Shown here: positions 1-64,000 of the stretch, one piece after another
Position numbering within the stretch: the first letter of the stretch is position 1
How the letters are laid out: the number at the start of each line of letters is the position of its first letter
Assembly: GCA_024239035.1 (NCBI GenBank)
Contig: JANBVK010000001.1
Coordinates: 423,062-487,061 of the forward strand
Length of the DNA stretch: 64,000 bases
Origin: Patescibacteria group bacterium
GTDB taxonomy: Bacteria; Patescibacteriota; Minisyncoccia; UBA6257; GWB1-50-10
Direction: 5' to 3'
Made by a program: the position numbers and the translations under genes
The notes under the pieces: model-generated
What the model was told of the DNA's origin: nothing
The model's input: only the letters and a program-made list of their open reading frames with translations
Databases searched by the model: none

Positions 1-270
1 CCGGGGGCGCCACAGATAAGAGAATGCTGACTGAAGAATTTTGGGCAGGCCTTGGCCGTTTATCTTCACAAACGCAAGAGCGATAGCCGCCCCGACTAAA
101 ATAGCGGTGACTATGAGCCCGAAGAAGAAGTTGAAAATATAAAAAGAAGCGAAACTCATTCCTCCTGCGGCGGCCAGATACAAAAACTGCGGCAGAGTTA
201 AGGGACCGATAATCTTTGGTTTCTGTTCAATGAATTGTGGAATTTGGAACGTAGCCATAGTGGTGGTCAT
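1..270 (-). CDS. PrgI/VirB3-like T4SS membrane protein (partial; 3' end beyond window)
   Basis: Minus-strand reading frame from ATG at 270. The translation begins MTTTMATFQIPQFIEQKPKIIGPLTLPQFLYLAAAGGMSFASFYIF, followed by a transmembrane segment. This N-terminal motif pattern matches the PrgI/VirB3 family as I recall it. The ATG overlaps the TGA stop of the upstream gene (ATGA), suggesting translational coupling. Confidence 0.5.
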   Translation of the reverse strand, partial: MTTTMATFQIPQFIEQKPKIIGPLTLPQFLYLAAAGGMSFASFYIFNFFFGLIVTAILVGAAIALAFVKINGQGLPKILQSAFSYLWRPR

Positions 271-1748
271 CGTAAATCTACTATATTCCCTTCAATAGTT
301 GCCTGCCCCGAGTTACGTCGAGGGAGTTGACCTTTTTTGATGTTACCCTCTTTTTTACCCAGAGGGGATTGTGATGCTTGCGGTTTCTTCTCTATTTGTG
401 TCTTTAATGCTGGTTTCTTTTTTTCTCTTAGTGGTAGAATTTTTTCTGAGGGTTGTGGTGTATTGTTTCGCTCGAGCGTCTCAAGATTAATTACCTCCTT
501 CTCAGGCTTACCAAAAGGGGAAAGCGGCGTTCGACTCTCGCTGTAATGCACCACCCTTTTCTTTTCTTTTTCTTCTTTCACCCGCCGTAGCCTTGGCGAA
601 GGCGGGGCGTCTAACTTCGCTTCCGCGCCGGGTACTTCAATTTTTACCTTAGTGGGCGACGTACCCGGAGTTTTTGGTTTCATAAAACTAAAAGGAAAGT
701 CAAAACCCTTAAATGGTTTCTTATCTTCTTCAACCATTGGTTTTTCTTCGTGAAGGACTAGGGGTTTACCCTGAGTAACATCGAAGGGTTTACCCTCTTC
801 TGTTTTCTGCGTTAATACGCTTCTATGTTCTTCGGTGGGTCCGCGTCTTTCCTCTTCTACTTTTTCTATTCTAATCTTCTGTTCTTTTAACCCTTCTTCG
901 CCGAATTTTTTCAGAGAGATTGTTTTTTCCCCAACAGTTGCTTCTTTAAGTGGTCCTGTAATGGGATCATATACTTTCCTGATGCCATTTCTTAATTGGG
1001 AAAATATCTTTTTACTCAACTCTTGACCAATAGTTGTCGCAATTCGACTATCAATATTTACTGCTTCTTGTATTTCTTTAGTGATATCATCAAGATGAAT
1101 AAAACCCATTAGGACTCGACTGCTGATCATTGCTATTGAACTAATTTTTTCTTCAGAGAAATGATTAGAACTCCCAATTCTAAAAATGTCTTCCGCGTTG
1201 GCGTAAGAGAAAATCTCATTCTTTAAATTCTGAGGCAGCGATTTATATCGTTGATTTACTTGTTTTGGGGGTAGTGCTCCAATAAGTTTAGTTAGACCGA
1301 CGCCTAATTCTTGAGCGAGATTAGCAATTAGAAAAGTATAAAGGGGGGGTCTCTTGGTTTTTAGCCAATTTAATTTTGCTTCTTCGGTTTCTCCTGGTAT
1401 TGCTTCTATAATCAACTTCTGGAACTCTTTTTGGGCTTCTGGATATAAATCAAGGTTTTTATAGATGTTAGCTAAAGCCTCTCCGCTTGCCGTCTCCAGA
1501 ACAGCTTGAGCAATAGTTGGGAGAACGTTGTTTCTCCACTCTTTCTCGCTCAAATTCGCTCGGAGCATCGGAAATCCTTTAATAATACCCACCCAGAAAG
1601 TATTCTCCCACTCTGCCGCCGGAATCGTTTTTAAAGAAGTCCTAAGACCCTCTCCAGCCTTTTGGTAGTTTTTGCTCTGGAGTTCATCCCAAATATCTTC
1701 TTTGAGAATCGGAAGCCAATAAAAGTTTTGAGTATTTATATTGGGCAT
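267..1748 (-). CDS. hypothetical cytoplasmic protein with a K/E/P-rich disordered C-terminus, in the T4SS-like operon
   Basis: 493-aa ORF. No transmembrane segment or signal peptide is visible. The C-terminal half is low-complexity and rich in Lys, Glu and Pro. It sits in a tightly packed minus-strand operon with the VirB6-like and PrgI-like genes. Confidence 0.45.
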   Translation of the reverse strand: MPNINTQNFYWLPILKEDIWDELQSKNYQKAGEGLRTSLKTIPAAEWENTFWVGIIKGFPMLRANLSEKEWRNNVLPTIAQAVLETASGEALANIYKNLDLYPEAQKEFQKLIIEAIPGETEEAKLNWLKTKRPPLYTFLIANLAQELGVGLTKLIGALPPKQVNQRYKSLPQNLKNEIFSYANAEDIFRIGSSNHFSEEKISSIAMISSRVLMGFIHLDDITKEIQEAVNIDSRIATTIGQELSKKIFSQLRNGIRKVYDPITGPLKEATVGEKTISLKKFGEEGLKEQKIRIEKVEEERRGPTEEHRSVLTQKTEEGKPFDVTQGKPLVLHEEKPMVEEDKKPFKGFDFPFSFMKPKTPGTSPTKVKIEVPGAEAKLDAPPSPRLRRVKEEKEKKRVVHYSESRTPLSPFGKPEKEVINLETLERNNTPQPSEKILPLREKKKPALKTQIEKKPQASQSPLGKKEGNIKKGQLPRRNSGQATIEGNIVDLR

Positions 1749-1758
1749 GATTTAGAAT

Positions 1759-3525
1759 TTATGGAGTTCCTCCTCCGCCTGTTCCGCCACCAGCCTGAGC
1801 TTGACGCCGGGCCTCTTCCGCAATCATTTCTTCAACTTGGGCGCCAAGTCCTGCGTCTGATCTCGTTTCTGGATAAGTTTCTCGCATTATTCCAGGTTCT
1901 CTAAAAGGTATTCTTGGGCCATAAGGCGTTCCAGTTTCCCCTCCCCGACCATAGAGAAAACTAAGACGAACTTCTTTTGTTAAAGCGTCCTGAGGTATTG
2001 AGCTTAAAGCCTCAATAGCAGCCTGTCTTACTTGAGCGTTATCACTCCTTGCGTGGAGGCTGAGAGATGCTACAATTTCTACTTTTTCAGGATTTGAGGC
2101 TGTAGTAAACCTTCTCGCATTTTCTTCGATTGACCTACCTCTTACCTCTTTTCTAGCTTGAGCCGTTAATGCTTCTCCAGCTAACCTCGCTTCGCTTAGT
2201 CCCCTTCCAACCTGTCTTAAAGGAGCAGTTAGGAAACGACCAGCTCTCCCGAATACTCTTCTTCCAAGGCCCCCAGTTTGACCTAGGTTTGCTCCAACCC
2301 CTTGTAATCCTGCTGTTAATTTTCTTCCCGTAACACCCCTCAAGGGGTACGTACCAGTCTGTAACGCTTTCCTCCCAGCCCACGCTCTAGTCCCCTTACC
2401 AGCTCTTGAAGCAATACCCATCGCTCCGGCCGAGCCTTTTATACTCATCTGGGTCGCTATCCAAAGCCCGCCAATTAGGATGCCAGCTAACGTTATCATT
2501 TGTGCTCCTTGAACCATAATGTTTTGAAGAGAACCTGAAAAAAACTCTCCTCCCCGAATGCCACCCTGCTCTTTACCTAACTTACCTAATTCCTCAACGC
2601 TTACGAGAGCAAGGTAAGTGAAGAACATGACTGCTGGCGCGAAGAATACCCATTCCATGAATTTACTCCACCATTTTGTGAATTGTCCAGCTAAGTTGGG
2701 AATGACCCAGAAAAGCCATACGATTGGAGATACGATTATAAGAAAAGTTAAGTAGAGATACCGTAACAAAAGCATAAAAGCAAAGGCGAGCAAGACGAAA
2801 GCCGCGATGAGAGTAAAGACAACAGTGAATATAAGACCTGTTATTGAGATAAGTACTGCGGTTCCAATTCCCCCTGTGAGCCCGCCTACTTCTTCTTCCG
2901 GATTTGGTGGAATAGGATCATCGCTCTCAATTAAAAACCGTTGAGGTCCGAATGCACTTGATAGGCTGCTGCTTAGATCTAACCCTAAAGCTCCCCCACC
3001 GGAGGTGACCCTCTCTGCGAAAACATTTGTTAGGACGTGGGAAAAATTAATGAAAACGCCGGCAATTGCGAAACTGAAGTTAACTAGAATAGCGGCAGCA
3101 ATGAGCTTAGGGAGAAGCGCTTTTACCCCATACTGCTCTCTTCGCAGTATGGTTGCAAAAGCTATTACGATAATGAAGAGTACGAAGCCGAGATTGGCAA
3201 TATCGCGGACAATCCTCCATCCAATATGAACAAGAGCATTACTATCATCTAACACCGTAAGATTGAGGCCGAGCATCAAGTTTACAAGGAAACCACTAAG
3301 TACAAAGAGTACTCCCCCAATAAAGTTTAGGAGGAACGCGGTGATTCTGAAGCCGAAGGCGAAGAAATCTGCTACGAGCGTATCACCAATCCCAGCTTGT
3401 GACACCTCAGGTACTAGAAAAAAACCAATTAATAAAAGCAATACAGCTCCTAGAAAGAATTTACTATTAAAGAATCTTGTGACTTGTTTGTTTTTAAGAT
3501 GCATCATGGAGATTGAGAAGGGCAA
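1759..3525 (-). CDS. TrbL/VirB6-like polytopic membrane protein with a Gly/Arg-rich C-terminal tail
   Basis: 588 aa. At least six hydrophobic helices are visible. The C-terminus is a long Gly/Ala/Arg-rich repeat region ending in GGGTGGGGTP. This architecture is typical of TrbL/VirB6 conjugation channel proteins. It is operonic with the PrgI-like gene. Confidence 0.5.
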   Translation of the reverse strand: MPFSISMMHLKNKQVTRFFNSKFFLGAVLLLLIGFFLVPEVSQAGIGDTLVADFFAFGFRITAFLLNFIGGVLFVLSGFLVNLMLGLNLTVLDDSNALVHIGWRIVRDIANLGFVLFIIVIAFATILRREQYGVKALLPKLIAAAILVNFSFAIAGVFINFSHVLTNVFAERVTSGGGALGLDLSSSLSSAFGPQRFLIESDDPIPPNPEEEVGGLTGGIGTAVLISITGLIFTVVFTLIAAFVLLAFAFMLLLRYLYLTFLIIVSPIVWLFWVIPNLAGQFTKWWSKFMEWVFFAPAVMFFTYLALVSVEELGKLGKEQGGIRGGEFFSGSLQNIMVQGAQMITLAGILIGGLWIATQMSIKGSAGAMGIASRAGKGTRAWAGRKALQTGTYPLRGVTGRKLTAGLQGVGANLGQTGGLGRRVFGRAGRFLTAPLRQVGRGLSEARLAGEALTAQARKEVRGRSIEENARRFTTASNPEKVEIVASLSLHARSDNAQVRQAAIEALSSIPQDALTKEVRLSFLYGRGGETGTPYGPRIPFREPGIMRETYPETRSDAGLGAQVEEMIAEEARRQAQAGGGTGGGGTP

Positions 3526-5009
3526 GCATACGTCACATTCAAAACATCCTCACATTGAACAAGCTCTTCTTTTATTCGCGTTAAGTCTGCCTGAACCCGC
3601 GTCTTATCAGCCTCTATGCCTGTTTGCATGCTCTGTATTATGCTGGCGAATTGCCGGGCGATGATTCTTGATGCTCCTGCTCTGAGTACTCCCTCAGCAT
3701 TGTCAAGAAGGGTCGATGAAGCATTTAGGGAGTTAGATAATTCAGTAATTTCTACAAGGGTTGGATTTTGGGTGCACGTTAAGCCGCGGCCAGTCTGGCA
3801 ATTAATTAGCATTTGAGTTGTCGATGAGAGTTCTGTATTCAAGTTAAGAGTTTCTTCTATGGTGGCCCGGGTAGCTCCGATTTCAGCGAGAGCTACCTGG
3901 GATTCTTGTTCCGCTTGTGTGTCTTCGATTGTGTTTTGGAGATCACTTTGTTGTTGTTGATACTCTATGCATGCTGCTTGGGCAGAGGAGCTCAATCGTG
4001 GGTCATTACAGTCAGTTTGTGGGGTGTTTCCTGAAGGCCCTAGATTTTGGACTCCTTTCACCCCCTCTGCAATGAGCCGGTTAATGGACGCGTCAAATAT
4101 GGCACCGATGTAGGCTGTGAGCTCTTGAGCATTTACTAGATAATCTATATCAGCATATAGAGATCTTTCTAAACCTTCAGCAATAGCAGTGCCCGGCGTG
4201 GTAACTCTATCTTGGTGGCAAACCCATTCAATATTATTAATACCCGTTACAAGTACGGGTGGCGGTTGGGACGGGTCAGGGTAGGGTCGGATGAAGCTGT
4301 CGCTGTTAAATGGATACAACTTAGAAACGGCCTTGCCGCTATCATCGGTACCTCTAGCTTCCCATTCAAGACACTGTTTTGTGCTCAAAAACCCCCTCCC
4401 CGAATTTATTTCTTGTCTTAGTGCGTCTGTTTTTTGGGCTTCTCGTCTCTCGACCTCGCTCTGTGCAAGGATTTCAATGCCCCACCTGTTATTTTGAGGT
4501 CTTAGAAGTTCTTGATAACCGATCCAGCCGCCGCTCGTAAAACTATCACGAAACCGCTCGACGTTACCGACAATATCGTCAAGCGTGCAGCTCACCCGTT
4601 GGGAAAAGACCGGCCGTTCAAGCTGAAACTGGATTCTAACGGGGCTAATACCTCTGCATAGATCGCCTAGTCCTATTTCCCGGGCTACATCACCAACTGC
4701 TGCCTGGCCTGCGTCTTCTAAGAAACCACCGAAGTCAGTTACAAATTTAGGATCACCGTCACCTTGAATCCAACCGATAGTTTCATCAACCAGCTGATCA
4801 AGCAATCGTTTTTTAAGCGCCTCGAGAGCCGACTTTAATGCAAGCTCTGCGGCTGATTTTGTAACATCCCATATCCAACCTACGACACTCTCCGGGTTTA
4901 TGGTAATATCAGCGATGCCAAGGAACGCTTTTGCTCGGAACGGATAAGTGGTTCCTGTAACGAGCAGAACGCTTATGAGCAAAGCAGAGATAATTTTTTT
5001 TGTTCTCAT
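3504..5009 (-). CDS. secreted protein of unknown function (signal peptide present)
   Basis: 501 aa. The N-terminus MRTKKIISALLISVLLVTGTTYPFRAKA looks like a SPase I signal peptide. Several Cys pairs are present. The coding region overlaps the VirB6-like gene by 22 nt. Confidence 0.45.
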   Translation of the reverse strand: MRTKKIISALLISVLLVTGTTYPFRAKAFLGIADITINPESVVGWIWDVTKSAAELALKSALEALKKRLLDQLVDETIGWIQGDGDPKFVTDFGGFLEDAGQAAVGDVAREIGLGDLCRGISPVRIQFQLERPVFSQRVSCTLDDIVGNVERFRDSFTSGGWIGYQELLRPQNNRWGIEILAQSEVERREAQKTDALRQEINSGRGFLSTKQCLEWEARGTDDSGKAVSKLYPFNSDSFIRPYPDPSQPPPVLVTGINNIEWVCHQDRVTTPGTAIAEGLERSLYADIDYLVNAQELTAYIGAIFDASINRLIAEGVKGVQNLGPSGNTPQTDCNDPRLSSSAQAACIEYQQQQSDLQNTIEDTQAEQESQVALAEIGATRATIEETLNLNTELSSTTQMLINCQTGRGLTCTQNPTLVEITELSNSLNASSTLLDNAEGVLRAGASRIIARQFASIIQSMQTGIEADKTRVQADLTRIKEELVQCEDVLNVTYACPSQSP

Positions 5010-5015
5010 ATTTGA

Positions 5016-5822
5016 CTAAGAAGTTAATTCTTCATAGCGTTGAATTAAAATAGATTGTAAATCGAGATCTTCTTGGATAATTTCGGGTAATGTTTGGATC
5101 ACTACATATGTTTTGAGCGGATCAGTTTGTATGTTCAAGACAGCCTGGTACATGAGCAATTTCTTGTACCACAAGTTTGTGTATTGGAGGTGGTATTCTT
5201 GCCACTGCGGAGGAGTCTCAAGTTCAAGCAAGCCGTTTATATAATCCGAGATATGACTGGTGAGATAATGTATAGTTTGTGGATTATTTTCTTTAAAAAA
5301 CTCCTCCAAAGCGATATTAATATCTTTCTTGAACCCGCTAAAATTTTCTCTTAAAAGCGAATCGATCGCCTCCATATAAGTGATTTGATTTTCAGACGAA
5401 TTATCGCCTGAGATTCTAATATCTTTAAGGTTGAATTTAGGAAAATCAAAATCCTGTACAATTTTTTCTTGGAGTACTTGTTGTAAGTCAGGAGTTGCGA
5501 TGTTGAGATTGCGTTCCTCAACTCGTCCACTGCCTCGCTCTACGTTTTTTAAGAGCTCTTTGGCGTAAGCCTGAGCGACCAACTCAGTGAGGTTATCAGT
5601 TCCCTGGTTTTCACTTCCTCCCCCAAGACCTCCGTATACTCCGAAAATATTAGCTTGAGATTGAGGTGTTGATTTAAATTGGAGGCTTGGATTGGTATTC
5701 TCCTTAAATTTTGATACGGTCAAAAAATCACCGAAAGGCTTAGAGTCGCTATTGGTGACGAGTAAGGAAACTCCTATTCCAAACAGAATGACAGTAAAAG
5801 CGATGATTTTTATTTTACTCAT
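5016..5822 (-). CDS. N-terminally membrane-anchored hypothetical protein, first gene of the T4SS-like operon
   Basis: 268 aa. A single N-terminal hydrophobic helix (IIAFTVILFGIGVSLLV) is followed by a soluble domain. Confidence 0.4.
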   Translation of the reverse strand: MSKIKIIAFTVILFGIGVSLLVTNSDSKPFGDFLTVSKFKENTNPSLQFKSTPQSQANIFGVYGGLGGGSENQGTDNLTELVAQAYAKELLKNVERGSGRVEERNLNIATPDLQQVLQEKIVQDFDFPKFNLKDIRISGDNSSENQITYMEAIDSLLRENFSGFKKDINIALEEFFKENNPQTIHYLTSHISDYINGLLELETPPQWQEYHLQYTNLWYKKLLMYQAVLNIQTDPLKTYVVIQTLPEIIQEDLDLQSILIQRYEELTS

Positions 5823-5946
5823 AATATTTATGTAGCACAGAACAAGCGAACTGATTGTTACACGCTTCTTGCTATAATTATATCAAAGTTTGAACTATTT
5901 TTTTGATCTTTGAGCGCTCGTCAGTCTGTAGATTGCTCAGTTACTA

Positions 5947-6660
5947 ATGATTGAAACTAAAATGATAGCCAAAATTACTAAATCACCGTACGGGATTATT
6001 TCCCTTTCTATTGTTTTTATTTTAATAAGTGTTGTTCCATTCTTCTTCTTTTTAGGAGATGACAGCAACTGGAGAGAAAACCTATGGAATGCTTTTCCAA
6101 TTACGCTCTTGGCTGTCTTTGGTATGCTTTTTCTTCCGCTCTTTACGATACGTTACGTGTTTAAAGAAAATCCTAAGCGATTTGGGTGGGGTATTCCGGA
6201 AAATATGAAAAAAGCAGCATCTCTTACCGCGTTGGGGATTCTAATTTTTTTACCGATAATATTTTTTTTCAGTAGTCGGGAATCATTCCAAAATTACTAC
6301 TTAGTGGGGGAATTTTCGCTTGGGCAGTTTTTGCTTGTAGGGGTCTTAGCGTCACTTGTGTATTACACCGCCGAAGAGTTTCTTTTTCGCGGTTTTTTAT
6401 TTTGGGGTTTGTGGCATAAGGTTAAATATCATAGTTTTTGGATAACTAGTTTAATATTTACTTTTTTCCATTTAACCAAACCACCCTTAGAAGTTATTTT
6501 CGCCTTTTTTCTAAGCTTGGTTCTTTCTTACCTTTCTTTAAAAACAAAATCATTCATTCCTGCCGTCGCAGTTCACTTTGCAATAGCGCTAGTTTTAAAT
6601 GTTTTGATAATATTTTTTTCGGGCGCCGGCATTTCACCTGGAGGTACTATCCGTTTTTAG
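5947..6660 (+). CDS. CPBP-family (CAAX/Abi) intramembrane metalloprotease
   Basis: Polytopic membrane protein. It carries the three CPBP motifs in order: EEFLFRG, FTFFHL and HFAIALVLN. Confidence 0.7.
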   Translation: MIETKMIAKITKSPYGIISLSIVFILISVVPFFFFLGDDSNWRENLWNAFPITLLAVFGMLFLPLFTIRYVFKENPKRFGWGIPENMKKAASLTALGILIFLPIIFFFSSRESFQNYYLVGEFSLGQFLLVGVLASLVYYTAEEFLFRGFLFWGLWHKVKYHSFWITSLIFTFFHLTKPPLEVIFAFFLSLVLSYLSLKTKSFIPAVAVHFAIALVLNVLIIFFSGAGISPGGTIRF

Positions 6661-6678
6661 ACGAATCACTTCGCTTTA

Positions 6679-7488
6679 CTAACCAATAAGGTGTTGGCTG
6701 AGTTTTTGTATTTTACTCACGTCTAAACATTGCGGCCGGTCATTAGGGTTAACACGAATCTCCTCAAGTTTTTTAATTAACTCAATTTTATCAAGTGAGA
6801 AACCTTGGGCTAGGTTATTTAAAATCGTCTTCCTCGGTTGCTTAAAGAGAGCTTTAATTAGTTTGTAGTACCTTTCCGTATTTTTTGGTTCATATTTTCT
6901 AGTTCTTAATCGTATAATTGCCGAATCAACTTTCGGTTTTGGTTCAAAATCTTCTTTTGGAATGTAGTCAATAATTTCCGGGTTCGCCCAAAACTGAACA
7001 CTTGCAGCAAGAAGATTCATTTTTGGGGGTTTGGCACATAGTCGTTCGGCCACTTCTTTTTGAAGAGTTAAAACAATAATAGTAGTTAGTAACTGGTAAT
7101 TAGTAATTAGTTCACCCAAAGTCCTTAAAAGACGCCCGGTTATGTAATAGGGAATGTTGCCTACAATTTTGTAATTAGTAACTGGTAACTTGTAATTAGC
7201 AATCAATTTAGAAAGTTCTTTTAGGGCATCTCCGTGAATAAAAGTTATATTTTCTGATTTCCGATTACTACTTGCTAATTCTTCATAAAGATTTTTGTCT
7301 TTTTCTATCGCGACGATTCTAGATTTTAGACTCTGTGTTCTAGACATTAGTTCTTTTGTAAGCTCTCCTCGCCCCGATCCGACCTCAATAATGATGTTGT
7401 TGTCTTCAATATCCAGCGCATCAATGATTTCCTTGATTTTCTCTTTGTTTATAAGGGAATATTGGCCTAATCTCTTATTTGAATACAT
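6679..7488 (-). CDS. rsmA: 16S rRNA (adenine1518/1519-N6)-dimethyltransferase RsmA/KsgA
   Basis: SAM-binding motif EVGSGRGELT is present. The NIPY motif (VGNIPYYITG) and the QKEVAERL helix match KsgA. Confidence 0.85.
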   Translation of the reverse strand: MYSNKRLGQYSLINKEKIKEIIDALDIEDNNIIIEVGSGRGELTKELMSRTQSLKSRIVAIEKDKNLYEELASSNRKSENITFIHGDALKELSKLIANYKLPVTNYKIVGNIPYYITGRLLRTLGELITNYQLLTTIIVLTLQKEVAERLCAKPPKMNLLAASVQFWANPEIIDYIPKEDFEPKPKVDSAIIRLRTRKYEPKNTERYYKLIKALFKQPRKTILNNLAQGFSLDKIELIKKLEEIRVNPNDRPQCLDVSKIQKLSQHLIG

Positions 7489-7544
7489 AGTTTGCTAAGG
7501 GTATTTTAAGGTAAATTTACACAGAATAGGTTTGTGATTAAAAG

Positions 7545-8609
7545 GTGATATGTTACTATTCCAATATTAATATGGTTTTCAGTCATATAAAACCTCTTTT
7601 GAGAGGTTTCCCTAAAGCGACAAGTTTGTGGTCGCTAGTTTTTATTCTGATTATTGTTGCGGCTGGTCGTTTTGCTTATTCAAAGACAGAAAGCTTTGTT
7701 AACCGTGAAGAGAGTGGTAGTTTCAGTTTCGGCGGCCCGGCTGGAAATTCAGAAGGAAATCTTGGATTTTTTTCGGGATCACTCACTTCATTGAACGGTG
7801 AATATTCAGATGATGAGGAGAAATTTCTAATATTTGACGGAGTAGTTGTTTTAGGGACCTCTCATCCTTTAAGTAATCTAATACCAACGAGAGATGGTCT
7901 GCAGAAGTATAAAGTTCAGTCGGGCGATACTCTCTCCGGCATAGCTGCTCAGTTTGGATTAACGCTACAAACTTTAAGATGGGCCAATCCCGGGCTTCGC
8001 TCGGCGATTAGGATCGGTGAAGAACTCACCATCTTGCCGGTTTCAGGGATTCTGCACGCGGTTAAGGAGGATGACTCTATCGAGTCCGTTGCTAGTCGTT
8101 ATCAGATAGACCCTAATCTCATAAGAGAGTATAACCCAGATTACCAAAAGACACTTGATTCCCCAGGTGAATTGTTAGTTTTACCCAACGCCAAACCGCT
8201 TGGGAATATAGGTTACGCCCGTTACATCCAAAATCTTCCTAATCTGAAAAGCTATTTTGTATTGCCGGCTCGGGGATGGAACTGGGCTCGACTCCATGAT
8301 TATAATGCGGTGGACATCGCCGATCAGTGTGGTAAGCCGATCTATGCTGCTGCGGAAGGATTGGTTATTGAAGAATCATCCGAAGGATATTGGAACCAAG
8401 GTCACGGCAACTACGTATTTCTGGAACACCCAAACGGCACCAAGACGCGCTACTCTCATACGTCTGAAAATTTAGTTAATGTTGGTGATTATGTTTCCCA
8501 AGGTGATCACGTCGCCTTAATTGGAAATACCGGCAACACTCACGGCCCCACCGGTTGTCATCTGCACTTTGAGACGCACGGCGCTAAGAATCCTTTTGCA
8601 ATAAAGTAA
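7545..8609 (+). CDS. LysM-domain M23 family metallopeptidase
   Basis: LysM segment SGDTLSGIAAQFGLTLQTLRWANPGL is present. The M23 motifs HxxxD and HLHFE (GNTGNTHGPTGCHLHFETH) are present. An N-terminal transmembrane segment is visible. Confidence 0.8.
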   Translation: MICYYSNINMVFSHIKPLLRGFPKATSLWSLVFILIIVAAGRFAYSKTESFVNREESGSFSFGGPAGNSEGNLGFFSGSLTSLNGEYSDDEEKFLIFDGVVVLGTSHPLSNLIPTRDGLQKYKVQSGDTLSGIAAQFGLTLQTLRWANPGLRSAIRIGEELTILPVSGILHAVKEDDSIESVASRYQIDPNLIREYNPDYQKTLDSPGELLVLPNAKPLGNIGYARYIQNLPNLKSYFVLPARGWNWARLHDYNAVDIADQCGKPIYAAAEGLVIEESSEGYWNQGHGNYVFLEHPNGTKTRYSHTSENLVNVGDYVSQGDHVALIGNTGNTHGPTGCHLHFETHGAKNPFAIK

Positions 8610-8623
8610 TCGTTTCTCATTTC

Positions 8624-10180
8624 TCACTCGTTTTTTAATCGGTACTGGAATGCCTCAGCAAGGTGTTCTTTTTTTACGGTCGGTGATATTTCCTGCCCAC
8701 TTGCTGCGGCAAGGTCGGCAATGGTCTGCGCTACTTTTAAAATTCGGTAGTAACCGCGAGCAGAAACAAAAGCCCGCTCTAGAGTTTGTTTTAGGAGTTC
8801 CTCGGCGCCGGATTCAAGTCTTACTGTTCCGTCAACTTGTTTGGAACTCATCTCGGCGTTGGAGAAAATTTTAGGTTTGAGATGCGTAAAACGTTTCTCC
8901 TGAATTAACCGGGCCTTCATAACCTGCTCGCGCATAAATTTTTCGATATTATCATCCGTACTTTTTGTTCGCAGTTCCTCAATTGGTATACGCGGGACTT
9001 CCAGTTGTATATCTATTCTGTCTAGAAGCGGTCCTGAAACTTTCTTTTGATAACGGAAGACTTCATTTGCAGTGCAGCGACATTCTTTCTCTGAGTCGTC
9101 GAAATAACCACAAGGACATGGGTTCATTGCGGCAACGAGCATGAAACGCGCCGGGAACGTTAGCGTTTTCTTGACTCGGGCGACGTGGACTGAACCGCTC
9201 TCAAGTGGTTGCCGGAGGCCCTCAAGGACATCGCGGTGAAATTCCGGTGTTTCATCGAGAAAGAGAACGCCCCTATGAGCTAAGCTGATCTCTCCCGGTT
9301 TTGGGTTTGTCCCGCCGCCTATTATGGAGATTCTTGAAGCGCTGTGATGTGGTGCCCGGAAAGGTCTGTGATTGATAAATGAGTTGTTGAAATTAAGGCC
9401 TGCGGCGCTGTAAATACGGGTAATTTCTATACTTTCTTCTATGGTTGGTGGAGGAAGAATTGAAGCAAATGCTTGAGCAATCATCGTTTTGCCGGTTCCG
9501 GGTGACCCGGTCATGATCATGTTGTGGCCGCCGGCAGCGGCAACAAGAAGAGCGCGTTTTGCAGCGGCTTGTCCCTTTATCTCGCCTAAAGTCACAAGTG
9601 AAGGAGGGTAGCCGGGTTCTATCATAGTGATAGGCTGCTTTGGGATTATTTTTATATTCTCAAGGTGTTCAATGAGTTGGTTTAGATTGCGGACAGGCAT
9701 TACTTTAACGTCTGGAATAGCAGCAGCCTCAACTGCGTTAGCTTCAGGGACAAAAATTTGTCTGATCCCCTTTTGTTTAGCAAGAAGAGTAATACTCAAG
9801 CACCCGTTCACCGGCCTTAAGGTTCCATCAAGCGAGAGTTCGCCAATGAATATTTTGTCTTCGGTATCGAAACGCTTTAACTGGTCACTTGCCAGAAGGT
9901 AGGCTAGAGCGATTGATAAGTCAAATCTTGAGCCAATCTTTTTAATGTCAGCGGGGGCCAAGTTTATAGTTATGCGGCGATTCTCTTTAGTTGGTGGTTT
10001 GATGCCGCAGTTTTTGAGGGCGGAGTTCACTCGTTCTTTGGCTTCACTAACCGCCTTATCAGCAAGTCCTACAATATTAAACGAATGAAGGCCGACGTTT
10101 AAGTCGGCCTCAACTTCTATTAGTTCCGCATTTATGCCGTCCAGTTCAGCAGAGTAAAGTCGGGGAACTTGCTTTATCAT
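8624..10180 (-). CDS. YifB/ComM-family Mg-chelatase-like AAA+ ATPase
   Basis: Lon-like N-terminal domain. Walker A motif GSPGTGKTM and Walker B motif VLFLDETPEF are present. A C-terminal Mg-chelatase subunit-like region follows. Confidence 0.85.
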   Translation of the reverse strand: MIKQVPRLYSAELDGINAELIEVEADLNVGLHSFNIVGLADKAVSEAKERVNSALKNCGIKPPTKENRRITINLAPADIKKIGSRFDLSIALAYLLASDQLKRFDTEDKIFIGELSLDGTLRPVNGCLSITLLAKQKGIRQIFVPEANAVEAAAIPDVKVMPVRNLNQLIEHLENIKIIPKQPITMIEPGYPPSLVTLGEIKGQAAAKRALLVAAAGGHNMIMTGSPGTGKTMIAQAFASILPPPTIEESIEITRIYSAAGLNFNNSFINHRPFRAPHHSASRISIIGGGTNPKPGEISLAHRGVLFLDETPEFHRDVLEGLRQPLESGSVHVARVKKTLTFPARFMLVAAMNPCPCGYFDDSEKECRCTANEVFRYQKKVSGPLLDRIDIQLEVPRIPIEELRTKSTDDNIEKFMREQVMKARLIQEKRFTHLKPKIFSNAEMSSKQVDGTVRLESGAEELLKQTLERAFVSARGYYRILKVAQTIADLAAASGQEISPTVKKEHLAEAFQYRLKNE

Positions 10181-10185
10181 ACCCG

Positions 10186-10524
10186 TCAGGCGGCACCCTT
10201 ACATTTTTTGCACAACGTAGACCTGGGAGCGGCTTCCAAAATTTCTAATTCAATATCCCCTCCGCACTTCTCACACTTACCGTACGAACCATCTTTAATT
10301 CTTGTGAGTGCAGCTTCAATGTCATTCAACTTATCTTCTAAGGGTTTTTTGACGCTCAAGTAGTTTGTGAATTCCTCAGTTTCATCTGTTTCTTCCTCAA
10401 GGTGATCAGTGTCGCTGCCGAAGTCTAAATCTTTTTTAAGTTTTTGTAATCCTTTTTCAATATCAGATTTTGCTGACAGCAGTTTTTTTTCAAACGTTTC
10501 AATTTGTTCCTTGGTTAGAGCCAT
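10186..10524 (-). CDS. DksA/TraR-family C4 zinc-finger protein
   Basis: Coiled-coil N-terminus followed by CEKCGGDIELEILEAAPRSTLCKKC (a C4 finger). The probable start is the internal Met (MALTKEQIETF) rather than the 10635 ORF start. Confidence 0.6.
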   Translation of the reverse strand: MALTKEQIETFEKKLLSAKSDIEKGLQKLKKDLDFGSDTDHLEEETDETEEFTNYLSVKKPLEDKLNDIEAALTRIKDGSYGKCEKCGGDIELEILEAAPRSTLCKKCKGAA

Positions 10525-10650
10525 AAGAATTTCGTGATTTGTAAATATAGTCAGTTTATAAGTTAAAGATAGTGTAGCGTAGCGTGATTTGTCAACGAAG
10601 TTTAATGTCTTCAGTTTATCCACATATGTGGACAAAGTGAAGACACAGAT

Positions 10651-11022
10651 TCAATCAACATTTTCATAGTGCTCTAAATTGAAATCTTCCCCGTTTTTTG
10701 TAATAGCAATCAAATCAAGCCGCCAGCCTTTTTTGTTATTGATTAGTTCTTGTCGGTGGCCGGCGTAGAGTGATGCCGCTCTTTTGAATTTTTTGAGTTT
10801 CGCCCTGGTCATCTGATCTTCGGGTTTTAGGCCACCGAAAGCCGGTCCTGTCATTGTTTTAACTTCGACAAAAGCAAGTGTTTTATCAGGGGTAATGGTG
10901 ATAATATCCAGTTCCCCCCACGATTTCCTAAAATTCCTCTCAATGATTTTGTAGTTCTTGTCCGCAAGATATTCGCATGCGAAATCCTCACCTGCTTTTC
11001 CCAGCTCTGATTTTAGGTTCAT
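10651..11022 (-). CDS. YraN (UPF0102) family endonuclease
   Basis: The N-terminal third GKAGEDFACEYLADKNYKIIERNFR..GELDIIT..AFVEVK matches the UPF0102 signature. Confidence 0.75.
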   Translation of the reverse strand: MNLKSELGKAGEDFACEYLADKNYKIIERNFRKSWGELDIITITPDKTLAFVEVKTMTGPAFGGLKPEDQMTRAKLKKFKRAASLYAGHRQELINNKKGWRLDLIAITKNGEDFNLEHYENVD

Positions 11023-11448
11023 ATACTCATATTATAGCACCCAAGGTGCTTCATCAGCGTTTTTGAGAGAAGTAAAACTTAATGCGCAGAATATACAGGC
11101 TCTTTTTTATCCTAATTTCTAGATATCGCCAGAAATTTAATCAAAAAAGATATTTCACGATAAATATTTTCTGTTTTTAATGTTTATGCATAAACATTAA
11201 AATTTGCAAAAAACGAGAAAGTCTAGGTTTTATCAGCTTACCAGCCTGTTCGTTTTGCGACACTTTCTGAGAGTTTTTGAGCAAAAATTAGAAAGCGTAG
11301 GTTTTATCTGCTTATCGGGTTTTTCAATTTTTTCCGGTTTTTCAATTTTATTAATTTTATTAAATTTATCAAATCTATTGGCTAATTCGCACAAATTAAC
11401 CAATACGCTATTTGTCACTCTTCTGCTTCATTTTTTTGATCAAAAATC

Positions 11449-11539
11449 CAAACGGCTCAACGACACCCACCGTTGAGCCGTTTGGATATTAAGACGGGTC
11501 TGACGCCTCAATTTCCTCTATATGGAGGAAATTGAGGCG
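11449..11539 (-). terminator. two tandem strong hairpins downstream of the phosphohexomutase gene
   Basis: First hairpin: ccaaacggctcaacg / cgttgagccgtttgg (15-bp stem). On the minus strand it is followed by a T-run. Second hairpin: cgcctcaatttcctc / gaggaaattgaggcg (15-bp stem). Confidence 0.5.
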
Positions 11540-11575
11540 GGTAATTCAAAGGGAGTTATTCTTGTTAATTTTGTA

Positions 11576-12906
11576 TTAATGCCTACTTGCTGCCGATTTT
11601 AGTTTTTTAACCTCTCTTTTAAAAGTCAGTTTATCACTGGACCCAACGAAGAAACGCACGAGCGACTGAGTATTGGATGGGCGAACCATAAAGAACCAGT
11701 CATCAAAATCAAATGTTATTCCATCAATGAATCCTACCCGGCGGGCTTTTCGCTCATAGATAGTTTTTATCTTCTTAATAAATTCTTTCGGGTTCGTGTT
11801 CTGAATATCAAACTGTTCGTAGTAAAGTTTAGGCAGGAAATCATAGAAATCGGCTAAGGAGTACGGTACTTTTGATAAAATGTCGAGTACTTTTGCAACT
11901 GCGAGTATCGCAGAATCAGAGTAAGAAAAGTCTTTAAAAAAGTAATGTCCAGAGTATTCTGCTCCAACCGTTGCCTTTCTCTTTTTCATAATTTCTTTAA
12001 CGAAGCGAGTTCCTACTGGAGATGGAAACGTTTTTTTTCTTAAGAGTTGAAGGTGTTCTAAGGATTTGAATGAGAAAATTTCAGCGACAAATGGTGGTTT
12101 CTCATCCAGGAACAGAAGATATGCTATAAAATATGCGGGTATCTTCCTACCACGATTATCGATGAAAAAAACCCGGTCGCCGTCCCCGTCAAATATGACG
12201 CCCAGGTCGGCCCGCCTTTTTAGAACTTGTTTCTGAAGCTCCACTCTTGCGCCCGGTATTAGGGGATTGGGTTGATGACCCGGGAAAGTTCCGTCGGATT
12301 TGTAATTTATATAGTGGGGCGTAATTAGTGGTTGATTTTGAAATAATTTTTTTAAAATAGGCCCGACCGCTCCGTTTGAACAGTCAAAAACTATCTTAAT
12401 CGGTTTTTTGATATTCATAAAGTCACGGAGATACCTGACGTAAGCGTTTATATAAGTATCATTCATAGCCATTTTTGAACAATTCTCAATACTTTATCTC
12501 CGCCGATCATTTCCGCATTTTTACCAACTACTTTTAGACCGTTCCATTCTTTCGGATTGTGAGAGGCAGTTATTATAACCCCGTAATCAGCGCGTAAATG
12601 CTTTACGAGAAAGTAGAACATCGGTGTTGTAGTAAGCCCGGCTTTAACGATTTTGGTTCTTCCTACATCCTCAAGTCCTAGAATAGCTGCCCTATAGAGA
12701 CTTGGTGAACTTAGGCGAACATCATATGCCACTACGGCGGTGGATTTCTTGCTTCTAGTTCTCGATTTGAAATAATCTCCTAGCGAGCGTGCGATTGTGT
12801 AGACTGCCACCTCGTTTATTTGTTTTGGGTATTTCCCTCTAATATCGTAAGCTTTGAAAATTTCCTTTGGCATCACATTCTCAAAATCTTTATAAGTTTT
12901 AGTCAT
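11576..12906 (-). pseudogene. phosphoglucomutase/phosphomannomutase (alpha-D-phosphohexomutase) interrupted by a frameshift at 12463..12472
   Basis: The N-terminal part (12463..12906) carries the active-site Ser motif TASHNP. The C-terminal part (11576..12472) carries the metal-binding FDGDGDR motif. The two ORFs overlap by 10 nt at an A5 homopolymer (coding strand GTTCAAAAATGG). Adding one A fuses them in frame into a protein of about 445 aa. Confidence 0.75.
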
Positions 12907-13013
12907 AGATAGATTTATCTTAATGCTTTGTGAGGCGGCAGTCGATACACCTTGATAGATCCAGCGGGATTGAAACCAGCGGGATTTTGAGCTTAAATGA
13001 AAGCATATCATTC

Positions 13014-15053
13014 ATGTCTCGTAGAAATAAAAAAGACCGCAAGCGTAAGAGAGAGGACCGTGAGTTTGGTATATCTACACTCCACCCAGACGTCAAAAAA
13101 AGTGTTTGGATAGTTTCGTTCTTGGGGGTGGCTATTCTGTTTGTTTTAGCGGCGATGGGACAAGCTGGTCCTTTTGGAAGAAGATTTTACTTTCTTTTTG
13201 ATAATCTCTTAGGTTGGGGATATTTTTTATTGCCGGCCGTTTTTTTTCTTTTAGCCTTTTCTTTTATTGATCCGGAGAAGAAAAGGTTTTTAGGCGTAAC
13301 TCTAGCGGGAGGATTTTTATTTCTCATCTCGGGTTTGGGGTTTATAGATATTGTCTCTCCGGGGAACGGAGGTTTGGCCGGAATGGTGGTCGGTTCTCTT
13401 AAAAATCCTTTTGGAGCGACAGCATCTTTAGTAATAACCCTAACAACGTTGATTATCTCTTTCTTAGTTGTTCTAAACCGCCCCTTAAAAATTCCAAAAA
13501 TCGCTAAGGTTGAGAATACAGATATTGACTTACCTGAGAAGCCTGCCCTTGAGAAAGACCTACAAGAAGAAACAGAGAATTCAGTCTCCGGGGAAGAAGA
13601 GGTTTTAAGTATGGCAAGTGAAACCAAGAAAAAGTTATCGGCTGTTATTAAACCGGCTAATATTAAAAATTACGCCCCGCCGCCGCTTAAACTTCTTTCT
13701 AGTTCTTTTGAGAAACCAACCATTGGAGACCTGAGAGCGAACGCGAATATCATTAAACGTACTCTTGATAGCTTTGGTATATCGGTGGAGGTAGGAGAGA
13801 TTAACGTCGGTCCTACGGTTACTCGCTACGCCCTAAAACCAGCCGAAGGAATGAAACTCTCTCGTATTACCGCTCTGAATCAGGATTTATCTCTTGCTCT
13901 GGCGGCTCATCCTATTCGGATTGAAGCTCCAATACCAGGTAAATCTCTAATCGGCATTGAAGTGCCTAATAAATCTGCGGCTTTGGTCCGTTTGGGAAGC
14001 TTATTGCTCTACCCAGAATTCCAAAAATCTTCTTCTCTTTCTTTTATTTTGGGGAGAAACGTAAGTGGCGATCCTATATTTGCCGATATTGCCAAGATGC
14101 CTCATTTTATGATCGCGGGGGCAACCGGTTCGGGTAAATCAATAATGGTTCATTCTCTTTTAATATCTCTCCTCTATAAAAATTCTCCAGAGACACTGAG
14201 ATTAATTCTTATTGACCCCAAACGGGTTGAGCTCTCGGTCTACAACGGAATACCCCATCTTATGTCGCCGGTAATCACTAAAAACAAAGAGGCTATGGGA
14301 GCTCTACGGTGGGCGATAAGTGAGATGGAGCGCCGTTATCAATTATTACTTGAAGCGGGTGCCAGGGATATAAAAAGCTATAATCGCGGCAAGGAACGTC
14401 TGCCATACCTTTTGGTTGTTATTGATGAGCTGGCCGATTTAATGTCTTCTTACGGACGAGAAGTGGAAGGCTCAATTATTAGATTGGCTCAGATGTCGCG
14501 GGCAACAGGTCTTCACTTAGTGGTTTCAACTCAGCGACCTTCGGTCGAGGTAATCACTGGGCTTATTAAAGCTAATATAACTTCTCGTATTGCTCTCCAA
14601 GTGGCAAGCCAGGTAGATTCGCGAACTATTTTAGATACGGGTGGGGCGGAAAAACTTCTCGGAAACGGCGATCTACTTTTTGTATCGGCAGAGATTTCCA
14701 AACCCCGCCGCATCCAAGGGGCTTACGTGACAGAAGAAGAAATCAAAAAAGTAACCTCCTTCATTAAAGAAAACAACAAACTTGATCCGGGCGATAATGA
14801 AGATTTAGCGTTTGGAGAACAAAATGAATCATCACCTGCCCTTGATTTTGGGGATTATGGCGGGGACTCCGACGATGAACTCTACAACGACGCCGTCTTA
14901 GTAGTTCGTGACGCTAAGAAAGCCTCGGCCTCTCTTCTCCAGAGACGTCTTAGGGTCGGTTATGCCCGGGCAGCCCGCCTTTTGGATATAATGGAAGAGA
15001 AAGGAATTGTTGGTCCGGGAGAAGGAGCCAAACCAAGAGAAGTGAAACTTTAG
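13014..15053 (+). CDS. ftsK: DNA translocase FtsK/SpoIIIE
   Basis: N-terminal transmembrane helices. Walker A motif AGATGSGKS and Walker B motif LLVVIDELADLM are present. The C-terminal gamma winged-helix segment (LLQRRLRVGYARAARLLD) is present. The start was chosen at MSRRNKK (13014), not the upstream 12930 extension that overlaps the mutase gene. Confidence 0.85.
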   Translation: MSRRNKKDRKRKREDREFGISTLHPDVKKSVWIVSFLGVAILFVLAAMGQAGPFGRRFYFLFDNLLGWGYFLLPAVFFLLAFSFIDPEKKRFLGVTLAGGFLFLISGLGFIDIVSPGNGGLAGMVVGSLKNPFGATASLVITLTTLIISFLVVLNRPLKIPKIAKVENTDIDLPEKPALEKDLQEETENSVSGEEEVLSMASETKKKLSAVIKPANIKNYAPPPLKLLSSSFEKPTIGDLRANANIIKRTLDSFGISVEVGEINVGPTVTRYALKPAEGMKLSRITALNQDLSLALAAHPIRIEAPIPGKSLIGIEVPNKSAALVRLGSLLLYPEFQKSSSLSFILGRNVSGDPIFADIAKMPHFMIAGATGSGKSIMVHSLLISLLYKNSPETLRLILIDPKRVELSVYNGIPHLMSPVITKNKEAMGALRWAISEMERRYQLLLEAGARDIKSYNRGKERLPYLLVVIDELADLMSSYGREVEGSIIRLAQMSRATGLHLVVSTQRPSVEVITGLIKANITSRIALQVASQVDSRTILDTGGAEKLLGNGDLLFVSAEISKPRRIQGAYVTEEEIKKVTSFIKENNKLDPGDNEDLAFGEQNESSPALDFGDYGGDSDDELYNDAVLVVRDAKKASASLLQRRLRVGYARAARLLDIMEEKGIVGPGEGAKPREVKL

Positions 15054-15054
15054 T

Positions 15055-15723
15055 ATGAAAACAGAAGTTAAAAGTTTATCAAGTACGATTATAAATGCCT
15101 TAAGAGTGAAAGGATTTACTGTTGAAAAACTTGCTCAGACGACGGGTGTCTCTGACCGTTTTTTAGAATCGTTAGTGGAGGAAAAATTTGAAAACTTACC
15201 ACCGTCGCCTTACGTCCACGGCTATTTAGTAAAGATTGCGGGGGCACTCGGCTTGGATGGGGAAAGTCTCTGGCAGGAATATTTGAAAGACAACGATGTT
15301 ATAAAACGTTCTGGGAAAAGCGACCAACTGCCCCGCAATCGTTTTGTTACCTCAAGGTTGAGAGGGAAAGCTATTTTAGTAGGATTAGTGATTTTAGGTT
15401 TTATTGTTTACGTAGTTCTGAGAACTCCTTTATTTTTAAACCAACCGGGACTGGAATTAATGAACTTGTCTAATGACACTACTTTTACTGAAGATGCTAA
15501 TTTTAGTATTTTAGGTAAAGTGAGTTCTGCTTATAAATTGACACTAAACGGTGAGCGGGTTTATCCCGACGATGACGGTAATTTTGAGAAGACAATACCT
15601 CTTCAAGAAGGTTTTAACACTCTTGTGTTTAGTGTTAAGAAATTTTTAGGGAAGGAGAGATTGATTACAAAGCAAGTCTTTTATCAAGTGAATGAAGAAA
15701 ATTTTTTACAAAATGGCCAGTAA
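15055..15723 (+). CDS. RodZ-like HTH transmembrane protein
   Basis: N-terminal XRE-type helix-turn-helix ([18 protein letters not shown]), then [16 protein letters not shown], one transmembrane helix, and a C-terminal extracytoplasmic domain. Confidence 0.5.
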
Positions 15724-16726
15724 GAAGGATCCCGTAAAAGGCGGAGAAAAAGATAAATCAAGTGACCTAGACTCTCTAATGGAGTCGCTCCAGAGTCGGT
15801 TCGGCGAAGGAGCGATAATGAGATTAGGTGATAACAAGCACATTAAGGTTGAGACGGTTCCTTCCGGTTCTTTTTCTCTTGATATTGCTCTTGGCGTCGG
15901 GGGGTTGCCGAAGGGACGGGTGATTGAAATTTACGGTCCTGAAGCGTCCGGGAAGACCACTTTAGCGTTACATGCCCTTGCTGAAATTCAAAAGAGGGGT
16001 GGCAGAGCGGCTTTCATTGATGCTGAGCACGCTCTTGATCCTGAATATGCTAAAAACATTGGTGTCAAAGTAAAGGACCTTGTTATCTCTCAACCCGATA
16101 ACGGTGAGGAGGCCTTGAATATCCTGGAGAGCCTGGTCCGTTCAGGAATTATTGATATTATCGTTATTGACTCGGTCGCGGCACTTACTCCCAGAGCGGA
16201 AATTGAGGGTGAGATGGGAGCTTATCACATTGGTGCTCAAGCCCGGCTAATGAGCCAAGCTCTAAGGAAGCTGACGGCGATTGCTGATAAAACAAAAACT
16301 ATCGTTATTTTTATAAATCAAACGAGAATGAAGATAGGCGTTATGTGGGGTAACCCGGAGACAACCCCCGGCGGCATGGCTTTAAAATTCTATACATCCG
16401 TTCGTATTGATATTCGTCGCATCGCTCAAATAAAGAAAGGAGATGAAGTTGTTGGCAGTAGGGTTAAAGTTAAAATTGTGAAAAATAAGGTTGCCCCCCC
16501 CTTTAAAATTACTGAGTTCGACATTATGTACGGCGAAGGAATTTCTTATGAGGCTGACGTGTTAAATACAGCCATTAAGCATGGTGTGGTTTCTAAATCC
16601 GGATCAAGTTATAGTTTCGGAGAAGAAAAGCTCGGAGTCGGCTTTGATAATGTCCGCGTGAAATTAAAAGAGGATAAGAAACTACTTGGAGCAATAAAGA
16701 AAAAGACGTTTGAGGCAATAGGGTAA
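15692..16726 (+). CDS. recA: recombinase RecA
   Basis: Walker A motif GPEASGKTT is present. Long stretches match RecA-typical sequence ([35 protein letters not shown]). An alternative start is MASKK at 15713. Confidence 0.9.
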
Positions 16727-16789
16727 AGAATGCATCGAACCCGAACCCCGTCCGCCAGTTGGCGGATTCAGACAACGATATATTCTTAG

Positions 16790-17617
16790 CTATTTTGATT
16801 GTAGTTCAGCTAATTTGTAGAAATTTTCAAAAAGTTGAGCAACAAGAATCGGTCCCGTGCCGCCGGGGGTGGGAGTATAATTAATTTTGAATTTTGAATT
16901 TTGAATTTCTAATAGGTTGAAGTCACCGGCGATCCCGCTGTTAGTTATGTCGTATCCAAAATCTATAACAAGAGCACCTTCTTTTAGATTCAGAGAATCA
17001 AATAAATTTACTTTGCCTACGCCTGAGATAATAATATCTGCGTCTTTCAACTTGTCTTGTAAATCTTTAGCGCTTTTATCAAGAACGGTAAGCTCGGACA
17101 CACCATCCATCAACCAAACACTTATCGGTTTTCCAATCAGGGGGCCTTTTCCTATTACCACTACTCGTTTATCCTGCAGCTCTTGATTCATTGTTTGTAG
17201 GATTTTTTTCGTCGTTCCAATCGCAGGAGGGAATATAGGATTACGCCCGGTGTAGAATGCCCCGAGAGCCCGTTCGCCGAGCACGTCAACGTCTTTCTCC
17301 CGTGGAACGACGTTCAAACAAACATGTTTATTAATGTGTTTTGGCAGGGGTAACTGGATGATAACCCCGCCACAGGTTTTTGCTTCTGCTGTTTTTAAAA
17401 CTTCTTTTCTTAGCTCATCGTTTTTGATTGAGGCGGGATACTTGTAGAGCCGGAAATCTATACTAAGCTCTTTTGCTATTTTTTCTTTTTGCTTTAGAAA
17501 ACTTATCGATGCTGGGTCGTCACCAACCAGAATCGCTGCCAGAAATTTCTTTGGCTTCAATTCTTTCTTCAAATCTTCAATAACCTGTTCAGCAATTTTT
17601 TTGCCATTAATAACCAT
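16790..17617 (-). CDS. folD: bifunctional methylenetetrahydrofolate dehydrogenase/cyclohydrolase FolD
   Basis: FolD-like N-terminus INGKKIAEQV. The NAD(P)-binding glycine segment VVVIGKGPLIGKPIS is present. Length is 275 aa. Confidence 0.8.
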   Translation of the reverse strand: MVINGKKIAEQVIEDLKKELKPKKFLAAILVGDDPASISFLKQKEKIAKELSIDFRLYKYPASIKNDELRKEVLKTAEAKTCGGVIIQLPLPKHINKHVCLNVVPREKDVDVLGERALGAFYTGRNPIFPPAIGTTKKILQTMNQELQDKRVVVIGKGPLIGKPISVWLMDGVSELTVLDKSAKDLQDKLKDADIIISGVGKVNLFDSLNLKEGALVIDFGYDITNSGIAGDFNLLEIQNSKFKINYTPTPGGTGPILVAQLFENFYKLAELQSK

Positions 17618-17649
17618 GGGTTTAGATTACGGATTTTAACCGTTAGTTT

Positions 17650-18900
17650 TTAGTAAGAAAGAGGAAATTTTCTGCAGAGACGTAAAATTTCTTTTTTGGT
17701 GGCAGTAGCGGATGTTTCTTTCAAAAGTGTCTGCGATATTAATTCCGCAATTATTTTCATTTCTTTCTCTTTCATGCCGCGGGTGGTAATCGCCGGTGTG
17801 CCAATACGGATACCCGAGGGGTTAAAAGGTGAACGTCTGTCGTAGGGAACGGTGTTCCGGTTAACAACGATCCCCACTTTTTCCAGTTGTTCTTGAGCAT
17901 CTTTACCGGGAATATCGAAATTAGTGAGATCAAGCAGCATTAAGTGATTATCGGTGCCGTCTGATACTAATTGGAAGTTATGTTTTTTTAATGCTGCAGC
18001 TAAGGCTCTGGCATTTTTTACAATTTGTCTTGCATATTTTTTAAAGGATGGTTCTAGTGTTTCTGATAAACATACTGCTATAGCGGCAGTTTGATTGTCG
18101 TGCGGCCCGCCTTGCAGGGCTGGAAAGACAGCTTTATCAATTGAAGTAGCAATATCGGTTTTGTGGTGCTCCGCGATTTTGGAATTGCGATTTGCAAAGA
18201 TGATTGCGCCACGCGGTCCCCGAAGCGTCTTGTGAGTAGTTGTGGTTACCACATCAGCATAAGGAAACGGTGAGGAATGAACTCTTGCAGCAACAAGCCC
18301 GGCGATGTGGGCCATATCCACCATAAGATAAGCGCCAACATTATGGGCAATAGCTGCAAACTTTTTAAAGTCGAAAAATCTGGAATAGGCCGTAGCGCCA
18401 GCGATGATAATTTTGGGTTTCTCTTTTTTCGCTAGTTTTTGGACCTCGCTATAATTGATGAGTCCGTTGCGCCCCACGGGATATTGAACTGATTTGTAGA
18501 ATCGGGCGGAGAAACTCACCTTCCAACCGTGGGTAAGGTGTCCCCCGAACGGCAGACTCATGCCCATGATTTTTTCTCCCGGGTTGAGAAGAGCGTAATA
18601 CACAGCCATATTGGCGGGGGAGCCGGAATACGGTTGAACGTTTACGTGCCACTGTTTGCCAAGGTGGAAAGCCCTCCGCGCTAATTCGCGGGCCATCTCT
18701 TCAACTTGGTCAATAATTTCATTTCCCCCATAGTAGCGCTTCCCAGGATATCCTTCAGAGTACTTGTTTGTGAGAGCTGAACCTAGCGCTTTTAGCACGT
18801 CTTTTGAGACGTAATTTTCTGAAGCAATCAGGTTGATTGTATTATTCTGTCGTTTCAGCTCTTTTTTAATGAGCTGCTTGATTGTTATTTTGTCGTGCAT
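17650..18900 (-). CDS. glyA: serine hydroxymethyltransferase
   Basis: LIASENYVS is present. The pyridoxal-phosphate lysine motif TTTTHKTLRGPRG is present. Length is 416 aa. Confidence 0.9.
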   Translation of the reverse strand: MHDKITIKQLIKKELKRQNNTINLIASENYVSKDVLKALGSALTNKYSEGYPGKRYYGGNEIIDQVEEMARELARRAFHLGKQWHVNVQPYSGSPANMAVYYALLNPGEKIMGMSLPFGGHLTHGWKVSFSARFYKSVQYPVGRNGLINYSEVQKLAKKEKPKIIIAGATAYSRFFDFKKFAAIAHNVGAYLMVDMAHIAGLVAARVHSSPFPYADVVTTTTHKTLRGPRGAIIFANRNSKIAEHHKTDIATSIDKAVFPALQGGPHDNQTAAIAVCLSETLEPSFKKYARQIVKNARALAAALKKHNFQLVSDGTDNHLMLLDLTNFDIPGKDAQEQLEKVGIVVNRNTVPYDRRSPFNPSGIRIGTPAITTRGMKEKEMKIIAELISQTLLKETSATATKKEILRLCRKFPLSY

Positions 18901-18973
18901 GTGTAGTACTTTACGACAAAACCGCTAGGAATTCTAGCGGCGGTTACACAAAATGGTTATGAATGTTCGGGTG

Positions 18974-20101
18974 CTATTTTCCCCCGGAGGTTTCGGATTC
19001 TTGGTCTTTGCGGAGTTTGAGGATAATCCTTTTTTCCTCTGGTTTTACACCCTCAATGGTAAATGAGTATTCTTCTCCTAAAGAGAGCTCTTTTTTCATC
19101 TCGGGTACACCACCAAACTCAGAAACGTGGATTTGGCCTTGAAGTTGGTTATCAAGGTTTATAATCGCTCCGAACGAATGGAGAGCGTATACTTTCCCAG
19201 TAACCGTTTGGCCTTCGCGGTATTTTTCGGCAGAATCTTTCCAAGGATCCGGTTCCAGAGCTTTCAGTGAGAGTGAGATTTTGCCGTCTTTTATTTCTGT
19301 AATTTTTGCTTTTACGGCATCGTCAACATTTACTATCTCCTTCGGGTTGTTGACTATGCGATGATCTAATTCAGATACGTGGATTAATCCCTCTACTTCT
19401 GGATTGTCGGTGAACTTTATAAAAACCCCGAAATCAGCTACCCCGGAGACGATCCCCTCAATTACTTGCCCGACCTCATAATTCTTGGTTAACTCTTTAC
19501 TTGAAATCTCAGCAGCGGCTTTTTCGGATACAATAAGTTTGTTGGTACGTGGATTTATGTCTATTATTTTTACGGTTAACTCTTCACCGACTAATTTTTG
19601 GAGAGTCAGAGTTATTTGAGATCTATCTTCTGCGGAAACTCGCGGGTAGTGTTCACTTGAGAGTTGTGATACTGGAAGGAAAGCTTGAAGACCGTTTAAG
19701 TTGGCGATAAGGCCGCCTTTATTGAAACTCTTGGGGGTTACTTTCAGAACCTCGTCTGACTCATGTAATTCTTGAACTTCAGTCCAGGCTTTTTGTCTCC
19801 CAGCTTCGGTTAGTGATAATTCAGTGACTCCCTCTTCGTTGTCTATTTCAATTACTTTGCCATGAACCGGATCGCCAACCTTGAGACCTCTTACAATATC
19901 CCGCGCGTTTTGCATCTCCCGTCGGTAAACTACGCCAGTCCCATGCCTCCCTAAATCGACTACCATCATGTTACTGCCTTTTTCTAAAATACTTCCCTGG
20001 ACTAAATCACCCAACTTTAACATCGAGAACAAATCAGGTTTGTTTTTTATAAACTGTTTGAAGAATTGCTGAACGAAATTTTTATTATTTACTGAGTGCA
20101 T
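18974..20101 (-). CDS. rpsA: 30S ribosomal protein S1 (four S1 domains)
   Basis: Repeated S1 OB-fold units are visible (GDLVQGSIL..VDLG, GDPVHGKVIEI, GQVIEGIVSGVADFGVFIKF, GQTVTGKVYALHSFGAIINL). Confidence 0.8.
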   Translation of the reverse strand: MHSVNNKNFVQQFFKQFIKNKPDLFSMLKLGDLVQGSILEKGSNMMVVDLGRHGTGVVYRREMQNARDIVRGLKVGDPVHGKVIEIDNEEGVTELSLTEAGRQKAWTEVQELHESDEVLKVTPKSFNKGGLIANLNGLQAFLPVSQLSSEHYPRVSAEDRSQITLTLQKLVGEELTVKIIDINPRTNKLIVSEKAAAEISSKELTKNYEVGQVIEGIVSGVADFGVFIKFTDNPEVEGLIHVSELDHRIVNNPKEIVNVDDAVKAKITEIKDGKISLSLKALEPDPWKDSAEKYREGQTVTGKVYALHSFGAIINLDNQLQGQIHVSEFGGVPEMKKELSLGEEYSFTIEGVKPEEKRIILKLRKDQESETSGGK

Positions 20102-20241
20102 ATGAGCTCGTATGTTACCATAAGCCTTGTCGGAAAATCAACCTAGGAACTGATTTAAGCCAGATTTGTATTGAAATACAGAGGAAAGAAGCGTATAATA
20201 GATAATGGAGGTAGTTAGTTACTGCCTAGGCTTACTAGTGC

Positions 20242-20814
20242 ATGGTAATCACATACCACGGTGATAATTATTTTAAAATTCAATCAGGCAATATAACAGT
20301 TCTCATTGACCCGACTAGCGGGCGATCATTTCGGGGAGCGGATTTGATTTTAAATACCCTTAAACCATCTCCCGTTTCATCACCGATCGATGGAACTGAC
20401 TGTTTTTGGATTGATCATCAGGGCGAGTATGAAAGAAAGGGTATAGGAGTGCGGGGTTGGAGTGCAGGCAGCGAAGGCGGAAAAGAAAAAACTATCTACC
20501 GAGTAGTCTTTGATGAAATCAATCTATTGGTATTGGGTCACCTCACAAAAGAACCTGATAAAGAAGTAAGAGAATACCTGAGCGGCGCTGATGTCGTTTT
20601 TATCCCTGCCGGCGGTAATCCTTTCATTTCTCAATCGACTGCTGCGAAGTTAATAAGACAAATTGAGCCCAGTATTGTTATTCCCTCGCTTTTTAAAAAC
20701 CCGAGAAATTTTCTTAGAGAATTTAATCAACCGAAATGCGACTTTGAGGAGAAACTGGTTATAAAAAGTAAGAATTTAAGGCCTGGCACAATGGAAATTA
20801 AATGTTTAAAGTAA
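20242..20814 (+). CDS. MBL-fold (UPF0173-like) protein; metal-binding motif not evident
   Basis: The N-terminus ITYHGDNYFKIQSGNITVLIDP resembles MBL-fold hydrolases. A canonical HxHxDH motif is not seen. Confidence 0.35.
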   Translation: MVITYHGDNYFKIQSGNITVLIDPTSGRSFRGADLILNTLKPSPVSSPIDGTDCFWIDHQGEYERKGIGVRGWSAGSEGGKEKTIYRVVFDEINLLVLGHLTKEPDKEVREYLSGADVVFIPAGGNPFISQSTAAKLIRQIEPSIVIPSLFKNPRNFLREFNQPKCDFEEKLVIKSKNLRPGTMEIKCLK

Positions 20815-20836
20815 ACACTGTTTCTATAGGCGTACA

Positions 20837-21274
20837 ATGTCAGTGGACGTAAACAAAATTGTAAGAGACGCGAGGTCACGCTTGAGGAAACTGCAGAGGG
20901 CGGATGATAGAACTAAAAAACGCTATTTAGTGGTGGCATCAGCTGCAACAATGACGTTGGTAATCGGATTATGGTTTGTTTATCTTAATCTAAGTTTACC
21001 CCGAGTTAATGAGGCAGAGTCAGTCGTTACCGGCGTCGGTGTCCTGAATCAAGACGAGGAAACTGAAGAATCTTTTATAAAAGTGCTTGGTCGCGGCTTT
21101 GTGAACGTCGGGCAGGGATTTAATAAACAATTTGTGCGGTTTAGAGACAGTTTAGCGGAAGGTCTTGTTTTTTTGAATAACCGAATCGGAAAAGTTAAAG
21201 AGTTCTCTTTTCAGGGCGAAGAGTTGAATTTTACCTTTAAAGAAGAAGCTATTCCCCCGACGTCATTACCTTAA
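20837..21274 (+). CDS. hypothetical membrane-anchored protein
   Basis: 145 aa with a single transmembrane helix (LVVASAATMTLVIGLWFVYL). Confidence 0.35.
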   Translation: MSVDVNKIVRDARSRLRKLQRADDRTKKRYLVVASAATMTLVIGLWFVYLNLSLPRVNEAESVVTGVGVLNQDEETEESFIKVLGRGFVNVGQGFNKQFVRFRDSLAEGLVFLNNRIGKVKEFSFQGEELNFTFKEEAIPPTSLP

Positions 21275-21286
21275 TTTCAGAGCCTT

Positions 21287-23770
21287 ATGGTTAATAATAA
21301 ACCTAAAAATACGGAGAAGACGCGGGCCCGTGAAATTACCGAGGAATTGCGGGAGTCGTATTTAGATTACGCAATGTCCGTTATTGTCGCGCGAGCCCTA
21401 CCTGACGTGCGGGATGGTTTGAAACCGGTTCAGCGGCGTATTCTCTGGGCGATGTGGGATAGTAGTTTAACCCACAGTGCCAAATTTAGAAAATCGGCTA
21501 ATGTAGTCGGAGAAGTTTTGGGTAAATATCATCCTCATGGCGATACGGCGCTCTACGATGCTCTCGCACGCATGGCCCAAGATTTCTCTCTCCGTTACCC
21601 GCTAATTGATGGCCAGGGTAATTGGGGGTCGGTTGATGGTGATGCACCGGCAGCTATGCGATACACCGAAGCCCGCCTTTCTCGCATTGCCGAAGAACTC
21701 CTGGTTGATATTGATAAAGAAACCGTTGATTGGCAGCCAAATTATGACAATTCCCGCCTTGAGCCGAAATTTCTTCCTGCCAAACTGCCTAACCTTTTGT
21801 TAAACGGAACGGTGGGCATCGCTGTTGGTATGGCAACTTCTATCCCGCCGCATAACCTTCTCGAGATAGTTGACGCCCTTGTTTATTTAAATAATCACCC
21901 TGACGCAGGCATTAAAGATTTAATGAAATTTATCCCCGGACCTGATTTTCCTACCGGTGGTGTTATCTACGATCGCCGCTCGATTGAGGAAGCGTACACT
22001 ACCGGCCGGGGTTCGATTACCACTCGAGCGGTAGCGAATATTGAAGAGCGAAAAAGCGGCAGTTATCAAATAGTCATTACTGAAATTCCCTATCAAGTGA
22101 ATAAAGCGAACTTAATTATCGTGATTGCAAACCTGGTTCAGGATAAGAGGATAAACGGTATTCGGGATGTTCGCGATGAATCTGATCGGGAGGGGTTGCG
22201 GATAGTGATTGAATTAAAGAATGACAGTTCTCCCCAGAAAATTTTGAACCAACTCTACCAATATTCTGAATTGCAAAAAAATTTCTACTTCAACATGATC
22301 GCCTTAGTAGATGGTCTTCAACCCCAAACCCTTTCCTTAAAAGACGTTCTTAGCTACTACCTTGATCACCGTAGGATTGTTGTTCGCCGTCGCGCGGAAT
22401 TTGATCTAAAAAAAGCTGAAGAGCGAGCTCACATATTAACCGGGCTTGTTAGGGCGCTAAAGGCGATTGATAAAATAATTGCCACAATCAAGAAGTCGAA
22501 AGACAGAGAGACGGCTCAGAAAAATCTGGTCAAGAATTTTAAATTAACCGTCATCCAGGCTAATGCGATTTTGGAAATGAAACTTCAGGCTCTAGCTGCT
22601 CTTGAGCGGAAGAGGATTGAAGACGAACTCAAAAAGAAACAGGAGCTTATAAAAGAACTAAGACTTATTTTGAAAGGTACCAAGAGAATAGCCGGTATTG
22701 TCGAGGATGAGTTTTTAGAATTGAAAAAGAATTTCCCGGAATCGCGTAGAACGAAATTAGTGGCGACAGGCCTTAAAGAATTTCGCGAAGAAGACTTGAT
22801 CCCGGAGGAAGAAATTATTATCACTTTAACTCAAGGAGGTTACATTAAGAGAATGTCTCCTACCTCTTTCCGCGCTCAAAAAAGGGGCGGTAAAGGATTA
22901 ATCGGTTTTGAGTTGAGAGAAGAAGACGTTATTAGCCAGTTTATATCAGCCAGTACGCACGACAACATCCTTTTCTTTACTGACCGAGGGAAAGTTTTCC
23001 AAACTAAAGTGTATGAAATTCCGACTGCGTCGCGAACGGCTAAAGGTAAGTCCATTTATAACTTCTTGGAAATCCCGACGAACGAAAAAGTAAGCGCGGT
23101 TGTCACCTATGGGAATAAATCGCAAAGCCGAGGTGTTAGCGCTCCGCGGTATTTAGTAATGGCGACTACCAAGGGATTAATTAAAAAAACGCCGCTTGAA
23201 GACTTTAAAAATGTTCGGCGAACGGGGATTATCGCAATTAGGTTAAGGTCAGACGATCTCCTAAAGTGGGTGAAGTTATCCTCGGGTGATGACCAGATTG
23301 TTTTGGTCACTGCTCTTGGTCAGGCAATTCGCTTTAAAGAGAAGGAAGTGAGGTGGATGAGTCGGGCGGCGGCCGGAGTTCAGGCAATTCGCCTAAAGAA
23401 AGGAGATTCTGTCACCAGTCTTGGTATAATAAAAGCGGTAGAACCTAATAAGCCAAAAGCCAAAAGCCACAAGCTTCTAGCAGTGATGGCAAATGGTTTT
23501 GCCAAACAGACCCCTCTTAAAGAATATAAATTACAGAGAAGGGGCGGCTCAGGCATCAAGACCGCTAAGGTAACGGATAAAACCGGTCTTGTTATTGCGG
23601 CTAAGGTATTATTAGACGAAGAAATGGAAGAAATTCTGGTGTTTTCTTCAAAGGGTCAGGCTCTCCGGACAAAAATTAAAAATATACGTACAGTCAGTAG
23701 ATCCACTCAAGGAGTGAGAATTATGAATTTGAAGGCCGGAGACGAACTTGTAGGTATTGTCTGCTTATAA
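21287..23770 (+). CDS. gyrA: DNA gyrase subunit A
   Basis: [25 protein letters not shown] is present. The active-site Tyr region is visible. The QRDR-like segment [12 protein letters not shown] is present. Repeated C-terminal beta-pinwheel blades are visible. Confidence 0.85.
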
Positions 23771-23781
23771 GGGGAAAAGAT

Positions 23782-25083
23782 ATGAATCTAACCAAACCTC
23801 AACTCATTATTATTGGAGCAGTCGGCCTCGTGGTTCTTGTTCTTGTTTTAGTCTTTACTGGTATCTTGCCGGGTCTTAAGAATGAAAAGGGTAAAATTAG
23901 AGCTAATTTAGAATTTTGGGGAGTGTTTGATACCCTCCCGGATTATGAAACAGCTGTTGGAAACTTCAAGAAAATATATCCAGATGTTACGGTAAACTAC
24001 CGAGGTTTTAGCAATGTCAAGGAATACGAGACAACTCTACTGGATAGTCTCGCCGCGGGTAAAGGACCCGATATTTTTATGATTAGAAACAGGTCCTTAC
24101 CCAGGGAGATAAATAAAATTGTATCGGTTCCTCCGACCAAACTTTCTCTTATCCAGCTCCGTAATCTCTTTCCTCAAGTGGTGGAAGCTGACTTCGCTCC
24201 TCAGGGAGCTATTTATGCCCTCCCTCTTTCTTTAGATACTCTGGCTTTGATCTACAATCAGGATTTCTTTAACCAAGCAGCTATTATTGCTCCTCCCGAG
24301 ACGTGGGAGGATTTTGAGAGTCTAATTCCTAAACTTATCAAACGGGACCCGGAAGAAAACATTACTCGGGCAGCAGCGGCAATAGGTGGTTCTCTTAAGA
24401 CCATTGACCGGGCAGGGGACATTTTGAGCATTTTGATGCTTCAAACCGGTGCTAAGATGGTAAGTGATGATTTTGGGGCGGCTACCTTTGCCTCTAACGA
24501 AGGATTGAATGCTTTAAACTTCTACGTTAAATTCGCTGACCCCGAATCACAGGCCTACACTTGGGACGATTCTTTCCCCGGCGCCCTTGACGCTTTCAGT
24601 GAGGAGTTTGTGGTAATGATTTTTGACTACGCCTCCGCCATCCCCGAGATTAAATCAAAAAATCCTTTCATAAATTTTGCCGTTAGCCCTCTCCCTCAAC
24701 CGGAGTCAGCCGATAGGTCAGTTGCATACCCCGACTACTGGGGATATGCCGTCTCCCGCCAAGCCGGAAGGTATCAGAATATAGCTTGGGACTTTGTTAT
24801 CGCGCTTACAACCAAAACCAATAATGCCAGAGGTTATTTTAACAAAACCCGGAAACCGCCGGCGCTAAGAACACTCATTAACGAACGCCTGAACGATCCG
24901 GATTTGGACGTTTTTGTAAGACAAGCGTTAGTTGCCCGTTCGTGGCCCCAGATTGATCCCGATGGCATAGAACAAATTTTTTCCGGGATGATTGAATCGG
25001 TAGTTACCGGAGGTTCGTCCGTGCGGGACGCTATAGAGCAAGCCGAGGAGAGCGTGACGAGGCTTATGCAGAGGCGTTTGTAG
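23782..25083 (+). CDS. extracellular solute-binding protein (ABC transporter substrate-binding family 1-like), N-terminal membrane anchor
   Basis: N-terminal transmembrane segment, then LEFWGVFDTLPDYETAVGNFKKIYPDVTV, typical of sugar-type substrate-binding proteins. 433 aa. Confidence 0.5.
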   Translation: MNLTKPQLIIIGAVGLVVLVLVLVFTGILPGLKNEKGKIRANLEFWGVFDTLPDYETAVGNFKKIYPDVTVNYRGFSNVKEYETTLLDSLAAGKGPDIFMIRNRSLPREINKIVSVPPTKLSLIQLRNLFPQVVEADFAPQGAIYALPLSLDTLALIYNQDFFNQAAIIAPPETWEDFESLIPKLIKRDPEENITRAAAAIGGSLKTIDRAGDILSILMLQTGAKMVSDDFGAATFASNEGLNALNFYVKFADPESQAYTWDDSFPGALDAFSEEFVVMIFDYASAIPEIKSKNPFINFAVSPLPQPESADRSVAYPDYWGYAVSRQAGRYQNIAWDFVIALTTKTNNARGYFNKTRKPPALRTLINERLNDPDLDVFVRQALVARSWPQIDPDGIEQIFSGMIESVVTGGSSVRDAIEQAEESVTRLMQRRL

Positions 25084-25088
25084 AGAAC

Positions 25089-25499
25089 ATGAAATACATA
25101 TTGATAATATTTATTACGCTCTTTATTGTCTTCCCTCTTTTTCCAGGAGTTGCTTCTGCTCAACTGAACATTTGGGAAGACACAGGACAGCCGGGAAGAG
25201 CGACGTGTAATATAGACGGACCTTGTACTTTTTGTGACGCGCTCAAAGTTACTTCAAACGTTGTCCAACTCCTTTTCCAAGTAGCAATACCGATTGCGGT
25301 CGCGATGATTATATATGGTGCCCTCCGCTTAATGTTTGCCGGCGGATCTCAAGAACGGATAACCCAGAGCAGGAAGATTATGACAAGCGCTGTAATTGGT
25401 TTGATTATCGCCCTTAGCGCCTGGATTATTGTAAATACCCTGCTTCACGTTTTAACCGGTAATCCCAGTTTCCCCTGGAATGAGATTACATGTTCTTGA
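25089..25499 (+). CDS. T4SS pilin-like protein (VirB2/TrbC-type topology), paralog 1
   Basis: Signal peptide ending ..PGVASA|Q. Short Cys-containing segment (CNIDGPCTFCD). Two hydrophobic helices follow (VAIPIAVAMIIYGALRLMFAGG ... AVIGLIIALSAWIIV). 136 aa. Confidence 0.5.
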   Translation: MKYILIIFITLFIVFPLFPGVASAQLNIWEDTGQPGRATCNIDGPCTFCDALKVTSNVVQLLFQVAIPIAVAMIIYGALRLMFAGGSQERITQSRKIMTSAVIGLIIALSAWIIVNTLLHVLTGNPSFPWNEITCS

Positions 25500-25502
25500 A
25501 AA

Positions 25503-25925
25503 GTGAGCTGTTATAATAATTATATGAAACTTTTTGGATTATTTATTGTTTCTCTTGTTGTCTTCGCTCTTGTTTTTTCCGCACCGCTTGCTTTTGCGCA
25601 GGTAGGTACTGGTGGTCCTACCGTTGGAACAGGGAGTGGAGGTTGTGGAGAAGGATTATTACCAAATCCTCTAGGAGGAGAAACATGCACCATTCCCGAA
25701 TTATTAGAGAGAATCGTTGGTTTTCTCGTCCTTATTGCCTCGCCGATTGCAGCGGGAATGATTATTTATGGTGCATTTCAGATACTTTTTGCCGCCGGTG
25801 ACCCAGAAAAGTTTAAGATAGGAAAACGCACAATTCTTTACACAATTGTTGCCTATGCTATAATATTCATCGGTTGGGGAATTGTAAGTATTATTGAAGA
25901 CGTATTAGGAGGAGGAGGATTATAA
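25503..25925 (+). CDS. T4SS pilin-like protein, paralog 2
   Basis: Signal peptide ..PLAFA|Q. Cys-containing Gly-rich segment. Two hydrophobic helices with the shared motif IASPIAAGMIIYGAFQILFAAG. Confidence 0.5.
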   Translation: MSCYNNYMKLFGLFIVSLVVFALVFSAPLAFAQVGTGGPTVGTGSGGCGEGLLPNPLGGETCTIPELLERIVGFLVLIASPIAAGMIIYGAFQILFAAGDPEKFKIGKRTILYTIVAYAIIFIGWGIVSIIEDVLGGGGL

Positions 25926-25974
25926 AGAGCCCCAACTCGATATGGTATAATAATCCCAGAAAAGGTCGAAGTTT

Positions 25975-26349
25975 TTGTTCACGACTAGTTATATGTCTAT
26001 TACGTCTATTAAAAAAATCGCTTTGTTTCTACCATTAATTATAATGGTAGCCCTACCTTTAGTAGGATTTGCCCAACCAGCAGAAGCTCCCATAACGGAT
26101 ATTGCAGGAGTTGAGAGCTTGCTAAACAGGATTCTTAACATTGTTTTCGTCATCTTCTTTATTATTGCCGTACTCTTTATTATTTTAGCTGCGTTCGGTT
26201 ATTTAACCGCTGGCGGGGATGATGAAAAGATAAAATCAGCAAAACAAAAGTTAATCTATGCAATTGTGGCTATTGTGGTTGCGCTCTTGGCTACGGGAAT
26301 AGATAATATTGTAGAAGGTATTTTGGAGGGAGGAGAACTTACCCGATAA
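25975..26349 (+). CDS. T4SS pilin-like protein, paralog 3
   Basis: Signal peptide ..VGFA|QP. Two hydrophobic helices (IVFVIFFIIAVLFIILAAFGYLTAGG ... LIYAIVAIVVALLATG). Same architecture as the two upstream paralogs. Confidence 0.5.
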   Translation: MFTTSYMSITSIKKIALFLPLIIMVALPLVGFAQPAEAPITDIAGVESLLNRILNIVFVIFFIIAVLFIILAAFGYLTAGGDDEKIKSAKQKLIYAIVAIVVALLATGIDNIVEGILEGGELTR

Positions 26350-26373
26350 GAGAGTTAGGAATTAATACTTAAA

Positions 26374-26408
26374 ACCCGCCAAGCATTCTGCTTGGCGGGT
26401 TTTGGTTT
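26374..26408 (+). terminator. rho-independent terminator of the pilin-like gene triplet
   Basis: Hairpin acccgccaagc-attc-tgcttggcgggt followed by a T-run (TTTGGTTT). Confidence 0.7.
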
Positions 26409-26429
26409 ACAAGGAAGATACGGCTCCCG

Positions 26430-26468
26430 AGAAATAAAACACCCCGCAAGACATTCGCCTTGCGGGGC
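26430..26468 (-). terminator. rho-independent terminator of the SPFH/NfeD-like operon
   Basis: Hairpin ccccgcaag / cttgcgggg. On the minus strand it is followed by a T-rich tract. Confidence 0.6.
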
Positions 26469-26474
26469 TTACTA

Positions 26475-27335
26475 CTAACTACCTTTTGGTAAAGCTGATA
26501 TGGTCACCGAAGTGGTTACCCCGCTTTTTGAGTGGATATCCACAGCGAATCCGGGAATTACATCCACAGCGCTCTCGCCGTCGCGGACAAGTTCCCCGTT
26601 GATATACGCTTCCCCATCAGGCGCTATATCAAACACCCTACCATCGAGAAGACGCATTTCGATGGTATCGTCGGGTATGGTTTGCAACCAGTGGCGGAAA
26701 GGGATAGCTACCCTAACCCACACACTGTCAACCTCAATCGTCTGGGGGGTTGATGTAGCAGAAACCGTTCTCGCTGTCGCTGGTTGTGCTGCTGCTGGCT
26801 GTGCGTCGCCGCTGAACCACCCTTTCCACTTCTCAAACCACCCTTCAGTATTTACTCCGCTCACCATAAGAATGACGATTAGACTGAAGGCGAGGCCTGC
26901 TGATCCTTTTCCTACAGTCCCGGCATCGATTGGTATGCCGGTTGGTTTGAACAATGTTACAATGACCGCAGGTAGGGGGACAAGGAAAAGGGATACGGTT
27001 GAAAGAATAACCGCAGCGGCCAATTTCGATACCCCCATAAAATCAGCTAACCTTCCAAGGTTGGTGTAGCCGAGCCACCCTAGATACAAGTAGAAGCCAA
27101 GCAGCAGGATGAAGATAGCTAGCCCGCTTACTAACTTGTTTTCGAGGAAACTCTTGAGCCTTTCTGCTGGTAGTTTCCATGCTGCTATCCCAATAGCGAT
27201 AGCAACTGCCACTGGTAACCAGAAGAATGATAGGATTGTAAAGAGCGGCTTGAAAACCAACCATAGGAGTCCGACGAGGATGCCGGCCGCCGGTATAGCT
27301 AAGAGCCAACGTCGGCCTTTAGTGACATGAGTCAC
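26475..27335 (-). CDS. polytopic membrane protein with a C-terminal soluble beta-rich domain (possible NfeD-like partner of the SPFH protein)
   Basis: Five hydrophobic helices followed by a soluble domain of about 130 aa. It sits immediately downstream of the SPFH gene in the same operon, the usual SPFH-NfeD arrangement. GC content is higher than the neighbouring sequence. Confidence 0.3.
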   Translation of the reverse strand: MTHVTKGRRWLLAIPAAGILVGLLWLVFKPLFTILSFFWLPVAVAIAIGIAAWKLPAERLKSFLENKLVSGLAIFILLLGFYLYLGWLGYTNLGRLADFMGVSKLAAAVILSTVSLFLVPLPAVIVTLFKPTGIPIDAGTVGKGSAGLAFSLIVILMVSGVNTEGWFEKWKGWFSGDAQPAAAQPATARTVSATSTPQTIEVDSVWVRVAIPFRHWLQTIPDDTIEMRLLDGRVFDIAPDGEAYINGELVRDGESAVDVIPGFAVDIHSKSGVTTSVTISALPKGS

Positions 27336-27343
27336 GATTCACC

Positions 27344-28330
27344 TCACTTTCGTTCCAGAAGTTCTTGGAGTTTGCCCAGGAAGCTTTCAGCTTCGCTTGG
27401 TGCGGCCGTACTTTCTGCCTCTTTCCTCTCTTGCCGTCGGGTTTCCAACCGCTCTCGGTTGATGTCCCGAAGCGTTGTCGCCACTGTTGAAACCGACTGG
27501 GCAATAGCCGCTGGCATGTTTCCGCGAAGCGGTTCTGACACCGCTTGCGCTACCGAGCCAGCCTCGTGAGCTTTAGCGTCAGCCAGTTCCCTAATACGGG
27601 AAGCTTCGGACTGAACCATCTCATTGTAGTCGTAGACGTCAATGCCGACGACTTCGTAACCGCTGTGGAACTCCATAGGCTCACCAGGAGCGATTTCCAC
27701 TAGCACTGGTTTTTTGAGCTTTTCGTTGGTTTTTCTCTGTACCTCCTGTGCTACATCATCTTCTGATTCGAGGAGTTGTTTAAATGTCCTTTTGCCCAGT
27801 TCAGCCCTCAATGAGGCAAAAGTTGTTGACTCAATGTCTGCCCTTGATTCGGGTGTGTTGAGCCCACCGTAAGAGCGCAGAGCGTGATAGGGGACAGTGA
27901 GACGGAAGAACACCCTCATAAAGACCTCGATGGCTATCTTCCTATCCCCATCAATGTAGTAGAGTTTTTGCTTTTCGTTCTCTTCGTTGTCGTGCAGACG
28001 TTGCCGTGCAGTGGTTTCGTGCTCAATAGAGTGAAATGGCCAGAAAGTAAGCCACCAGCCCTTCTTGAGTTTACGGATGGCTCTTCCGAAGAGGAAGAGG
28101 ATGGCTACTTCCGGCTCCCTGACGATGTAGAGAGCGATGAGGAAATAGAGAAAGGCGAGAGAGATGAAGATGAGCGCCTGAGGTCCTTTGCCGAAAAAGG
28201 CAAGGATGAGACCGAGGAATAGGATTGAGAGAAAAACAACCCAACCAATCCACAGCGGACCTTCGGGTAGGTCTTCTTCGGGCGAGGATGGGGACTGAGG
28301 AACGAGGTTCTTTAGGAATTCCCAGTTCAT
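27344..28330 (-). CDS. SPFH/band 7 (stomatin/prohibitin-like) membrane protein
   Basis: N-terminal transmembrane helices, then an SPFH core (EPEVAILFLFGRAIRKLKKGWWLTFWPF) and a long C-terminal coiled-coil Ala/Glu-rich tail. Confidence 0.55.
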   Translation of the reverse strand: MNWEFLKNLVPQSPSSPEEDLPEGPLWIGWVVFLSILFLGLILAFFGKGPQALIFISLAFLYFLIALYIVREPEVAILFLFGRAIRKLKKGWWLTFWPFHSIEHETTARQRLHDNEENEKQKLYYIDGDRKIAIEVFMRVFFRLTVPYHALRSYGGLNTPESRADIESTTFASLRAELGKRTFKQLLESEDDVAQEVQRKTNEKLKKPVLVEIAPGEPMEFHSGYEVVGIDVYDYNEMVQSEASRIRELADAKAHEAGSVAQAVSEPLRGNMPAAIAQSVSTVATTLRDINRERLETRRQERKEAESTAAPSEAESFLGKLQELLERK

Positions 28331-28392
28331 ATTGTGCTCCTACCCATAGGGCGTATAGTGTCAGTGATATTCAAATGCCAAATTTCTATTTT

Positions 28393-28427
28393 ATAATATA
28401 TCATAGAGTATATAGTTTGTCAAATTA
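28393..28427 (-). promoter_or_regulatory. promoter cassette copy 1 (TTGACA-17-TATATT on the minus strand) driving the SPFH operon
   Basis: 35-bp block ATAATATATCATAGAGTATATAGTTTGTCAAATTA. The same block recurs at 28806 and 29531. Read on the minus strand it is TTGACA, a 17-nt spacer, then TATATT. Confidence 0.65.
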
Positions 28428-28446
28428 CAGTTTTTAGTAACAGTTT

Positions 28447-28487
28447 ATGAAAAAAGTAACACCATCAGTTTATGCTGATGGTGTTAC
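28447..28487 (-). terminator. terminator of the Cys-rich miniprotein gene
   Basis: Hairpin gtaacaccatcag / ctgatggtgttac flanked by A/T runs. On the minus strand it is followed by TTTTTT. Confidence 0.6.
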
Positions 28488-28519
28488 ATTAAAAAAAACG
28501 CGTATGCGGTGTAAAGCAT

Positions 28520-28744
28520 TTAAACCCAACCGCTTCCGCCGCACGCGCTGCACCGTCCATTGCCACCGCAACCACTACACTTTCCACCGCCTCGGCAATG
28601 CTGACAAGTCTCCTTCGGCATCCAAGGCTTGTGGATATTACCTTCCCCCCTGCAGTTTATGCAGATGCCTTTTCCATAACACTTGAAGCATTTTCCTTTT
28701 CCTCCTCTGCACAATTGGCACTCTTTTTTTTCGTGCTGAGACAT
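28520..28744 (-). CDS. 74-aa cysteine-rich miniprotein with six DnaJ-type CxxCxGxG zinc-finger repeats
   Basis: Sequence MSQHEKKECQLCRGGKGKCFKCYGKGICINCRGEGN...CQHCRGGGKCSGCGGNGRCSACGGSG, giving six CxxC(x)G(x)G units. It has its own copy of the promoter cassette and its own terminator. Confidence 0.6.
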   Translation of the reverse strand: MSQHEKKECQLCRGGKGKCFKCYGKGICINCRGEGNIHKPWMPKETCQHCRGGGKCSGCGGNGRCSACGGSGWV

Positions 28745-28805
28745 GATTGTCCTCTCTGCTTATAGGGCTCGTGTTTTCAGAACTTGGAACTTAAGTTTCT
28801 AATTC

Positions 28806-28840
28806 ATAATATATCATAGAGCATATAGTTTGTCAAATTA
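28806..28840 (-). promoter_or_regulatory. promoter cassette copy 2 (one mismatch) driving the Cys-rich miniprotein gene
   Basis: Sequence ATAATATATCATAGAGCATATAGTTTGTCAAATTA. Confidence 0.65.
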
Positions 28841-28970
28841 AAGCTTCTTTGTCTTTGAAAAGAGAAACGCCACCAATAAGAAAAAGCCCCTACGATTTAT
28901 TTGTCGCAAGGGCCTGATTCCTCTATGTGCCCACCAAAAGGTGGGTAATAGAAATCCAGTGCTAGGGTTA

Positions 28971-29468
28971 CTACTCGCTGGAGATGGCGATACGGTCGCT
29001 CCGGAAGAGATATGCGTTATTGTACCCATTCTCCAAAAGGTACCAGCGGCATTTCCAGTATCCACCCATCTGAGGGAGGCTTAAGCCGAGCCGTCCATAG
29101 TCATGGTTGGAATCTACCACAACTATACCTGGGAAAAGAATAGAAATACTACCGCGGAGCGCTACTAATTCAGGGAATTCGTTTTGATGTTCTACGAGCC
29201 AGGCAGCGTGCTGATAACCAAGTAGGAAATCTAGCTTCGGTGCGATGCGGCACTCATACTCAAATGGGTTGATATAATCCTCATCGTCCCGCAGAATAGT
29301 GCCTAGTCGGAATGTAACCTCCCCCGTTGGAGAACTATCCCGCTCAATCCTCTTAATTGAGGAACGATCCATTCGGACGTTCTCTAGGGTTGGCCGCCGA
29401 AGACCTGGGATCTGTAACGTGAGTTCATCAGCTAGGATGATAGCCTCAGCAGTTGGCTGTTGTGACAT
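28971..29468 (-). CDS. hypothetical protein (165 aa) under promoter cassette copy 3
   Basis: ORF with an upstream GGAGG Shine-Dalgarno sequence. No recognisable motifs. GC-richer than neighbouring genes. Confidence 0.45.
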   Translation of the reverse strand: MSQQPTAEAIILADELTLQIPGLRRPTLENVRMDRSSIKRIERDSSPTGEVTFRLGTILRDDEDYINPFEYECRIAPKLDFLLGYQHAAWLVEHQNEFPELVALRGSISILFPGIVVVDSNHDYGRLGLSLPQMGGYWKCRWYLLENGYNNAYLFRSDRIAISSE

Positions 29469-29530
29469 GTTCTCTCCTCCTTATGTCAAGTATTGTTAGT
29501 TACCCATCTTCAACTGTAAGTTTCTGGTTC

Positions 29531-29583
29531 ATAATATATCATAGAGTATATAGTTTGTCAAATTAAGGTTTAGGTTATATAAT
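29531..29583. promoter_or_regulatory. promoter cassette copy 3; bidirectional
   Basis: On the minus strand TTGACA-17-TATATT serves the 165-aa gene. On the plus strand TTGTCA, a 17-nt spacer, then TATAAT (29555..29583) sits about 40 nt upstream of tRNA-Leu. The shared TTTGTCAAA core is a near-palindrome used as the -35 element in both directions. Confidence 0.55.
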
Positions 29584-29621
29584 ATCACTTACTTGAAGGG
29601 CAGGTGGTGTTCGCCCGCAAT

Positions 29622-29703
29622 GCCGAAGTGGCGGAATTGGCAGACGCGCCAGGTTTAGGACCTGGTGGGGAAACCCGTGAGAGTTCGAGTCTCTCCTTCG
29701 GCA
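29622..29703 (+). tRNA. tRNA-Leu(TAG), type II with a long variable arm
   Basis: Acceptor stem gccgaag/cttcggc. Anticodon stem ccagg/cctgg with loop ttTAGga. T-arm gagag-ttcgagt-ctctc. CCA is not encoded. Confidence 0.8.
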
Positions 29704-29704
29704 C

Positions 29705-29897
29705 ACCTGAAATTTTAGATGCCTTTTGTGGTATCTAAAATTTTATCTGAAGGTAGGGAATCGAACACGAAGGGGGGTCGGGGGAAAGTTTGAGGTTCCC
29801 CCGTGTTGGAAATTATTCAAAACCGAGGGTTGTGAAAGCGCACCGAGCACATAAAGCCTTATGTGCTCGGGAGCAGTGAGATTCTCTCCTTCGGCAC
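29705..29897 (+). repeat. tRNA-trailer element copy A
   Basis: Order: AT-rich hairpin (29710..29743), conserved core (29752..29838), GC hairpin (29843..29870), then a 15-nt duplicate of the tRNA-Leu 3' end (29883..29897). The core is about 80 percent identical to the 63596..63683 core on the opposite strand downstream of tRNA-Ser. Confidence 0.6.
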
Positions 29898-29902
29898 TAA
29901 CT

Positions 29903-29938
29903 TGAACGGCTCAACGACATTCCTCGTTGAGCCGTTCG
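29903..29938. repeat. palindromic hairpin sharing its stem sequence with the 11449..11487 hairpin
   Basis: Sequence gaacggctcaacga-cattcct-tcgttgagccgttc. The 12-nt stem core aacggctcaacg is identical to the stem at 11452. Confidence 0.5.
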
Positions 29939-29981
29939 ATAATATTGACAAAGTTCCTGATAGGACATACTTTGAGAAATA

Positions 29982-30464
29982 ATGAACCTGCTTTTTAATA
30001 GTTCTTTTGGATTAAAACTCGATGTCGCCCAGGTGGTTCGGGAAGTCGTGCGTTTCATGAAGGCTGATCCGAAAAGACAGTACAAAATTATTATTGGCAC
30101 GGACTCAGAACGGTTAGCCAGTAAAGACGCCGATTTCGTGACGGCGGTAGTGGTTCATCGTTTAGGAAACGGCGGCAGGTATTTTTGGCGGCGAATTAAA
30201 TTAGGAAAGTTTCATACAATCCGCGACCGGATTATCAAAGAAGTTATGCTTTCTCTCGAGACGGCACATCTCGTATTAGCGGAGCTAAAAAAAGACCCCC
30301 TCTCTGATAACTGGGGTTTTGAAATCCACGCTGATATTGGCGAGAACGGTGAGACTAAGGTACTTATCCAGGAAGTGGTAGGTATGATCAGGGCAAATAA
30401 TTTTGAGGTAAAGACTAAGCCCGATAGTTACGCCGCGACCAAGGTGGCAGACAGGCATGTATGA
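29982..30464 (+). CDS. RNase H-like fold protein (YkuK/DUF458-like)
   Basis: 160 aa with KIIIGTDSER..FVTAVVVHR. This resembles the DUF458 RNase H-like family from memory. The stop overlaps the next start (ATGA). Confidence 0.35.
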   Translation: MNLLFNSSFGLKLDVAQVVREVVRFMKADPKRQYKIIIGTDSERLASKDADFVTAVVVHRLGNGGRYFWRRIKLGKFHTIRDRIIKEVMLSLETAHLVLAELKKDPLSDNWGFEIHADIGENGETKVLIQEVVGMIRANNFEVKTKPDSYAATKVADRHV

Positions 30465-31033
30465 ACGACAAGATAGTTTTTGACATTGAAACAAAAAATT
30501 TATTTTCTGACGTTGGCGGTGAAGAAAATATAGATAAACTTGACGTTTCAGTAGTCGGCGTGTACTCGTATGATAAGGACGAGTATGTTTGTTTTGATGA
30601 GCAGGAACTTGATAAGCTCGGCGAGATGCTTAAAAATGCCGGGCTTTTGATAGGGTTTTGGAGCAAGCATTTTGATGTGCCGGTTTTGGAGAAATATTTT
30701 AAATTTAACTTATCCGCCATTCCTCATTTCGATATTTTAGAAGAAATTCAGAAGGAATTTGGCAGACGGATTAGCTTAGGATTACTGGCAGAAGCTAATT
30801 TGAATATTGGGAAAACCGGCCATGGTCTGGAAGCAATTGAAATGTACCGAAAGGGAGAAATTGAAAAATTAAAAAGTTATTGTCTCCAAGACGTGAAAGT
30901 AACAAAAGAAATCTTTGACCTTATCAAGAATCAGGGGTATCTTTGGATACCGCAAAGGGACGTCCCGCAGATGATTAAATTACCCTTAACTTACAAAGAA
31001 GAAATTTCTCCCCAGAATCAATTATTTGGATAG
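30461..31033 (+). CDS. DEDDy-type 3'-5' exonuclease (PolB-exonuclease-like)
   Basis: Exo I motif FDIETKN, Exo II motif GFWSKHFDVPVL, and Exo III motif YCLQDV (YxxxD) appear in order. Confidence 0.5.
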   Translation: MNDKIVFDIETKNLFSDVGGEENIDKLDVSVVGVYSYDKDEYVCFDEQELDKLGEMLKNAGLLIGFWSKHFDVPVLEKYFKFNLSAIPHFDILEEIQKEFGRRISLGLLAEANLNIGKTGHGLEAIEMYRKGEIEKLKSYCLQDVKVTKEIFDLIKNQGYLWIPQRDVPQMIKLPLTYKEEISPQNQLFG

Positions 31034-31106
31034 TCAAATTTCCCTGCCTGCCGGCAGGTAAGTACTACTGGGGTTGACCTCAAAACCGGAAATGCGTAAC
31101 CTATAA

Positions 31107-31430
31107 GTGTATAAACCAATGAATCCTCGAAAGAACAAAACATTAGTTACCGTCGTCGTGCTTTTTATGGTGTTCGGGTTGGTGATGGCCTATATTCCTT
31201 TCCTGTCTCCGCGGTCACTTGCGCCAGGAACCAGCGATCAGTTTTCACCGCCACAACCTCATGCGGCAACATTGGTATCACCACCAGTAGAAGTAGTGGA
31301 GGAAGTTGAGAAAGTTCAGGACTCAACTTCTTCAGAAAAAGTATCTCCACCGGAGAGTTTCTTAGGCTTAGAAGAAGAGAGTGAATTACTTGGTGAACTT
31401 GACAGTCTTTTGGATGATCTAGATCAGTAA
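31107..31430 (+). CDS. small membrane protein with an acidic C-terminal tail
   Basis: 107 aa. One transmembrane helix (LVTVVVLFMVFGLVMAYIPF). C-terminus EEESELLGELDSLLDDLDQ. Confidence 0.4.
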   Translation: MYKPMNPRKNKTLVTVVVLFMVFGLVMAYIPFLSPRSLAPGTSDQFSPPQPHAATLVSPPVEVVEEVEKVQDSTSSEKVSPPESFLGLEEESELLGELDSLLDDLDQ

Positions 31431-31458
31431 TTTATATTTTGTGAAAGTGTTTAATTAT

Positions 31459-31489
31459 TACCCGGACATTAGTCCGGGTAATTTTTTTT
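31459..31489 (+). terminator. rho-independent terminator
   Basis: Hairpin tacccggac-atta-gtccgggta followed by a T8 run. Confidence 0.7.
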
Positions 31490-31603
31490 GCAAGTATGAT
31501 GATATTGATATAATTTATGATTTTTATTAGAATATGCTGCAGGCACTTTAAAAAAATAGTTTAGTAATCACAATTCCGCTTCTTGGTTCTAGGAGGTGAG
31601 TTC

Positions 31604-31744
31604 ATGGGTCAGGGACTAGCTTTGGGAGACGGGGCGTTCATTAAAGATCCGGTGTTGGAGTGGCACAAGTGGCGACCCATCCTCGGTCCACACCTTAGAG
31701 TGGGAATGAGTACGGTTATCAGTACCGATGAGGAGATTTATTAG
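31604..31744 (+). CDS. possible 46-aa micro-protein with a strong Shine-Dalgarno sequence
   Basis: AGGAGGTG sits 6 nt upstream of the ATG. The translation is MGQGLALGDGAFIKDPVLEWHKWRPILGPHLRVGMSTVISTDEEIY. It overlaps the start of the 31728 ORF. Confidence 0.25.
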   Translation: MGQGLALGDGAFIKDPVLEWHKWRPILGPHLRVGMSTVISTDEEIY

Positions 31745-32009
31745 ATATCACCTTTCAATCGCGTTACCGGGAGAGGTAATCGGAGATGACGGCAAGCCGA
31801 CTTTTGTCCCGCTCTACATCAAGTTGGTAGATTCAGGGAATAGGGAATGCACCTACATCCGAGTGGATGCCCAAATGAACTTCGAAGAGGCTGATTCTAA
31901 AAAACCCAGTTCCTTCGTTGTCGCGGCTCGCCGGGTTGAGGAATGTACTGTCCCGCCGATTCTAAAACGAGCGATGCCAAGGAGAGCGCCGCCAAGACGT
32001 ATGAGGTGA
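31728..32009 (+). CDS. hypothetical small protein with an Arg-rich C-terminus
   Basis: 93-aa ORF ending RAMPRRAPPRRMR. A hairpin terminator at 32030..32060 follows directly. The start is uncertain. Confidence 0.25.
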   Translation: MRRFIRYHLSIALPGEVIGDDGKPTFVPLYIKLVDSGNRECTYIRVDAQMNFEEADSKKPSSFVVAARRVEECTVPPILKRAMPRRAPPRRMR

Positions 32010-32029
32010 ATTACCCAGTTTTAAGATTT

Positions 32030-32072
32030 AGAGCCCCGTGCTTATTACAGGCGGGGCTCTTCATGTTTTCTT
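32030..32072 (+). terminator. hairpin terminator
   Basis: agagccccg-tgcttattacag-gcggggctct, then a T-rich tract. Confidence 0.5.
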
Positions 32073-32144
32073 ATCGGCATTTACACAGCCGCTTAATTTG
32101 GTTATATTTAGAAAGTTAAAAGCCCCGATAGGCTTATAAAATAG

Positions 32145-33989
32145 ATGAAAACGTTTAGCAAAAATCTGTTTTGGGCAATCGCGACGTTTATTTTAATAAC
32201 GATTGTCTTTTCATTGCTCTTTAACTTAGGCACCCAAAAGCCGCCGGTGCTGAGCATTAATGAGGTGGTAAAGAAAATTAACGCCGGAGAAGTTAAAAGT
32301 ATTGCAGTATCCGGCGACTCCTTGGAACTTGTTTTGCAAGATGAGAGCAAGGCTGTCTCACAAAAAGAAGAAGAGACAAGTTTAACTGAAACTTTCAGCA
32401 ACTTCGGCGTTGAGTCCCAAGCACTCCAGTCCGTTGAACTCACCGTTAAAGAAGAAGGCGGAGTGAGGTTTTGGCTTGGAATTCTTATTCCAACCCTGCT
32501 TCCGATAATCATCATAGTTCTAATTTTTTGGTGGATTTTTCGTCAGGCAAAAACCGGTGTCAATCAGGCATTTTCTTTTGGTAAGGTAAATTTAAAATTA
32601 TTCACCCCTTCGCGCAAGAAAACAACCTTTAAAGACGTAGCCGGTCTTAAAGAATCTAAGGAAGAGTTAGAAGAAATTGTTGATTTCTTAAAGAGTCCAA
32701 AAAAATTCTTGGACATTGGGGCTCGAATTCCAAGAGGAGTCCTTTTAATGGGTCCACCAGGAACGGGGAAAACGCTTTTAGCCCGCGCAGTTGCCGGTGA
32801 ATCAAACGTTCCCTTCTTTCATATTTCTGCTTCAGAGTTTGTTGAAATGTTTGTTGGGGTTGGCGCGAGCCGCGTGCGAGACCTTTTTAAAACCGCGAAA
32901 AAAGCATCTCCGTCCATTATATTTATTGATGAGATTGATGCGGTTGGCCGCGAACGCGGCGCGGGTTTGGGCGGCGGACATGATGAGAGGGAACAGACCC
33001 TAAACCAAATTTTAGTTGAGATGGACGGGTTTGACAGAGATACAAATGTAATTGTTATGGCGGCAACAAACCGTCCAGATATTTTGGATCCGGCACTGCT
33101 CCGTCCCGGTAGGTTTGACAGGCGGGTTATTTTAGATATGCCTGACATCAATGATCGGGAGGCGATTTTAAAAATCCACGCCAGAGGCAAGCAACTTGAT
33201 AAGTCAGTAAATCTTAAAGCTGTAGGGGTAAGAACGCCGGGATTCTCCGGTGCAGATTTAGCAAACCTGGTAAACGAAGCCGCAATTTTAGCTGCTCACT
33301 CTAATCGTAAGCACATTACCCAGAATGATTTCTTTGAATCGGTTGAAAAAGTTATGCTTGGACCTGAGCGGAAAAGCAGGGTTGTTTCAGAAAGAGAAAG
33401 AGAGATAACTGCCTATCATGAAGCGGGGCATGCGCTTGTAGCGGCGAGTTTAAAAGACTCTGATCCGGTTCATAAGGTTTCTGTTGTGAGCCGAGGTATT
33501 GCCGGCGGGTACACACTGAAACTTCCCACCGAAGAGCGGAGACTAAAAACTAAAGCACAGTTTTTGGCAGATCTCGCAGTCGCCTTTGGCGGGTACGCCG
33601 CAGAACTTTTAAAGTTTAAAGATCTCTCAACAGGTTCATCTAATGACATTCACCAGGCAACCGCCCTCGCTCATAGGCTGGTTACTCAATATGGGATGAG
33701 TGATAAATTAGGACCCCGAACGTTTGGCAAAACCCAAGAGATGGTGTTTTTGGGCAGGGAGATTTCGACAGAAAAGGATTATTCGGAAGAGGTCGCTTCA
33801 CAAATTGACGAAGAAGTGAACAGTTTGATTAATAAAGCGCTTTCAGCCGCAAAGAGAATCGTATCTACCAAGAGACGGGTACTTGAGAAAATCGCCAAAA
33901 CGCTCATCGAGAAAGAAACGCTCGAGCAGAAGGAATTTTACAAAATCATAAAAAGCTTTAAACTAAGGCCGGTAAGGGTAGTAGGGTAG
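32145..33989 (+). CDS. ftsH: ATP-dependent zinc metalloprotease FtsH
   Basis: Two N-terminal transmembrane helices. Walker A motif GPPGTGKT is present. The second region of homology region is present. The zinc-binding HEAGHALV motif is present. Confidence 0.9.
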
Positions 33990-33992
33990 TGA

Positions 33993-34064
33993 CGGGCATG
34001 TAGCTCAATGGCAGAGCGCCAAGCTTATACCTTGGTGGTTCCTGGTTCGAATCCAGGCATGCCC
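33993..34064 (+). tRNA. tRNA-Ile(TAT) (anticodon UAU, an AUA decoder)
   Basis: Acceptor stem gggcatg/catgccc. D-arm gctc-aatggca-gagc. Anticodon stem ccaag/cttgg with loop ctTATac. T-arm cctgg-ttcgaat-ccagg. Confidence 0.65.
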
Positions 34065-34084
34065 ACCCTAATAAAATAATTAGA

Positions 34085-34165
34085 GGGCGTTTAGCTCAGC
34101 CCCAACGGGGCCCCTTCGGGGTGGTAGAGGTGTCGGGGGGCGTATTTCTCCGTTTACACCCTATT
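34085..34165 (+). pseudogene. degenerate partial copy of the tRNA-Val 5' half (pseudo-tRNA)
   Basis: gggcgtttagctcag...tggtagag...cgtttacacc mirrors the acceptor, D-arm and anticodon loop of the downstream tRNA-Val. An insertion of about 22 nt (ccccaacggggccccttcgggg) lies in the D-loop. No T-arm or 3' acceptor strand is present. Confidence 0.45.
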
Positions 34166-34190
34166 AGATTCTAAGTATGGTTAACCCTAA

Positions 34191-34262
34191 GGGCGCTTAG
34201 CTCAGTGGTAGAGCGACTCGTTTACACCGAGTAGGCCCGGGGTTCGATCCCTCGAGCGCCCA
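34191..34262 (+). tRNA. tRNA-Val(TAC)
   Basis: Acceptor stem gggcgct/agcgccc. D-arm gctc-agtggta-gagc. Anticodon stem actcg/cgagt with loop ttTACac. T-arm cgggg-ttcgatc-cctcg. Confidence 0.8.
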
Positions 34263-34301
34263 CACTTCGACTCGCATCCGCTCGCTCAGTGCGAGAGCAC
34301 C

Positions 34302-35195
34302 TTATTTTCTTCTGCGAGCGTGAAACGCTTCGTGTATGTCCCGGAGGTCTTTATTGGTGAGATGGGTGTAAACTTGAGTAGTTGAGATGTTCGCGTGGCC
34401 TAGAAGTTCCTGCACCGAGCGAAGGTCGGCACCGTTTATAAGGAGATCGGTTGCGAATGAATGGCGAAGCTGGTGAACATGCACCTTTTTGGGAATACCG
34501 GCTTGTCGTCCTCGAAGGTCTACTGCTCTTTGCACTGCCCGTGGTGTAATGCGGTCGAGCGCACCACCACTTCTTGAGAGACTTATAAATAATGCTTCAT
34601 TAGCATCTTCTCGTTTGTCTAAATATTTCTTGAGCGCTCGCTTTGTACCAACGGATAAAAAAACAACCCTTAACTTGTCTCCCTTACCGCGTACGGAAAT
34701 TTCCCCGCGACTCATATCTATTTTACGGTTTAAACTACAGAGTTCTGAGAGACGAAGACCGGTTGAAAATAAAGTTTCTAAAATTGCTCTGTCGCGAAGT
34801 GAACGTAGATCATTGCCCTTTGGAGCTTGGAGCAATCGCTCAAGCTCGTTGTAATCCAACGTTTCGATGTCCCTCCTCACAACTTTTGGAAGCTCAATAG
34901 TTTCAGGCGGTAATACCTTAATACCGCGTTTCACAAGATATTTTAAGAAGTTTCTGAGAGCAATTACGTAGTAACTTTGAGTGATTTTTTTAAGTTTACC
35001 CCGGCCGAGCAATATGCGGAAATCTCGAATCACTTCTTGAGTGATTTCTTTAGGAGAACGAATGTGGGATTTTTCTATAAATACACGAAGATATTGTTCG
35101 TAATTCTCCCGTGTTTTTGGGGAGCGGTTTTTTTCAATTTCTAGGTAATCAAGATAATCTTTTAATAATTTTTCTATTTCAGACATTAATTTCAT
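34302..35195 (-). CDS. tyrosine recombinase XerC/XerD family
   Basis: The C-terminal catalytic region HQLRHSFATDLLINGADLRSVQELLGHANISTTQVYTHL carries the R..HxxR..Y residues. The probable start is MKLMSEIEKLL (35195) rather than the 35399 extension. It lies 40 bp from the tRNA-Val 3' end. Confidence 0.8.
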   Translation of the reverse strand: MKLMSEIEKLLKDYLDYLEIEKNRSPKTRENYEQYLRVFIEKSHIRSPKEITQEVIRDFRILLGRGKLKKITQSYYVIALRNFLKYLVKRGIKVLPPETIELPKVVRRDIETLDYNELERLLQAPKGNDLRSLRDRAILETLFSTGLRLSELCSLNRKIDMSRGEISVRGKGDKLRVVFLSVGTKRALKKYLDKREDANEALFISLSRSGGALDRITPRAVQRAVDLRGRQAGIPKKVHVHQLRHSFATDLLINGADLRSVQELLGHANISTTQVYTHLTNKDLRDIHEAFHARRRK

Positions 35196-35348
35196 TATAT
35201 CAGAAGTGTCGTAAAAGGAGGATTGTTGCGTCAAAAATTCTTTTGACGCAAAATCCCGCGGAGATCTTACAACGCCTTGAAAAATGCCATAAAATCTCCA
35301 TCTTTGACATTTTTTCGCTTTTATAGTAGCCTTGTATTTAACATCTAA

Positions 35349-35615
35349 ATGCTCTCTAAAAGAAAGAAACAGTTTGCTATTAAGGAATACCAAAAACATA
35401 AGACTGATACGGGATCCGCGGAAGTACAGGTTGGGCTTTTGACGAAGCGGATTAAAGAATTAGCGGATCATCTAAAAAAGCACCCGAAAGATCACCATTC
35501 TCGACGGGGACTTTTGATAATGGTGGGTAAACGTAGAAAGTTTTTACAATACCTTCGTCGGGAAAATGAAAAAGTTTACGATAAACTGGCGAAGAAACTA
35601 AAATTAGAGGTTTAA
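35349..35615 (+). CDS. rpsO: 30S ribosomal protein S15
   Basis: 88 aa. [48 protein letters not shown] matches S15. Confidence 0.85.
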
Positions 35616-35633
35616 CACTGACATCAGGTTTTT

Positions 35634-36176
35634 ATGAAGGATAGTATTGATACTAAAAAGTATCCAGCCCAGCGGGTGGGGATTTTTATTGACGTTCAAA
35701 ATGTTTACCATTCAGCTAAAAATCTTTATAACTCCAGAGTTAATTTTCAGGAATTAATTAAAACGTTATTGGGGAACCGCCACCTAATCAGGGCGGTGGC
35801 TTACGTTGTAAAGAGTGAAACTGCCTTAGGAGAAAAGTCTTTTTTCGAGGCGTTAAAGAAAACTGGTTTGGAGCTTAGAATAAAAGACCTTCAGATATAC
35901 TCTAGTGGGGCCAAGAAGGCCGACTGGGATGTAGGTATGGCGGTGGATGCAATACGGATGGCGAATTCTTTAGATGTAGTTATCTTAGTGACTGGCGATG
36001 GAGATTTTGTTCCTTTAGTTGAGTATTTGAAGTGGGGTTTGGGGAGGCAAGTTGAAGTTGCTGCCTTTAGTCGTACTACATCAGGACGCCTTAAAGAATC
36101 GGCCGAAAAGTTTATTGAACTAGAGAACGTACCTAGAGTGTTGCTGAAGATTAGAAAAAGGGCGAGCAGTAAGTGA
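35634..36176 (+). CDS. NYN-domain (LabA-like) protein
   Basis: RVGIFIDVQNVYHS...AVAYVV...VILVTGDGDFVPLV is the NYN/PIN-like signature. Confidence 0.55.
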   Translation: MKDSIDTKKYPAQRVGIFIDVQNVYHSAKNLYNSRVNFQELIKTLLGNRHLIRAVAYVVKSETALGEKSFFEALKKTGLELRIKDLQIYSSGAKKADWDVGMAVDAIRMANSLDVVILVTGDGDFVPLVEYLKWGLGRQVEVAAFSRTTSGRLKESAEKFIELENVPRVLLKIRKRASSK

Positions 36177-38227
36177 TAGCCATGGATTTAAATAGAAAGA
36201 TTTACAAAACGGAATTAAATGGAGAACCGCTTTCACTTGAGATTTCAGAGTTGGCTCATAAGGCAAATGCTGCCGTGCTAGGCCGCCACGGAGAGACGGT
36301 AGTTTTAGCTACGGTTGTAATGAGCAAGAAAGATCAAGTCAGTGATTTTTTTCCTCTAACAGTTGATTATGAGGAGCGTTTCTACGCGGCCGGAAAAATA
36401 ATGGGATCAAGATTCATGAGGCGTGAAGGCAGGCCCTCTGACGAAGCGATTCTTTCAGACCGTCTCATTGACAGGTCTATCAGGCCTCTCTTTGACCCCC
36501 GCCTGAGGAGAGAGATTCAGGTAACAGTAACAGTACTGGCTTATGATGAAAAAAACGACCCGGACGCCATTGCTCTTATTGCTATCTCTACCGCTTTGGG
36601 AATATCCGATATTCCTTGGGGAGGGCCCGTTGCTGGCGTGAAACAGTTATCCCGCCGATCTGACGATGGACTTGAATACGATGCATTTTTTTCTGGACCC
36701 GAAGAGAGAATAAATATGATTGAATGTGAAAGTAACGAAATAGAAGAAAAAGAGGCAACCCTACTTTTTGGTAAGGCCCAGGAAGAAATTAAAAAACTTA
36801 TCGTTTTTCAAAATAAAATAATTAAGGAGATAGGGAAACAAAAAGAAGAAATAGTGCTCATAGAACCAGATCCACGTATCCAGGGTTTGGTGAGAAGTTT
36901 TATTAAAGATGATCTTGAGGAAGCAATTAAAGAAAAGACATTAGGTGATTTAAAATCCTCACTTTTTAAACACCTGGAGGAATCTGGAGAAGATAGTGAT
37001 GCGCTGAGAGCCGCGGATATTGTTTTTGAGGATGATATTAATTCTTACGTCCACAAACAAGCTCTTGAGAAAGAAGAACGCTCCGACGGCAGGAAACTTG
37101 ATGAGGTACGTGATCTCTACGCTGAAGTCGGCCTTTTTGAAAGAACTCACGGGTCAGGACTTTTTATTCGGGGGGATACTCAAATTCTTGCCGCTACTAC
37201 TCTGGCTCCACCTTCTGCTGAACAACTTATTGAAACAATAGAGATGACAGGAAAAAGACGATTTATGCTTCATTACAACTTCCCTAAGTTTTCTGTCGGT
37301 GAGACCGGTCGTTCTCGCGGTCCGGGCCGGCGGGAGATTGGTCATGGAGCACTTGCAGCAAAGGCGGTGCGAGCCCTACTTCCAACCAAGGACGAGTTTC
37401 CTTATACAATAAGAGTTGTAGCAGAAACATTATCTTCAAATGGTTCTTCATCAATGGCCTCTGTGTGCGCTACCTCTCTTTCTCTAATGGACGCCGGCGT
37501 TTCTTTGAAGAAACACATAGCGGGTATCGCGATGGGGTTGATGATCGATAATAACTCGGGGGAATTTAAGGTTTTAACCGATATTCAGGGTCCAGAAGAT
37601 CATCATGGTGATATGGACTTGAAGGTTGCAGGGACCAAAGACGGCATTACGGCTATTCAGATGGATGTAAAAGTTGAAGGAATCACCAAGGAGATGTTTG
37701 AGGCAGCTCTTGCACAAGCTCGCGAGGCCCGTCTTCATATTCTTAAGACCATGGAGAAAACACTACCCGCCCCGCGGCCGCAGGTTTCTCCGCATGCCCC
37801 GACTATCCTTACTCTTAATATTCACCCCGATAAGATTGGTGGGGTGATTGGCCCGGGAGGTAAAACAATTAACGGTATCATAGACCTTATGAATAAGGAA
37901 ATAACTATCGATATTGAGCAAGAGGGTAAGGTTTTTATTGCTGGTAGGAACCCGGAAATGGTGAGAAAAGCACTTGAGATTGTGAAGCAAATTGTAAAAG
38001 AATACAAAGTGGGGGAAATTGTTGAGGGGCCGATCGCGCGCGTGCTTGATTTCGGCGCAATTGTTGATTTAGGCGGCGGGCGGGACGGTATGATTCATGT
38101 CTCAGAGCTTAAAGAAGGGTTTGTAAAAAATGTGGAAGAGGTTGTGAAAGTTGGTGACCGCGTAAAAGCGAAAGTAATACGCGTGGAAAACGGAAAAATC
38201 GGCTTGTCGTTGAAGGGTATTAAGTAA
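36173..38227 (+). CDS. pnp: polynucleotide phosphorylase
   Basis: Two RNase PH-like domains are present (RPSDEAILSDRLIDRSIRPLF; SRGPGRREIGHGALA). C-terminal KH (IGGVIGPGGKTI) and S1 (GEIVEGPIARVLDFGAIVDL) domains follow. Confidence 0.9.
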   Translation: MIAMDLNRKIYKTELNGEPLSLEISELAHKANAAVLGRHGETVVLATVVMSKKDQVSDFFPLTVDYEERFYAAGKIMGSRFMRREGRPSDEAILSDRLIDRSIRPLFDPRLRREIQVTVTVLAYDEKNDPDAIALIAISTALGISDIPWGGPVAGVKQLSRRSDDGLEYDAFFSGPEERINMIECESNEIEEKEATLLFGKAQEEIKKLIVFQNKIIKEIGKQKEEIVLIEPDPRIQGLVRSFIKDDLEEAIKEKTLGDLKSSLFKHLEESGEDSDALRAADIVFEDDINSYVHKQALEKEERSDGRKLDEVRDLYAEVGLFERTHGSGLFIRGDTQILAATTLAPPSAEQLIETIEMTGKRRFMLHYNFPKFSVGETGRSRGPGRREIGHGALAAKAVRALLPTKDEFPYTIRVVAETLSSNGSSSMASVCATSLSLMDAGVSLKKHIAGIAMGLMIDNNSGEFKVLTDIQGPEDHHGDMDLKVAGTKDGITAIQMDVKVEGITKEMFEAALAQAREARLHILKTMEKTLPAPRPQVSPHAPTILTLNIHPDKIGGVIGPGGKTINGIIDLMNKEITIDIEQEGKVFIAGRNPEMVRKALEIVKQIVKEYKVGEIVEGPIARVLDFGAIVDLGGGRDGMIHVSELKEGFVKNVEEVVKVGDRVKAKVIRVENGKIGLSLKGIK

Positions 38228-38289
38228 AAAACACGAGCACCCGCCCGGCTATCCACTTACTACTTTTATCCACAGGAGCATCGCAGTGA

Positions 38290-39507
38290 ATGATTTATAA
38301 TAGTAGAGTAATGGCAGAAGACTCTTTTAATCAAAAAGCTTGGCCTGAAGAAAAATCGGGACAGAATCAACCTCCTTCAATAGGAACAGGAGAAGGAGAA
38401 GTTCCTTTGGCTAAGCCTCCGGGGGCTCCGAAGGAACCGAAAGTTGACGTAAGAACTTCTACTTCCGATATTAAGTCAATGCAGGAAAGTGGCGGTGGTC
38501 CTCCGCGACCATATACCCCACCACCTCCGCCAACCGGAGGTGAAGGCGGGCAGCAAATCCCACCTGCTGCCCCAGAGAAGAAACAATCGTTTAGTCAGGT
38601 GTTTAAACCGCCGCAGGTGGAACAGTCACCCACCCCAGCCAAGCTTCCTGAATCTTCAGGGGGAATGCAGGTTGGTGCTGAGAAATCTAAGAAGGGTTTG
38701 TTTTTGGGTATCTTAGCTTTGATTATTGTTGTCGGCTTAGTTGCAGCTGGTTATTTCTTCGTTTATCCGTTTTTCTTTCAAGCAGAAGAAGTTGTCGAGG
38801 TACCACAAGAATCTGTTTCCCCGCCGTCCGCTGAAGTCCCAACCATTCCGGAAGTACCGGCTATCCCGGAGGTACCAGAAGTTCCTTTAGAAGGTGAACA
38901 GGTTGAGGAAGAAGCCGAAGTTATGGAAGAGATTTCTCTGACGCCTACGATTACTGAACACACTTCTTCATTTAAAACTCCGGCTGATTTAAGCGAGGAC
39001 GTAGATCTTTTTGCCCTTGACCTTGGTAGTGTGAGGAGCTCAATACAATTCACGACTGCCGAAGTCCCCATTTTTAAAGAATTAGTTCTTAAAGATTCAG
39101 AGGGCAACTTCGTGAGTTTTAGTGGTTTAATGGACGCTTTATTACCGGCAGTCTTTAGTGGTGAGGTTATTGGAGTTTTTGAACCGGATTTCACTATGTT
39201 CGCTTACACGGACGATAAAGGAACCTGGCCGGGTTATGTTGCAAGACTAAGAAGCGGTGCAGTTTTGAGTGACGCAGAAGGCGGTGTGAGTCAACTCGAG
39301 AACGACACAAATATTACTAATCTATTCTTAATTGATCCTGGATCTTCAACAACTTGGGAGGGTGGTCAAACAGAAGGTGTTTCAAATCGATATCTGACTT
39401 TCAGTCAGAGTGGTGCGGGACTAAACTACGGATGGTTGAATAATGACACTCTTGTAATAGGAACTTCTTATTCTGGTTTTCAAGAAGCTCTCAAACATCT
39501 GAAATAG
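38290..39507 (+). CDS. proline-rich membrane protein of unknown function
   Basis: Pro-rich N-terminal cytoplasmic region. One transmembrane helix (LFLGILALIIVVGLVAAGYFFVY). A PEVPxIPEVP repeat. A C-terminal extracytoplasmic domain. Confidence 0.4.
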   Translation: MIYNSRVMAEDSFNQKAWPEEKSGQNQPPSIGTGEGEVPLAKPPGAPKEPKVDVRTSTSDIKSMQESGGGPPRPYTPPPPPTGGEGGQQIPPAAPEKKQSFSQVFKPPQVEQSPTPAKLPESSGGMQVGAEKSKKGLFLGILALIIVVGLVAAGYFFVYPFFFQAEEVVEVPQESVSPPSAEVPTIPEVPAIPEVPEVPLEGEQVEEEAEVMEEISLTPTITEHTSSFKTPADLSEDVDLFALDLGSVRSSIQFTTAEVPIFKELVLKDSEGNFVSFSGLMDALLPAVFSGEVIGVFEPDFTMFAYTDDKGTWPGYVARLRSGAVLSDAEGGVSQLENDTNITNLFLIDPGSSTTWEGGQTEGVSNRYLTFSQSGAGLNYGWLNNDTLVIGTSYSGFQEALKHLK

Positions 39508-39585
39508 AGTAGAGTTGACTTTTAAGAATCTCTTGCTATACTTCCATCGTGTAGTCCGCTCTTTAGATGAGCGGATATTTTAATT

Positions 39586-40932
39586 ATGGACTTGAAGAAT
39601 TTATCTTCTGCGGTGGGGCAGATTGCTGAGGAAAAAGGCATTAAACCAGAGCAGGTTTTAGGCGCCATTGAATCGGCTATCGCCGCCGCTTATAAAAAAG
39701 AATATCGGAAACGATCAGAGTTTATTAGAGCAAAGTTCAATTTGAAAACCGGCGAGATTAAATTTCTTCAGATTAAATTTGTAGTTGATCCGTCCGAGGT
39801 GAGAGTTATAGAGGAGACAACTGATCAAGGTGACGAATCTCACTCAACCAGGCAATCCACCAGTAAAGAGAATGAACCCCATTATGGACGGGGAGACGAG
39901 CAAACTGTTTTACCTCGCTACAATCCCGATCGGCATATTTTTATTAAAGAAGCTCAAGCTTTTAAGTCGGGTGCTAAGAGTGGTGATGAATTAGAATTTC
40001 CGCTTGAAGTTCGCGAGGATTTTGGCAGGATTGCTGCTCAAGCTGCTAAGCAGGTAATTCTACAGAGTATCCGGGAGGCTGAAAGAGCGTCAATTAAAGA
40101 AGAATTTGCTGACAAAGAAGGAGAAATTGTGAGCGGCGTAGTGCAGCGTTTTGAACGGGGGAATGTATATGTTGATTTGGGACGAGCAGTCGGGGTTATG
40201 TTTCACAACGAAAGCGTTCCCGGAGAACATTATCGAGTTAGTCAACGACTCAGATTTTACGTTTTAGCGGTTCAGGACGACCCGAAAAGGCCGGGTATTA
40301 TTCTTTCACGGTCTCACCCTAAGTTTGTTACTAAACTTTTTGAGTTAGAGGTACCCGAGATACCTGATGGTGTTGTAGAAATAAAACAGATTACCCGAGA
40401 GCCGGGAAGTCGCACCAAGATTGCTGTTTTTTCTAATCAAGAAGGAGTTGATCCGGTTGGTTCGGCGGTTGGTCAGCGGGGAACGCGGGTTATGGCAGTT
40501 ACTAATGAACTGGGTAACGAGAAAATTGACGTCGTTGAATGGTCTGAAGATTCAGAAAAATATGTTGCTAACGCCCTTTCTCCAGCTAAAGTAAAACTGG
40601 TTGAGATTTTACCCCGGCGGGAAGCGCGGGTTCTTGTTACTGAAGATCAGTTAAGTCTGGCCATCGGTAAGGGTGGTCAGAACGTGCGGCTGGCGGCAAA
40701 GCTTACAGGTTGGAAGATTGATGTTCGGTCTCAGTCCCGACCAGAGGAAGTTCAAGAAGGAGGAGTCGCAGCCGTACCAGAAGATGACGTTCCTGAAACC
40801 GAGGAAAAAATTGCACTTGAAGAAACAACAGAAACAACAGAAACAACAGAAACAATAGAGACAGAAAAGAAACAAAAAAATAAAAAAGAGAAACAAAAAG
40901 AAGATAAAGAAAAACCCGACTCTAAAACCTAA
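39586..40932 (+). CDS. nusA: transcription termination/antitermination factor NusA with an acidic-basic repetitive tail
   Basis: N-terminal domain. S1 domain ([21 protein letters not shown]). Two KH domains (VGQRGTRV; [20 protein letters not shown]). The C-terminus is a [21 protein letters not shown] repeat instead of AR domains. Confidence 0.8.
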
Positions 40933-40943
40933 CACCTAGATTC

Positions 40944-42908
40944 ATGTTATATCTAATCTTCATCCCTATCGCTATAGCGTTTCTCTACACGGGATATCTG
41001 CTTTATTGGCTCCGAAGGCAGCCCGCGGGTAGTGAGAAAATGCAGGAAATATCCCGCGCTATCCAAGAGGGATCAAAAACTTATCTTAATCGTCAATATA
41101 GAACAGTTGGTGTCGTTGCATTAATTCTTTTTATTATTATCGGTCTTGTATTCGGATGGCTCACCTCGTTCGGGTTTTTGGTTGGCGCGGGAGCCTCTGC
41201 GCTCGCGGGATATATTGGTATGAATGTAGCTGTTCGTTCTAACTCGAAAACAGCTCATGCTGCGGGAGTTGGACTGAAACCATCACTCTCTCTGGCGTTT
41301 AGAGCTGGATCGGTGACGGGGTTTTTAGTAGTAGCTTTAGGGCTTCTCGCCGTAGCTGCTTTCTATCTTTATACCAGAGACGTGAAAAGTTTAATTGGGC
41401 TTGGATTTGGCGCAAGTTTAATTTCTGTTTTTGCGCGGCTTGGTGGTGGAATTTTTACGAAAGCAGCCGATGTGGGAACTGACCTTGTCGGTAAAGTTGA
41501 AGCTGGTATTCCCGAAGATGATCCTCGGAACCCAGGTGTTATTGCTGATTTCGTCGGTGACAACGTCGGTGATTGTGCTGGTATGGCCGCTGATCTTTTT
41601 GAAACTTACGCGGTGACATTGATTGCTGCAATACTTATTGGCGCACTTACTCTCTCGGGCGTTCAAGTATTTTTCCCACTCATCTTGGGTGGACTCGCAA
41701 TATTGGCATCAGTCGTTGGCAGTTTTTTTGTGAGAATTGGTGAAGACCAAGGAATCATGAAAGCACTCTATAAAGGACTTATTGCTTCGCTTGTGATCTC
41801 TGGTGTTCTTTTTTACTTCGCTGCAGCATGGTATTTTCCAGAGAGGTCTTTAAATATTTTTCTCGCGAGCCTCGTTGGTCTTGTGGTGACAGCGCTTATG
41901 GTTGTAGTGACCGATTACTACACCTCTACAAAATATAAGCCAGTGAAAGACATTGCCGAAGCTTCTCAGTCTGGTCACGGAACAAATATTATCATAGGTC
42001 TCTCGGTTGGAATGAGGGCTACATTTTTACCAATTATAATTATTGTTGGCGGTATTTTAGTAGCACATGCCTTAGCTGGTATTTACGGCATTGCACTTGC
42101 TGCTACTGCGATGCTCTCAGTAGCAGGGATCATCGTTGCGATTGATTCCTTTGGCCCCATTACCGATAATGCTGGCGGCATTGCGGAGATGACTAATGCG
42201 CCCGAGAGTGTTCGCAAGACCACTGACGCGCTCGATGCAGTAGGCAATACCACTAAAGCGGTTACTAAAGGGTATGCAATAGCTTCAGCTGGGCTTGCGG
42301 CACTCGTGCTTTTTGCAGGATATGTTGAGGAGCTTTTGGGCGCAGCGAAGAATATTGTATTCGAGTTGCAGGACCCGCAAGTAATCGTCGGGCTTTTTTT
42401 GGGGGCTGCGATTCCTTACCTCTTTGGTTCCATTGCGATGCGCGCGGTCGGCAAAGCTGCTGGTTCGATTGTTACTGAGATTCGCAGGCAGTTCAGAGAA
42501 ATTAAAGGTCTTATGGAAGGAAACGCTAAACCTGAGTATGGTAAGGCAGTGGATATTGTGACAAAGGCAGCTCTAAAAGAAATGGTCCTACCCGCACTCT
42601 TACCTGTGGTTTCAGTTCTTGTTGTTGGTTTTGGGCTTGGTCCGGAAGCACTCGGAGGTTTTTTAATAGGTGTCATCATATCTGGTATTTTCGTTGCGCT
42701 TTCTATGACCTCGGGAGGCGCGGCTTGGGATAATGCCAAGAAATATATTGAGGAGGGAAATTTTGGCGGCAAAGGCTCGGAAGCTCACAAAGCGGCGGTA
42801 ACAGGTGACACTGTTGGAGATCCCTATAAAGACACCGCAGGTCCGGCAATAAATCCCCTCATAAAGGTTATCAACATTGTTGCTCTACTCATTGTTCCTT
42901 TTCTATAA
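40944..42908 (+). CDS. hppA: membrane-bound proton/sodium-translocating pyrophosphatase
   Basis: Polytopic membrane protein. The hallmark [18 protein letters not shown] motif is present. The C-terminal [21 protein letters not shown] segment is present. Confidence 0.9.
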
Positions 42909-42922
42909 TTAAAACTCATTAG

Positions 42923-44293
42923 ATGCAGAATCAATCGTTGTCCGTTTTTAAGAACAAGAAAGTTTTAGTAATGGGTTTGGGGCTTTTAGGCGGCGGCGTC
43001 GCAACAACTAAGTGGCTGGTGAAACATGGCGCCAAGGTGACAGTGACAGACTTGCGGTCGCGACAGGAGCTCGGTTCTTCGATCAAGGCATTAGGGGTGA
43101 CAGCAAAAAAAGTTAAATTTGTTTTAGGAAGGCACCGCAGACAAGATTTTAAGACAAGTGAGATTGTCGTAGTAAATCCCGCCGTACCGCGCGAGAGTTT
43201 GTATTTGAAAGTCGCAAAGCGAAGCGGTGCCCAATTGGAAAATGAAGCCAGTTTATTTTTTAGGTTTTGTAAAAATCCCATTATCGCCGTTACCGGCACA
43301 AGAGGCAAAACCACAACCGTTAACTGGATTTACCATATTTTAAAAAGGAAATCCGCCAGTTGGCGGACGAGAGTAGTTCTAACAGGGAATTCTTCAGAGA
43401 ACCCGATGCTTAAATTTCTTGACGGGCTTGATGGAAAAAGCCCGGTAGTTTTAGAATTATCCTCCTGGCATCTTGAGCTTTTATCGCGGGCGGACCGCGG
43501 GCCACACGTCGCAGTCGTCACCAACATCTATCCAGATCATCTTAATCGTTACCGCAGTATGAAAGATTACGTGATGGCTAAGGTTAATATTTTCGGACGT
43601 CAGACCAAGGATGATTTCCTGGTATTAAATCGTGAAAATGCCTGGACGGGATTTCTCTTGCGGCAGAAACCTAAAAGTCGGGTAGTTTACTTTCCTGCAA
43701 AAATCCCCATTAACCGCAAGTATTTTGAGCAAATGTACGGTGCTCATAACGTGGAAAATCTTATGGCAGCTACTGTAGCTGCTCACCTATTCGGGGTCCC
43801 AAAATCTCTTATAAAAGACGCCATTCGCACCTTGCCATCTCTTCCATATCGTGAGGAAGTGATTATAAAAAAAGATAAACTGGTCGTTATAAACGACACG
43901 ACTGCCACTACACCCGAGGCTGCCATTTACGCCATAGAGCGTTTTCGTAAAAAAGGAACTGTTGTGCTAATTGCTGGCGGTAGTGATAAGAAACTTGATT
44001 TTAAAAATTGGGCGCAGGTTGTAAAACGAAATATCAAGCCGGAAAACCTCTTTTTAATAGATGGCAGCGCCACAAAGAAGATGGTTCGTGAATTAAAAAA
44101 ACTTGGCTACTTCTTAAAGGGTGAACCAAAATTATTTGAAGAACTCCTCGATCTACTAAAAGCTGTGCGCGACACCACTGAATCACGCCACATTATTCTC
44201 TTTTCGCCGGCTGCGACGAGTTTCGAGAAGTTTCAAAATGAGTTTGATAGAGGCAGGCAGTTCAACCTCTACTCAAAAAAGTTATTCGCCTAA
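42923..44293 (+). CDS. murD: UDP-N-acetylmuramoylalanine--D-glutamate ligase
   Basis: N-terminal Rossmann fold (VLVMGLGLLGGGVATTKWLVKHGAKVTVTD). Mur ligase P-loop IIAVTGTRGKTTT is present. Length is 456 aa. Confidence 0.75.
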   Translation: MQNQSLSVFKNKKVLVMGLGLLGGGVATTKWLVKHGAKVTVTDLRSRQELGSSIKALGVTAKKVKFVLGRHRRQDFKTSEIVVVNPAVPRESLYLKVAKRSGAQLENEASLFFRFCKNPIIAVTGTRGKTTTVNWIYHILKRKSASWRTRVVLTGNSSENPMLKFLDGLDGKSPVVLELSSWHLELLSRADRGPHVAVVTNIYPDHLNRYRSMKDYVMAKVNIFGRQTKDDFLVLNRENAWTGFLLRQKPKSRVVYFPAKIPINRKYFEQMYGAHNVENLMAATVAAHLFGVPKSLIKDAIRTLPSLPYREEVIIKKDKLVVINDTTATTPEAAIYAIERFRKKGTVVLIAGGSDKKLDFKNWAQVVKRNIKPENLFLIDGSATKKMVRELKKLGYFLKGEPKLFEELLDLLKAVRDTTESRHIILFSPAATSFEKFQNEFDRGRQFNLYSKKLFA

Positions 44294-44322
44294 ATTTAGT
44301 CGGGAGATAACCGCGCTCTACT

Positions 44323-44763
44323 TCAGTCAATTTTCACTTTAAGTTTTTTTGCTTTCTTGCGGTTTAGCTTTGGCATTTTTATGGTGAGCACTCCGTTTTT
44401 GAGAGAGGCAGTTGATTTCTCTGGGTCAACTTCTTGAGGGAGGATGATGGACCGGGAGAATCTTCCCCAAAAACATTCCTGATAGAAATAATCTTTTTCC
44501 TCAATTTTTTCCATTTTCTCCCGCTTACCGTGGATGGTGACAGACTCGTTGGTAATGTTGATTTCTAAATTTTCTGGATTAACGCCAGCAACCGTTGATT
44601 GCACAACAACCACATCTTTGTTCTGGTAAACATCAACGGTTAACTGACCCTCAACTTCTTCTTCAAGGTCTAGGGAAGTGTCTTCTGTTTCAATTTTAAG
44701 AGATTTAGGTTCGCTTTTTACCTTAGCTAACTCTGCAAAAATGTCTTCTTTATTTTCTTCCAT
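44323..44763 (-). CDS. Hsp20/alpha-crystallin family small heat-shock protein
   Basis: 146 aa. C-terminal GVLTIKMPK is an alpha-crystallin-domain signature. Confidence 0.7.
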   Translation of the reverse strand: MEENKEDIFAELAKVKSEPKSLKIETEDTSLDLEEEVEGQLTVDVYQNKDVVVVQSTVAGVNPENLEINITNESVTIHGKREKMEKIEEKDYFYQECFWGRFSRSIILPQEVDPEKSTASLKNGVLTIKMPKLNRKKAKKLKVKID

Positions 44764-44788
44764 TGTGATTTATTATAGCACACATTAT

Positions 44789-45484
44789 TTATTTCCATGT
44801 GTCTTTGGTTTTTAATTTCTCAAAATCTTGGAGTACAAAAAACGATGCAACAATAAGGAAAACGCCCGCGTATAGTAAATTACTACTCTCAAATTTGAGG
44901 ATAAGATAATTAAATATTGCATGAACAAGGGTTGCAATAATAACGCCTTTGACTAAGAAAGGAGCTACCCGCGTCTCTAATTTACCCCTCGCCCAGTAGA
45001 AGCCCAAGAGCCCGGAAGCCAAAACGTGTAGCAGCGTTGCTCCTACAGACCTTAAAAGCAGAACACTTGCAGCCTGGGATAGTGAAGTGAAAGTAGCGGC
45101 GGTAAGGACGTTACTTAAAATAAAGAGGTTTTCAACAGCCGCGAAACCGAGCGCAGCTGTAATCATATAAATCATTGCGTCTACGGGTTCATCGAAAGCA
45201 GAATTTTTGTGTATTGCCAAATAGGCTGCGAGAAATTTAGAAAGCTCTTCAATGAACGCTAAAACGACGACAATCAGTATTACTTCAATAAAGGTTGATA
45301 GATAGTTTTGAAAGACAATCTGAATTATTAGAGCCGGTACGGTGATTAGAGCACCAACGCTGAAAGTGTAGATAATTAGACGTTTTGGTTCGGGATGAAC
45401 ATCTTCTTTCAAAAAGAAGAAAAGCCACGCTAAACTTGGCAACACCGCTCCGATGATTATTAAAAAAGATAATACTACAACCAT
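44789..45484 (-). CDS. PrsW-like intramembrane metalloprotease
   Basis: Polytopic membrane protein with the motifs EELSK (ExxxK-like), FxxxE (AAVENLF), and two His-containing helices (LLHVLASGLLGFY; VHAIFNYLI). Confidence 0.5.
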   Translation of the reverse strand: MVVVLSFLIIIGAVLPSLAWLFFFLKEDVHPEPKRLIIYTFSVGALITVPALIIQIVFQNYLSTFIEVILIVVVLAFIEELSKFLAAYLAIHKNSAFDEPVDAMIYMITAALGFAAVENLFILSNVLTAATFTSLSQAASVLLLRSVGATLLHVLASGLLGFYWARGKLETRVAPFLVKGVIIATLVHAIFNYLILKFESSNLLYAGVFLIVASFFVLQDFEKLKTKDTWK

Positions 45485-45501
45485 AAATAACGCAGATTAC
45501 G

Positions 45502-47691
45502 TTACCAATTCTCCACCATTAGTAAGGACTTATTTTTAAGAGGGAGTTTTTGATAAATTTCTTCGGTTATAAAAGGCATGAAGGGATGCAGGAGTTTAAG
45601 GCAATTAATTGAGAGATAAGCAAGAGTATCTCTGGTTTTATCGTCATCTCTATTTTTAGTTTCCTCGATATATTTGTCTGCAAAATTATGCCAGACAAAA
45701 TCGTATAGAGCGCGTGCAGCCTCTCCAAAATTATATTTCTCAATATTATCTCTAACGTTTATAGCCATCTCCTCCATCTCGGTTATTATTTTCTGGTCTA
45801 GCTTTTTAATGTCTTCAGGGTTTTCAGGTAGTTTCATTGTATGTCCTTCGTGTTTCATTACTATATAGCGATTAATATTCCAAATTTTATTGGCAAATTT
45901 CTTACCCATTAGCATTACCTCCTCGTTGAAATGTACGTCCTGTAAACCAGTAGTAAGATAAGAAAGTCCAAAACGGAGCGCATCCGTACCATATTTATCA
46001 ATTAGCACTAAGGGATCGATCCCGGTACCAAGGGACTTTGACATTCGTTTTCCGTCTTTTGTGAGAACGGTTGCGTGAATAAATAAGTCTTTAAAAGGAG
46101 CTTTTCCGGTAAAGAATTTACCAGAGAAAACCATTCTTACTTGCCAGAGAAAGAGAATGCCTCTGTCGGATGTAATAAAGTTTGTGGGATAGAATTCTTT
46201 GAGGTCTTTTGAGTCTTTATCAGGCCAACCCAATACTGCAAAAGGCCATAGAGCTGAAGAGAACCAGGTATCTAATACATCTTCCGATTGTATAAATTTA
46301 GCATCGCAATATTCACATTTAGGCTCTTTTTCGGCAGATATTTTAATTTCTTCGCATTTCTCTATATCTTTTTCGCGTCCTGGTTTGGGGACGCATTTGC
46401 TCTCGTGGATCCATACGGGCAATCGGTGCCCCCACCAAAGTTGTCTTGAGATATTCCAATCACGAATATTTAGAAGCCAGTTACGATACGGTTTTTCCCA
46501 GCGATTAGGGTGCAGATTGATTTCTTTTTTATCCAAAGCTTCGAGCGCAAGTTTAGCTAACTCATTCATTTTCAGAAACCATTGTTTAGAGGGTATGGGT
46601 TCAACAACTGAGTTACATCTATCGCAGCGTCCTATATTGTGTTCGTAATCTTCTATCTTATCCATTAAACCTGTTTTTTGCAGATCTTTCACAATTTGTT
46701 CGCGCGCCTGGTTTACTTTTAAGTCTTCGTACCGTGGACCGGCTTTTTTAGTCATTTTTCCTCTCTCATCTATGATTTTAATAGAAGGAAGTTTGTGTCT
46801 TTTGCCGATTTCTGAGTCGGTTATGTCGTGGGCCGGTGTAACCTTAATAATGCCCGTTCCAAATTTAGGATCTACTGAATTATCACCGACAACTTTCAAT
46901 TTAATTTTTTTAGTTTCTGGCGGCTGGTCTTTAGGGATTGAGCTGTCTATTGAATCAACTTCTAGGTCTCTGCCGATATATTTTTTATATCGTTTATCAT
47001 CGGGATGGACGGCAAGAGCCGTGTCGCCGAGTTTTGTTTCGGGTCGGGCAGTGGCAAGAGTAAACGGTCCGTATTTGATATAGTAGAGTTTTGTTTTTTC
47101 ATGGACGTAATTTACTTCCAAGTTAGAGATGGACGTTGAACAGCGGATGCACCAATTAATGACTCGCTCTCCCCGATAAATCCACCCTTTTTTGTAGTAT
47201 CGTATAAACGCCTCTTCAACCGCTCTCTGATACTCTATATCCATCGTGTAGCGCGAACGTGTCCAGTCAGCTGAAATGCCTAATTTTTTAAACTGGTTCA
47301 GTATAATGTTGCCGTACTGTTCTTTCCATTGCTCAACACGTTCGACGAATTTCTTACGTCCCAGTTTGTGTCGATTTGTGTTCTCTTTGGCGAGTTGGCT
47401 CTCAACTTTGTTTTGGGCAGCTATTCCTGCGTGATCTATGCCGGGGATCCATAGCGTTTTGTATCCCTGCATCCGTTTCATTCTTATGAGGATATCCTGC
47501 AGGGTTAATTCAAGAGCATGACCCAAATGCAGTTCACCGGTGATATTCGGCGGGGCAATGGCGGTAACGAATTTGTTTTTACCATCAGGTAATTTTTCGG
47601 GCGTGAAATAGCCGGAATTTTCCCAAAGTTTATATATTTTTTCTTCAGTTTTTTGGGGATCGTAAGTTTTATCAAGCGTTTCTCTCATCAC
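45502..47691 (-). CDS. valS: valyl-tRNA synthetase (short form lacking the C-terminal coiled coil)
   Basis: HIGH motif region PPNITGELHLGHAL is present. The editing-domain motif ATARPETKLGD is present. KMSKS appears as RMSKSLGT. Length is 729 aa. Confidence 0.75.
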   Translation of the reverse strand: MMRETLDKTYDPQKTEEKIYKLWENSGYFTPEKLPDGKNKFVTAIAPPNITGELHLGHALELTLQDILIRMKRMQGYKTLWIPGIDHAGIAAQNKVESQLAKENTNRHKLGRKKFVERVEQWKEQYGNIILNQFKKLGISADWTRSRYTMDIEYQRAVEEAFIRYYKKGWIYRGERVINWCIRCSTSISNLEVNYVHEKTKLYYIKYGPFTLATARPETKLGDTALAVHPDDKRYKKYIGRDLEVDSIDSSIPKDQPPETKKIKLKVVGDNSVDPKFGTGIIKVTPAHDITDSEIGKRHKLPSIKIIDERGKMTKKAGPRYEDLKVNQAREQIVKDLQKTGLMDKIEDYEHNIGRCDRCNSVVEPIPSKQWFLKMNELAKLALEALDKKEINLHPNRWEKPYRNWLLNIRDWNISRQLWWGHRLPVWIHESKCVPKPGREKDIEKCEEIKISAEKEPKCEYCDAKFIQSEDVLDTWFSSALWPFAVLGWPDKDSKDLKEFYPTNFITSDRGILFLWQVRMVFSGKFFTGKAPFKDLFIHATVLTKDGKRMSKSLGTGIDPLVLIDKYGTDALRFGLSYLTTGLQDVHFNEEVMLMGKKFANKIWNINRYIVMKHEGHTMKLPENPEDIKKLDQKIITEMEEMAINVRDNIEKYNFGEAARALYDFVWHNFADKYIEETKNRDDDKTRDTLAYLSINCLKLLHPFMPFITEEIYQKLPLKNKSLLMVENW

Positions 47692-47706
47692 ATTACTTCA
47701 TGTTAA

Positions 47707-48711
47707 TTATAGAGTAAGATTTGCCTGGGCGCGAAGCGCATGCTTACCTCCTCTTAAGTGGCTGATATATGCCGCAACTGCTATCATTGCTGCATTGTCA
47801 GTGTTGAATTTCGTTGGTGCGACAAAAAAACTAGCTTTTAGCTTGGAGCTTTTAATTTTTAGTTTACGACGCAGAATCTTATTTGCGGCAACACCGCCGG
47901 AGAGCATGATAGATTTCGCTCTGAATTCTTTTGCCGCTCGGACGGTTTTTTCAACTAGAACGTCGATCGCAGCTTGTTGAAAACTCGCGGCAATGTCAGC
48001 TCTACGCACTCTTTTATGGTCGCGGAGATAGTAAAGAACGGAGGTTTTGAGTCCCGAGAAGCTAAAGTCATAATTTTTGGTGTGCATCATAGGTCGTGGA
48101 AAGTCGACGGCGTTCTCATCTCCCTTCGTGGCTAGCTTTTCAATCTCAGGCCCACCCGGATAAGGAAGCCGGATCATTCGCGCGACCTTATCGAATACTT
48201 CTCCGACTGCATCATCTCTGGTTTCGCCAAGTTTTTTCCAGCTTGTTAGGGATTTCATAAGAAGGAGGGTAGTGTGACCACCGCTTACAATAAGTGCCAC
48301 TGCTGGAAATAAATTTTTAGACTTTGGCGCGAGAAGAAAACTGTAGAGATGTCCCTCTAGGTGGTTTACGCCTATCAATCTCGCTTTCGGGAAGTGCTCT
48401 TTATGGATTTTTTTTGCGAAGTTAATGCCGGTCCAGAGAGCTGGTTCAAGTCCAGGACCTATCGTCACCGCTAGTAAGTTAAGCTTTAGTTTCTTATTCC
48501 CTAAAAGTCTTTTGAAGATGGTTGGTAGATTTTTAATGTGTTCGCGTTTGGCGAGGTTAGGTACGATACCACCCCACGGTCGGTGGATTTCAACTTGGGA
48601 TGAGATAATATTTTTAGTTACCTTGAACCTAGGTGCTCTTAATCCGCCACTTGCCTCTGCGAGTGCGATCGCTGTTTCATCGCACGAGGTTTCAATTGCT
48701 AAGATCTTCAT
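47707..48711 (-). CDS. tsaD: tRNA N6-adenosine threonylcarbamoyltransferase TsaD
   Basis: MKILAIETSCDETAIAL is present. The metal-binding HLEGH motif is present. SGGVAANKILR is present. Confidence 0.85.
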   Translation of the reverse strand: MKILAIETSCDETAIALAEASGGLRAPRFKVTKNIISSQVEIHRPWGGIVPNLAKREHIKNLPTIFKRLLGNKKLKLNLLAVTIGPGLEPALWTGINFAKKIHKEHFPKARLIGVNHLEGHLYSFLLAPKSKNLFPAVALIVSGGHTTLLLMKSLTSWKKLGETRDDAVGEVFDKVARMIRLPYPGGPEIEKLATKGDENAVDFPRPMMHTKNYDFSFSGLKTSVLYYLRDHKRVRRADIAASFQQAAIDVLVEKTVRAAKEFRAKSIMLSGGVAANKILRRKLKIKSSKLKASFFVAPTKFNTDNAAMIAVAAYISHLRGGKHALRAQANLTL

Positions 48712-48758
48712 TGTTGTTATAATAGTGTATACTTGGTAGTCTTCAAAAGGTTAACTAT

Positions 48759-49181
48759 TTGGTAATTAGAAATTCTATGATACAACCTTTATTGGTATTT
48801 AGCGATTGGGGGATTTTTATTTTAAGAGTTGTTTTGGGGCTTATTATGGTGGCGTATGGTTTACCGAAGATAAAAAACCTGAAGAGAACCGCTAAGAGCT
48901 TTGCGGGTATGGGATTTAAACCGGGAAAGTTTTGGGGTACGACCGTTGCTATCTTAGAGTTTATTGGCGGAATCGGTTTAATTATTGGTTTTCTTACACA
49001 ACTTATTGCATTACTTATTGCTATCGAGTTCATCGTAATTATCCTAAAGCTCAAACAAGGCCAGAAGTTTGCCGGTGGCTATGATTTTGATCTTTTGATT
49101 GTAGCTGCGGCACTTCTCATTACTACATTAGGAAGTGGAGCCTTAAGTCTTGAAGGGTCTTTGGGAATATTTCTATACTAG
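48759..49181 (+). CDS. DoxX-family membrane protein
   Basis: 140 aa with four transmembrane helices. FILRVVLGLIMVAYGLPKIKN is DoxX-like. Confidence 0.6.
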   Translation: MVIRNSMIQPLLVFSDWGIFILRVVLGLIMVAYGLPKIKNLKRTAKSFAGMGFKPGKFWGTTVAILEFIGGIGLIIGFLTQLIALLIAIEFIVIILKLKQGQKFAGGYDFDLLIVAAALLITTLGSGALSLEGSLGIFLY

Positions 49182-49221
49182 ATTACTAATCTTTATTGTT
49201 TTTCTGGTAGATTAGCACACC

Positions 49222-49773
49222 TTGGATATGAAAGAGTATCTTACAGAAGCTGTCGTTTTAAATGTTAAGCCGTATAAAGAAACAGACCGGCTAGTTGATC
49301 TTTATACGAAAGATTTTGGTCGCGTTGTTGCGAAAGTAACAGGCGGCCGCAGAGCAACATCAAAGCTTTCTCCTCACCTCGATACAATGAGTTTGGTTGA
49401 AACACGTTTAATTCAAAAAAACCGGTTTACCGTTGCTGATGTGATGGTCAAAGAAAGGTTTAGGTTTTTAAGAGAGGACCTTAGGAAAAATTCTTCTGCT
49501 CTAAAACTTATGTTTTTACTCAGATCGCTTGTGCCCGAGCTGACGCCAGATTTACAATTTTGGCATCATTTAATCCGTAGTCTCAAACAAGGAAAGGTCA
49601 GCACGAGGACTTTTTTGGAACTTTTGGGTTATAATCCTTTGCTTGCAAGTTGTGAAAGTTGTTATGCTAGAGAAATTAGCCACTTTTCTTTGGTGGATCA
49701 GTCTTTTTTATGCCGGCAATGTTCTTTAAAGTTCCGCACAAGCTTAGGTAGTAAGTTGTTTTACGTAAATTAA
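49222..49773 (+). CDS. recO: DNA repair protein RecO
   Basis: N-terminal OB-fold (EAVVLNVKPYKETDRLVDLYTKDFGRVVAKVTGGRR). C-terminal Cys4 finger (C-x2-C...C-x2-C). Confidence 0.6.
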   Translation: MDMKEYLTEAVVLNVKPYKETDRLVDLYTKDFGRVVAKVTGGRRATSKLSPHLDTMSLVETRLIQKNRFTVADVMVKERFRFLREDLRKNSSALKLMFLLRSLVPELTPDLQFWHHLIRSLKQGKVSTRTFLELLGYNPLLASCESCYAREISHFSLVDQSFLCRQCSLKFRTSLGSKLFYVN

Positions 49774-49790
49774 CGAGAGTAGTAGTTGGT

Positions 49791-51608
49791 ATGCCCAGAG
49801 GAGAAACTAGAGATAAAACCCATAGTAGGAAACCTAAAAAAAGCAGATCAAGGCCATCGGCTAAGGCTCTGCGTTTTGTGACACCTCAGTGGACCAAAAG
49901 GCTTTTATGGATAGTTGTTACTATTCTTATTCTTGTTGTTCTAGGAACTGCAATCTTCTTTGTTTCTTATTACAGAAGCAGTTCAATTGGTGTTGTTATT
50001 GAAGTTAATGCTCCGGATAAGATTTATCGCGGCGTCCCATTTGAGGTTGATGTCAGTATAGATAATCAAACTGATAATATTATTACTCAAGCAGAACTTA
50101 CTCTGAGTCCCACCAATGGTATCGTGAACCTAAGAGGTTTTAATGGTCGGGGGATAATAAGCGATTCTATTGGGGATATGGGTAGTGGCAGCTTGACTAG
50201 AAAAACATATAGATTTTTAGCAACGGGAGAGATCGGTTCTTCTGGAGAGATCGCTTTTAGTTTGTCTTATTTTTCAGCCGGCAGAACCCGCTTTGAAGTT
50301 AATGAAGTTAAAAAGGTTAACGTCAGCGACTTAGCCATTGAGATTGAGGTTGAAAAACCTGATCAGATTTTGCCTGGCTCCACTTTCGAATTGGATATTG
50401 GTTATCAAAATGTTTCTAATTTCGATTTCTCTGAAGCAGTCTTGGAGGTGAAGTACCCATCACCGTTTAAGTTTATTTCCTCGAGCTTGACTCCGGATTC
50501 ACTGAATAATTATTGGCGGCTGGGAGAACTTAGAAGTGGCTCGAGTGGTAATATTCAGGTTAGGGGGACTCTCGAAGGCGCCGCAGGGTCTCCATTTGTC
50601 ATACCGATAGTTTTCTCAGCTAAATTCTTGGGTCAGGACTACCCCGTAGTTGAACAAGAAGTGGAACTGGCCATTGCTCCTTCACCGATCAACGTCCAAA
50701 CCTTTATTAACCGTCGAACCGATTACGTAGCGAGAATCGGTGATCAGTTGACTTACACTATTTTGTATGAGAACTCGAGTGGGATTGCTTTAGCTGACGT
50801 CGTGATAAAAACTGAGCTTATCGGTGAATTGTTTGATTTTACGACTCTGGAGGTCAACGCTGATACCAATTTGTCGGCCCGCACCGTTACCTGGGACGTT
50901 TCTAAAATTCCAGCCTTAAGGTTGCTTGATCCGGGCGCATCGGGGGAGGTTAGTTTAAGAGTTAAGCTGAAAAATCAATTTCCAATTAATCGCCTAAACG
51001 ATAAGAATTTTAATCTCCGTTTTAGCACTAAGATTAGTTCGCCATCCGTGCCGTATTATCTCCAAGCTCCCAAAACGGAAGCCATTGCCAGTCTTGAGGC
51101 CAAAGTTGCCGGATTGATTTTGGTTGATGTAAGAGGGTTTTACCGGGATGCTCTATCCGGCATATTAAACAGCGGTCTTATCCCGCCGAAAGTTAATCTA
51201 CCAACCCAGTACACGGTTCATTGGGTTATTCGTAATTACTCTACGGACGTTAAAGATGTTTCTTTGCGTACCGTACTTCCATTAGGCGTTAGATGGACGG
51301 GTATAGTAAAGAGCAATATAGACTCTGTCCCTTTGTATAATGAAGAGACTCGCGAAATTATCTGGGCTATTGAAACGATTAGAGCAACTAAGGGAGTTCT
51401 AGACGATCCAATCGAGACAGTCTTTCAGGTTGAAGCTACGCCTAGCGTCACGGACATTGGCAAATTTCAGCAGCTTACAAACGAAACTACCTTAAGGGCA
51501 GTCGATGAATTTACCGGTCTGGAATTGTTTAGCTCAGACGTTGCTCTAAATACATCTTTACCTGATGATATAACCATAGGTCAAAACGGGGGACGGATCG
51601 TACCATGA
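49791..51608 (+). CDS. large membrane-anchored surface protein of unknown function (beta-rich repeats)
   Basis: Basic N-terminus, one transmembrane helix, then about 540 aa rich in beta-strand-like segments with no motifs I recognise. Confidence 0.35.
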   Translation: MPRGETRDKTHSRKPKKSRSRPSAKALRFVTPQWTKRLLWIVVTILILVVLGTAIFFVSYYRSSSIGVVIEVNAPDKIYRGVPFEVDVSIDNQTDNIITQAELTLSPTNGIVNLRGFNGRGIISDSIGDMGSGSLTRKTYRFLATGEIGSSGEIAFSLSYFSAGRTRFEVNEVKKVNVSDLAIEIEVEKPDQILPGSTFELDIGYQNVSNFDFSEAVLEVKYPSPFKFISSSLTPDSLNNYWRLGELRSGSSGNIQVRGTLEGAAGSPFVIPIVFSAKFLGQDYPVVEQEVELAIAPSPINVQTFINRRTDYVARIGDQLTYTILYENSSGIALADVVIKTELIGELFDFTTLEVNADTNLSARTVTWDVSKIPALRLLDPGASGEVSLRVKLKNQFPINRLNDKNFNLRFSTKISSPSVPYYLQAPKTEAIASLEAKVAGLILVDVRGFYRDALSGILNSGLIPPKVNLPTQYTVHWVIRNYSTDVKDVSLRTVLPLGVRWTGIVKSNIDSVPLYNEETREIIWAIETIRATKGVLDDPIETVFQVEATPSVTDIGKFQQLTNETTLRAVDEFTGLELFSSDVALNTSLPDDITIGQNGGRIVP

Positions 51609-52921
51609 ACAACATTTTTGAGAAAATAACATCTTTAGCCAAGCGACGGGGTTTTATCTACCCCGGTTCTGAAATTTATGGTGGGCTAGCTGGTACATGG
51701 GATTACGGACCGCTCGGTGTAGAACTTAAACGAAATATTAAGGAACAATTTTGGAACACTATGGTCTATGCCCGAGATGATGTGGTTGGAGTTGATGCGG
51801 CAATTTTAATGAATCCCAAGGTTTGGGAGGCCTCAGGTCACCTAAAAGCTTTTTCTGATCCTTTAGTTGAGTGTAAGTCATGCCATAAACGGTTCCGATT
51901 AGATGAAATTGGTCTAGAAGCTAAAGGGTGTCCAGAATGCAGTGGTGAGTTTACTAAACCTAAGGCCTTTAACCTTATGATGGAGACGCATCTTGGTGCG
52001 GTTGAGGGAGAGAAACAGAAAACTTACCTCCGCGGCGAGATTACCCAAGGCGCGCATGTAAATTTTAAAAACATTCTCGCTTCAAACCGGGTAAAAATTC
52101 CCTTCGGTGTTGCCCAGATTGGGAAAGCGTTTCGGAATGAAATCACGCCGGGTAACTTTACGTTTCGTTCTCGTGAATTTGAGCAGATGGAGTTGCAGTT
52201 TTATATCAAACCCGACAAAAAGGAGGCGGAAAGGCAGATGAAATACTGGAAGGAAGAGCGTCTCAAGTGGTATGTTAGTCTCGGTATAAGTAAGAAAAAT
52301 CTGCGTTTTCGTGAACATGAGAGTGAGGAACGCGCCCACTACGCGAGAGAGGCGTGGGATGTGGAATATCAGGTATCAGATCAAGAATGGAAGGAACTTG
52401 AAGGCATTCATAACCGTGGCGACTGGGACCTGAGGCGCCATAGTGAATTTTCGGGTGAGGATTTATCGTATTTTGATGAGGAAGCCAACGAAAGATATAT
52501 CCCTTGGGTTATTGAGACCTCGGGCGGTGTGGACCGGGCAGTGATTTTCTTTTTAATGGACGCGTATGAAGAAGAGAAGCTTAAAGGAAACGATGAGCGG
52601 ATTATTCTAAAACTTCATCCAAAACTTGCACCATATAAAGTCGCCGTTTTCCCGCTTTTAGCCAATAAACCTGAGCTTGTAAAGCTTGCGCGCAAAATTT
52701 ATGAAGATTTAAGAAAAGAATTCACTGCTGTATGGGATGACAGGGGAAATATTGGTAAGCGTTACTACAGCCAAGACGAGATAGGTACGCCATACTGTAT
52801 CACGGTAGATTTTGATAGTTTAGAAAAGAAGGACGTTACCGTGCGTGACCGGGATTCAATGAAACAAAAAAGAATAGAAATTAGCAAACTAGGAAGTTAT
52901 TTACATGGAAAAATCCTTTAA
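51605..52921 (+). CDS. glyQS: glycyl-tRNA synthetase, dimeric (glyQS) type
   Basis: N-terminus AKRRGFIYPGSEIYGGLAGTWDYGPLG. Class II motifs are present (FRNEITPGNFTFRSREFEQME). The C-terminal anticodon-binding domain is present. Confidence 0.85.
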   Translation: MNNIFEKITSLAKRRGFIYPGSEIYGGLAGTWDYGPLGVELKRNIKEQFWNTMVYARDDVVGVDAAILMNPKVWEASGHLKAFSDPLVECKSCHKRFRLDEIGLEAKGCPECSGEFTKPKAFNLMMETHLGAVEGEKQKTYLRGEITQGAHVNFKNILASNRVKIPFGVAQIGKAFRNEITPGNFTFRSREFEQMELQFYIKPDKKEAERQMKYWKEERLKWYVSLGISKKNLRFREHESEERAHYAREAWDVEYQVSDQEWKELEGIHNRGDWDLRRHSEFSGEDLSYFDEEANERYIPWVIETSGGVDRAVIFFLMDAYEEEKLKGNDERIILKLHPKLAPYKVAVFPLLANKPELVKLARKIYEDLRKEFTAVWDDRGNIGKRYYSQDEIGTPYCITVDFDSLEKKDVTVRDRDSMKQKRIEISKLGSYLHGKIL

Positions 52922-54176
52922 GAAAATAAAACTTGATAACGGCTTGCGTGTGATTTTAGTGCCGAGACCCGCCAGTTTAGCAACAACCGTACTTGTGCTA
53001 GTTGAGACAGGTTCGACGTATGAAACTAAAAACATCAATGGACTCTCCCACTTTTTGGAACACATGTGTTTTAGGGGCACCAAACGGCGCCCGACAGAAC
53101 TTCAGATCAGCTCTGAACTTGACAGTTTGGGCGCAAGTTATAATGCCTTCACTAGTCAGGAGTACACTGGCTATTTTGCGAAAGTGCGGAATAAAAAGTT
53201 TGAGCAGGCGCTTGATATTGTTTCGGATGTGTATCTTAATCCTACTCTTGCTCCCGGAGAGATTAATAAGGAACGTGGCCCAATCATTGAGGAGATAAAT
53301 ATGTATGAGGATTTGCCGATGCGCCGTGTTCAAGATCTTTTTCTTGAGCTTGTCTACGGTGATCAACCGGCTGGGTGGAAGATCCTCGGCACAAAAGATA
53401 ATATCAGGAGTTTTACAAGAGAAGATTTTTTAAAGTACCGGCAAGAACACTACGTTGCAAAAGCCACAATCGTGGTCGTTGCTGGTGGATTTAACGAGAA
53501 AGGAATGGAAGAGAAAGTGAAGGATGCTTTCTCCGGCATACACGACGGTAAAAAAAGCTCAAAGGTTTCTGTTCAAGAAGAGCAACACAACTCTCGTTAC
53601 ACCGTATCACATAAAACATCTGACCAGACCCATCTCGTTATGGGGTTTCGGGCATTTGATGTTCACGATCCCCGTCGTTATGCTCTTGAGGTACTTGCTG
53701 ATATGCTTGGTGGCGGTATCAGTTCTCGGCTGTTCCAAAAGATTAGGGCCGAGCTGGGGGCGGCCTACTATGTAAATGCGAGCACTGATTTATATACAGA
53801 CCATGGATTGTTTGTGATGTCAGCAGGAATTGATCACAAAAAACTTGATTTAGTAGTGAACGCAACTCTTGAAGAGTTTGCAAAATTTAAAGAAGAGAAA
53901 GTCGGTAGCAAGGAACTTCAGAAAGTAAAAGACCATATGATTGGGCACTTATTCCTCTCACTTGAGACATCGGATGAACTAGGGTTGTTTTACGGTATTC
54001 AGGAAGTAATGGGTATGCCTTGCACTGCACCTCGGGAGCTTGCCAAGAAGATAGAATCAGTTACACCAGAAGAAGTGCAATCGGTTGCGCGAGATGTATA
54101 TACGAATAATCGATTAAATCTGGCAGTAGTCGGCCCTTTTAAAGAAAAATCCTTTAGTGATATACTAAAAATATAA
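52905..54176 (+). CDS. M16-family zinc peptidase (insulinase-like)
   Basis: Inverted zinc motif HFLEHMCF (HxxEH) followed by a downstream Glu. 423 aa. Confidence 0.8.
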   Translation: MEKSFKKIKLDNGLRVILVPRPASLATTVLVLVETGSTYETKNINGLSHFLEHMCFRGTKRRPTELQISSELDSLGASYNAFTSQEYTGYFAKVRNKKFEQALDIVSDVYLNPTLAPGEINKERGPIIEEINMYEDLPMRRVQDLFLELVYGDQPAGWKILGTKDNIRSFTREDFLKYRQEHYVAKATIVVVAGGFNEKGMEEKVKDAFSGIHDGKKSSKVSVQEEQHNSRYTVSHKTSDQTHLVMGFRAFDVHDPRRYALEVLADMLGGGISSRLFQKIRAELGAAYYVNASTDLYTDHGLFVMSAGIDHKKLDLVVNATLEEFAKFKEEKVGSKELQKVKDHMIGHLFLSLETSDELGLFYGIQEVMGMPCTAPRELAKKIESVTPEEVQSVARDVYTNNRLNLAVVGPFKEKSFSDILKI

Positions 54177-55198
54177 TGGGAGAGTTTATTCGTTTTGAAA
54201 TTGGCTGGAAAACATTCTGGCAGATTCTTGTTTTTCTTGCATTTCTTCTTATTCTGTATCTTGCTCGCCAAGTAATGGGGGTTCTTTTAATTTCAATAGT
54301 TGTTTCCCTTGGTCTTGATCCAATAATTAGTTTTTTAGAGAAAAAAAAGATAAATCGTCTTTTAGGAACAATTGCAGTCTTTTTGGTGGGATTGTTGCTT
54401 TTGAGTACTGCTGTTTACTTTATTATCCCCATATTCATTCTTGAGGTTGGAGGATTTTTAGGTGATTTTAATAGAGTCGTCTCAGAAGTCTTCGGTTTTG
54501 GTTTACCTCAATCACTTATTCAAGATTTTAGTTTGTCGCTCGATAAAGCATTAGGTATTTTAACTGCGGCCAGCGTATCTATCGGGGGAGCAATCTCCGC
54601 CGTCTTTACGAGAATTATTTTGGTTTTAGCTACTGTTGTTATCTCGTTTTATTTATCAGTGCAAAAAGGAGGGACCGAAAAATTATTAAGAGTTATCTTA
54701 CCTGATGTGTATGAAAAGCCCGTACTCACAATTTTTAACCGCTTTAAAAAGAAAATACGACATTGGTTTGCCGCGCAGCTGGGCCTGAGCTTGGTAGTGG
54801 GAGTGGTAGTTAGTGTTGGTTTATGGTTGCTTGGCGTTCGTTATGCAATAGTCTTGGGAGTAATAGCTGCTATTTTGGAGTTGGTCCCCGTCATTGGACC
54901 GGTTGTCGCTGGGGCTATCGCGTCTTTGGTCGCATTTTCTGCTTCATTATCGCTAGGGCTTTATGTTTTGGGATTTTCTTTCCTTGTTCAACAATTAGAA
55001 AATCACGTTTTAATTCCGGTGCTTATGGGTAAAACCATGAATGTCCACCCGGTGATTGTTATCATCTCACTCTTGACTGGTGCTCAGGTTGCGGGTCTTG
55101 TAGGAGTAATTTTGGCTGTACCGATAGCTGTTGCAGCCCAAGAAATATTTAATTATTTAGCTGAGAGAAAAGACCATAAACCGGCATTGGGGATCTAA
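54176..55198 (+). CDS. AI-2E family (UPF0118/PerM-like) transporter
   Basis: Eight transmembrane helices. The LELVPVIGPVVAGAIASL segment is characteristic of the family. Confidence 0.65.
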   Translation: MGEFIRFEIGWKTFWQILVFLAFLLILYLARQVMGVLLISIVVSLGLDPIISFLEKKKINRLLGTIAVFLVGLLLLSTAVYFIIPIFILEVGGFLGDFNRVVSEVFGFGLPQSLIQDFSLSLDKALGILTAASVSIGGAISAVFTRIILVLATVVISFYLSVQKGGTEKLLRVILPDVYEKPVLTIFNRFKKKIRHWFAAQLGLSLVVGVVVSVGLWLLGVRYAIVLGVIAAILELVPVIGPVVAGAIASLVAFSASLSLGLYVLGFSFLVQQLENHVLIPVLMGKTMNVHPVIVIISLLTGAQVAGLVGVILAVPIAVAAQEIFNYLAERKDHKPALGI

Positions 55199-55214
55199 TT
55201 AAATTATAAGTACT

Positions 55215-56060
55215 GTGCTCAAGTTTTTTGACGCTCACACACACGTGCAGTTTGCAGCGTATGCTTCTGATTTCCAAGAAGTCATTGGGCGGGCATACGC
55301 CCACGGCGTTGGGATGGTAAATGTTGGTACCCAGAAAGATACTTCCCGCCGGGCGGTGGAGGTTGCACACAACTATGATGGTGTTTATGCCGCGGTGGGT
55401 CTGCACCCAATTCACACCGTGAAATCCTATCATGATGCACAGGAGTTAGGCGACAACTCCGATGCAAAGGGTTTTACGAGTCGCGGTGAGGACTTTGATT
55501 ATGATTACTATAAACAATTGGCCCTTGACTCAAAGGTGGTTGCGATTGGGGAATGTGGTTTTGACTTTTTTCGTCAGGAGCAGGGCGCGAATCGCGAAGC
55601 GCAGATTGAGCGGCAAAAGGAAGCGTTCATAAAACAAATTGAACTCTCACGTGAGGTTAAAAAACCTCTTATGATTCACTGCCGCGAGGCTTTTAGTGAT
55701 TTAATTAGCGTACTGAAAGCTAACCCCCATAACCTAAAACCTGGTATAATCCATTTTTTCAGCGGTACTAAAGAAGACGCTAAACAACTTCTGGACATGG
55801 GTTTTTATTTCACTTTCGGCGGCGTGATTACATTTACTCGTGATTACGACGATGTAATAAAAATAATCCCGCTTGACAGAATCTTATCGGAAACGGATGC
55901 TCCTTACGTGACTCCTGTCCCGCATCGCGGTAAGCGCAACGAACCGTTATATGTAATTGAAGTCGTTAAAAAGTTAGCCGAGATTAAAAATGTTTCTGAA
56001 GAAAAAATGAGAGTGCAAATTTTAAGAAACTCTGAACAGGTTTTTAATATTCAATTCTAA
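55215..56060 (+). CDS. tatD: TatD-family metal-dependent hydrolase (DNase)
   Basis: FDAHTHVQF, IGECGFDF, MIHCREAF and SETDAPYV appear in the canonical TatD order. Confidence 0.85.
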   Translation: MLKFFDAHTHVQFAAYASDFQEVIGRAYAHGVGMVNVGTQKDTSRRAVEVAHNYDGVYAAVGLHPIHTVKSYHDAQELGDNSDAKGFTSRGEDFDYDYYKQLALDSKVVAIGECGFDFFRQEQGANREAQIERQKEAFIKQIELSREVKKPLMIHCREAFSDLISVLKANPHNLKPGIIHFFSGTKEDAKQLLDMGFYFTFGGVITFTRDYDDVIKIIPLDRILSETDAPYVTPVPHRGKRNEPLYVIEVVKKLAEIKNVSEEKMRVQILRNSEQVFNIQF

Positions 56061-56076
56061 AATTACCTCAAAATGG

Positions 56077-56250
56077 TTATTTCTCCCAATCTTTGATTAC
56101 TATCTCTTTACCGCGTTCTTCTACCGTTACGTTTTGTCCTGCCTGCCAACGGAGTCGTCTTATGATATCAATAGGTAGGCTGACATAGTAGCTCCGCCTC
56201 ATCTTTTGAATTTTTCTGATATTTTCTTCTTCAACTCGTCTTCTGGTCAT
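56077..56250 (-). CDS. SpoVT/AbrB (MazE-like) domain DNA-binding protein
   Basis: RRSYYVSLPIDIIRRLRWQAGQNVTVEERGKEIVIK is a swapped-hairpin AbrB/MazE pattern. The start was chosen at MTRRR (56250), which has a GGGAA ribosome-binding site. The longer 56319 ORF would start at a TTG inside the palindrome. Confidence 0.5.
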   Translation of the reverse strand: MTRRRVEEENIRKIQKMRRSYYVSLPIDIIRRLRWQAGQNVTVEERGKEIVIKDWEK

Positions 56251-56280
56251 ATTTTTCCCTGTTCCCTTAATTATATCATA

Positions 56281-56320
56281 GTTGCCCCATGTTTTAACAT
56301 ATGTTAAAACATGGGGCAAC
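56281..56320. promoter_or_regulatory. perfect 40-bp palindrome (candidate operator) between divergent AbrB-like and methyltransferase genes
   Basis: gttgccccatgttttaacat | atgttaaaacatggggcaac is an exact reverse complement with 20-bp arms. It lies about 30 bp upstream of the AbrB-like start, next to a TATAAT-like -10 element. Confidence 0.6.
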
Positions 56321-56373
56321 TTTTAAGGATCGTGCTAAATGCATGGGTAAACTGAGGATAGCAATAAGTAAAG

Positions 56374-57150
56374 TTGATGGAAGCGGACTTTCTCATTAAA
56401 ATACTTACTATGACAGAAGAATGGTGGAAAAAGTTTTTCGGGGAGGGTTATATAAAAGAATGGGAAGAGGCGGGGATGTTTAGATATACGCGGCGGGAAG
56501 TCAACTTCTTAGAGAAAGTAATTCCACTCCGGAAAAAGGATGAGATTTTGGACCTGTGCTGCGGGCATGGTAGGCACGCGATTGAACTTGCGCGGAGAGG
56601 ATATAAAGTTACAGGACTCGATTTTTCTTTGTACGCGTTAGGGATAGCGAGGAGAGAGGCGAAACGGAGAAATCTTATAGTCAGTTTTGTGCGGGGCGAT
56701 GCACGTAATTTCAAGTTTCGGAAAAAGTTTGATGTCATTATTAACATGTTTACCGCATTTGGGTACGGTAGCAGAGAAGATGACCGAAAGATTATTCGGA
56801 ACGTGAGCCGGAGCTTGAGGAAGGAAGGCAAGTTTTTTATAGATTTGCAGAGCTTGCCGTGGCTCTGGAGAAATTTTAAACCAGTGAGGCGTGAACGAGT
56901 CGGAAAACTGAGGATTGTAGATAAGAGAACCTATGATTTCCTCGAAGGTGTTGTGCGCAGCATACGTATAGTATCCGATGGGACACGTAAAAGGATCAGC
57001 CGTACGCAGACTCGCAGCTATACTCTGGCAGAACTAGAAAACCTTCTTGTAGAAGAGGGGTTGAAAGTAGTTAAGTTTTTCGGGTCTTATAAGGGCCAGC
57101 CCTTCGGTTTTAATACTAAGCGGATGCTAGTTGTTGCAAAAAAAATATGA
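56374..57150 (+). CDS. class I SAM-dependent methyltransferase
   Basis: SAM-binding motif ILDLCCGHGRHAIELARRGYKVTGLDFS is present. Acidic motif DVIINMF is present. Confidence 0.75.
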   Translation: MMEADFLIKILTMTEEWWKKFFGEGYIKEWEEAGMFRYTRREVNFLEKVIPLRKKDEILDLCCGHGRHAIELARRGYKVTGLDFSLYALGIARREAKRRNLIVSFVRGDARNFKFRKKFDVIINMFTAFGYGSREDDRKIIRNVSRSLRKEGKFFIDLQSLPWLWRNFKPVRRERVGKLRIVDKRTYDFLEGVVRSIRIVSDGTRKRISRTQTRSYTLAELENLLVEEGLKVVKFFGSYKGQPFGFNTKRMLVVAKKI

Positions 57151-60032
57151 AATACGATTTTCAGAAAATAGAACGCAGGTGGCAGAAATTCTGGCGTGAG
57201 AAGAAAGTTTACGAGCCCCTTAACATGACTCGGGGCAAGCCAAACCTAAAGTTATCCACCAGCCGGCAGAAACCTTTCTATAACTTGATGATGTTCCCTT
57301 ATCCGTCGGCCGAAGGGTTGCATGTGGGAAACATGTATGCTTTTACCGGCGGTGACGTTTACGGCAGATTCAAGCGGATGCAGGGGTTCAATGTATTTGA
57401 ACCAATGGGGCTTGATGGTTTCGGGATTCACTCAGAGAACTATGCTTTGAAAATCGGCGTCCATCCGATGAAACAGGCTGAAATTTCCGAGAAGAGATTT
57501 TACAAACAACTTGAGATGATCGGTAATGGTTTTGCCTGGGATGAAAGACTTGAAACTTATGACCCCAAATATTACCGCTGGACTCAGTGGATTTTTGTCC
57601 AACTATTTAAGCATGGCCTCGCCTACCGTAAAAAGGCACCAGTTAACTGGTGTCCGAGTTGTAAAACCGTGCTCGCTGATGAGCAGGTTATCACGGGCAG
57701 ATGTGAACGGTGCTCGCACTTAGTTATTAAAAAAGAGCTTGAGCAATGGTTTTTTAAAATTACAAAGTATGCTGACAAACTGCTTAAAAATTTAGACAAA
57801 ATTGATTGGTCAGAACGGGTAAAAATTGCCCAGCGAAATTGGATCGGCCGTTCAGAGGGAGCAGAGATTGAATTTAGAATTAAGAATCATGAGTCAAGCA
57901 TAAAAGTTTTCACTACCCGCCCGGATACACTTTTCGGTGCGACTTATATGGTTCTAGCTCCGGAGCATGAGTTGATTGAGAATCTAGAATCCAGCATTAA
58001 TAACTTAGAGGAAGTTAAAAAATACGTTAAAAAAGCCGGAAGTGAAAGCGATGAAGAACGGATTGCCGAAGACAGGGAAAAATCAGGGGTGGAGTTGAAA
58101 GGCGTAAAAGCAGTTAACCCGGCAACAAAAGAAGAAATTCCGATATGGGTTGCGGATTATGTGTTGGGTCATGTTGGTACCGGCGCAATTATGGCTGTGC
58201 CGGCACACGATGAGCGCGACCTTGAGTTTGCGATAAAATATGACTTACCGGTTCGTCAAGTTGTAGAAGCAGAATATACGCAAATGACCGAGCCCGGTAT
58301 GGTAAAAAAAGAATTACCATTCGTTGAGCGAGATGGAATTATTGCTATTATCAAACATTGGTCCGAAGAAAAGTATATTGGATTGAAGTGGAAATCAGTA
58401 GCATGGGGTACTTGGGTTACGGGTGGTATTGAAAAGGACCAGACGCCGGAGCAGGCCGCTCGCGCGGAGGTGTTGGAAGAAGTTGGATATCGCAATCTTA
58501 GATTTGTAAAAGATTTGGGTATTGTGCATGGTAAGTTTTACCACGTGCCCAAGAAAGAAAATCGTTGGGTGCATGCCCACTGTCTTTATTTTGAGCTTGA
58601 AGACGATGCTCGCGACGAAGTATCAGAGAAAGAAAAAGCGATTCACGAATTAACTTGGCTTTCAAAAGAAGAAGTTGAAAGGTTTCTTACCCCCAGTACT
58701 CATCTATGGGCGTGGCGAAAATTATGCGGCGAGTTAGTGTATATTGGAAATGGTTATCTTAAAAATTCCGGCAAATTTGATGGTATCGCATCGGAGAAAG
58801 CTAAATGGGAAATTACAAAATTCGTCGGCGGAAAAAAAGAGATTCATTATCGTATCCGCGACTGGTTGATTTCTCGTCAGCGTTACTGGGGTGTGCCGAT
58901 CCCTATGATTTATTGCGAACGGTGTGACTGGCAGCCTGTTCCGGAAAAAGATTTACCTGTGAAACTCCCTTTCATTAAAGACTTCCGACCAAAAGGGAAG
59001 GGCCAATCTCCTCTTGCATCAGAAAAATCTTTTTATGAAACAAAATGCCCTAAATGTGGCGGCGCGGCACGGCGGGAAACGGATGTGTCGGATACTTTCT
59101 TGGATTCCGCCTGGTATTATCTTCGTTACCCTTCGACTCGCTCTGCTCACTCAGGGCAAGTCCCGTGGGACCCGGAAATTACCAAGAAGTGGTTACCGGT
59201 TGATATGTATATTGGCGGCGCGGAGCACTCGGTATTGCATCTTTTATATTCTCGGTTTTTAGCAATGGCGTTTAATGATTGGGGGCTGGTTCATTTTAAG
59301 GACGGAGAACCGTTTACTGTATTCCGTGCTCACGGTCTTTTGATCAGTGAAGGAAAGAAAATGTCAAAGTCAAAAGGGAACATTGTAAATCCGGATTTCT
59401 ATGTTAAGAAATTTGGTGCTGACGCGTTTCGGATGTATCTTATGTTTTTGGCGCCCTTTGAGCAGGGTGGTGATTTTCGCGATGCAGGAATTTTAGGGAT
59501 TACGCGGTTTTTGGAAAGAGTTTGGAAATTATTTAATAATGATAAAAAAGACAAGAAGGACATAGACAAAAACCTAGAAAAATCATTACATCAATCAATT
59601 AAGAAAGTAACAGAAGATATTGAAAATTTACATTATAATACTGCAATCAGTACGTTAATGATTTTATTAAGTAAAATGGAAGAGCAAGGAGATAAATTGT
59701 CGACTGGCATATATCAAACATTCCTGAAGCTTCTTGCTCCCTTCGCGCCGCACATTACAGAAGAATTGTGGAGCCAATTAGGGAGCAAAAAATCAATTCA
59801 TATAGAACCTTGGCCCGCATACAACCCAAAGCTTATAGAAGAAGAAACCTTTAAGCTGATAGTGCAAGTGAATGGTAAGATGAGAGATACGATAACGGCA
59901 GATACCGGAATTTCCCAAAAAGAAGCCGAGGCAATTGCCTTATCTTTAGAAAACATAAAGAGGCACATAGGGAATAAAAAAAGTAAAAAGATTATTTTTG
60001 TGAAAGATAGATTAATTAATTTTGTGATTTAA
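57147..60032 (+). CDS. leuS: leucyl-tRNA synthetase carrying a Nudix-fold insertion
   Basis: HIGH-region MFPYPSAEGLHVGN is present. CP1 editing motifs TTRPDTLFGAT and GTGAIMAVPAHDERD are present. KMSKS is present. An extra block of about 140 aa (about 58300..58700) lies between CP1 and RIRDW. It resembles MutT, but the leucyl-specific domain is absent. Confidence 0.85.
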   Translation: MKYDFQKIERRWQKFWREKKVYEPLNMTRGKPNLKLSTSRQKPFYNLMMFPYPSAEGLHVGNMYAFTGGDVYGRFKRMQGFNVFEPMGLDGFGIHSENYALKIGVHPMKQAEISEKRFYKQLEMIGNGFAWDERLETYDPKYYRWTQWIFVQLFKHGLAYRKKAPVNWCPSCKTVLADEQVITGRCERCSHLVIKKELEQWFFKITKYADKLLKNLDKIDWSERVKIAQRNWIGRSEGAEIEFRIKNHESSIKVFTTRPDTLFGATYMVLAPEHELIENLESSINNLEEVKKYVKKAGSESDEERIAEDREKSGVELKGVKAVNPATKEEIPIWVADYVLGHVGTGAIMAVPAHDERDLEFAIKYDLPVRQVVEAEYTQMTEPGMVKKELPFVERDGIIAIIKHWSEEKYIGLKWKSVAWGTWVTGGIEKDQTPEQAARAEVLEEVGYRNLRFVKDLGIVHGKFYHVPKKENRWVHAHCLYFELEDDARDEVSEKEKAIHELTWLSKEEVERFLTPSTHLWAWRKLCGELVYIGNGYLKNSGKFDGIASEKAKWEITKFVGGKKEIHYRIRDWLISRQRYWGVPIPMIYCERCDWQPVPEKDLPVKLPFIKDFRPKGKGQSPLASEKSFYETKCPKCGGAARRETDVSDTFLDSAWYYLRYPSTRSAHSGQVPWDPEITKKWLPVDMYIGGAEHSVLHLLYSRFLAMAFNDWGLVHFKDGEPFTVFRAHGLLISEGKKMSKSKGNIVNPDFYVKKFGADAFRMYLMFLAPFEQGGDFRDAGILGITRFLERVWKLFNNDKKDKKDIDKNLEKSLHQSIKKVTEDIENLHYNTAISTLMILLSKMEEQGDKLSTGIYQTFLKLLAPFAPHITEELWSQLGSKKSIHIEPWPAYNPKLIEEETFKLIVQVNGKMRDTITADTGISQKEAEAIALSLENIKRHIGNKKSKKIIFVKDRLINFVI

Positions 60033-60034
60033 CT

Positions 60035-60928
60035 ATGCGTTACGTCGGATTAATCATAGTAATTATCATTGTAATCGTGATTATCTATAACGGAGTTTTA
60101 TGGGTATCCAGTAATCTAAGTCTTAGCGAAATTTTTTATCTGCCGTCAGGTCGGACTACGAGTTCAACCGTTGGATTAAAAGAGAAAACTACACCAAAGA
60201 TTAAAATTGAAATCTCGCCTAAAACCAGCGAACCCGTTAAACCCTCTATTACACCCCCACCGGGCTTCAGTTTAAGTGACCTCTCGCCGCGCTATGGAGA
60301 AGTGGATATCCGTTCAGTAAGACGCCCTTCCCGTATCGGGCAAGGGGGGCAATTTACTCTCCGCGCCAAAACATCTCTTGAAGAGTCAGTGAACGTCACG
60401 GAATGGAGAATAAAATCAAACGATGGAGAAATAATTCTTCGTGGAGCAAGGTCGTCGTTTGGTCCTATAAACATTACAAATATTATTATCCGTCCCGGTA
60501 CATCCGCAGTCGTGTATGGCGGCACAGTTTCTTCTATAGAGAACATAGAACTTAATAAATGCACCGGTTATTTGAACAACACTTATTCACCAGATCCGAA
60601 ATTGCCGAACAACTGTCCCCGACCGAGTCGCAGTGAAGTTACTGCCTTTTCTGGCGACTGCCAATCTTTTGTTTTATCGCTTAGGAGTTGTGAGATGCCG
60701 ACTACGGAAGACTTGAATAGATTCAGCGGCTCCGATGATGTTTCGTGTCACGTATTCTTGACTCGTCTGAATTATCAGAATTGTTACAACAAATATTCCA
60801 GGGATTCTAATTTCTTCTCGTACGGATGGCGGATATGGCTGGATCAAATTTTGCCGTTTGACTCCTCTCACGACCGACTTCTTCTCCTTGATAGGCAAGG
60901 TTTGTTGGTAGATGAGCACAGCTACTAG
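60035..60928 (+). CDS. membrane-anchored secreted hypothetical protein
   Basis: N-terminal transmembrane helix (LIIVIIIVIVIIY), then a Ser/Thr/Pro-rich linker and a Cys-containing C-terminal domain. Confidence 0.4.
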   Translation: MRYVGLIIVIIIVIVIIYNGVLWVSSNLSLSEIFYLPSGRTTSSTVGLKEKTTPKIKIEISPKTSEPVKPSITPPPGFSLSDLSPRYGEVDIRSVRRPSRIGQGGQFTLRAKTSLEESVNVTEWRIKSNDGEIILRGARSSFGPINITNIIIRPGTSAVVYGGTVSSIENIELNKCTGYLNNTYSPDPKLPNNCPRPSRSEVTAFSGDCQSFVLSLRSCEMPTTEDLNRFSGSDDVSCHVFLTRLNYQNCYNKYSRDSNFFSYGWRIWLDQILPFDSSHDRLLLLDRQGLLVDEHSY

Positions 60929-60933
60929 AGTTT

Positions 60934-61989
60934 CTACTTTCTTTCTCCTAGCACCACTTTTGTCTCAAAGGTTCTTTTACCTCTTAGAACTTTTAATGCA
61001 GCATTACTGCCGACTTCGCAGTCTTCAAGATAGTCCTGGATATTCTTCTCTGTGGTTATTTTTTGGCCGCCCCATTCCAGAATAATATCTTTTTCTCTGA
61101 GACCTGCTCTCGCCGCCGGACCCTTAGGGACAATTGCCTGGTCTAAGGGGTGTTCTTTCACGATAAGAGCTCCATACTCTACCGGTAGATTTAATTTCTC
61201 TTTTATGTCTTGGTTGAGGGTAAGATAACGGAGACCTAAGAAGGGACGGCGGATTACGCCGTGTTTTTTTAAATCTTCTAAATCTCTCTCCGCCGCCTTA
61301 ATTGGAATAGCAAAACCTATATTTTGAGCACCGTATACAACAGCAGTATTAATGCCTATAACGGCCCCGAAAATATCCGTAAGCGGACCGCCGGAATTAC
61401 CCGGATTTATAGCAGCGTCAGTTTGGATTAACCCTCGCATCTCTCGTGCTGGTGATGAAGGGTCAGGCTGCGCACTTATTGAGCGGGAAAGGCCGGAGAT
61501 AATGCCGGTTGAGACCGTATTTTTGAAAATACCGAGAGCGTTGCCAAAAGCGAGCACAGTCTGTCCCATTTCAGGATTCTCAGAATTACCCAATGACACA
61601 GTCTTCATTTTTTTTGGCGCGTGATTTGAGGGGTTTACTATCTTCAGTATTGCGACGTCGTCTAAAGGGTCGCGCGCCACAACCTCGGTCTTATATTTTT
61701 CTCCATCATTGGTAATAATCGTGTATTCTGCTCTCGGTTCGGCAATAACGTGCTTATTAGTTAAGATTGTTCCGTTTTCGCCAACAATGAATCCTGATCC
61801 TCCGCCAATCTGCACCATTCCATGGGCATCGATTTTATCCGGTGGTATATTGAGTTGGGGGTGTTCCCAGAAAGGGTACATCTGGGGCAACTCTCTTCTT
61901 AAATCGTCCAGCTTTTTTGATATAACGATTGAAACAACCGCCGGCATCACTTCCTTAACGGTATCTATTATTTGCGATTTTTCTTTCAT
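60934..61989 (-). CDS. HtrA/DegP-family trypsin-like serine protease with a C-terminal PDZ domain
   Basis: Catalytic triad context is present: TNKHVI (His), DVAILK (Asp), GNSGGPL (Ser). A PDZ domain follows at the C-terminus. Confidence 0.8.
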   Translation of the reverse strand: MKEKSQIIDTVKEVMPAVVSIVISKKLDDLRRELPQMYPFWEHPQLNIPPDKIDAHGMVQIGGGSGFIVGENGTILTNKHVIAEPRAEYTIITNDGEKYKTEVVARDPLDDVAILKIVNPSNHAPKKMKTVSLGNSENPEMGQTVLAFGNALGIFKNTVSTGIISGLSRSISAQPDPSSPAREMRGLIQTDAAINPGNSGGPLTDIFGAVIGINTAVVYGAQNIGFAIPIKAAERDLEDLKKHGVIRRPFLGLRYLTLNQDIKEKLNLPVEYGALIVKEHPLDQAIVPKGPAARAGLREKDIILEWGGQKITTEKNIQDYLEDCEVGSNAALKVLRGKRTFETKVVLGERK

Positions 61990-62073
61990 TGTTTTAGTTT
62001 TATTTATACTGCTCGCTAGAGAACCTTCATATTATGATAATATATAAACGCTCAATGCGAAACTAATATATTT

Positions 62074-63549
62074 ATGCACAGGTTTTTTGAAATTTTACCG
62101 GGTAGCTTGGTTTGGCTTACGTTCCTCTTGATGTTTTTGTTTTCCTGGAAATTTCCGTCTGCGGTAGCTATTTTTTTTATCCTCTACACATTTTACTGGC
62201 TGTTCAGAATTATTTACCTGCATTTTCACTTACGTTTCTCTTTTAACGAGGCGCGGGAAAACCTGAAAGTTAACTGGTTGGAGAAATTAAAGCAATTGAC
62301 ACCGAGTAACTGGCAAGAGATTTACCATTTAGTTGTTTTGCCAATGTATAAAGAACCAATTGAAGTGATTGAAGAAACTTTCAAGGCCCTTAAGGCGACT
62401 GATTATCCTAAAGACAGAATTATAGTGGTTCTTGCGACCGAGGAGCGAGCCGGCCTAGAAGCGAAAAAGACTGCTTCAAAAATAGAGAAAAAGTTCGGTA
62501 AAGATTTTTTTAAATTTTTAGTTACCAATCATCCTGATAATTTACCAAACGAGATTCCAGGTAAGGGTTCTAACGAGACTTGGGCTACAAAACAGGCAAA
62601 GGAGAAAATAATTGACGTCCTTGGTCTTAATTACGAACGTATCATTGCCTCTGTTTTTGATGTTGATACCCAGGTGCCGCCGGGATATTTTGGCCGATTA
62701 ACTTATGTGTTCTTGACATGCGATAATCCCCAGAGATCGAGCTATCAACCCATACCGCTTTTTGTAAACAACATATACCAAGCTCCGGTTTTCTCAAGAG
62801 TGATGTCTTTTTTTCCGACTTTTTGGCAGATGATGCAGCAGTCCCGATTCGAACAGCTTAGCACTTTTACCTCCCAGGCGATGCCTTTTAAGGCCTTGGT
62901 GGAAATTGGTTTTTGGGATACGCATTTAGTTTCGGAGGACTCACTTGTCTTCTGGAAATTTTACTTTCATTATGATGGCGATTGGCGCACCGAGCCGCTA
63001 TACTATCCCATCTCGATGGATGCTACCTCGGCTAAAACATTGTGGGGGACGGCAGTAAATCTTTATAAACAGCAGCGCCGTTGGGCATGGGGAGCGGAAA
63101 ATATCCCTTATATGTTAAGCGGCTTTGTAAAAAATAAGAAAATCCCTTTTCGTAAAAAGGTTTTTTGGACGTTTGTTTTTATGGAAGGATTTCACTCTTG
63201 GGCTACCTCTCCTTTTATTCTTTTTATACTTGGTTGGTTGCCACTTTTTCTAGGCAGTTACGAGTTTAGCTTGACGCTCTTGTCGTATAACTTTTCCAGG
63301 ATATCGGGTTTTATATTAAATTTTTCCGTTGCAGGCCTTATTGCCTCGGCGGTTTTAAGCATCGTCTTATTACCACCTAAGCCGAAATGGTTTCGTAAAA
63401 AACACTACATCGTTTATTTCCTGCAGTGGCTTCTCGTTCCTGTCCTCTTGGTTGTCTTTAGCGCGATCCCCGCAGTCGAGTCTCAAACCCGGCTGATGTT
63501 GGGCGGCAGGTTCCGTCTCGGATTCTGGCCGACGCCGAAAAATCGTTAG
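62074..63549 (+). CDS. family-2 processive glycosyltransferase (cellulose/chitin-synthase-like) membrane protein
   Basis: N-terminal transmembrane helices. GT-A core with D, DxD (FDVDT), ED and QQRRW (QxxRW) motifs. A C-terminal transmembrane bundle follows. Confidence 0.6.
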   Translation: MHRFFEILPGSLVWLTFLLMFLFSWKFPSAVAIFFILYTFYWLFRIIYLHFHLRFSFNEARENLKVNWLEKLKQLTPSNWQEIYHLVVLPMYKEPIEVIEETFKALKATDYPKDRIIVVLATEERAGLEAKKTASKIEKKFGKDFFKFLVTNHPDNLPNEIPGKGSNETWATKQAKEKIIDVLGLNYERIIASVFDVDTQVPPGYFGRLTYVFLTCDNPQRSSYQPIPLFVNNIYQAPVFSRVMSFFPTFWQMMQQSRFEQLSTFTSQAMPFKALVEIGFWDTHLVSEDSLVFWKFYFHYDGDWRTEPLYYPISMDATSAKTLWGTAVNLYKQQRRWAWGAENIPYMLSGFVKNKKIPFRKKVFWTFVFMEGFHSWATSPFILFILGWLPLFLGSYEFSLTLLSYNFSRISGFILNFSVAGLIASAVLSIVLLPPKPKWFRKKHYIVYFLQWLLVPVLLVVFSAIPAVESQTRLMLGGRFRLGFWPTPKNR

Positions 63550-63731
63550 CGGAGGGTAGAGGGAATCGAACAAAATAATTTGGTTAACAAATTATTTTCT
63601 CAGAACCCTCGGTTCTGAGTAATCTCCAATACGGGGAGACCTAAAACTTCTCCCCGACCCCCTCTCGTGTTCGAATCCCACTGACAAGATATACAAAAGG
63701 GATATCACAAGGACATCTCTTTTGTATATTT
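63549..63731 (-). repeat. tRNA-trailer element copy B
   Basis: Downstream of tRNA-Ser on the minus strand. Order: AT-rich hairpin (atatacaaaag/cttttgtatat), conserved core (plus 63596..63683), AT hairpin (aaaataatttg-gttaac-caaattatttt), then a 23-nt near-copy of the tRNA-Ser 3' end (63549..63571 versus 63732..63754). Confidence 0.6.
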
Positions 63732-63732
63732 G

Positions 63733-63819
63733 CGGAGGGTAGAGGATTCGAACCTCTGAGGGGATTTCTCCCCAACCGCATTTCGAGTGCGGCGCATTAG
63801 ACCGCTCTGCCAACCCTCC
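63733..63819 (-). tRNA. tRNA-Ser(CGA), type II
   Basis: Acceptor stem ggagggt/accctcc. Anticodon stem ccgca/tgcgg with loop ctCGAaa. Long variable arm. T-arm agagg-ttcgaat-cctct. Confidence 0.75.
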
Positions 63820-63820
63820 G

Positions 63821-63893
63821 TACCCTCGAGAGGAATCGAACCCCTATCACCGCGTTAGGAGTGCGGTGCTCTATCCATTTGAGCTACGAGGGC
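63821..63893 (-). tRNA. tRNA-Arg(CCT)
   Basis: Acceptor stem gccctcg/cgagggt (with a G-U pair). D-arm gctc/gagc. Anticodon loop ctCCTaa. T-loop ttcgatt. There is one A-C mismatch at the base of the anticodon stem. Confidence 0.6.
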
Positions 63894-63970
63894 ATAAAAA
63901 CTTGCTCTATATAGTTATAATTTAAGTTGATTAGAGTGTAAAGTTTTGTTATTATCTAGCTTGTTAAACG

Positions 63971-64000
63971 GGCGGTTAGCTCAGTTGGTTAGAGTGTCTC
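63971..64000 (+). tRNA. 5' portion of a tRNA truncated by the window edge
   Basis: gggcggttagctcagttggttagagtg gives an acceptor 5' strand plus a D-arm. The anticodon is not in the window. Confidence 0.5.

Follow-up and report, generated by a model that had tools for sequence, protein, structure and literature searches.

The window (the whole stretch of DNA that was analysed, 64,000 nucleotides) opened with five minus-strand genes, and all five predicted open reading frames were recovered in place. The features are listed in order of transcription, followed by the region beyond the first gene:

5016..5822, minus strand: first gene, 268-aa protein (open reading frame and TM prediction)
3504..5009, minus strand: second gene, 501-aa protein (open reading frame)
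1759..3507, minus strand: third gene, VirB6/TrbL-like protein, 582 aa from the ATG at 3507 (open reading frame and start analysis)
267..1748, minus strand: fourth gene, 493-aa protein (open reading frame)
1..270, minus strand: fifth gene, PrgI/VirB3 family, cut by the window edge (open reading frame and PF12666)
5823..5946, no strand: intergenic region of 124 nt between the operon and a divergent Rce1-like gene
7545..8609, plus strand: LysM + Peptidase_M23 gene, 354 aa, divergent from ksgA (Pfam annotation)

The original prediction described a five-gene operon; the genes were present as described, but the whole cluster comprised about 11. Past coordinate 1, the 729-kb source contig revealed the completed PrgI gene, a TrsD/TraC-like gene and a VirB4 ATPase gene, followed by four more genes, for a small membrane, a secreted, a VirB2-type pilin-domain and an anchored protein; jag and the replication-origin genes yidC, rpmH and dnaA came next. 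Positions 1 to 5,822 are very probably the promoter-proximal half of a chromosomal T4SS cluster, and VirB4, which had been placed "upstream of coordinate 1", lies downstream in the sense of transcription.

Junctions within the cluster were tight, and four to five conserved accessory genes lay packed among the T4SS core genes. The 493-aa and PrgI genes do share an ATGA overlap, in which the stop of the former meets the start of the latter. The 22-nt overlap reported for the 501-aa and VirB6-like genes exists if translation of the latter starts at the TTG at 3525 (588 aa) but not if it starts at the ATG at 3507 (582 aa); the public gene call uses a third start, the TTG at 3441 (560 aa). The ATG at 3507 is the more plausible; it overlaps the 501-aa stop codon (3504-3506) as ATGA and keeps a normal signal peptide. 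The only sizeable gap was 5823..5946. From its position, this region is presumed to be the promoter region of the operon; a scan for the sigma-70 consensus yielded no site in it, and sites overall were fewer than in shuffled sequences.

Homologs of T4SS core components

The PrgI/VirB3 membrane protein was 168 aa in full, with its first 90 aa inside the window. Its assignment was supported by PF12666, which scored 35.6 bits for the truncated open reading frame and 34.7 bits for the full 168-aa protein (Pfam cut-off, 27 bits). The VirB4 ATPase expected next to coordinate 1 was found just past the window edge on the source contig, as a 584-aa protein with P-loop_TraG, AAA_10 and DUF87 domains (P-loop_TraG E about 1e-29 to 7.6e-29) and intact Walker A and Walker B motifs. 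It was 27% identical to residues 228-772 of pCF10 PrgJ (E 2e-43, 557 aligned positions). The ATPase adjoined the PrgI gene as foreseen, but VirB4 was split in two, a TrsD-like protein plus VirB4. The TrsD-like gene, directly upstream of virB4 and found in 66 of the 81 loci compared, encoded a 215-aa protein with a precomputed PF26593 (TraC-like) match. On the TraC_F_IV profile this protein covered positions 43-173 (E 4e-4) and VirB4 positions 277-374, indicating complementary parts. BLASTP gave no significant match between the TrsD-like protein and PrgJ. The locus VirB4 lacked the first ~227 residues of PrgJ, which the TrsD-like gene, immediately upstream, is taken to supply. A VirB4 clade of Patescibacteria that falls within MPF_FATA has been described (PMC12102498), and from host lineage and gene context we infer that this VirB4 belongs to it.

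The product of the third gene was polytopic, as described: in the 588-aa form, a signal/TM segment was accompanied by six more hydrophobic segments and a Gly/Arg/Ala-rich tail, which gives the protein the five or more TM helices of the VirB6/TrbL family. The TM domain spanned about residues 1-390 and was followed by the 200-aa tail, which included a faint HEAT-like stretch (E 0.05). When the window protein was searched with hmmscan, no direct Pfam match was obtained, TrbL included; the VirB6 assignment was upheld indirectly but well, by TrbL matches among homologs and by a fold match to TrwI/VirB6. PF04610 (TrbL) matched 5 of 48 family members (best E 6.2e-6), and a precomputed PF19590 (TrbL_3) match was listed for most of 120 homologs and graded 'weak' for the window protein. 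With hhalign, the family profile gave E 0.12 against the single sequence of PrgH and E 0.29 against TrwI, neither significant. The AlphaFold (AF2) model was helical (pLDDT 84.2, pTM 0.78). Among 350,542 PDB chains, Foldseek ranks 1-7 were all R388 TrwI/VirB6 (prob 0.94-1.00, five at 1.00; E 2.6e-3 to 0.1), with TM scores normalised to the target of about 0.39-0.49 (best five, 0.45-0.49); matches below rank 7 were unrelated proteins with E>0.2. By this confident model, the third gene's product has the VirB6 fold.

The third gene past virB4, which lies beyond the window edge in the source contig, encoded a 318-aa pilin-domain protein with a signal peptide and two hydrophobic helices. Its own PF18895 match was weak (E 0.0077), and the same family matched 45 of 46 orthologs (best 6.3e-11). 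A VirB2-like pilin gene therefore lies near virB4, as in T4SS of the Patescibacteria clade. In 50 of the 81 loci, a LysM + Peptidase_M23 cell-wall hydrolase gene was located upstream of ksgA and the T4SS cluster in the same orientation. VirB1-like proteins with M23/LysM domains have been associated with virB4 in Paceibacteria (PMC12102498), and the hydrolase is possibly a VirB1-type helper of uncertain membership in the cluster.

Three conserved accessory proteins

The 501-aa protein of the second gene was secreted and Cys-containing as predicted, with a signal-like N-terminus and 10 Cys. It belongs to an unannotated family of ~5,500 clusters. The N-terminal core (about residues 60-330) is strongly conserved, and the C-terminal three-helix bundle is variable. 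The gene was kept in position and orientation in 79 of the 81 loci, and its position relative to virB6 is that of virB5. VirB5 is a secreted protein of ~220 aa with a three-helix bundle and a globular appendage. Sequence similarity between the two was absent by hhalign (E 0.25), and the fold resemblance was weak, aligning the variable part and not the conserved core, among many generic helix bundles. The 501-aa protein is a candidate extracellular partner of VirB6.

The 268-aa protein of the first gene had the N-terminal anchor described for it, a single hydrophobic helix, and was predicted to lie outside the cell beyond this helix. In 70 of the 81 loci, the 501-aa gene had a homolog of the 268-aa gene as its immediate upstream neighbour, and the protein represents a conserved accessory family. 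VirB8-family proteins combine an N-terminal TM helix with an NTF2-like periplasmic domain; the 268-aa protein has the N-terminal TM helix, and its hhalign comparison with the VirB8-like PrgL was not significant (E 0.21). Neither the anchored nor the secreted protein's family had a consistent Pfam family (one DUF5854 match, E 0.0073, among 59 members of the 268-aa family), and by sequence the PDB gave no match to the 268-aa protein and no meaningful match to the 501-aa family.

The 493-aa protein of the fourth gene agreed with its description as cytoplasmic and half disordered, with no hydrophobic segment and a Lys/Glu/Pro-rich C-terminal half. Residues 1-155 formed a lineage-specific extension and were followed by a conserved domain at about residues 165-262. 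Within the disordered Lys/Glu/Pro-rich half, the motifs PFILHxE, FSxPFGFF and KRVVHYSExRTPLxPF were conserved, as was a C-terminal EGNxxDL. The gene lay between the VirB6 and PrgI genes in 73 of the 81 loci. No consistent Pfam family was found for the family (two single-member matches), nor any PDB match by sequence for the protein.

Conservation of the cluster and linked genes

Synteny was compared across 80 species-level genomes plus the present locus, giving 81 loci. The order ksgA, 268, 501, VirB6, 493, PrgI, TrsD, VirB4 recurred in nearly all of the related species genomes (n=80), and most of these carried the labels Jorgensen-, Brenner- or Harrisonbacteria, or Paceibacterota. The five window genes had same-order homologs in 58-79 of the 80 other genomes, indicating that they are not chance open reading frames. 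Absences of the 268-, 501- and 493-aa genes were mostly at contig ends.

The claim that no conjugation genes are nearby held: neither a relaxase nor a coupling ATPase was found in the 21.5-kb locus or among the 20 largest other open reading frames of the window, which were housekeeping genes only. Neither the 64-kb window nor the 10 kb to each side yielded an oriT, relaxase or T4CP, and the 21.5-kb locus had no integrase. The one recombinase in the window was Xer-like and was located 29 kb away. The linked relaxase, T4CP and oriT on a mobile element that mark a conjugative MPF_FATA plasmid or ICE were not present here; the remainder of the 729-kb genome could still encode a relaxase or coupling protein.

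Discussion

The data suggest, with a probability of roughly 0.88, that the cluster encodes a Patescibacteria-type T4SS, a derivative of monoderm (MPF_FATA) conjugation machinery. The closest systems are those surveyed by Quinonero-Coronel et al. (2025, PMC12102498) and the Southlakia epibionticum cluster SEML1_0004-0019 (Wang et al., 2023, PMC10633639). In Patescibacteria, TrsD, PrgI, VirB6 and VirB2-like pilins have been reported near dnaA, ksgA and rpmH with the relaxase absent (PMC12102498). The present locus shares PrgI/VirB3, VirB6, a VirB2-type pilin gene and a VirB4 accompanied by its own TrsD-like N-domain gene, as well as the chromosomal site beside dnaA, rpmH and ksgA and a cluster that contains neither relaxase nor T4CP. 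The locus is of the Jorgensenbacteria/Paceibacteria type, whereas Southlakia belongs to Saccharimonadia. In Southlakia there are two VirB6-like proteins, both giant and with ARM-repeat tails, and six pilin genes in an array; the present locus has one VirB6 gene, whose product has a Gly/Arg-rich tail, and one pilin-domain gene. No lysozyme or peptidase gene follows VirB4 as in Southlakia; the M23/LysM gene lies upstream instead.

The locus shares with pCF10 of Enterococcus (MPF_FATA; PrgH, PrgI, PrgJ, PrgK, PrgL) the order VirB6, VirB3, VirB4, a PrgI-family protein, the VirB4/PrgJ relationship and a monoderm architecture without VirB7, VirB9 or VirB10. Unlike pCF10, the locus showed no sign of a relaxase, a T4CP, the adhesin PrgB, the PrgK hydrolase or the VirB8-like PrgL, and the cluster is chromosomal and vertically conserved; it also has a VirB2-type pilin domain, which Gram-positive systems do not. 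Compared with R388/VirB (MPF_T), outer-membrane core components are absent, and the VirB5 of the VirB5-VirB6 stalk (PDB 7o3v, 8rt9) is half as large as the 501-aa protein.

In such a machine, VirB3 would hold VirB4 hexamers at the membrane, VirB6 would form the membrane platform or channel, and VirB4 would polymerise or insert the pilin-domain protein. The secreted 501-aa and anchored 268-aa proteins may build a wall-spanning extracellular part atop VirB6, while the 493-aa protein could be an adaptor that docks through its conserved short motifs on the ATPase or channel. These three roles are suggested by gene position and predicted location. A more specific version, which we regard as rather improbable, is that the 501-aa and 268-aa proteins form a VirB5-equivalent stalk or tip on VirB6 that takes the pilin through the wall, and that the 493-aa protein replaces the coupling protein as adaptor.

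Since the cluster lacks relaxase, oriT and coupling protein, its most likely product is a surface conduit or pilus for host-cell contact (export or uptake of molecules) and not for plasmid conjugation. The earlier proposal of host interaction rather than conjugation agrees with the published view (PMC12102498, PMC10633639, PMC12857230), and T4SS genes of Southlakia were essential for epibiotic growth (PMC10633639).

The absence of relaxase and T4CP is also a feature of ComB of H. pylori, one of the known T4SS-derived importers, and the machine might import DNA or nucleotides like ComB or archaeal Ced and feed a cell unable to make nucleotides. Patescibacteria lack nucleotide synthesis. In the ABY1 class, T4SS genes lie near comF, recG and radA (PMC12102498). 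However, deletion of comEC in Southlakia ended competence with viability kept, whereas the T4SS is essential; no competence genes adjoin the present cluster, and the sequence carries no sign of transport direction. We consider an importer improbable.

It is quite unlikely that the 268-, 501- and 493-aa genes are unrelated passengers between T4SS genes. They match no consistent Pfam family and nothing meaningful in the PDB by sequence, and by size and annotation they have no obvious equivalent in the cluster of Southlakia, the one system that has been tested genetically; yet their position and orientation are kept in 70, 79 and 73 of the 81 loci, respectively, their junctions with the VirB6 and PrgI genes are tight or overlapping, and the places predicted for them (anchored outside, secreted, cytoplasmic) would fit a machine that spans the envelope. 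Least probable is a mating-pair-formation module of an integrated conjugative element or plasmid remnant that moves DNA to other cells: VirB4, PrgI and VirB6 are homologous to Gram-positive conjugation parts (pCF10 PrgJ, PrgI and PrgH), but the cluster occupies one core chromosomal site (ksgA ... jag, yidC, dnaA) in about 80 species, has a GC content equal to the genome's (0.426-0.436 versus 0.429 for the window), contains no relaxase, coupling ATPase or integrase within its 21.5-kb locus and lies 29 kb from the Xer-like recombinase, and the published survey found relaxases in just 103 of the 3,035 Patescibacteria genomes, rarely near virB4 (PMC12102498).

As a probable Patescibacteria-type T4SS for host contact, the locus is categorically nothing new; it is a clean, complete example of the Jorgensenbacteria/Paceibacteria type. 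The machine itself has already been described, and new here are the 268-, 501- and 493-aa proteins, conserved cluster partners that published surveys left unannotated. All three families keep a fixed place in the cluster across about 80 species. To our knowledge, no type IV system other than that of Patescibacteria has been reported as essential for its own bacterium's growth. If the proposed stalk and adaptor roles are true, lineage-specific structural subunits would for the first time be defined for a T4SS on which an obligate episymbiont relies. The three proteins offer targets for complex prediction, tomography and genetics on how ultra-small episymbionts connect to their hosts.

Organization of the cluster

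The predicted run of five minus-strand genes was confirmed as four complete ORFs and a fifth that leaves the window.

Cluster genes within the window
Gene 1: 5016-5822, minus strand, 268 aa, complete ORF
Gene 2: 3504-5009, minus strand, 501 aa, complete ORF
Gene 3 (VirB6-like): 1759-3525, minus strand, 588 aa from TTG, complete ORF
Gene 4: 267-1748, minus strand, 493 aa, complete ORF
Gene 5 (PrgI): starts at 270 and leaves the window, minus strand, partial ORF

Simple hydropathy and composition analysis bore out the original protein descriptions: the 268-aa protein is anchored once, at its N-terminus; the 501-aa protein begins with a signal-like stretch and contains 10 cysteines; the gene 3 product has a signal/TM segment, six more hydrophobic segments and a Gly/Arg/Ala-rich tail; and the 493-aa protein lacks hydrophobic segments, its C-terminal half being rich in Lys/Glu/Pro. 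Genes 1 and 2 are spaced by 6 nt and genes 3 and 4 by 10 nt, and the ATGA overlap claimed earlier is real between the 493-aa gene and PrgI. The claimed 22-nt overlap, between genes 2 and 3, holds only with TTG 3525 as the start and disappears with ATG 3507, which forms an ATGA overlap with the stop codon of the 501-aa gene and keeps a normal signal peptide. Judged from these sequence features, ATG 3507 is the likely start of gene 3, giving 582 aa. A consensus scan for promoters and terminators yielded nothing exceeding chance.

The source contig, reached through a look-up of the 493-aa protein, belongs to a Patescibacteria MAG and is a scaffold of 729,382 bp. The VirB4 predicted to lie beyond coordinate 1 was found on it about 1.2 kb past that point.

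Genes following gene 4, in transcription order
1: PrgI, 168 aa
2: TraC-like/TrsD-like protein, 215 aa
3: VirB4-type ATPase, 584 aa
4: small membrane protein with 3 TM segments, 157 aa
5: secreted protein, 234 aa
6: Cys-rich protein with pilin-like topology, 318 aa
7: N-anchored protein, 368 aa

Past the 368-aa gene lie jag, yidC and rpmH on the opposite strand, then dnaA and dnaN. Upstream of the cluster come an Rce1-like gene, ksgA and a LysM/M23 peptidase gene, of which the first and last are divergent.

Identification of PrgI, VirB4 and VirB6

Scanned directly against Pfam and NCBIfam, the five proteins gave PrgI as the sole match, with 35.6 bits for the fragment and 34.7 bits for the full protein against a Pfam gathering score of 27, in agreement with the original prediction. 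VirB4 matched P-loop_TraG (7.6e-29), AAA_10 and DUF87 in Pfam, and both Walker motifs, A (KSGSGKS) and B (LLIIDEA), can be read in its sequence. The alignment of VirB4 with PrgJ of pCF10 (27% identity, E 2e-43) begins only at PrgJ residue 228, and the 215-aa protein and VirB4 covered complementary parts of the TraC_F_IV profile (43-173 and 277-374, respectively). From this partial alignment and complementary coverage we infer that VirB4 is split into a TrsD-like gene and an ATPase gene; TrsD as a separate gene has been described in the literature (PMC12102498).

A direct Pfam scan of the window's VirB6-like protein gave no match. At the family level, a precomputed TrbL_3 match was present in most of the 120 listed homologues, and TrbL matched 5 of 48 family members by hmmscan, with a best value of 6.2e-6. 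The AlphaFold model of the membrane domain (pLDDT 84.2, pTM 0.78) was searched with Foldseek against 350,542 PDB chains; the top seven matches were all TrwI/VirB6 of the R388 stalk (prob 0.94-1.00), and the matches ranked below them were unrelated proteins. The family profile gave nothing useful against PDB sequences and was not significant by hhalign against the single sequences PrgH and TrwI (R388 reference record NC_028464), yet both alignments hit the same conserved helix of the family. On the modelled fold, the family-level TrbL_3/TrbL matches and its position, gene 3 was accepted as the predicted VirB6, which supports the earlier assignment.

The public call of gene 3 (P0053; window 1759-3441, minus strand) carries a precomputed PF19590 TrbL_3 match, whereas hmmscan gave no TrbL_3 match for P0053 or any of 48 relatives. 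The discrepancy probably arises because the two resources differ in version or filtering.

Conservation and mobility

One genome per GTDB species was scanned with the VirB6-family alignment, yielding 80 loci labelled Jorgensenbacteria, Brennerbacteria, Harrisonbacteria, Paceibacterota and similar, and gene order was determined from iterated HMM searches in which each cluster protein was run against every ORF of the loci. The recurring order was M23(-), ksgA, 268, 501, VirB6, 493, PrgI, TrsD and VirB4, followed by the small membrane protein, 234, 318/368, jag(-), yidC(-) and dnaA, with short intergenic junctions in the majority of loci. With the source included (81 loci), homologues were found of the 501-aa protein in 79, the 493-aa protein in 73, the 268-aa protein in 70, PrgI in 67, TrsD and VirB4 in 66 each, and the 234-, 318- and 368-aa proteins in 57, 53 and 48, respectively; missing homologues mostly fall at contig ends.

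The GC content of the cluster (0.426-0.436) equals that of the window (0.429). A reading of the genes as spurious ORFs was rejected on this synteny and composition. The 20 largest other ORFs in the window encode housekeeping proteins (among them FtsK, GyrA, PNPase, H+-PPase, FtsH, aminoacyl-tRNA synthetases, SHMT and NusA) or proteins lacking domains linked to mobility; a DUF11 surface protein and two ORFs without a Pfam match are also in this set. Neither a relaxase nor a coupling ATPase was found among them. A conjugative element was rejected on synteny, composition and the absence of mobility genes from the cluster locus and these ORFs.

The LysM + Peptidase_M23 gene (window 7545-8609, plus strand) is divergent and upstream of ksgA/T4SS in 50 of the 81 loci; its product could be a cell-wall-opening helper of the T4SS, analogous to VirB1.

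Accessory families

The 268-, 501- and 493-aa families showed no consistent Pfam family, with scattered single-member matches only. Their profiles had no meaningful match among PDB sequences (coiled-coil noise only for the 501-aa family), and hhalign against the single references TrwJ and PrgL was not significant. Paralogy of the 268- and 501-aa proteins was rejected, their similarity being limited to the signal peptide.

The 501-aa family is large: of 1.84 billion cluster representatives searched with its profile, 5,530 matched at E<=1e-3, and 2,448 did so at E<=1e-30. Its N-terminal core, residues 60-330, is strongly conserved, with six nearly invariant cysteines, and its C-terminal helical part is variable; a homologue at 33% identity has an identical gene context. 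In the 493-aa family, conservation is confined to the part after about residue 160 (numbering of the window's protein). This part holds a domain of roughly 100 residues and, after it, the four short motifs PFILHxE, FSxPFGFF, KRVVHYSExRTPLxPF and EGNxxDL, which lie in the disordered region and at the C-terminus. Such an arrangement would suit a protein that docks or acts as an adaptor. Residues 1-155 (of the protein encoded at window 267-1748, minus strand) were found in just 10-20% of family members, so this stretch appears to be an N-terminal extension borne by the source genome and its closest relatives.

The 318-aa protein is a VirB2-type pilin-domain protein, with 45 of 46 orthologues matching PF18895. 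In 18 of the 46 related genomes the orthologue of the source copy (L001:15641-16597) has a C-terminal extension bearing HxxGxxxD, followed by HxH in 12 of the 18. The extended orthologues occur in loci L013, L012, L064, L017, L040, L014, L025, L045, L046, L056, L033, L035 and others. Together, HxxGxxxD and HxH correspond to the zinc site of VanY/LAS-type peptidoglycan peptidases, and one member matches Pfam VanY (1.3e-7). The extension is absent from the source genome's own copy.

The small membrane protein gene (L001:14439-14912 in the source locus) always lies between VirB4 and the 234-aa gene across about 50 related loci. The family (100-190 aa, 1-4 predicted TM segments) is beyond the reach of phmmer, yet residues E43, K93, P119, P125 and N136 are near-invariant. 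No consistent Pfam family was found (one member matched DUF6249, E 0.003), and a pilin paralogue was rejected, there being no similarity to the pilin-domain family.

Other genes in the window

An Xer-type (XerC/D) tyrosine recombinase with a SAM-like N-domain (34302-35399, minus strand), 29 kb from the cluster, adjoins tRNA-Ile (33994-34067, anticodon TAT) and tRNA-Val (34191-34263). The 961-aa leucyl-tRNA synthetase (57147-60032, plus strand) has a NUDIX domain at residues 419-511 (PF00293, E 2.9e-9; 37.5 bits, cut-off 21.1), flanked by the editing domain on one side and the second half of the catalytic core on the other. The 605-aa product of 49791-51608 (plus strand) contains a DUF11 repeat and is probably a cell-surface protein; by position it is unrelated to the T4SS cluster.

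Relationship to known systems

With PrgI, VirB6 and VirB4 identified, the interpretation as a T4SS-derived apparatus is supported, and the cluster matches the system described by Quinonero-Coronel et al. (PMC12102498); it belongs to a known system and is not a new one. That study found VirB4 in 2,417 of the 3,035 Patescibacteria genomes, as a clade nested in MPF_FATA, with TrsD, PrgI, VirB6 and VirB2-like pilins as partners; the loci usually had no relaxase and lay near dnaA, ksgA and rpmH. The present locus fits this published T4SS on every feature tested: a TrsD-like gene next to virB4, PrgI and VirB6, a pilin-domain gene, no relaxase in the cluster, and a chromosomal site near dnaA, ksgA and rpmH. 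From host lineage and gene context, its VirB4 would probably belong to the same clade. A 2025 review regards these systems as unique among monoderm T4SSs (PMC12857230).

The T4SS genes of Southlakia are essential for epibiotic growth, as determined by Tn-seq (Wang et al., PMC10633639). Southlakia has two giant VirB6-like proteins and an array of six pilin genes, whereas the present locus has one VirB6 gene and one pilin-domain gene, no hydrolases after VirB4, and the 268-, 501- and 493-aa accessory families.

Based on homology and this one genetically studied relative, we propose that VirB3 and VirB6 would form a platform powered by VirB4, which extracellular accessory proteins and the pilin would join. 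Such an apparatus would serve host interaction rather than conjugation.

Follow-up and report, generated by a model that had tools for sequence, protein, structure and literature searches.

Three consecutive small genes in a Patescibacteria genome raise the question of whether they encode pilins of a T4SS and, if so, whether the three serve as specialised subunits or as interchangeable variants. The source MAG is close to Ca. Jorgensenbacteria, and the window analysed here is a stretch of 64,000 nucleotides of it. In the original prediction, proteins of 136, 140, and 124 aa with conjugative-pilin topology were described. An ORF check of the window placed all three genes where they had been reported, in tandem on the plus strand, at 25089-25499 (pilin 1), 25524-25925 (pilin 2), and 25993-26349 (pilin 3), separated by 24 nt (genes 1 and 2) and 67 nt (genes 2 and 3). 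The length of pilin 1 (136 aa) stands, and the other two are now shortened on the basis of orthologues and GenBank, namely to 133 aa from ATG 25524 for pilin 2 (MCP6720142.1, 133 aa) and to 118 aa from ATG 25993 for pilin 3 (MCP6720143.1, 118 aa). The earlier start of pilin 2, GTG 25503, is unlikely given orthologue lengths and the GenBank record, and TTG 25975 was ruled out for pilin 3 by the same two sources; four orthologous loci have an in-frame stop shortly ahead of the gene-3 ATG.

The three proteins share one architecture. Kyte-Doolittle profiles give three hydrophobic segments per protein, i.e., an N-terminal signal-like segment and two long helices, so arranged that a signal peptide is followed by a short exposed segment and a hydrophobic two-helix hairpin, with an inter-helix loop that is net basic in all three. 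At the end of each signal-like segment, small residues precede a Gln (VASA|Q in pilin 1, AFA|Q in pilin 2, GFA|Q in pilin 3), and the sequence has a Pro or Gly 3-6 residues ahead of each putative cleavage site; cleavage was assigned by the rule-based A/G-x-A|Q site rather than by a dedicated predictor. This agrees with the topology originally described, and the shared IIYGA-type motifs are also real: pilins 1 and 2 read MIIYGA..(F/L)FA(G/A)G, and pilin 3 reads FIILAAFGYLTAGG. Pairwise, the three proteins are 26-27 % identical.

Profile searches against T4SS pilin families, proposed with the original prediction, gave scores above the curated gathering score of PF18895 T4SS_pilin (26.6 bits) for all three genes, namely 48.7, 40.7, and 44.6 bits for genes 1, 2, and 3 (E-values of 8e-13, 2.5e-10, and 1.6e-11), in agreement with the precomputed annotation of the source contig. 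The PF18895 layout, a signal sequence followed by two hydrophobic helices with a short polar loop, was found in the trio by Kyte-Doolittle and, for pilin 1, by AF2 as well. For PF04956 TrbC/VirB2 (gathering score 27.9 bits), gene 3 is above threshold at 31.2 bits, gene 1 below it at 17.9 bits, and gene 2 has no match; genes 1 and 2 are tied to gene 3 solely via PF18895 and profile-profile comparison, in which the pilin-1 and pilin-3 families were aligned by hhalign with a probability of 97.7 % (E 1.5e-12). Given these Pfam E-values and the hhalign result, the homology within the trio is not a matter of chance. The GenBank product names are 'pilin', 'pilin', and 'TrbC/VirB2 family protein'. Judged by their profile matches, the three are T4SS (VirB2/TrbC-like) pilin-family proteins, an identity that is further borne out by the PrgI/VirB3, VirB6-like, and CD1110-family VirB4 genes of the same genome. 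Scores for NF045849 (Mbov_0395 pilin-like) were below the curated cutoff of 40 bits in all three cases (25.4, 23.7, and 37.0 bits). When the pilin-1 and pilin-3 families were searched by profile against solved structures, no pilin came up, and in fold searches the hairpin was indistinguishable from hundreds of other helical hairpins. A tblastn search with pilin 3 against 72,556 plasmids returned no relative, and a search of all ORFs of at least 45 aa with lineage-specific HMMs yielded no further pilin genes in the window.

The individual members differ in their exposed parts. Pilin 1 has a putative signal peptide of residues 1-24 and helices at about residues 51-83 and 98-122 (48-82 and 88-123 in the AlphaFold2 model, pLDDT 82), and carries a conserved exposed segment (NIWxxTG..TCN..GPCTFCD) and a conserved tail (FPWNEITC). 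The presence of Cys in the N-segments of two of the proteins was correctly noted at the outset, and the description was incomplete, as pilin 1 has four conserved Cys, three in the N-segment (C40, C46, and C49) and a fourth at the C-terminus (C135). Across 23 pilin-1 homologues, the Cys are conserved and even in number, and in one of them (P0021) C49 and the C-tail Cys are lost together. From this pattern, a disulfide probably links the exposed N-segment to the C-tail; C49-C135 is the most likely pair, and C40-C46 would be the second. Pilin 2 has two Cys, a Gly-rich exposed segment of 13-33 residues across orthologues with a conserved LP(N/D)PLGG, and, after its two helices, the tail GGGGL. Pilin 3 is the most canonical TrbC/VirB2-like member.

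The gene for pilin 1 is preceded at 5 nt by an orphan gene for a membrane-anchored family-1 (carbohydrate-type) solute-binding protein (SBP; 23782-25083, plus strand; PF13416 and PF01547), for which NCBIfam gave weak GanS/MalE-type matches only; no gene for an ABC permease or an ABC ATPase turned up in the window. In each of the 14 distinct contigs examined, the SBP gene is the immediate upstream neighbour of the first pilin gene. Downstream, a strong intrinsic terminator at 26369-26411 on the plus strand (stem-loop 26369-26405 plus U-tract, 17-bp stem, ΔG -27.1 kcal/mol, z -5.8 versus shuffles) provides the single terminator that had been predicted for the trio, and this predicted hairpin closes the gyrA-SBP-pilin transcription unit. 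Ahead of gene 3, a candidate pilin-3-specific promoter or leader was found on the plus strand at 25943-25968, consisting of the extended -10-like TGGTATAAT (25943-25951) and the invariant 9-mer AAAAGGTCG (25960-25968), which occurs once in the window and once, at the same place, in every orthologous locus. A reading of the 9-mer as the Shine-Dalgarno sequence of an earlier start was discarded after the start-codon check. An 11/12 promoter-like site inside pilin 2 (25837-25864) was set aside too, since it coincides with conserved coding sequence (LYT...AII) and its conservation is inseparable from coding constraint.

A cognate apparatus is encoded on the same scaffold, where a monoderm-type T4SS machine with VirB6-like, PrgI/VirB3, TraC-like, and CD1110-family VirB4 genes is found beside dnaA/dnaN, 21-28 kb from the pilin array. 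Its part within the window lies on the minus strand and comprises, from the window edge, the 5' part of the PrgI (VirB3-like) gene (1-270, cut by the edge; L009:11479-11985 matches PF12666 at 34.7 bits versus a GA of 27), a 493-aa protein between PrgI and the VirB6-like gene (267-1748), a polytopic VirB6/TrbL-like membrane protein (1759-3525), and, heading the cluster, a 501-aa and a 268-aa protein, both of secreted or membrane type (3504-5822). The 493-, 501-, and 268-aa proteins have no family match and are assigned by cluster position; the VirB6-like protein is assigned from a precomputed weak TrbL_3 match and the cluster map, with no Pfam match at E<=0.01 on rescanning. Leftward past the window, the cluster runs through PrgI/VirB3, TraC-like, VirB4, a long pilin, yidC, and dnaA. 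Among the machine genes, P-loop_TraG is matched at 101 bits and NF045971 (CD1110-family VirB4; cutoff 325) at 369 bits, and the 318-aa Cys-rich 'long pilin', detected by a lineage-specific HMM, belongs to a type in which the same hairpin carries extracellular domains of at least 200 aa. The pilin array itself is not adjacent to virB4, and the VirB6-like gene is 21.5 kb away, consistent with the approximately 20 kb originally estimated. Within the 74 kb examined, neither a VirD4 coupling protein nor a relaxase was seen. The FtsK of the window is a housekeeping form with a gamma domain, and no VirB7, VirB9, or VirB10 of an outer-membrane core complex was seen.

The arrangement is conserved. The order gyrA-SBP-pilin×3 is kept in five loci (L003, L004, L005, L007, and L008) and was met again in three GTDB genomes (L011-L013) in a genome scan that used a 9-sequence alignment as query. 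The same three orthologue groups occur in the same order in at least nine contigs, with 56-61 % identity within groups versus 29-34 % between groups; by these identities, the trio represents three old orthologue groups. Purifying selection acts on each of the three genes (ω 0.09-0.22 for the mature proteins).

These data bear on the proposal that the N-segments are variable and serve surface variation, in which case the trio would be interchangeable alternative major pilins for surface/antigenic variation or host-strain matching. An idea of this kind was put forward for the VirB2 paralogues of Bartonella and Anaplasma. The alignment of the paralogs across genomes lends it something, as the exposed segments of pilins 2 and 3 do evolve faster than the helices (37 % identity versus 64 % for pilin 3) and the length of the pilin-2 segment varies as given above; gene 3 also has a separate promoter-like leader, and host-range versatility has been suggested for such arrays (PMC12102498). 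However, the pilin-1 N-segment is as conserved as its helices (66 % versus 66-68 % in six orthologous trios), ω nowhere exceeds 1, even in the fastest segment (the pilin-3 N-segment, 0.65 versus 0.04 for the helices), the same groups recur in the same order, and the scans for ORFs, promoters/terminators, and families picked up no repeats, invertible elements, or recombinase next to the array. The variation claim is therefore not upheld, and interchangeable major pilins are considered improbable; stable groups and purifying selection favour three specialised subunits, be they heteromeric or major plus minor, over a variation system. The trio is thus best read as specialised, anciently diverged VirB2/TrbC-like pilin subunits of a chromosomal monoderm-type T4SS, to which a probability of about 0.72 is assigned.

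A rather less likely alternative, which still deserves weight, is that the three are true T4SS_pilin members that form no extended pilus and instead serve as short channel or stalk subunits, embedded in the membrane or spanning the wall, like the pilin-like proteins of mycoplasma ICEs. Gram-positive T4SSs are generally without pili (PMC10633639, PMC12857230), the VirB4 falls in the monoderm CD1110 family, and the sub-threshold NF045849 matches (about 24-37 bits versus a cutoff of 40) point the same way, whereas the pilin profiles outscore the mycoplasma family for the trio, the conserved exposed N- and C-segments and the disulfide-type Cys set suggest a structured extracellular surface, and the long pilins place their large extracellular domains on the same hairpin. 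That the trio would be unrelated small membrane proteins (holin- or toxin-like) with the same two-helix topology has next to no probability. Helical hairpins are structurally generic, and weak sub-threshold matches to many membrane families were seen, but three curated-threshold T4SS_pilin matches plus one TrbC match and the cognate T4SS in the genome stand against this, and the profile scores effectively refute it. The only holin match in Pfam was Hol_Tox at E 0.86, no annotated PHROG family was matched (unknown-function matches at E>=0.019), and instead of a phage-lysis context the neighbours are housekeeping genes. Neither a holin nor a phage family is thus matched and signal-peptide features are present, the two points on which the original prediction had left itself open.

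If the trio are specialised pilin subunits, then, by analogy with VirB2/TraA, Sec/YidC would insert the precursors and signal peptidase I would cleave them after A/G-x-A, often leaving an N-terminal Gln. The mature hairpin would lie in the cytoplasmic membrane, its two termini exposed outside and its basic loop facing the cytoplasm, and from this membrane the VirB4 ATPase on a VirB3/VirB6 platform would extract subunits and stack them into a tubular filament or channel extension contacting the host cell. According to the literature, T4SS pili have so far not been observed in Patescibacteria or any other monoderm, so filament formation is something we infer. The three subunits would most likely reflect a division of labour. 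As the most canonical member, with a promoter-like leader of its own and a position directly before the terminator, pilin 3 would be the best candidate for the bulk subunit, a putative role assigned from promoter-like sequence and gene position only; pilins 1 and 2 may be accessory or co-polymerising.

Comparable arrays are known from Patescibacteria, with 2-11 divergent VirB2-like pilins averaging 25 % identity and a T4SS near dnaA (PMC12102498), and 441 of them have been catalogued (Quiñonero-Coronel et al. 2025). By the published definition, i.e., at least two pilin genes, in tandem or one gene apart, with ~25 % mutual identity (PMC12102498), the trio is such an array, with its 24- and 67-nt gaps and 26-27 % identity. 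It shares with these arrays the Pfam family, the phylum, and a chromosomal T4SS of monoderm type (MPF-FATA-like) that lies beside dnaA and has no relaxase in its vicinity. Southlakia epibionticum cannot grow on its host without the pilins and the T4SS (PMC10633639), strain ML1 having an essential six-pilin array; unlike that array, which lies inside the machine cluster, the trio is 21-28 kb away within the gyrA-SBP-pilin×3 unit. Compared with S. epibionticum and the catalogued arrays, pilin 1 forms a narrow sub-family with a conserved 3+1 Cys pattern (Jorgensenbacteria and Paceibacterota MAGs). By analogy with S. epibionticum, the apparatus probably serves an epibiotic lifestyle rather than conjugation.

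The trio also resembles VirB2 (Agrobacterium T-pilin), TrbC (RP4), and TraA (F) in a long leader cut at an Ala-x-Ala site (here putative), two hydrophobic helices, a short basic loop, and, as predicted for the trio, both termini outside and VirB4 ATPase dependence; in the TrbC/VirB2 Pfam profile, the likeness holds for gene 3, above threshold, and not for genes 1 and 2. The VirB2 leader is cut at Ala|Gln, the kind of site proposed for the trio, and VirB2/TrbC, once freed of the leader, are cyclised head to tail, in place of which pilin 1 may use a disulfide. Further differences from proteobacterial systems are the monoderm host without VirB7, VirB9, and VirB10, and three co-conserved paralogues instead of a single major pilin. 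Divergent chromosomal VirB2 copies in tandem are likewise found in the host-dependent Bartonella and Anaplasma phagocytophilum, where they are thought to vary for immune evasion; unlike these, the members of the trio form stable orthologue groups on which purifying selection acts and diversifying selection has left no sign. The Mbov_0395 protein of mycoplasma ICEs is similarly small and two-helix, with a monoderm VirB4-type system and weak matches to the trio, which however falls below the curated NF045849 cutoff and lies among chromosomal housekeeping genes rather than in an ICE.

The locus is already known in kind: the trio is labelled pilin in GenBank, and divergent pilin arrays were published in 2023-2025 (PMC12102498, PMC10633639). 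Since the genes are annotated as pilins and arrays like it are catalogued, it represents no new kind of element. Its modest value is comparative, in that three lineages are kept in fixed order under purifying selection, which argues for distinct non-redundant subunits rather than a variation repertoire in the arrays of Jorgensenbacteria-related MAGs. The live questions are whether a monoderm T4SS can build a pilus and what the essential epibiont T4SS transports (PMC10633639, PMC12857230). For filament structure, the locus offers testable details in the probable pilin-1 N-to-C disulfide, the array-linked SBP, and the long pilins with extracellular domains. More speculatively, and on balance unlikely, the SBP may partner a T4SS filament as a glycan adhesin on the host surface or in the capture of nutrients derived from the host, with pilin 1 disulfide-stapled into a 'pseudo-cyclic' form and a heteromeric monoderm pilus that includes the Cys-rich long pilin. 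If true, the deeply conserved gyrA-SBP-pilin unit would reflect function and not just synteny, the head-to-tail cyclised T-pilin would have a monoderm analogue in pilin 1, and a heteromeric T4SS pilus with defined accessory subunits would exist in a monoderm.

Three consecutive ORFs on the + strand at 25089-26349 (pilins 1 to 3, at 25089-25499, 25524-25925, and 25993-26349; ORF scan of the window) encode VirB2/TrbC-like pilins, as the original prediction had proposed. All three scored above the curated threshold of PF18895 (T4SS_pilin; 48.7, 40.7, and 44.6 bits for genes 1, 2, and 3 against 26.6), and gene 3 also above that of PF04956 (TrbC/VirB2; 31.2 bits against 27.9). Matches to NF045849 (mycoplasma ICE pilin-like family) were all below cutoff, and profile searches of the trio returned no holin or phage family, i.e., nothing that would place the proteins in an unrelated family of small membrane proteins. 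Pairwise identity within the trio is 26-27%, and a profile-profile comparison connected the pilin-1 and pilin-3 families with a probability of 97.7% (E 1.5e-12). The pilin identity is correct and already known, since public annotation carries pilin labels: GenBank holds the exact proteins (pilin 1, "pilin"; MCP6720142.1, "pilin"; MCP6720143.1, "TrbC/VirB2 family protein") from the 729-kb scaffold of a "Patescibacteria group bacterium" MAG, whose nearest named relatives are Ca. Jorgensenbacteria / Paceibacterota MAGs. The trio also agrees in every respect with the 441 arrays of 2-11 VirB2-like pilin genes (average identity 25%) described for 383 Patescibacteria assemblies, with T4SS genes near dnaA (PMC12102498).

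The trio is preceded by gyrA (21287-23770, +) and, after an 11-nt gap, by a solute-binding protein (SBP) gene (23782-25083, +) that ends 5 nt before pilin 1. It is closed, as predicted, by one strong hairpin terminator with a U-tract (26369-26405, +; ΔG -27.1 kcal/mol, z -5.8), followed by two convergent genes, one for a membrane protein of 286 aa and the other for an SPFH protein. Of the gene lengths first given (136, 140, and 124 aa), the three ORFs themselves hold, but for genes 2 and 3 the longest ORFs had been taken, and GenBank lists 133 and 118 aa. The nearest homologues of gene 3 are also 118 aa, and an in-frame stop lies directly 5' of its conserved ATG in four orthologous loci; genes 2 and 3 therefore start at ATG 25524 and ATG 25993. 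The 9-mer AAAAGGTCG (25960-25968, +), unique in the 64-kb window, is invariant and in every locus lies 25-39 nt 5' of the ATG of pilin 3, occurring once per orthologous locus at the same position, with a -10-like element 7-12 nt upstream. These elements suggest that gene 3 may be driven by its own promoter; AAAAGGTCG as ribosome-binding site of an alternative start was rejected.

When the scaffold was followed leftward past the window edge, the previously unannotated operon at 267-5822 (- strand) proved to be the start of a T4SS cluster. Its first two genes encode uncharacterised proteins and are followed by one for a VirB6/TrbL_3-like polytopic protein (1759-3525, -) and one for an uncharacterised protein of 493 aa; then come PrgI/VirB3 (34.7 bits against a threshold of 27), a TraC-like ORF of 215 aa, the VirB4 ATPase (P-loop_TraG, 101 bits; NCBIfam CD1110-family VirB4, 369 bits against a cutoff of 325), and, after four further ORFs, yidC, dnaA, and dnaN. 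VirB4 function is split in two ORFs at 11998-14412 (+) of L009, the scaffold stretch left of the window, of which the TraC-like one (215 aa) supplies the N-terminal part and the other (584 aa) is an ATPase of the CD1110 family. The distance from the trio is 21.5 kb to the VirB6-like gene, close to the 20 kb estimated before, and ~26-28 kb to virB4. With a KsgA-type RrnaAD dimethylase gene (profile match) at 6679-7488, the cluster is the monoderm-type, origin-proximal arrangement of Paceibacteria, with KsgA nearby, described in PMC12102498.

Lineage-specific HMMs found no further pilin ORFs in the window; ~4-5 kb left of window position 1, the third gene after virB4 (L009:15641-16597, +; MCP6720113.1, 'hypothetical protein') encodes a long pilin of 318 aa (HMM E 3.5e-10; 16.7 bits on Pfam T4SS_pilin, under threshold). 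Its signal peptide precedes a T4SS_pilin hairpin, after which comes a Cys-rich C-terminal domain (~200 aa, with a GLKxC end) for which a fold search gave no match (AF2 model mediocre, pLDDT 69). Its 123 homologues (270-550 aa), many with PF18895 and named "pilin", carry Cys-rich C-terminal domains or, in some, Peptidase_M23 or other domains instead. Such C-terminal domains argue that the C-terminus of the pilin hairpin is on the outside.

The predicted topology of a signal peptide and two helices was borne out in all three pilins. Each has a signal-like N-terminal hydrophobic segment with small residues at -3 / -1, then Gln (putative cleavage sites VASA|Q, AFA|Q, and GFA|Q), and Pro or Gly 3-6 residues ahead of the site, followed by a polar segment of 26, 33, or 14 residues (pilins 1, 2, and 3), two long hydrophobic helices joined by a net-basic loop of 12-14 residues, and a short C-terminal tail. 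For pilin 1, AlphaFold2 (23 homologues) predicted a helical hairpin with confidence (pLDDT 82; helices 48-82 and 88-123). The Cys count of mature pilin 1 is even in 23/23 homologues, 20 of which have three N-segment Cys and one C-tail Cys, and the sole homologue without the C-tail Cys also lacks C49. This pattern fits two disulfides, one linking the N-segment to the C-terminus. T-pilin is cyclised; the putative disulfide would be a covalent closure too, but of different chemistry.

By homology with VirB2 and TraA, Sec/YidC would insert the precursors, signal peptidase I would cut the leader, and the hairpins would be pooled in the membrane, both termini facing outward and the basic loop inward, until VirB4 extracts them for polymerisation on the VirB3/VirB6 platform. 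Epibiotic growth of Southlakia epibionticum needs its T4SS with the pilin array, and a non-conjugative role is suggested by the lack of any recognisable coupling protein or relaxase in that organism (PMC10633639, PMC12857230). A role of the pilins as a short channel or stalk seems rather unlikely, and is retained because, according to the literature, a T4SS pilus has yet to be visualised in Patescibacteria.

Several other genes in the window are worth recording. The leucyl-tRNA synthetase (961 aa, 57147-60032, +) has a NUDIX domain (residues 419-511, 37.5 bits) inserted between the editing domain and the stretch with the best class-I catalytic match. A phosphoglucomutase/phosphomannomutase (11576-13011, -) is split in two overlapping ORFs (domain I, 12463-13011; domains II-IV, 11576-12472); this may be a frameshift, a pseudogene, or a fault of the assembly. 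TAT (UAU) is the anticodon of a tRNA-Ile (33994-34067, +) that adjoins tRNA-Val and a tyrosine recombinase gene (34302-35399); UAU is uncommon, most bacteria having a lysidine-modified CAU tRNA-Ile instead. The recombinase gene is conserved at the equivalent position in a relative (L005), and the enzyme is therefore probably of the housekeeping Xer type and not a prophage integrase. Between the SPFH gene and tRNA-Leu, where genes are sparse, a 74-aa ORF (28520-28744, -) without family match consists nearly entirely of CxxCxGxG-type repeats, like the DnaJ zinc finger. The ~1.1 kb at 31034-32144, between an RNase_H_2-family gene (30461-31033) and ftsH, holds only short low-confidence ORFs and no Rfam match, and relatives carry different small genes there.

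The gyrA-SBP-pilin×3 block was found again in five other contigs as well as in additional GTDB genomes, and an SBP gene directly precedes the first pilin in 14/14 distinct contigs, including distant ones with other pilin sets; the most distant (L017-L019) have long pilins (336-609 aa) or at least seven array members. In some relatives, the SBP stop codon overlaps the pilin-1 start. The SBP, an orphan anchored in the membrane by its N-terminus, is of family 1 (carbohydrate type) by profile matches; family scans saw no ABC permease or ATPase genes within the window. The linkage, of which PMC12102498 makes no mention, may be functional or merely conserved synteny. What novelty remains is modest and partly speculative: this linkage, the disulfide-type arrangement of Cys in pilin 1, and the evidence that the trio is stably specialised.

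The three window genes define three orthologue groups (56-61% identity within, 29-34% between groups). N-segment and helix identities are 66% and 66-68% in pilin 1 (conserved motif NIWxGTG..GG.TCN..GPCxFCD; tail FPWNxITC), 50% and 53-62% in pilin 2 (N-segment length 13-33; conserved LP(N/D)PLGG; Cys pair shared by the window genome and its closest relative alone), and 37% and 64-65% in pilin 3 (tail 27%). Against that closest relative (L003), ω was 0.09, 0.14, and 0.22 for mature pilins 1, 2, and 3, and 0.04-0.10 for helices versus 0.19-0.65 for N-segments, giving no signal of diversifying selection in the trio. The exposed parts are thus less constrained, as expected for surface-exposed termini, and the surface variation read into the N-segments is not upheld by these values, by the stable groups, or by pilin 1, whose N-segment is as conserved as its helices. 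Judged from these comparisons, the trio is old and stable, which speaks for three non-redundant subunits rather than for a repertoire of variants.

Follow-up and report, generated by a model that had tools for sequence, protein, structure and literature searches.

Three near-identical predicted sigma70-type promoters in tandem transcription units beside tRNA-Leu in an uncultivated Patescibacteria bacterium

A repeated block upstream of three transcription units

Within a 64-kb window of DNA from an uncultivated Patescibacteria bacterium (the window being the whole stretch that was analysed, on a scaffold of 729 kb), the 35-mer ATAATATATCATAGAGTATATAGTTTGTCAAATTA occurs three times, upstream of an SPFH operon, a gene for a Cys-rich 74-aa protein and a gene for a 165-aa protein (Table 1). 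The three blocks are probably copies of a single housekeeping-type promoter, lying in old paralogous regulatory regions whose cores appear to have become identical recently through local recombination, as judged from patterns of identity.

Table 1. Positions of the repeat, the predicted promoters and the neighbouring features in the window
Feature	Position	Strand	Remarks
35-mer copy 1	28393-28427		exact
35-mer copy 2	28806-28840		one mismatch, T to C at 28822, in spacer
35-mer copy 3	29531-29565		exact
Predicted promoter copy 1	28379..28433	(-)	-35 28423..28418, -10 28400..28395; predicted start near 28387; upstream of SPFH operon
Predicted promoter copy 2	28792..28846	(-)	-35 28836..28831, -10 28813..28808; predicted start near 28800; before Cys-rich 74-aa gene
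Predicted promoter copy 3	29517..29571	(-)	-35 TTGACA 29561..29556, -10 TATATT 29538..29533; upstream of 165-aa gene
Candidate tRNA-Leu promoter	29555..29583	(+)	TTGTCA-17-TATAAT, 11/12 in consensus scan
tRNA-Leu, anticodon TAG	29622..29704	(+)
165-aa gene	28971..29468	(-)	homologue of DGR (diversity-generating retroelement) variable target protein
Terminator of 165-aa gene	28884..28915	(-)	intrinsic-terminator-like hairpin
Terminator 3'-half remnant (TTGGTGGCGTTTCTCTTTTC...)	28851..28877	(-)	upstream of copy 2; z 4.5
Cys-rich 74-aa gene	28520..28744	(-)	CxxCxGxG repeats; without annotation in source genome
Terminator of Cys-rich gene	28456..28487	(-)	13-bp stem then T run
SPFH/Band_7 protein, 328 aa	27344..28330	(-)	L007 orthologue 53% identical
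286-aa membrane partner	26475..27335	(-)	second gene of SPFH operon
Terminator closing SPFH operon	26441..26468	(-)

The sequence-only reading had placed the 35-mer at 28393, 28806 (with one mismatch) and 29531, and this was borne out. No chance match was seen in any of 100 dinucleotide-preserving shuffles even when up to three mismatches were allowed. The next-best match within the window carries 13 mismatches, and the block is therefore not a member of a graded repeat family. As a description of the repeat unit, however, the 35-mer proved too short: 54-67 nt can be aligned at 85-93% identity (54 nt at 88.9%, 55 nt at 92.7% and 67 nt at 85.1% in the pairwise alignments of the copies). An artefact of assembly or scaffolding was ruled out as the source of the repeats by a contig that Logan assembled independently from run SRR8799001 (L002), which is 100% identical over 29560..28398 and ends inside both exact copies of the 35-mer.

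A search for further copies, as the sequence-only reading had proposed, yielded no fourth occurrence in the ~83 kb covered (the 64-kb window plus ~19 kb of flanks) out of 729 kb. Exact and degenerate scans for the block gave no match in GTDB species genomes, JGI metagenomes or viral contigs, the source genome itself being absent from these collections, and a blastn comparison of the 1.3-kb region with phage records was likewise without a match. Searching the region against Rfam, at gathering thresholds and at E-values up to 1, returned tRNAs and chance matches only.

Predicted promoter elements and layout of the units

Read on the minus strand, every copy consists of TTGACA, a 17-nt spacer and TGnTATATT. 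The -35 hexamer matches the consensus at 6/6 positions in all three copies and the -10 hexamer TATATT at 5/6, and TGATATATT, present in all copies, places a TG one base 5' of the -10 element. A consensus scan scored the minus-strand promoters at 11/12, and these sites are the only ones in the 64 kb that unite a perfect TTGACA, a 17-nt spacer, the TG and a 5/6 -10 hexamer. They are predicted to be sigma70-type promoters of the extended -10 class, a reading that is supported by their anatomy and by comparison with relatives (below). Their perfect -35 element, 17-nt spacer, TG and 5/6 -10 hexamer are like those of extended -10 (TGn) sigma70/sigmaA promoters, as is the predicted purine start 7-8 nt past the -10 (near A 29525 for copy 3); the likeness is here one of sequence and comparative conservation.

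The spacing of the units is almost constant. The distance from the -10 hexamer to the ATG is 63-64 nt in every unit and that from the 35-mer to the ATG is 61-62 nt, in place of the 50-60 nt given by the sequence-only reading. The block lies 62-116 nt 5' of the start codons. A Shine-Dalgarno sequence precedes each ATG, and every copy stands 3' of the terminator of the preceding unit. The leaders are without significant structure (z +0.9 to +1.4, folding less stably than shuffled sequences) and no consensus fold was found among them, which ruled out a riboswitch or RNA thermometer at this location. The three units have one layout in common: the predicted promoter is followed by an unstructured leader of ~57 nt, then by a Shine-Dalgarno sequence, the coding sequence and finally a terminator. 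How active and how strong the promoters are, and where transcription starts, are all predictions; all three units would likely be given equal initiation signals that are probably strong and free of regulation. By default, such identical promoters would give co-expression, with matched expression predicted for an SPFH membrane-scaffold operon, an unannotated zinc-ribbon miniprotein and a DGR-target-like protein.

The gene products are unrelated to one another. An all-against-all BLASTP comparison of the SPFH, 286-aa, Cys-rich and 165-aa proteins gave nothing better than E = 0.65, and no significant match to any of the four was returned by PADLOC, which looks for defence systems, or by NCBIfam. 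An alignment-based search with the SPFH protein recovered no relatives from GTDB genomes; the N-terminal half of its 286-aa partner is 58% identical to the 369-aa partner in L007. The Cys-rich protein resembles DnaJ zinc-finger and anti-TRAP domains, and a homologue with 49% identity occupies the equivalent position beside tRNA-Leu in L015; its open reading frame is absent from the word-indexed protein database and was recovered only by exhaustive search. For the 165-aa protein, an AlphaFold model built from a 5-sequence alignment had a mean pLDDT of 51, too low for a fold search. Its homologue in L006 is accompanied by a variable/template repeat pair in which 19/21 mismatches fall at template adenines, and none of the DGR parts looked for (reverse transcriptase, Avd, template repeat) was found in the window.

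Conservation of the promoters in related genomes

The literature search for transcription start sites in Patescibacteria returned nothing relevant and, to our knowledge, nothing experimental is known of promoter recognition in this lineage and almost nothing of Patescibacteria promoters in general. Relatives have promoters at equivalent positions. When seven promoters from five genomes were aligned, the invariant columns coincided with or adjoined the -35 (TTGACAAA), the TG and the -10 region; both bases of the TG are unchanged throughout, as is the TAT that opens the -10 element. In addition, Y-A-G occurs 7-8 nt past the -10 in promoters of the window, L015, L012 and L016. The sequence of the 17-nt spacer, on the other hand, is not conserved among the five genomes. 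The sequence-only reading had asked whether relatives carry the same cassette before orthologous genes: the promoter elements are present at orthologous positions in four other genomes, and the spacers differ. The locus provides a comparatively validated promoter architecture, consisting of TTGACAAA, a 17-nt spacer, TGnTAT and a conserved back-to-back pairing with a tRNA promoter.

Consensus matches are by themselves no proof of function, and the blocks might instead be a non-functional repeat, for example one left over from a miniature mobile element or produced when AT-rich DNA was duplicated by chance, with the real promoters located elsewhere. This is very improbable in view of the constant spacing to three start codons, the position of each copy behind a terminator and the retention of the promoter elements in four other genomes; furthermore, the consensus scan turned up nothing stronger between these genes. 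Nor does the cassette appear to be a mobile element, an outcome akin to the one that the sequence-only reading had regarded as damaging to its own proposal: neither terminal inverted repeats nor a transposase were found, and there are three copies only in the ~83 kb covered. A miniature or IS-derived mobile repeat was rejected on the same observations, together with the lack of a match in the collections scanned.

Pairing of copy 3 with the tRNA-Leu promoter

Copy 3 had been proposed to be bidirectional and shared with tRNA-Leu, and this withstood examination: both promoters are found by the consensus scan at 11/12, and the arrangement recurs in three further genomes (L015, L012 and L011), where TTGTCA-17-TATAAT likewise faces TTGACA-16/17-TAnnnY before tRNA-Leu(TAG). 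In the window, 38 nt separate the end of the plus-strand -10 from the 5' end of the tRNA, the two -35 elements overlap by 5 bp (29556-29560) within the palindrome TTTGTCAAA that is common to both, and the divergent predicted starts are ~66 bp apart. As the back-to-back pair is present in four genomes, copy 3 is, on this comparison, taken to be the ancestral copy.

Bidirectional promoters with overlapping -10 elements and starts 7-25 bp apart, mostly 18, have been described by Warman et al. (bioRxiv 10.1101/2020.01.31.928960). As in those promoters, symmetry of a core element at copy 3 allows a single short segment to be used for transcription in both directions. The overlap at copy 3, however, lies at the -35 and not at the -10, and with its more distant predicted starts the pair falls outside that type; RNA polymerases would compete at the -35 instead of the -10.

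Young cores beside old leaders

The age of the cores and that of the sequences around them differ. Within the window the cores match each other at 33-34/35 positions, whereas they match those of L015 and L011 at 25-27/35, and the two promoters at L015's own locus are alike at 22/35. The leaders of the window copies are ~54-61% identical among themselves (z 2.2-4.2), and their comparison with the L015 counterparts gives z 3.8-4.3. Given that the leaders are as diverged within the genome as they are from L015, and that spacers vary in relatives, the identity of the cores points to recent local recombination. The sequence-only reading had described the downstream 5'UTRs as different; only a core of 35-55 nt is indeed recently shared, but the leaders are old, equally long and show weak homology to one another.

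A second explanation, that of whole-cassette duplication, was weighed against the same figures. Here a unit comprising half of a terminator, the promoter, the leader and the first codons would have been duplicated, after which the leaders diverged fast under gene-specific selection while purifying selection kept the core. The equal leader lengths (63-64 nt), their weak but significant similarity (z about 4), the extension of homology upstream of copies 1 and 2, and a conservation that fades gradually with no sharp boundary would all be consistent with such an event. The divergence among the three leaders, however, is about as large as that from their L015 counterparts and would make the duplication as old as that split, and over the same time orthologous cores fell to 25-27/35 with spacers free to vary among relatives; generic promoter selection therefore cannot account for 17 spacer bases being fixed in three copies, and whole-cassette duplication is considered unlikely.

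The spacer, kept at 17/17 in two copies and 16/17 in the third, would also fit a promoter combined with an operator, in which a dedicated transcription factor binds the spacer and flanks and governs a small regulon, for example in membrane or protein stress. The flanks are partly conserved from about -47 to +12, about the span that RNA polymerase, alone or together with a factor, would cover, and the SPFH and zinc-ribbon products are plausibly stress-related. Moreover, the tRNA-proximal promoter of the Cys-rich gene in L015 and the SPFH promoter of L011 are alike at 31/35 positions, including 15/17 in the spacer, a likeness that would allow for a degree of constraint on the spacers of such promoters. 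Against this stand the variation of the spacer across five genomes and between L015's own two promoters, and the fact that neither dyad nor direct-repeat symmetry was detected beyond weak AT-rich palindromes; a symmetric or repeated motif apart from the core elements and conserved in orthologues was not seen. No transcription-factor gene lies adjacent, further copies are lacking in ~83 kb, and the confinement of all copies to 1.2 kb fits local duplication and not a dispersed regulon. An operator is accordingly rather unlikely. The sequence-only reading had offered recent duplication or strong co-regulation as reasons for the identity, and a small regulon as a possibility; duplication or recombination stood up, and a small regulon with a regulator of its own went unsupported.

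Probable recombination at the locus

Recent homogenisation of the cores by local recombination, the reading preferred here, is also suggested by the structure of the middle copy. The upstream flank of copy 2 is like that of copy 1 and its near-downstream flank like that of copy 3, and the terminator remnant above it, TTGGTGGCGTTTCTCTTTTC..., is homologous to the terminator preceding the SPFH promoter in the window genome, L015 and L011. The mechanism that we infer would be exchange among direct repeats spaced 413 and 725 bp from each other, through either gene conversion or unequal crossover, acting recently in this lineage on the 35-55 nt cores of old paralogous regulatory regions. One recombination event probably made the mosaic copy, and the same event probably placed a foreign gene lacking its 5' end behind the leader and initial codons from a copy of a Cys-rich gene. 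All four of the four homologues of the 165-aa protein are 204-225 aa long, with an additional ~40-60 N-terminal residues before the conserved ELTLQIP motif that the 165-aa protein lacks. It begins with MSQQP, while the Cys-rich protein of the window begins with MSQH and that of L015 with MRQQP, from an ATG supported by a Shine-Dalgarno sequence. The 165-aa gene is thus probably fused to the leader and start of a Cys-rich gene, a proposal that draws on a match of five codons (MSQQP) noticed post hoc. A doublet of promoters that are 34/35 identical, situated before non-homologous genes in relative L080, is analogous to the repeated promoters of the window.

It was also considered whether the blocks might be recombination sites, either Xer/dif-like or att-like, that flank small mobile cassettes and possess promoter activity only incidentally. 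An 11-6-11 imperfect palindrome, ATATCATAGAG-TATATA-GTTTGTCAAAT, is centred on TATATA and resembles the B. subtilis dif site (20/28), the direct repeats flank single-gene units, gene content on the tRNA-Leu side varies in relatives, and both a tyrosine recombinase gene (5 kb away) and a duplicate of the tRNA-Leu 3' end are found nearby. The arms of the palindrome, however, are only 71% complementary, and the columns conserved in relatives fall in or next to promoter elements and not in dif arms. The locus lies ~37 kb from dnaA-dnaN (itself ~8-10 kb before the window start) with positive GC skew on both sides, and is therefore not at the terminus, where dif would be expected. Furthermore, the promoters flanking the Cys-rich gene in L015 are not repeats of each other, and the recombinase gene adjoins other tRNAs in a separate low-GC patch. 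A Xer/dif or att site was rejected on these grounds as highly unlikely. Integron cassettes carry attC hairpin sites, depend on an integron integrase and are mostly promoterless; an integron cassette array was likewise rejected, there being no hairpin-forming site, a promoter of its own for each unit and no integron integrase seen.

Comparison with known systems

Putative mobile promoters, and with them the propagation of promoters, were described by Matus-Garcia, Nijveen and van Passel in 2012 (PMC3488235) as highly similar stretches of at least 50 nt with at least 80% identity that precede non-homologous genes of one genome, within a search region of -150 to -50. Such families have few members, which vary close to where translation starts, and recombination-mediated duplication was proposed as their origin. 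The present copies can be aligned with no less than 80% identity along 50 nt or more, the block lies inside -150 to -50, and the coding sequences are non-homologous by BLASTP both downstream and upstream, where the neighbours of the copies are the Cys-rich gene, the 165-aa gene and tRNA-Leu. By sequence, the set thus falls under the operational definition of PMC3488235. Unlike in the families of PMC3488235, the copies stand in tandem units within 1.2 kb and one of them is ancestral, and the old leaders suggest homogenised paralogous promoters instead of a promoter moved to a new gene; a further difference is the host, an uncultivated member of the Patescibacteria. Relatives already have promoters at equivalent positions, and instead of moving, the cores may have been rewritten where they stood.

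Concerted evolution by gene conversion is known from duplicated tuf genes and rRNA operons, for example, and the present case is like these in that paralogues within a genome are closer than orthologues between genomes, and unlike them in that the homogenised tract is a non-coding promoter core of 35-55 nt. Short direct repeats around single-gene modules are found likewise in the dif modules on Acinetobacter plasmids, and mobile elements are known to integrate at dif through Xer recombinases; the locus differs from these in its non-terminal location, the lack of Xer-arm conservation and the coincidence of its conserved positions with promoter elements. The triplicated promoter is most likely a known bacterial way of promoter reuse, not a new kind of element, and leaves current concepts unchanged. 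It provides a clear natural case of promoter cores younger than their leaders, which would point to the reuse of promoters by recombination in a tiny genome with few regulators, and the cassette of 35-55 nt is a candidate strong portable promoter for future genetics in Patescibacteria.

A variable gene position beside tRNA-Leu

The most interesting by-product of the comparison was that the gene occupying the slot beside tRNA-Leu differs among relatives. In L015 it encodes a Cys-rich miniprotein, whereas L011 has an Ig-like 100-aa protein there and L040 an IS200/RAYT-like transposase; the slot is empty in L007 and possibly empty in L016, and in the window genome it holds the Cys-rich gene together with the truncated DGR-target homologue. 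We tentatively suggest, as a possibility and not as the probable case, that in one Patescibacteria clade the back-to-back promoter of tRNA-Leu(TAG) and the conserved terminator-promoter module before the SPFH operon together form a fixed expression slot, in which the gene is repeatedly exchanged by recombination between the flanking promoters. If so, recombination between the flanking promoter modules would also expand the array, and captured foreign genes, even those truncated at the 5' end, would gain a ready-made promoter, leader and start codon, amounting to a simple, integrase-free form of gene capture for genomes with few regulators.

Three promoter blocks and their transcription units

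The sequence-only reading had reported a 35-mer in three copies upstream of minus-strand genes, and all three copies were confirmed (Table). Shuffled sequence gave zero 35-mer matches, while L002, assembled separately from the same sequencing run (SRR8799001), was identical to the window over 29560..28398, its contig ends falling within both exact copies. This agreement across the copies shows the repeats to be real features of the source scaffold, which is 729 kb long and belongs to a metagenome-assembled Patescibacteria genome. The full repeat is about 55 nt long, with pairwise alignments of 54-67 nt at 85-93% identity. No graded family was found in the window, where the next-best 35-mer match had 13 mismatches and a profile search returned the three copies only.

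On the minus strand, each block consists of TAATTTGACA, a 17-nt spacer and TGATATATT, followed by ATrAAnnAGAAAyTT. A consensus scan scored the -35 as perfect, the spacer as optimal and the -10, with its extended TG, as matching at 5/6 positions; the combination of perfect TTGACA, 17-nt spacer, TG and 5/6 -10 was confined to these blocks within the 64 kb. In each case the ATG, with a GGAG-type ribosome-binding site ahead of it, lies 63-64 nt from the block. Three separate transcription units are predicted, comprising the 165-aa gene, the 74-aa Cys-rich gene, and the SPFH gene with its 286-aa partner. Neither significant structure nor a consensus fold was found in the leaders between promoter and start codon, and an Rfam search returned no family matches. 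At copy 1 only, a plus-strand candidate promoter (Table) could initiate divergent transcription from overlapping -10 elements, antisense into the Cys-rich gene.

Table. Coordinates of features in the window and in compared loci.
Feature	Locus	Position	Strand	Remark
35-mer copy 1	window	28393	-	exact; before SPFH operon
35-mer copy 2	window	28806	-	one mismatch; before Cys-rich gene
35-mer copy 3	window	29531	-	exact; before 165-aa gene
165-aa gene	window	28971-29468	-	
74-aa Cys-rich ORF	window	28520-28744	-	
Intrinsic-terminator-like hairpin	window	28915..28884	-	ends 165-aa gene unit
Intrinsic-terminator-like hairpin	window	28487..28456	-	ends Cys-rich gene unit
Intrinsic-terminator-like hairpin	window	26468..26441	-	ends SPFH operon
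TTCAAA-16-TATAAT	window	28370-28397	+	overlaps minus-strand -10 of copy 1
tRNA-Leu final 23 nt	window	29682-29704		
Repeat of tRNA-Leu 3' end	window	29875-29897		20/23
RNaseH-like gene (PF04308), upstream TTGACA-17-TACTTT	window	29945-29984	+	
Terminator-like hairpin pair	window	11451-11482; 29905-29936		88% identity
tRNA-Ile (anticodon TAT)	window	33994-34067	+	
Tyrosine recombinase gene	window	34302-35399	-	
Promoter doublet	L080	3321-3355; 6487-6521		34/35 identical
Variable/template repeat pair	L006	2351-2486; 2783-2918		136 nt
Y1 transposase-like ORF	L040	324-1013	-	
dnaA and dnaN	L089	19470-21482		

Conservation of the promoters in relatives

Relatives were collected using the neighbouring RNaseH-like gene as the scan query, which gave 80 loci, and tRNA-Leu(TAG) was located upstream of this gene in six of them. 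TTGTCA-17-TATAAT precedes tRNA-Leu in the window and in three of these comparison loci (L015, L012 and L011), and in all four the tRNA-Leu -35 shares 5 bp with a divergent TTGACA promoter. A similar pair (TTGTCA-17-TACAAT), placed farther upstream, was seen by eye in L016. The recurrence of the back-to-back pair in L015, L012 and L011 indicates that the arrangement is ancestral, with copy 3 as its orthologue, and backs the proposal, drawn from sequence, that this copy is a bidirectional promoter shared with tRNA-Leu. Unlike the published bidirectional class, in which -10 elements overlap and starts lie 7-25 bp apart, the copy 3/tRNA-Leu pair overlaps at the -35 and has predicted starts about 66 bp apart, placing it outside that class.

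When seven promoters drawn from five genomes were aligned, the columns without variation comprised TTGACAAA, both bases of TG, TAT and a few neighbouring positions, all in or beside elements that would be read by a sigma70-type polymerase; the spacer was not constant. Y-A-G occurs 7-8 nt past the -10 in promoters of the window, L015, L012 and L016. No other evidence available for promoter function of the blocks is as strong as this conservation of the elements, which also supports the sigma70-type reading originally made of them. The further suggestion of a small regulon was not supported, and neither was a dedicated operator for the three units: no distinct symmetry was found in the block, its spacer is unconserved, a regulator gene next to the units is absent, and no further 35-mer copies were found in the 83 kb searched (of 729 kb).

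A dif/Xer-like or att site was rejected, given the position of dnaA-dnaN about 8-10 kb ahead of window position 1, a positive GC skew to either side, and conservation that falls on promoter elements. The window thus adjoins the replication origin, consistent with positive GC skew over most of its length. Readings as a miniature mobile element, integron or phage-derived sequence each failed.

Probable recent homogenisation of the cores

Within the window genome the cores match at 33-34 of 35 positions, against only 25-27 for comparisons with L015 and L011, and the two promoters of L015 match each other at 22/35. Outside the block, the window leaders show weak but significant mutual likeness (~54-61% identity, z 2.2 to 4.2), about equal to their similarity to the L015 counterparts (z 3.8-4.3). 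As the leaders are as far apart from one another as from L015 while the cores are near-identical, the regulatory regions appear to be old and their 35-55-nt cores recently homogenised; spacer variation in relatives implies that core identity is not needed for function. Recombination at the locus, as gene conversion or unequal crossover involving direct repeats spaced 413 and 725 bp from one another, would be the simplest cause, in keeping with recent duplication, one of the two causes previously proposed for the identity.

Copy 2 is, judging by its flanks, a mosaic. Upstream it carries, as a remnant, the 3' half of the terminator found ahead of copy 1, and directly downstream it agrees with copy 3 (ATGAA..AGAAACTTA). 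The 165-aa protein begins MSQQP, the window Cys protein MSQH and the L015 Cys protein, if read from the Shine-Dalgarno-supported ATG, MRQQP. An unequal crossover between the tRNA-Leu-side and SPFH promoters may have duplicated the Cys unit, one copy of which would later have had its body swapped for a 5'-truncated foreign gene; this scheme fits the terminator remnant, the copy 3-like downstream flank and the MSQ/MRQQP starts.

Putative mobile promoter families have been defined operationally as at least 50 nt, with at least 80% identity, upstream of non-homologous genes (PMC3488235), and the promoter triplet falls within this definition; it is a fresh example of an already known phenomenon. 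A doublet in L080 (TTTTATTTGACAAGCCCrTCCGCCGGGCTTATTTT), located before two unrelated genes, is a second example. The ATG lies 8-9 nt past the -10 in both cases, and the two mRNAs appear leaderless.

Genes of the units and a variable slot beside tRNA-Leu

The 328-aa Band_7/SPFH protein has only two database relatives, and its operon has a GC content of 0.50-0.52 (26300-28100) versus ~0.43 around it. SPFH-type operons occupy the same position in L011 and L015, and their lack of BLAST-detectable homology to the window's operon suggests non-orthologous replacement. A terminator-promoter module (CTGGTGGCGT...CTTTT, then TTTGACAAA) precedes the operon in all three.

The 74-aa ORF contains CxxCxGxG repeats and has its own putative promoter, ribosome-binding site and terminator; it is unannotated in the source genome and missing from the protein database. 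Since its homologues are stand-alone, keep every aligned Cys and share a C-terminal GxGWV motif, it is a genuine miniprotein with a zinc ribbon of DnaJ-CR/anti-TRAP type. The 165-aa protein belongs to a family of five and lacks a longer N-terminal region (~40-60 residues) present in all four homologues. In L006 the homologue is clearly targeted by a diversity-generating retroelement (DGR): 19 of the 21 mismatches in the variable/template repeat pair fall at template adenines, and Avd and reverse transcriptase genes lie alongside. DGR parts were not found in the 64-kb window.

The content between tRNA-Leu and the SPFH-type operon was different in each genome compared. In the window this slot holds the 165-aa and Cys-rich genes; in L015, at the equivalent position, a Cys-rich gene homologue (49% identity); in L011, a protein of 100 aa whose Ig-like matches are weak; and in L016, an ORF of 303 aa that matches nothing in Pfam. 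It is empty in L007, where the SPFH orthologue adjoins tRNA-Leu. The slot in L040 contains an IS200/RAYT-like Y1 transposase ORF (by eye, HYH motif) flanked by several REP-like TATCGAGGTTAAACCTCGATA palindromes. Such a promoter-equipped slot with gene content differing among relatives is a moderately interesting by-product of the analysis.

Other features around the tRNA genes

The tRNA-Leu 3' end, and only that end, is repeated 193 nt downstream, which resembles the mark that an old integration at this end of the tRNA would leave. The terminator-like hairpin AACGGCTCAACG...CGTTGAGCCGTT occurs twice, 18 kb apart. The ATG of the RNaseH-like gene lies only 8 nt past the -10, suggesting a leaderless mRNA, and the same layout was seen at L011 4134, L012 727 and L015 7963. 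The tyrosine recombinase gene directly follows tRNA-Ile and tRNA-Val in a patch of GC 0.37 (versus ~0.43 for the window), possibly marking the boundary of an integrated element. The tRNA-Ile(TAT), also present in several related loci, is of a type that reads AUA directly and is uncommon among bacteria.
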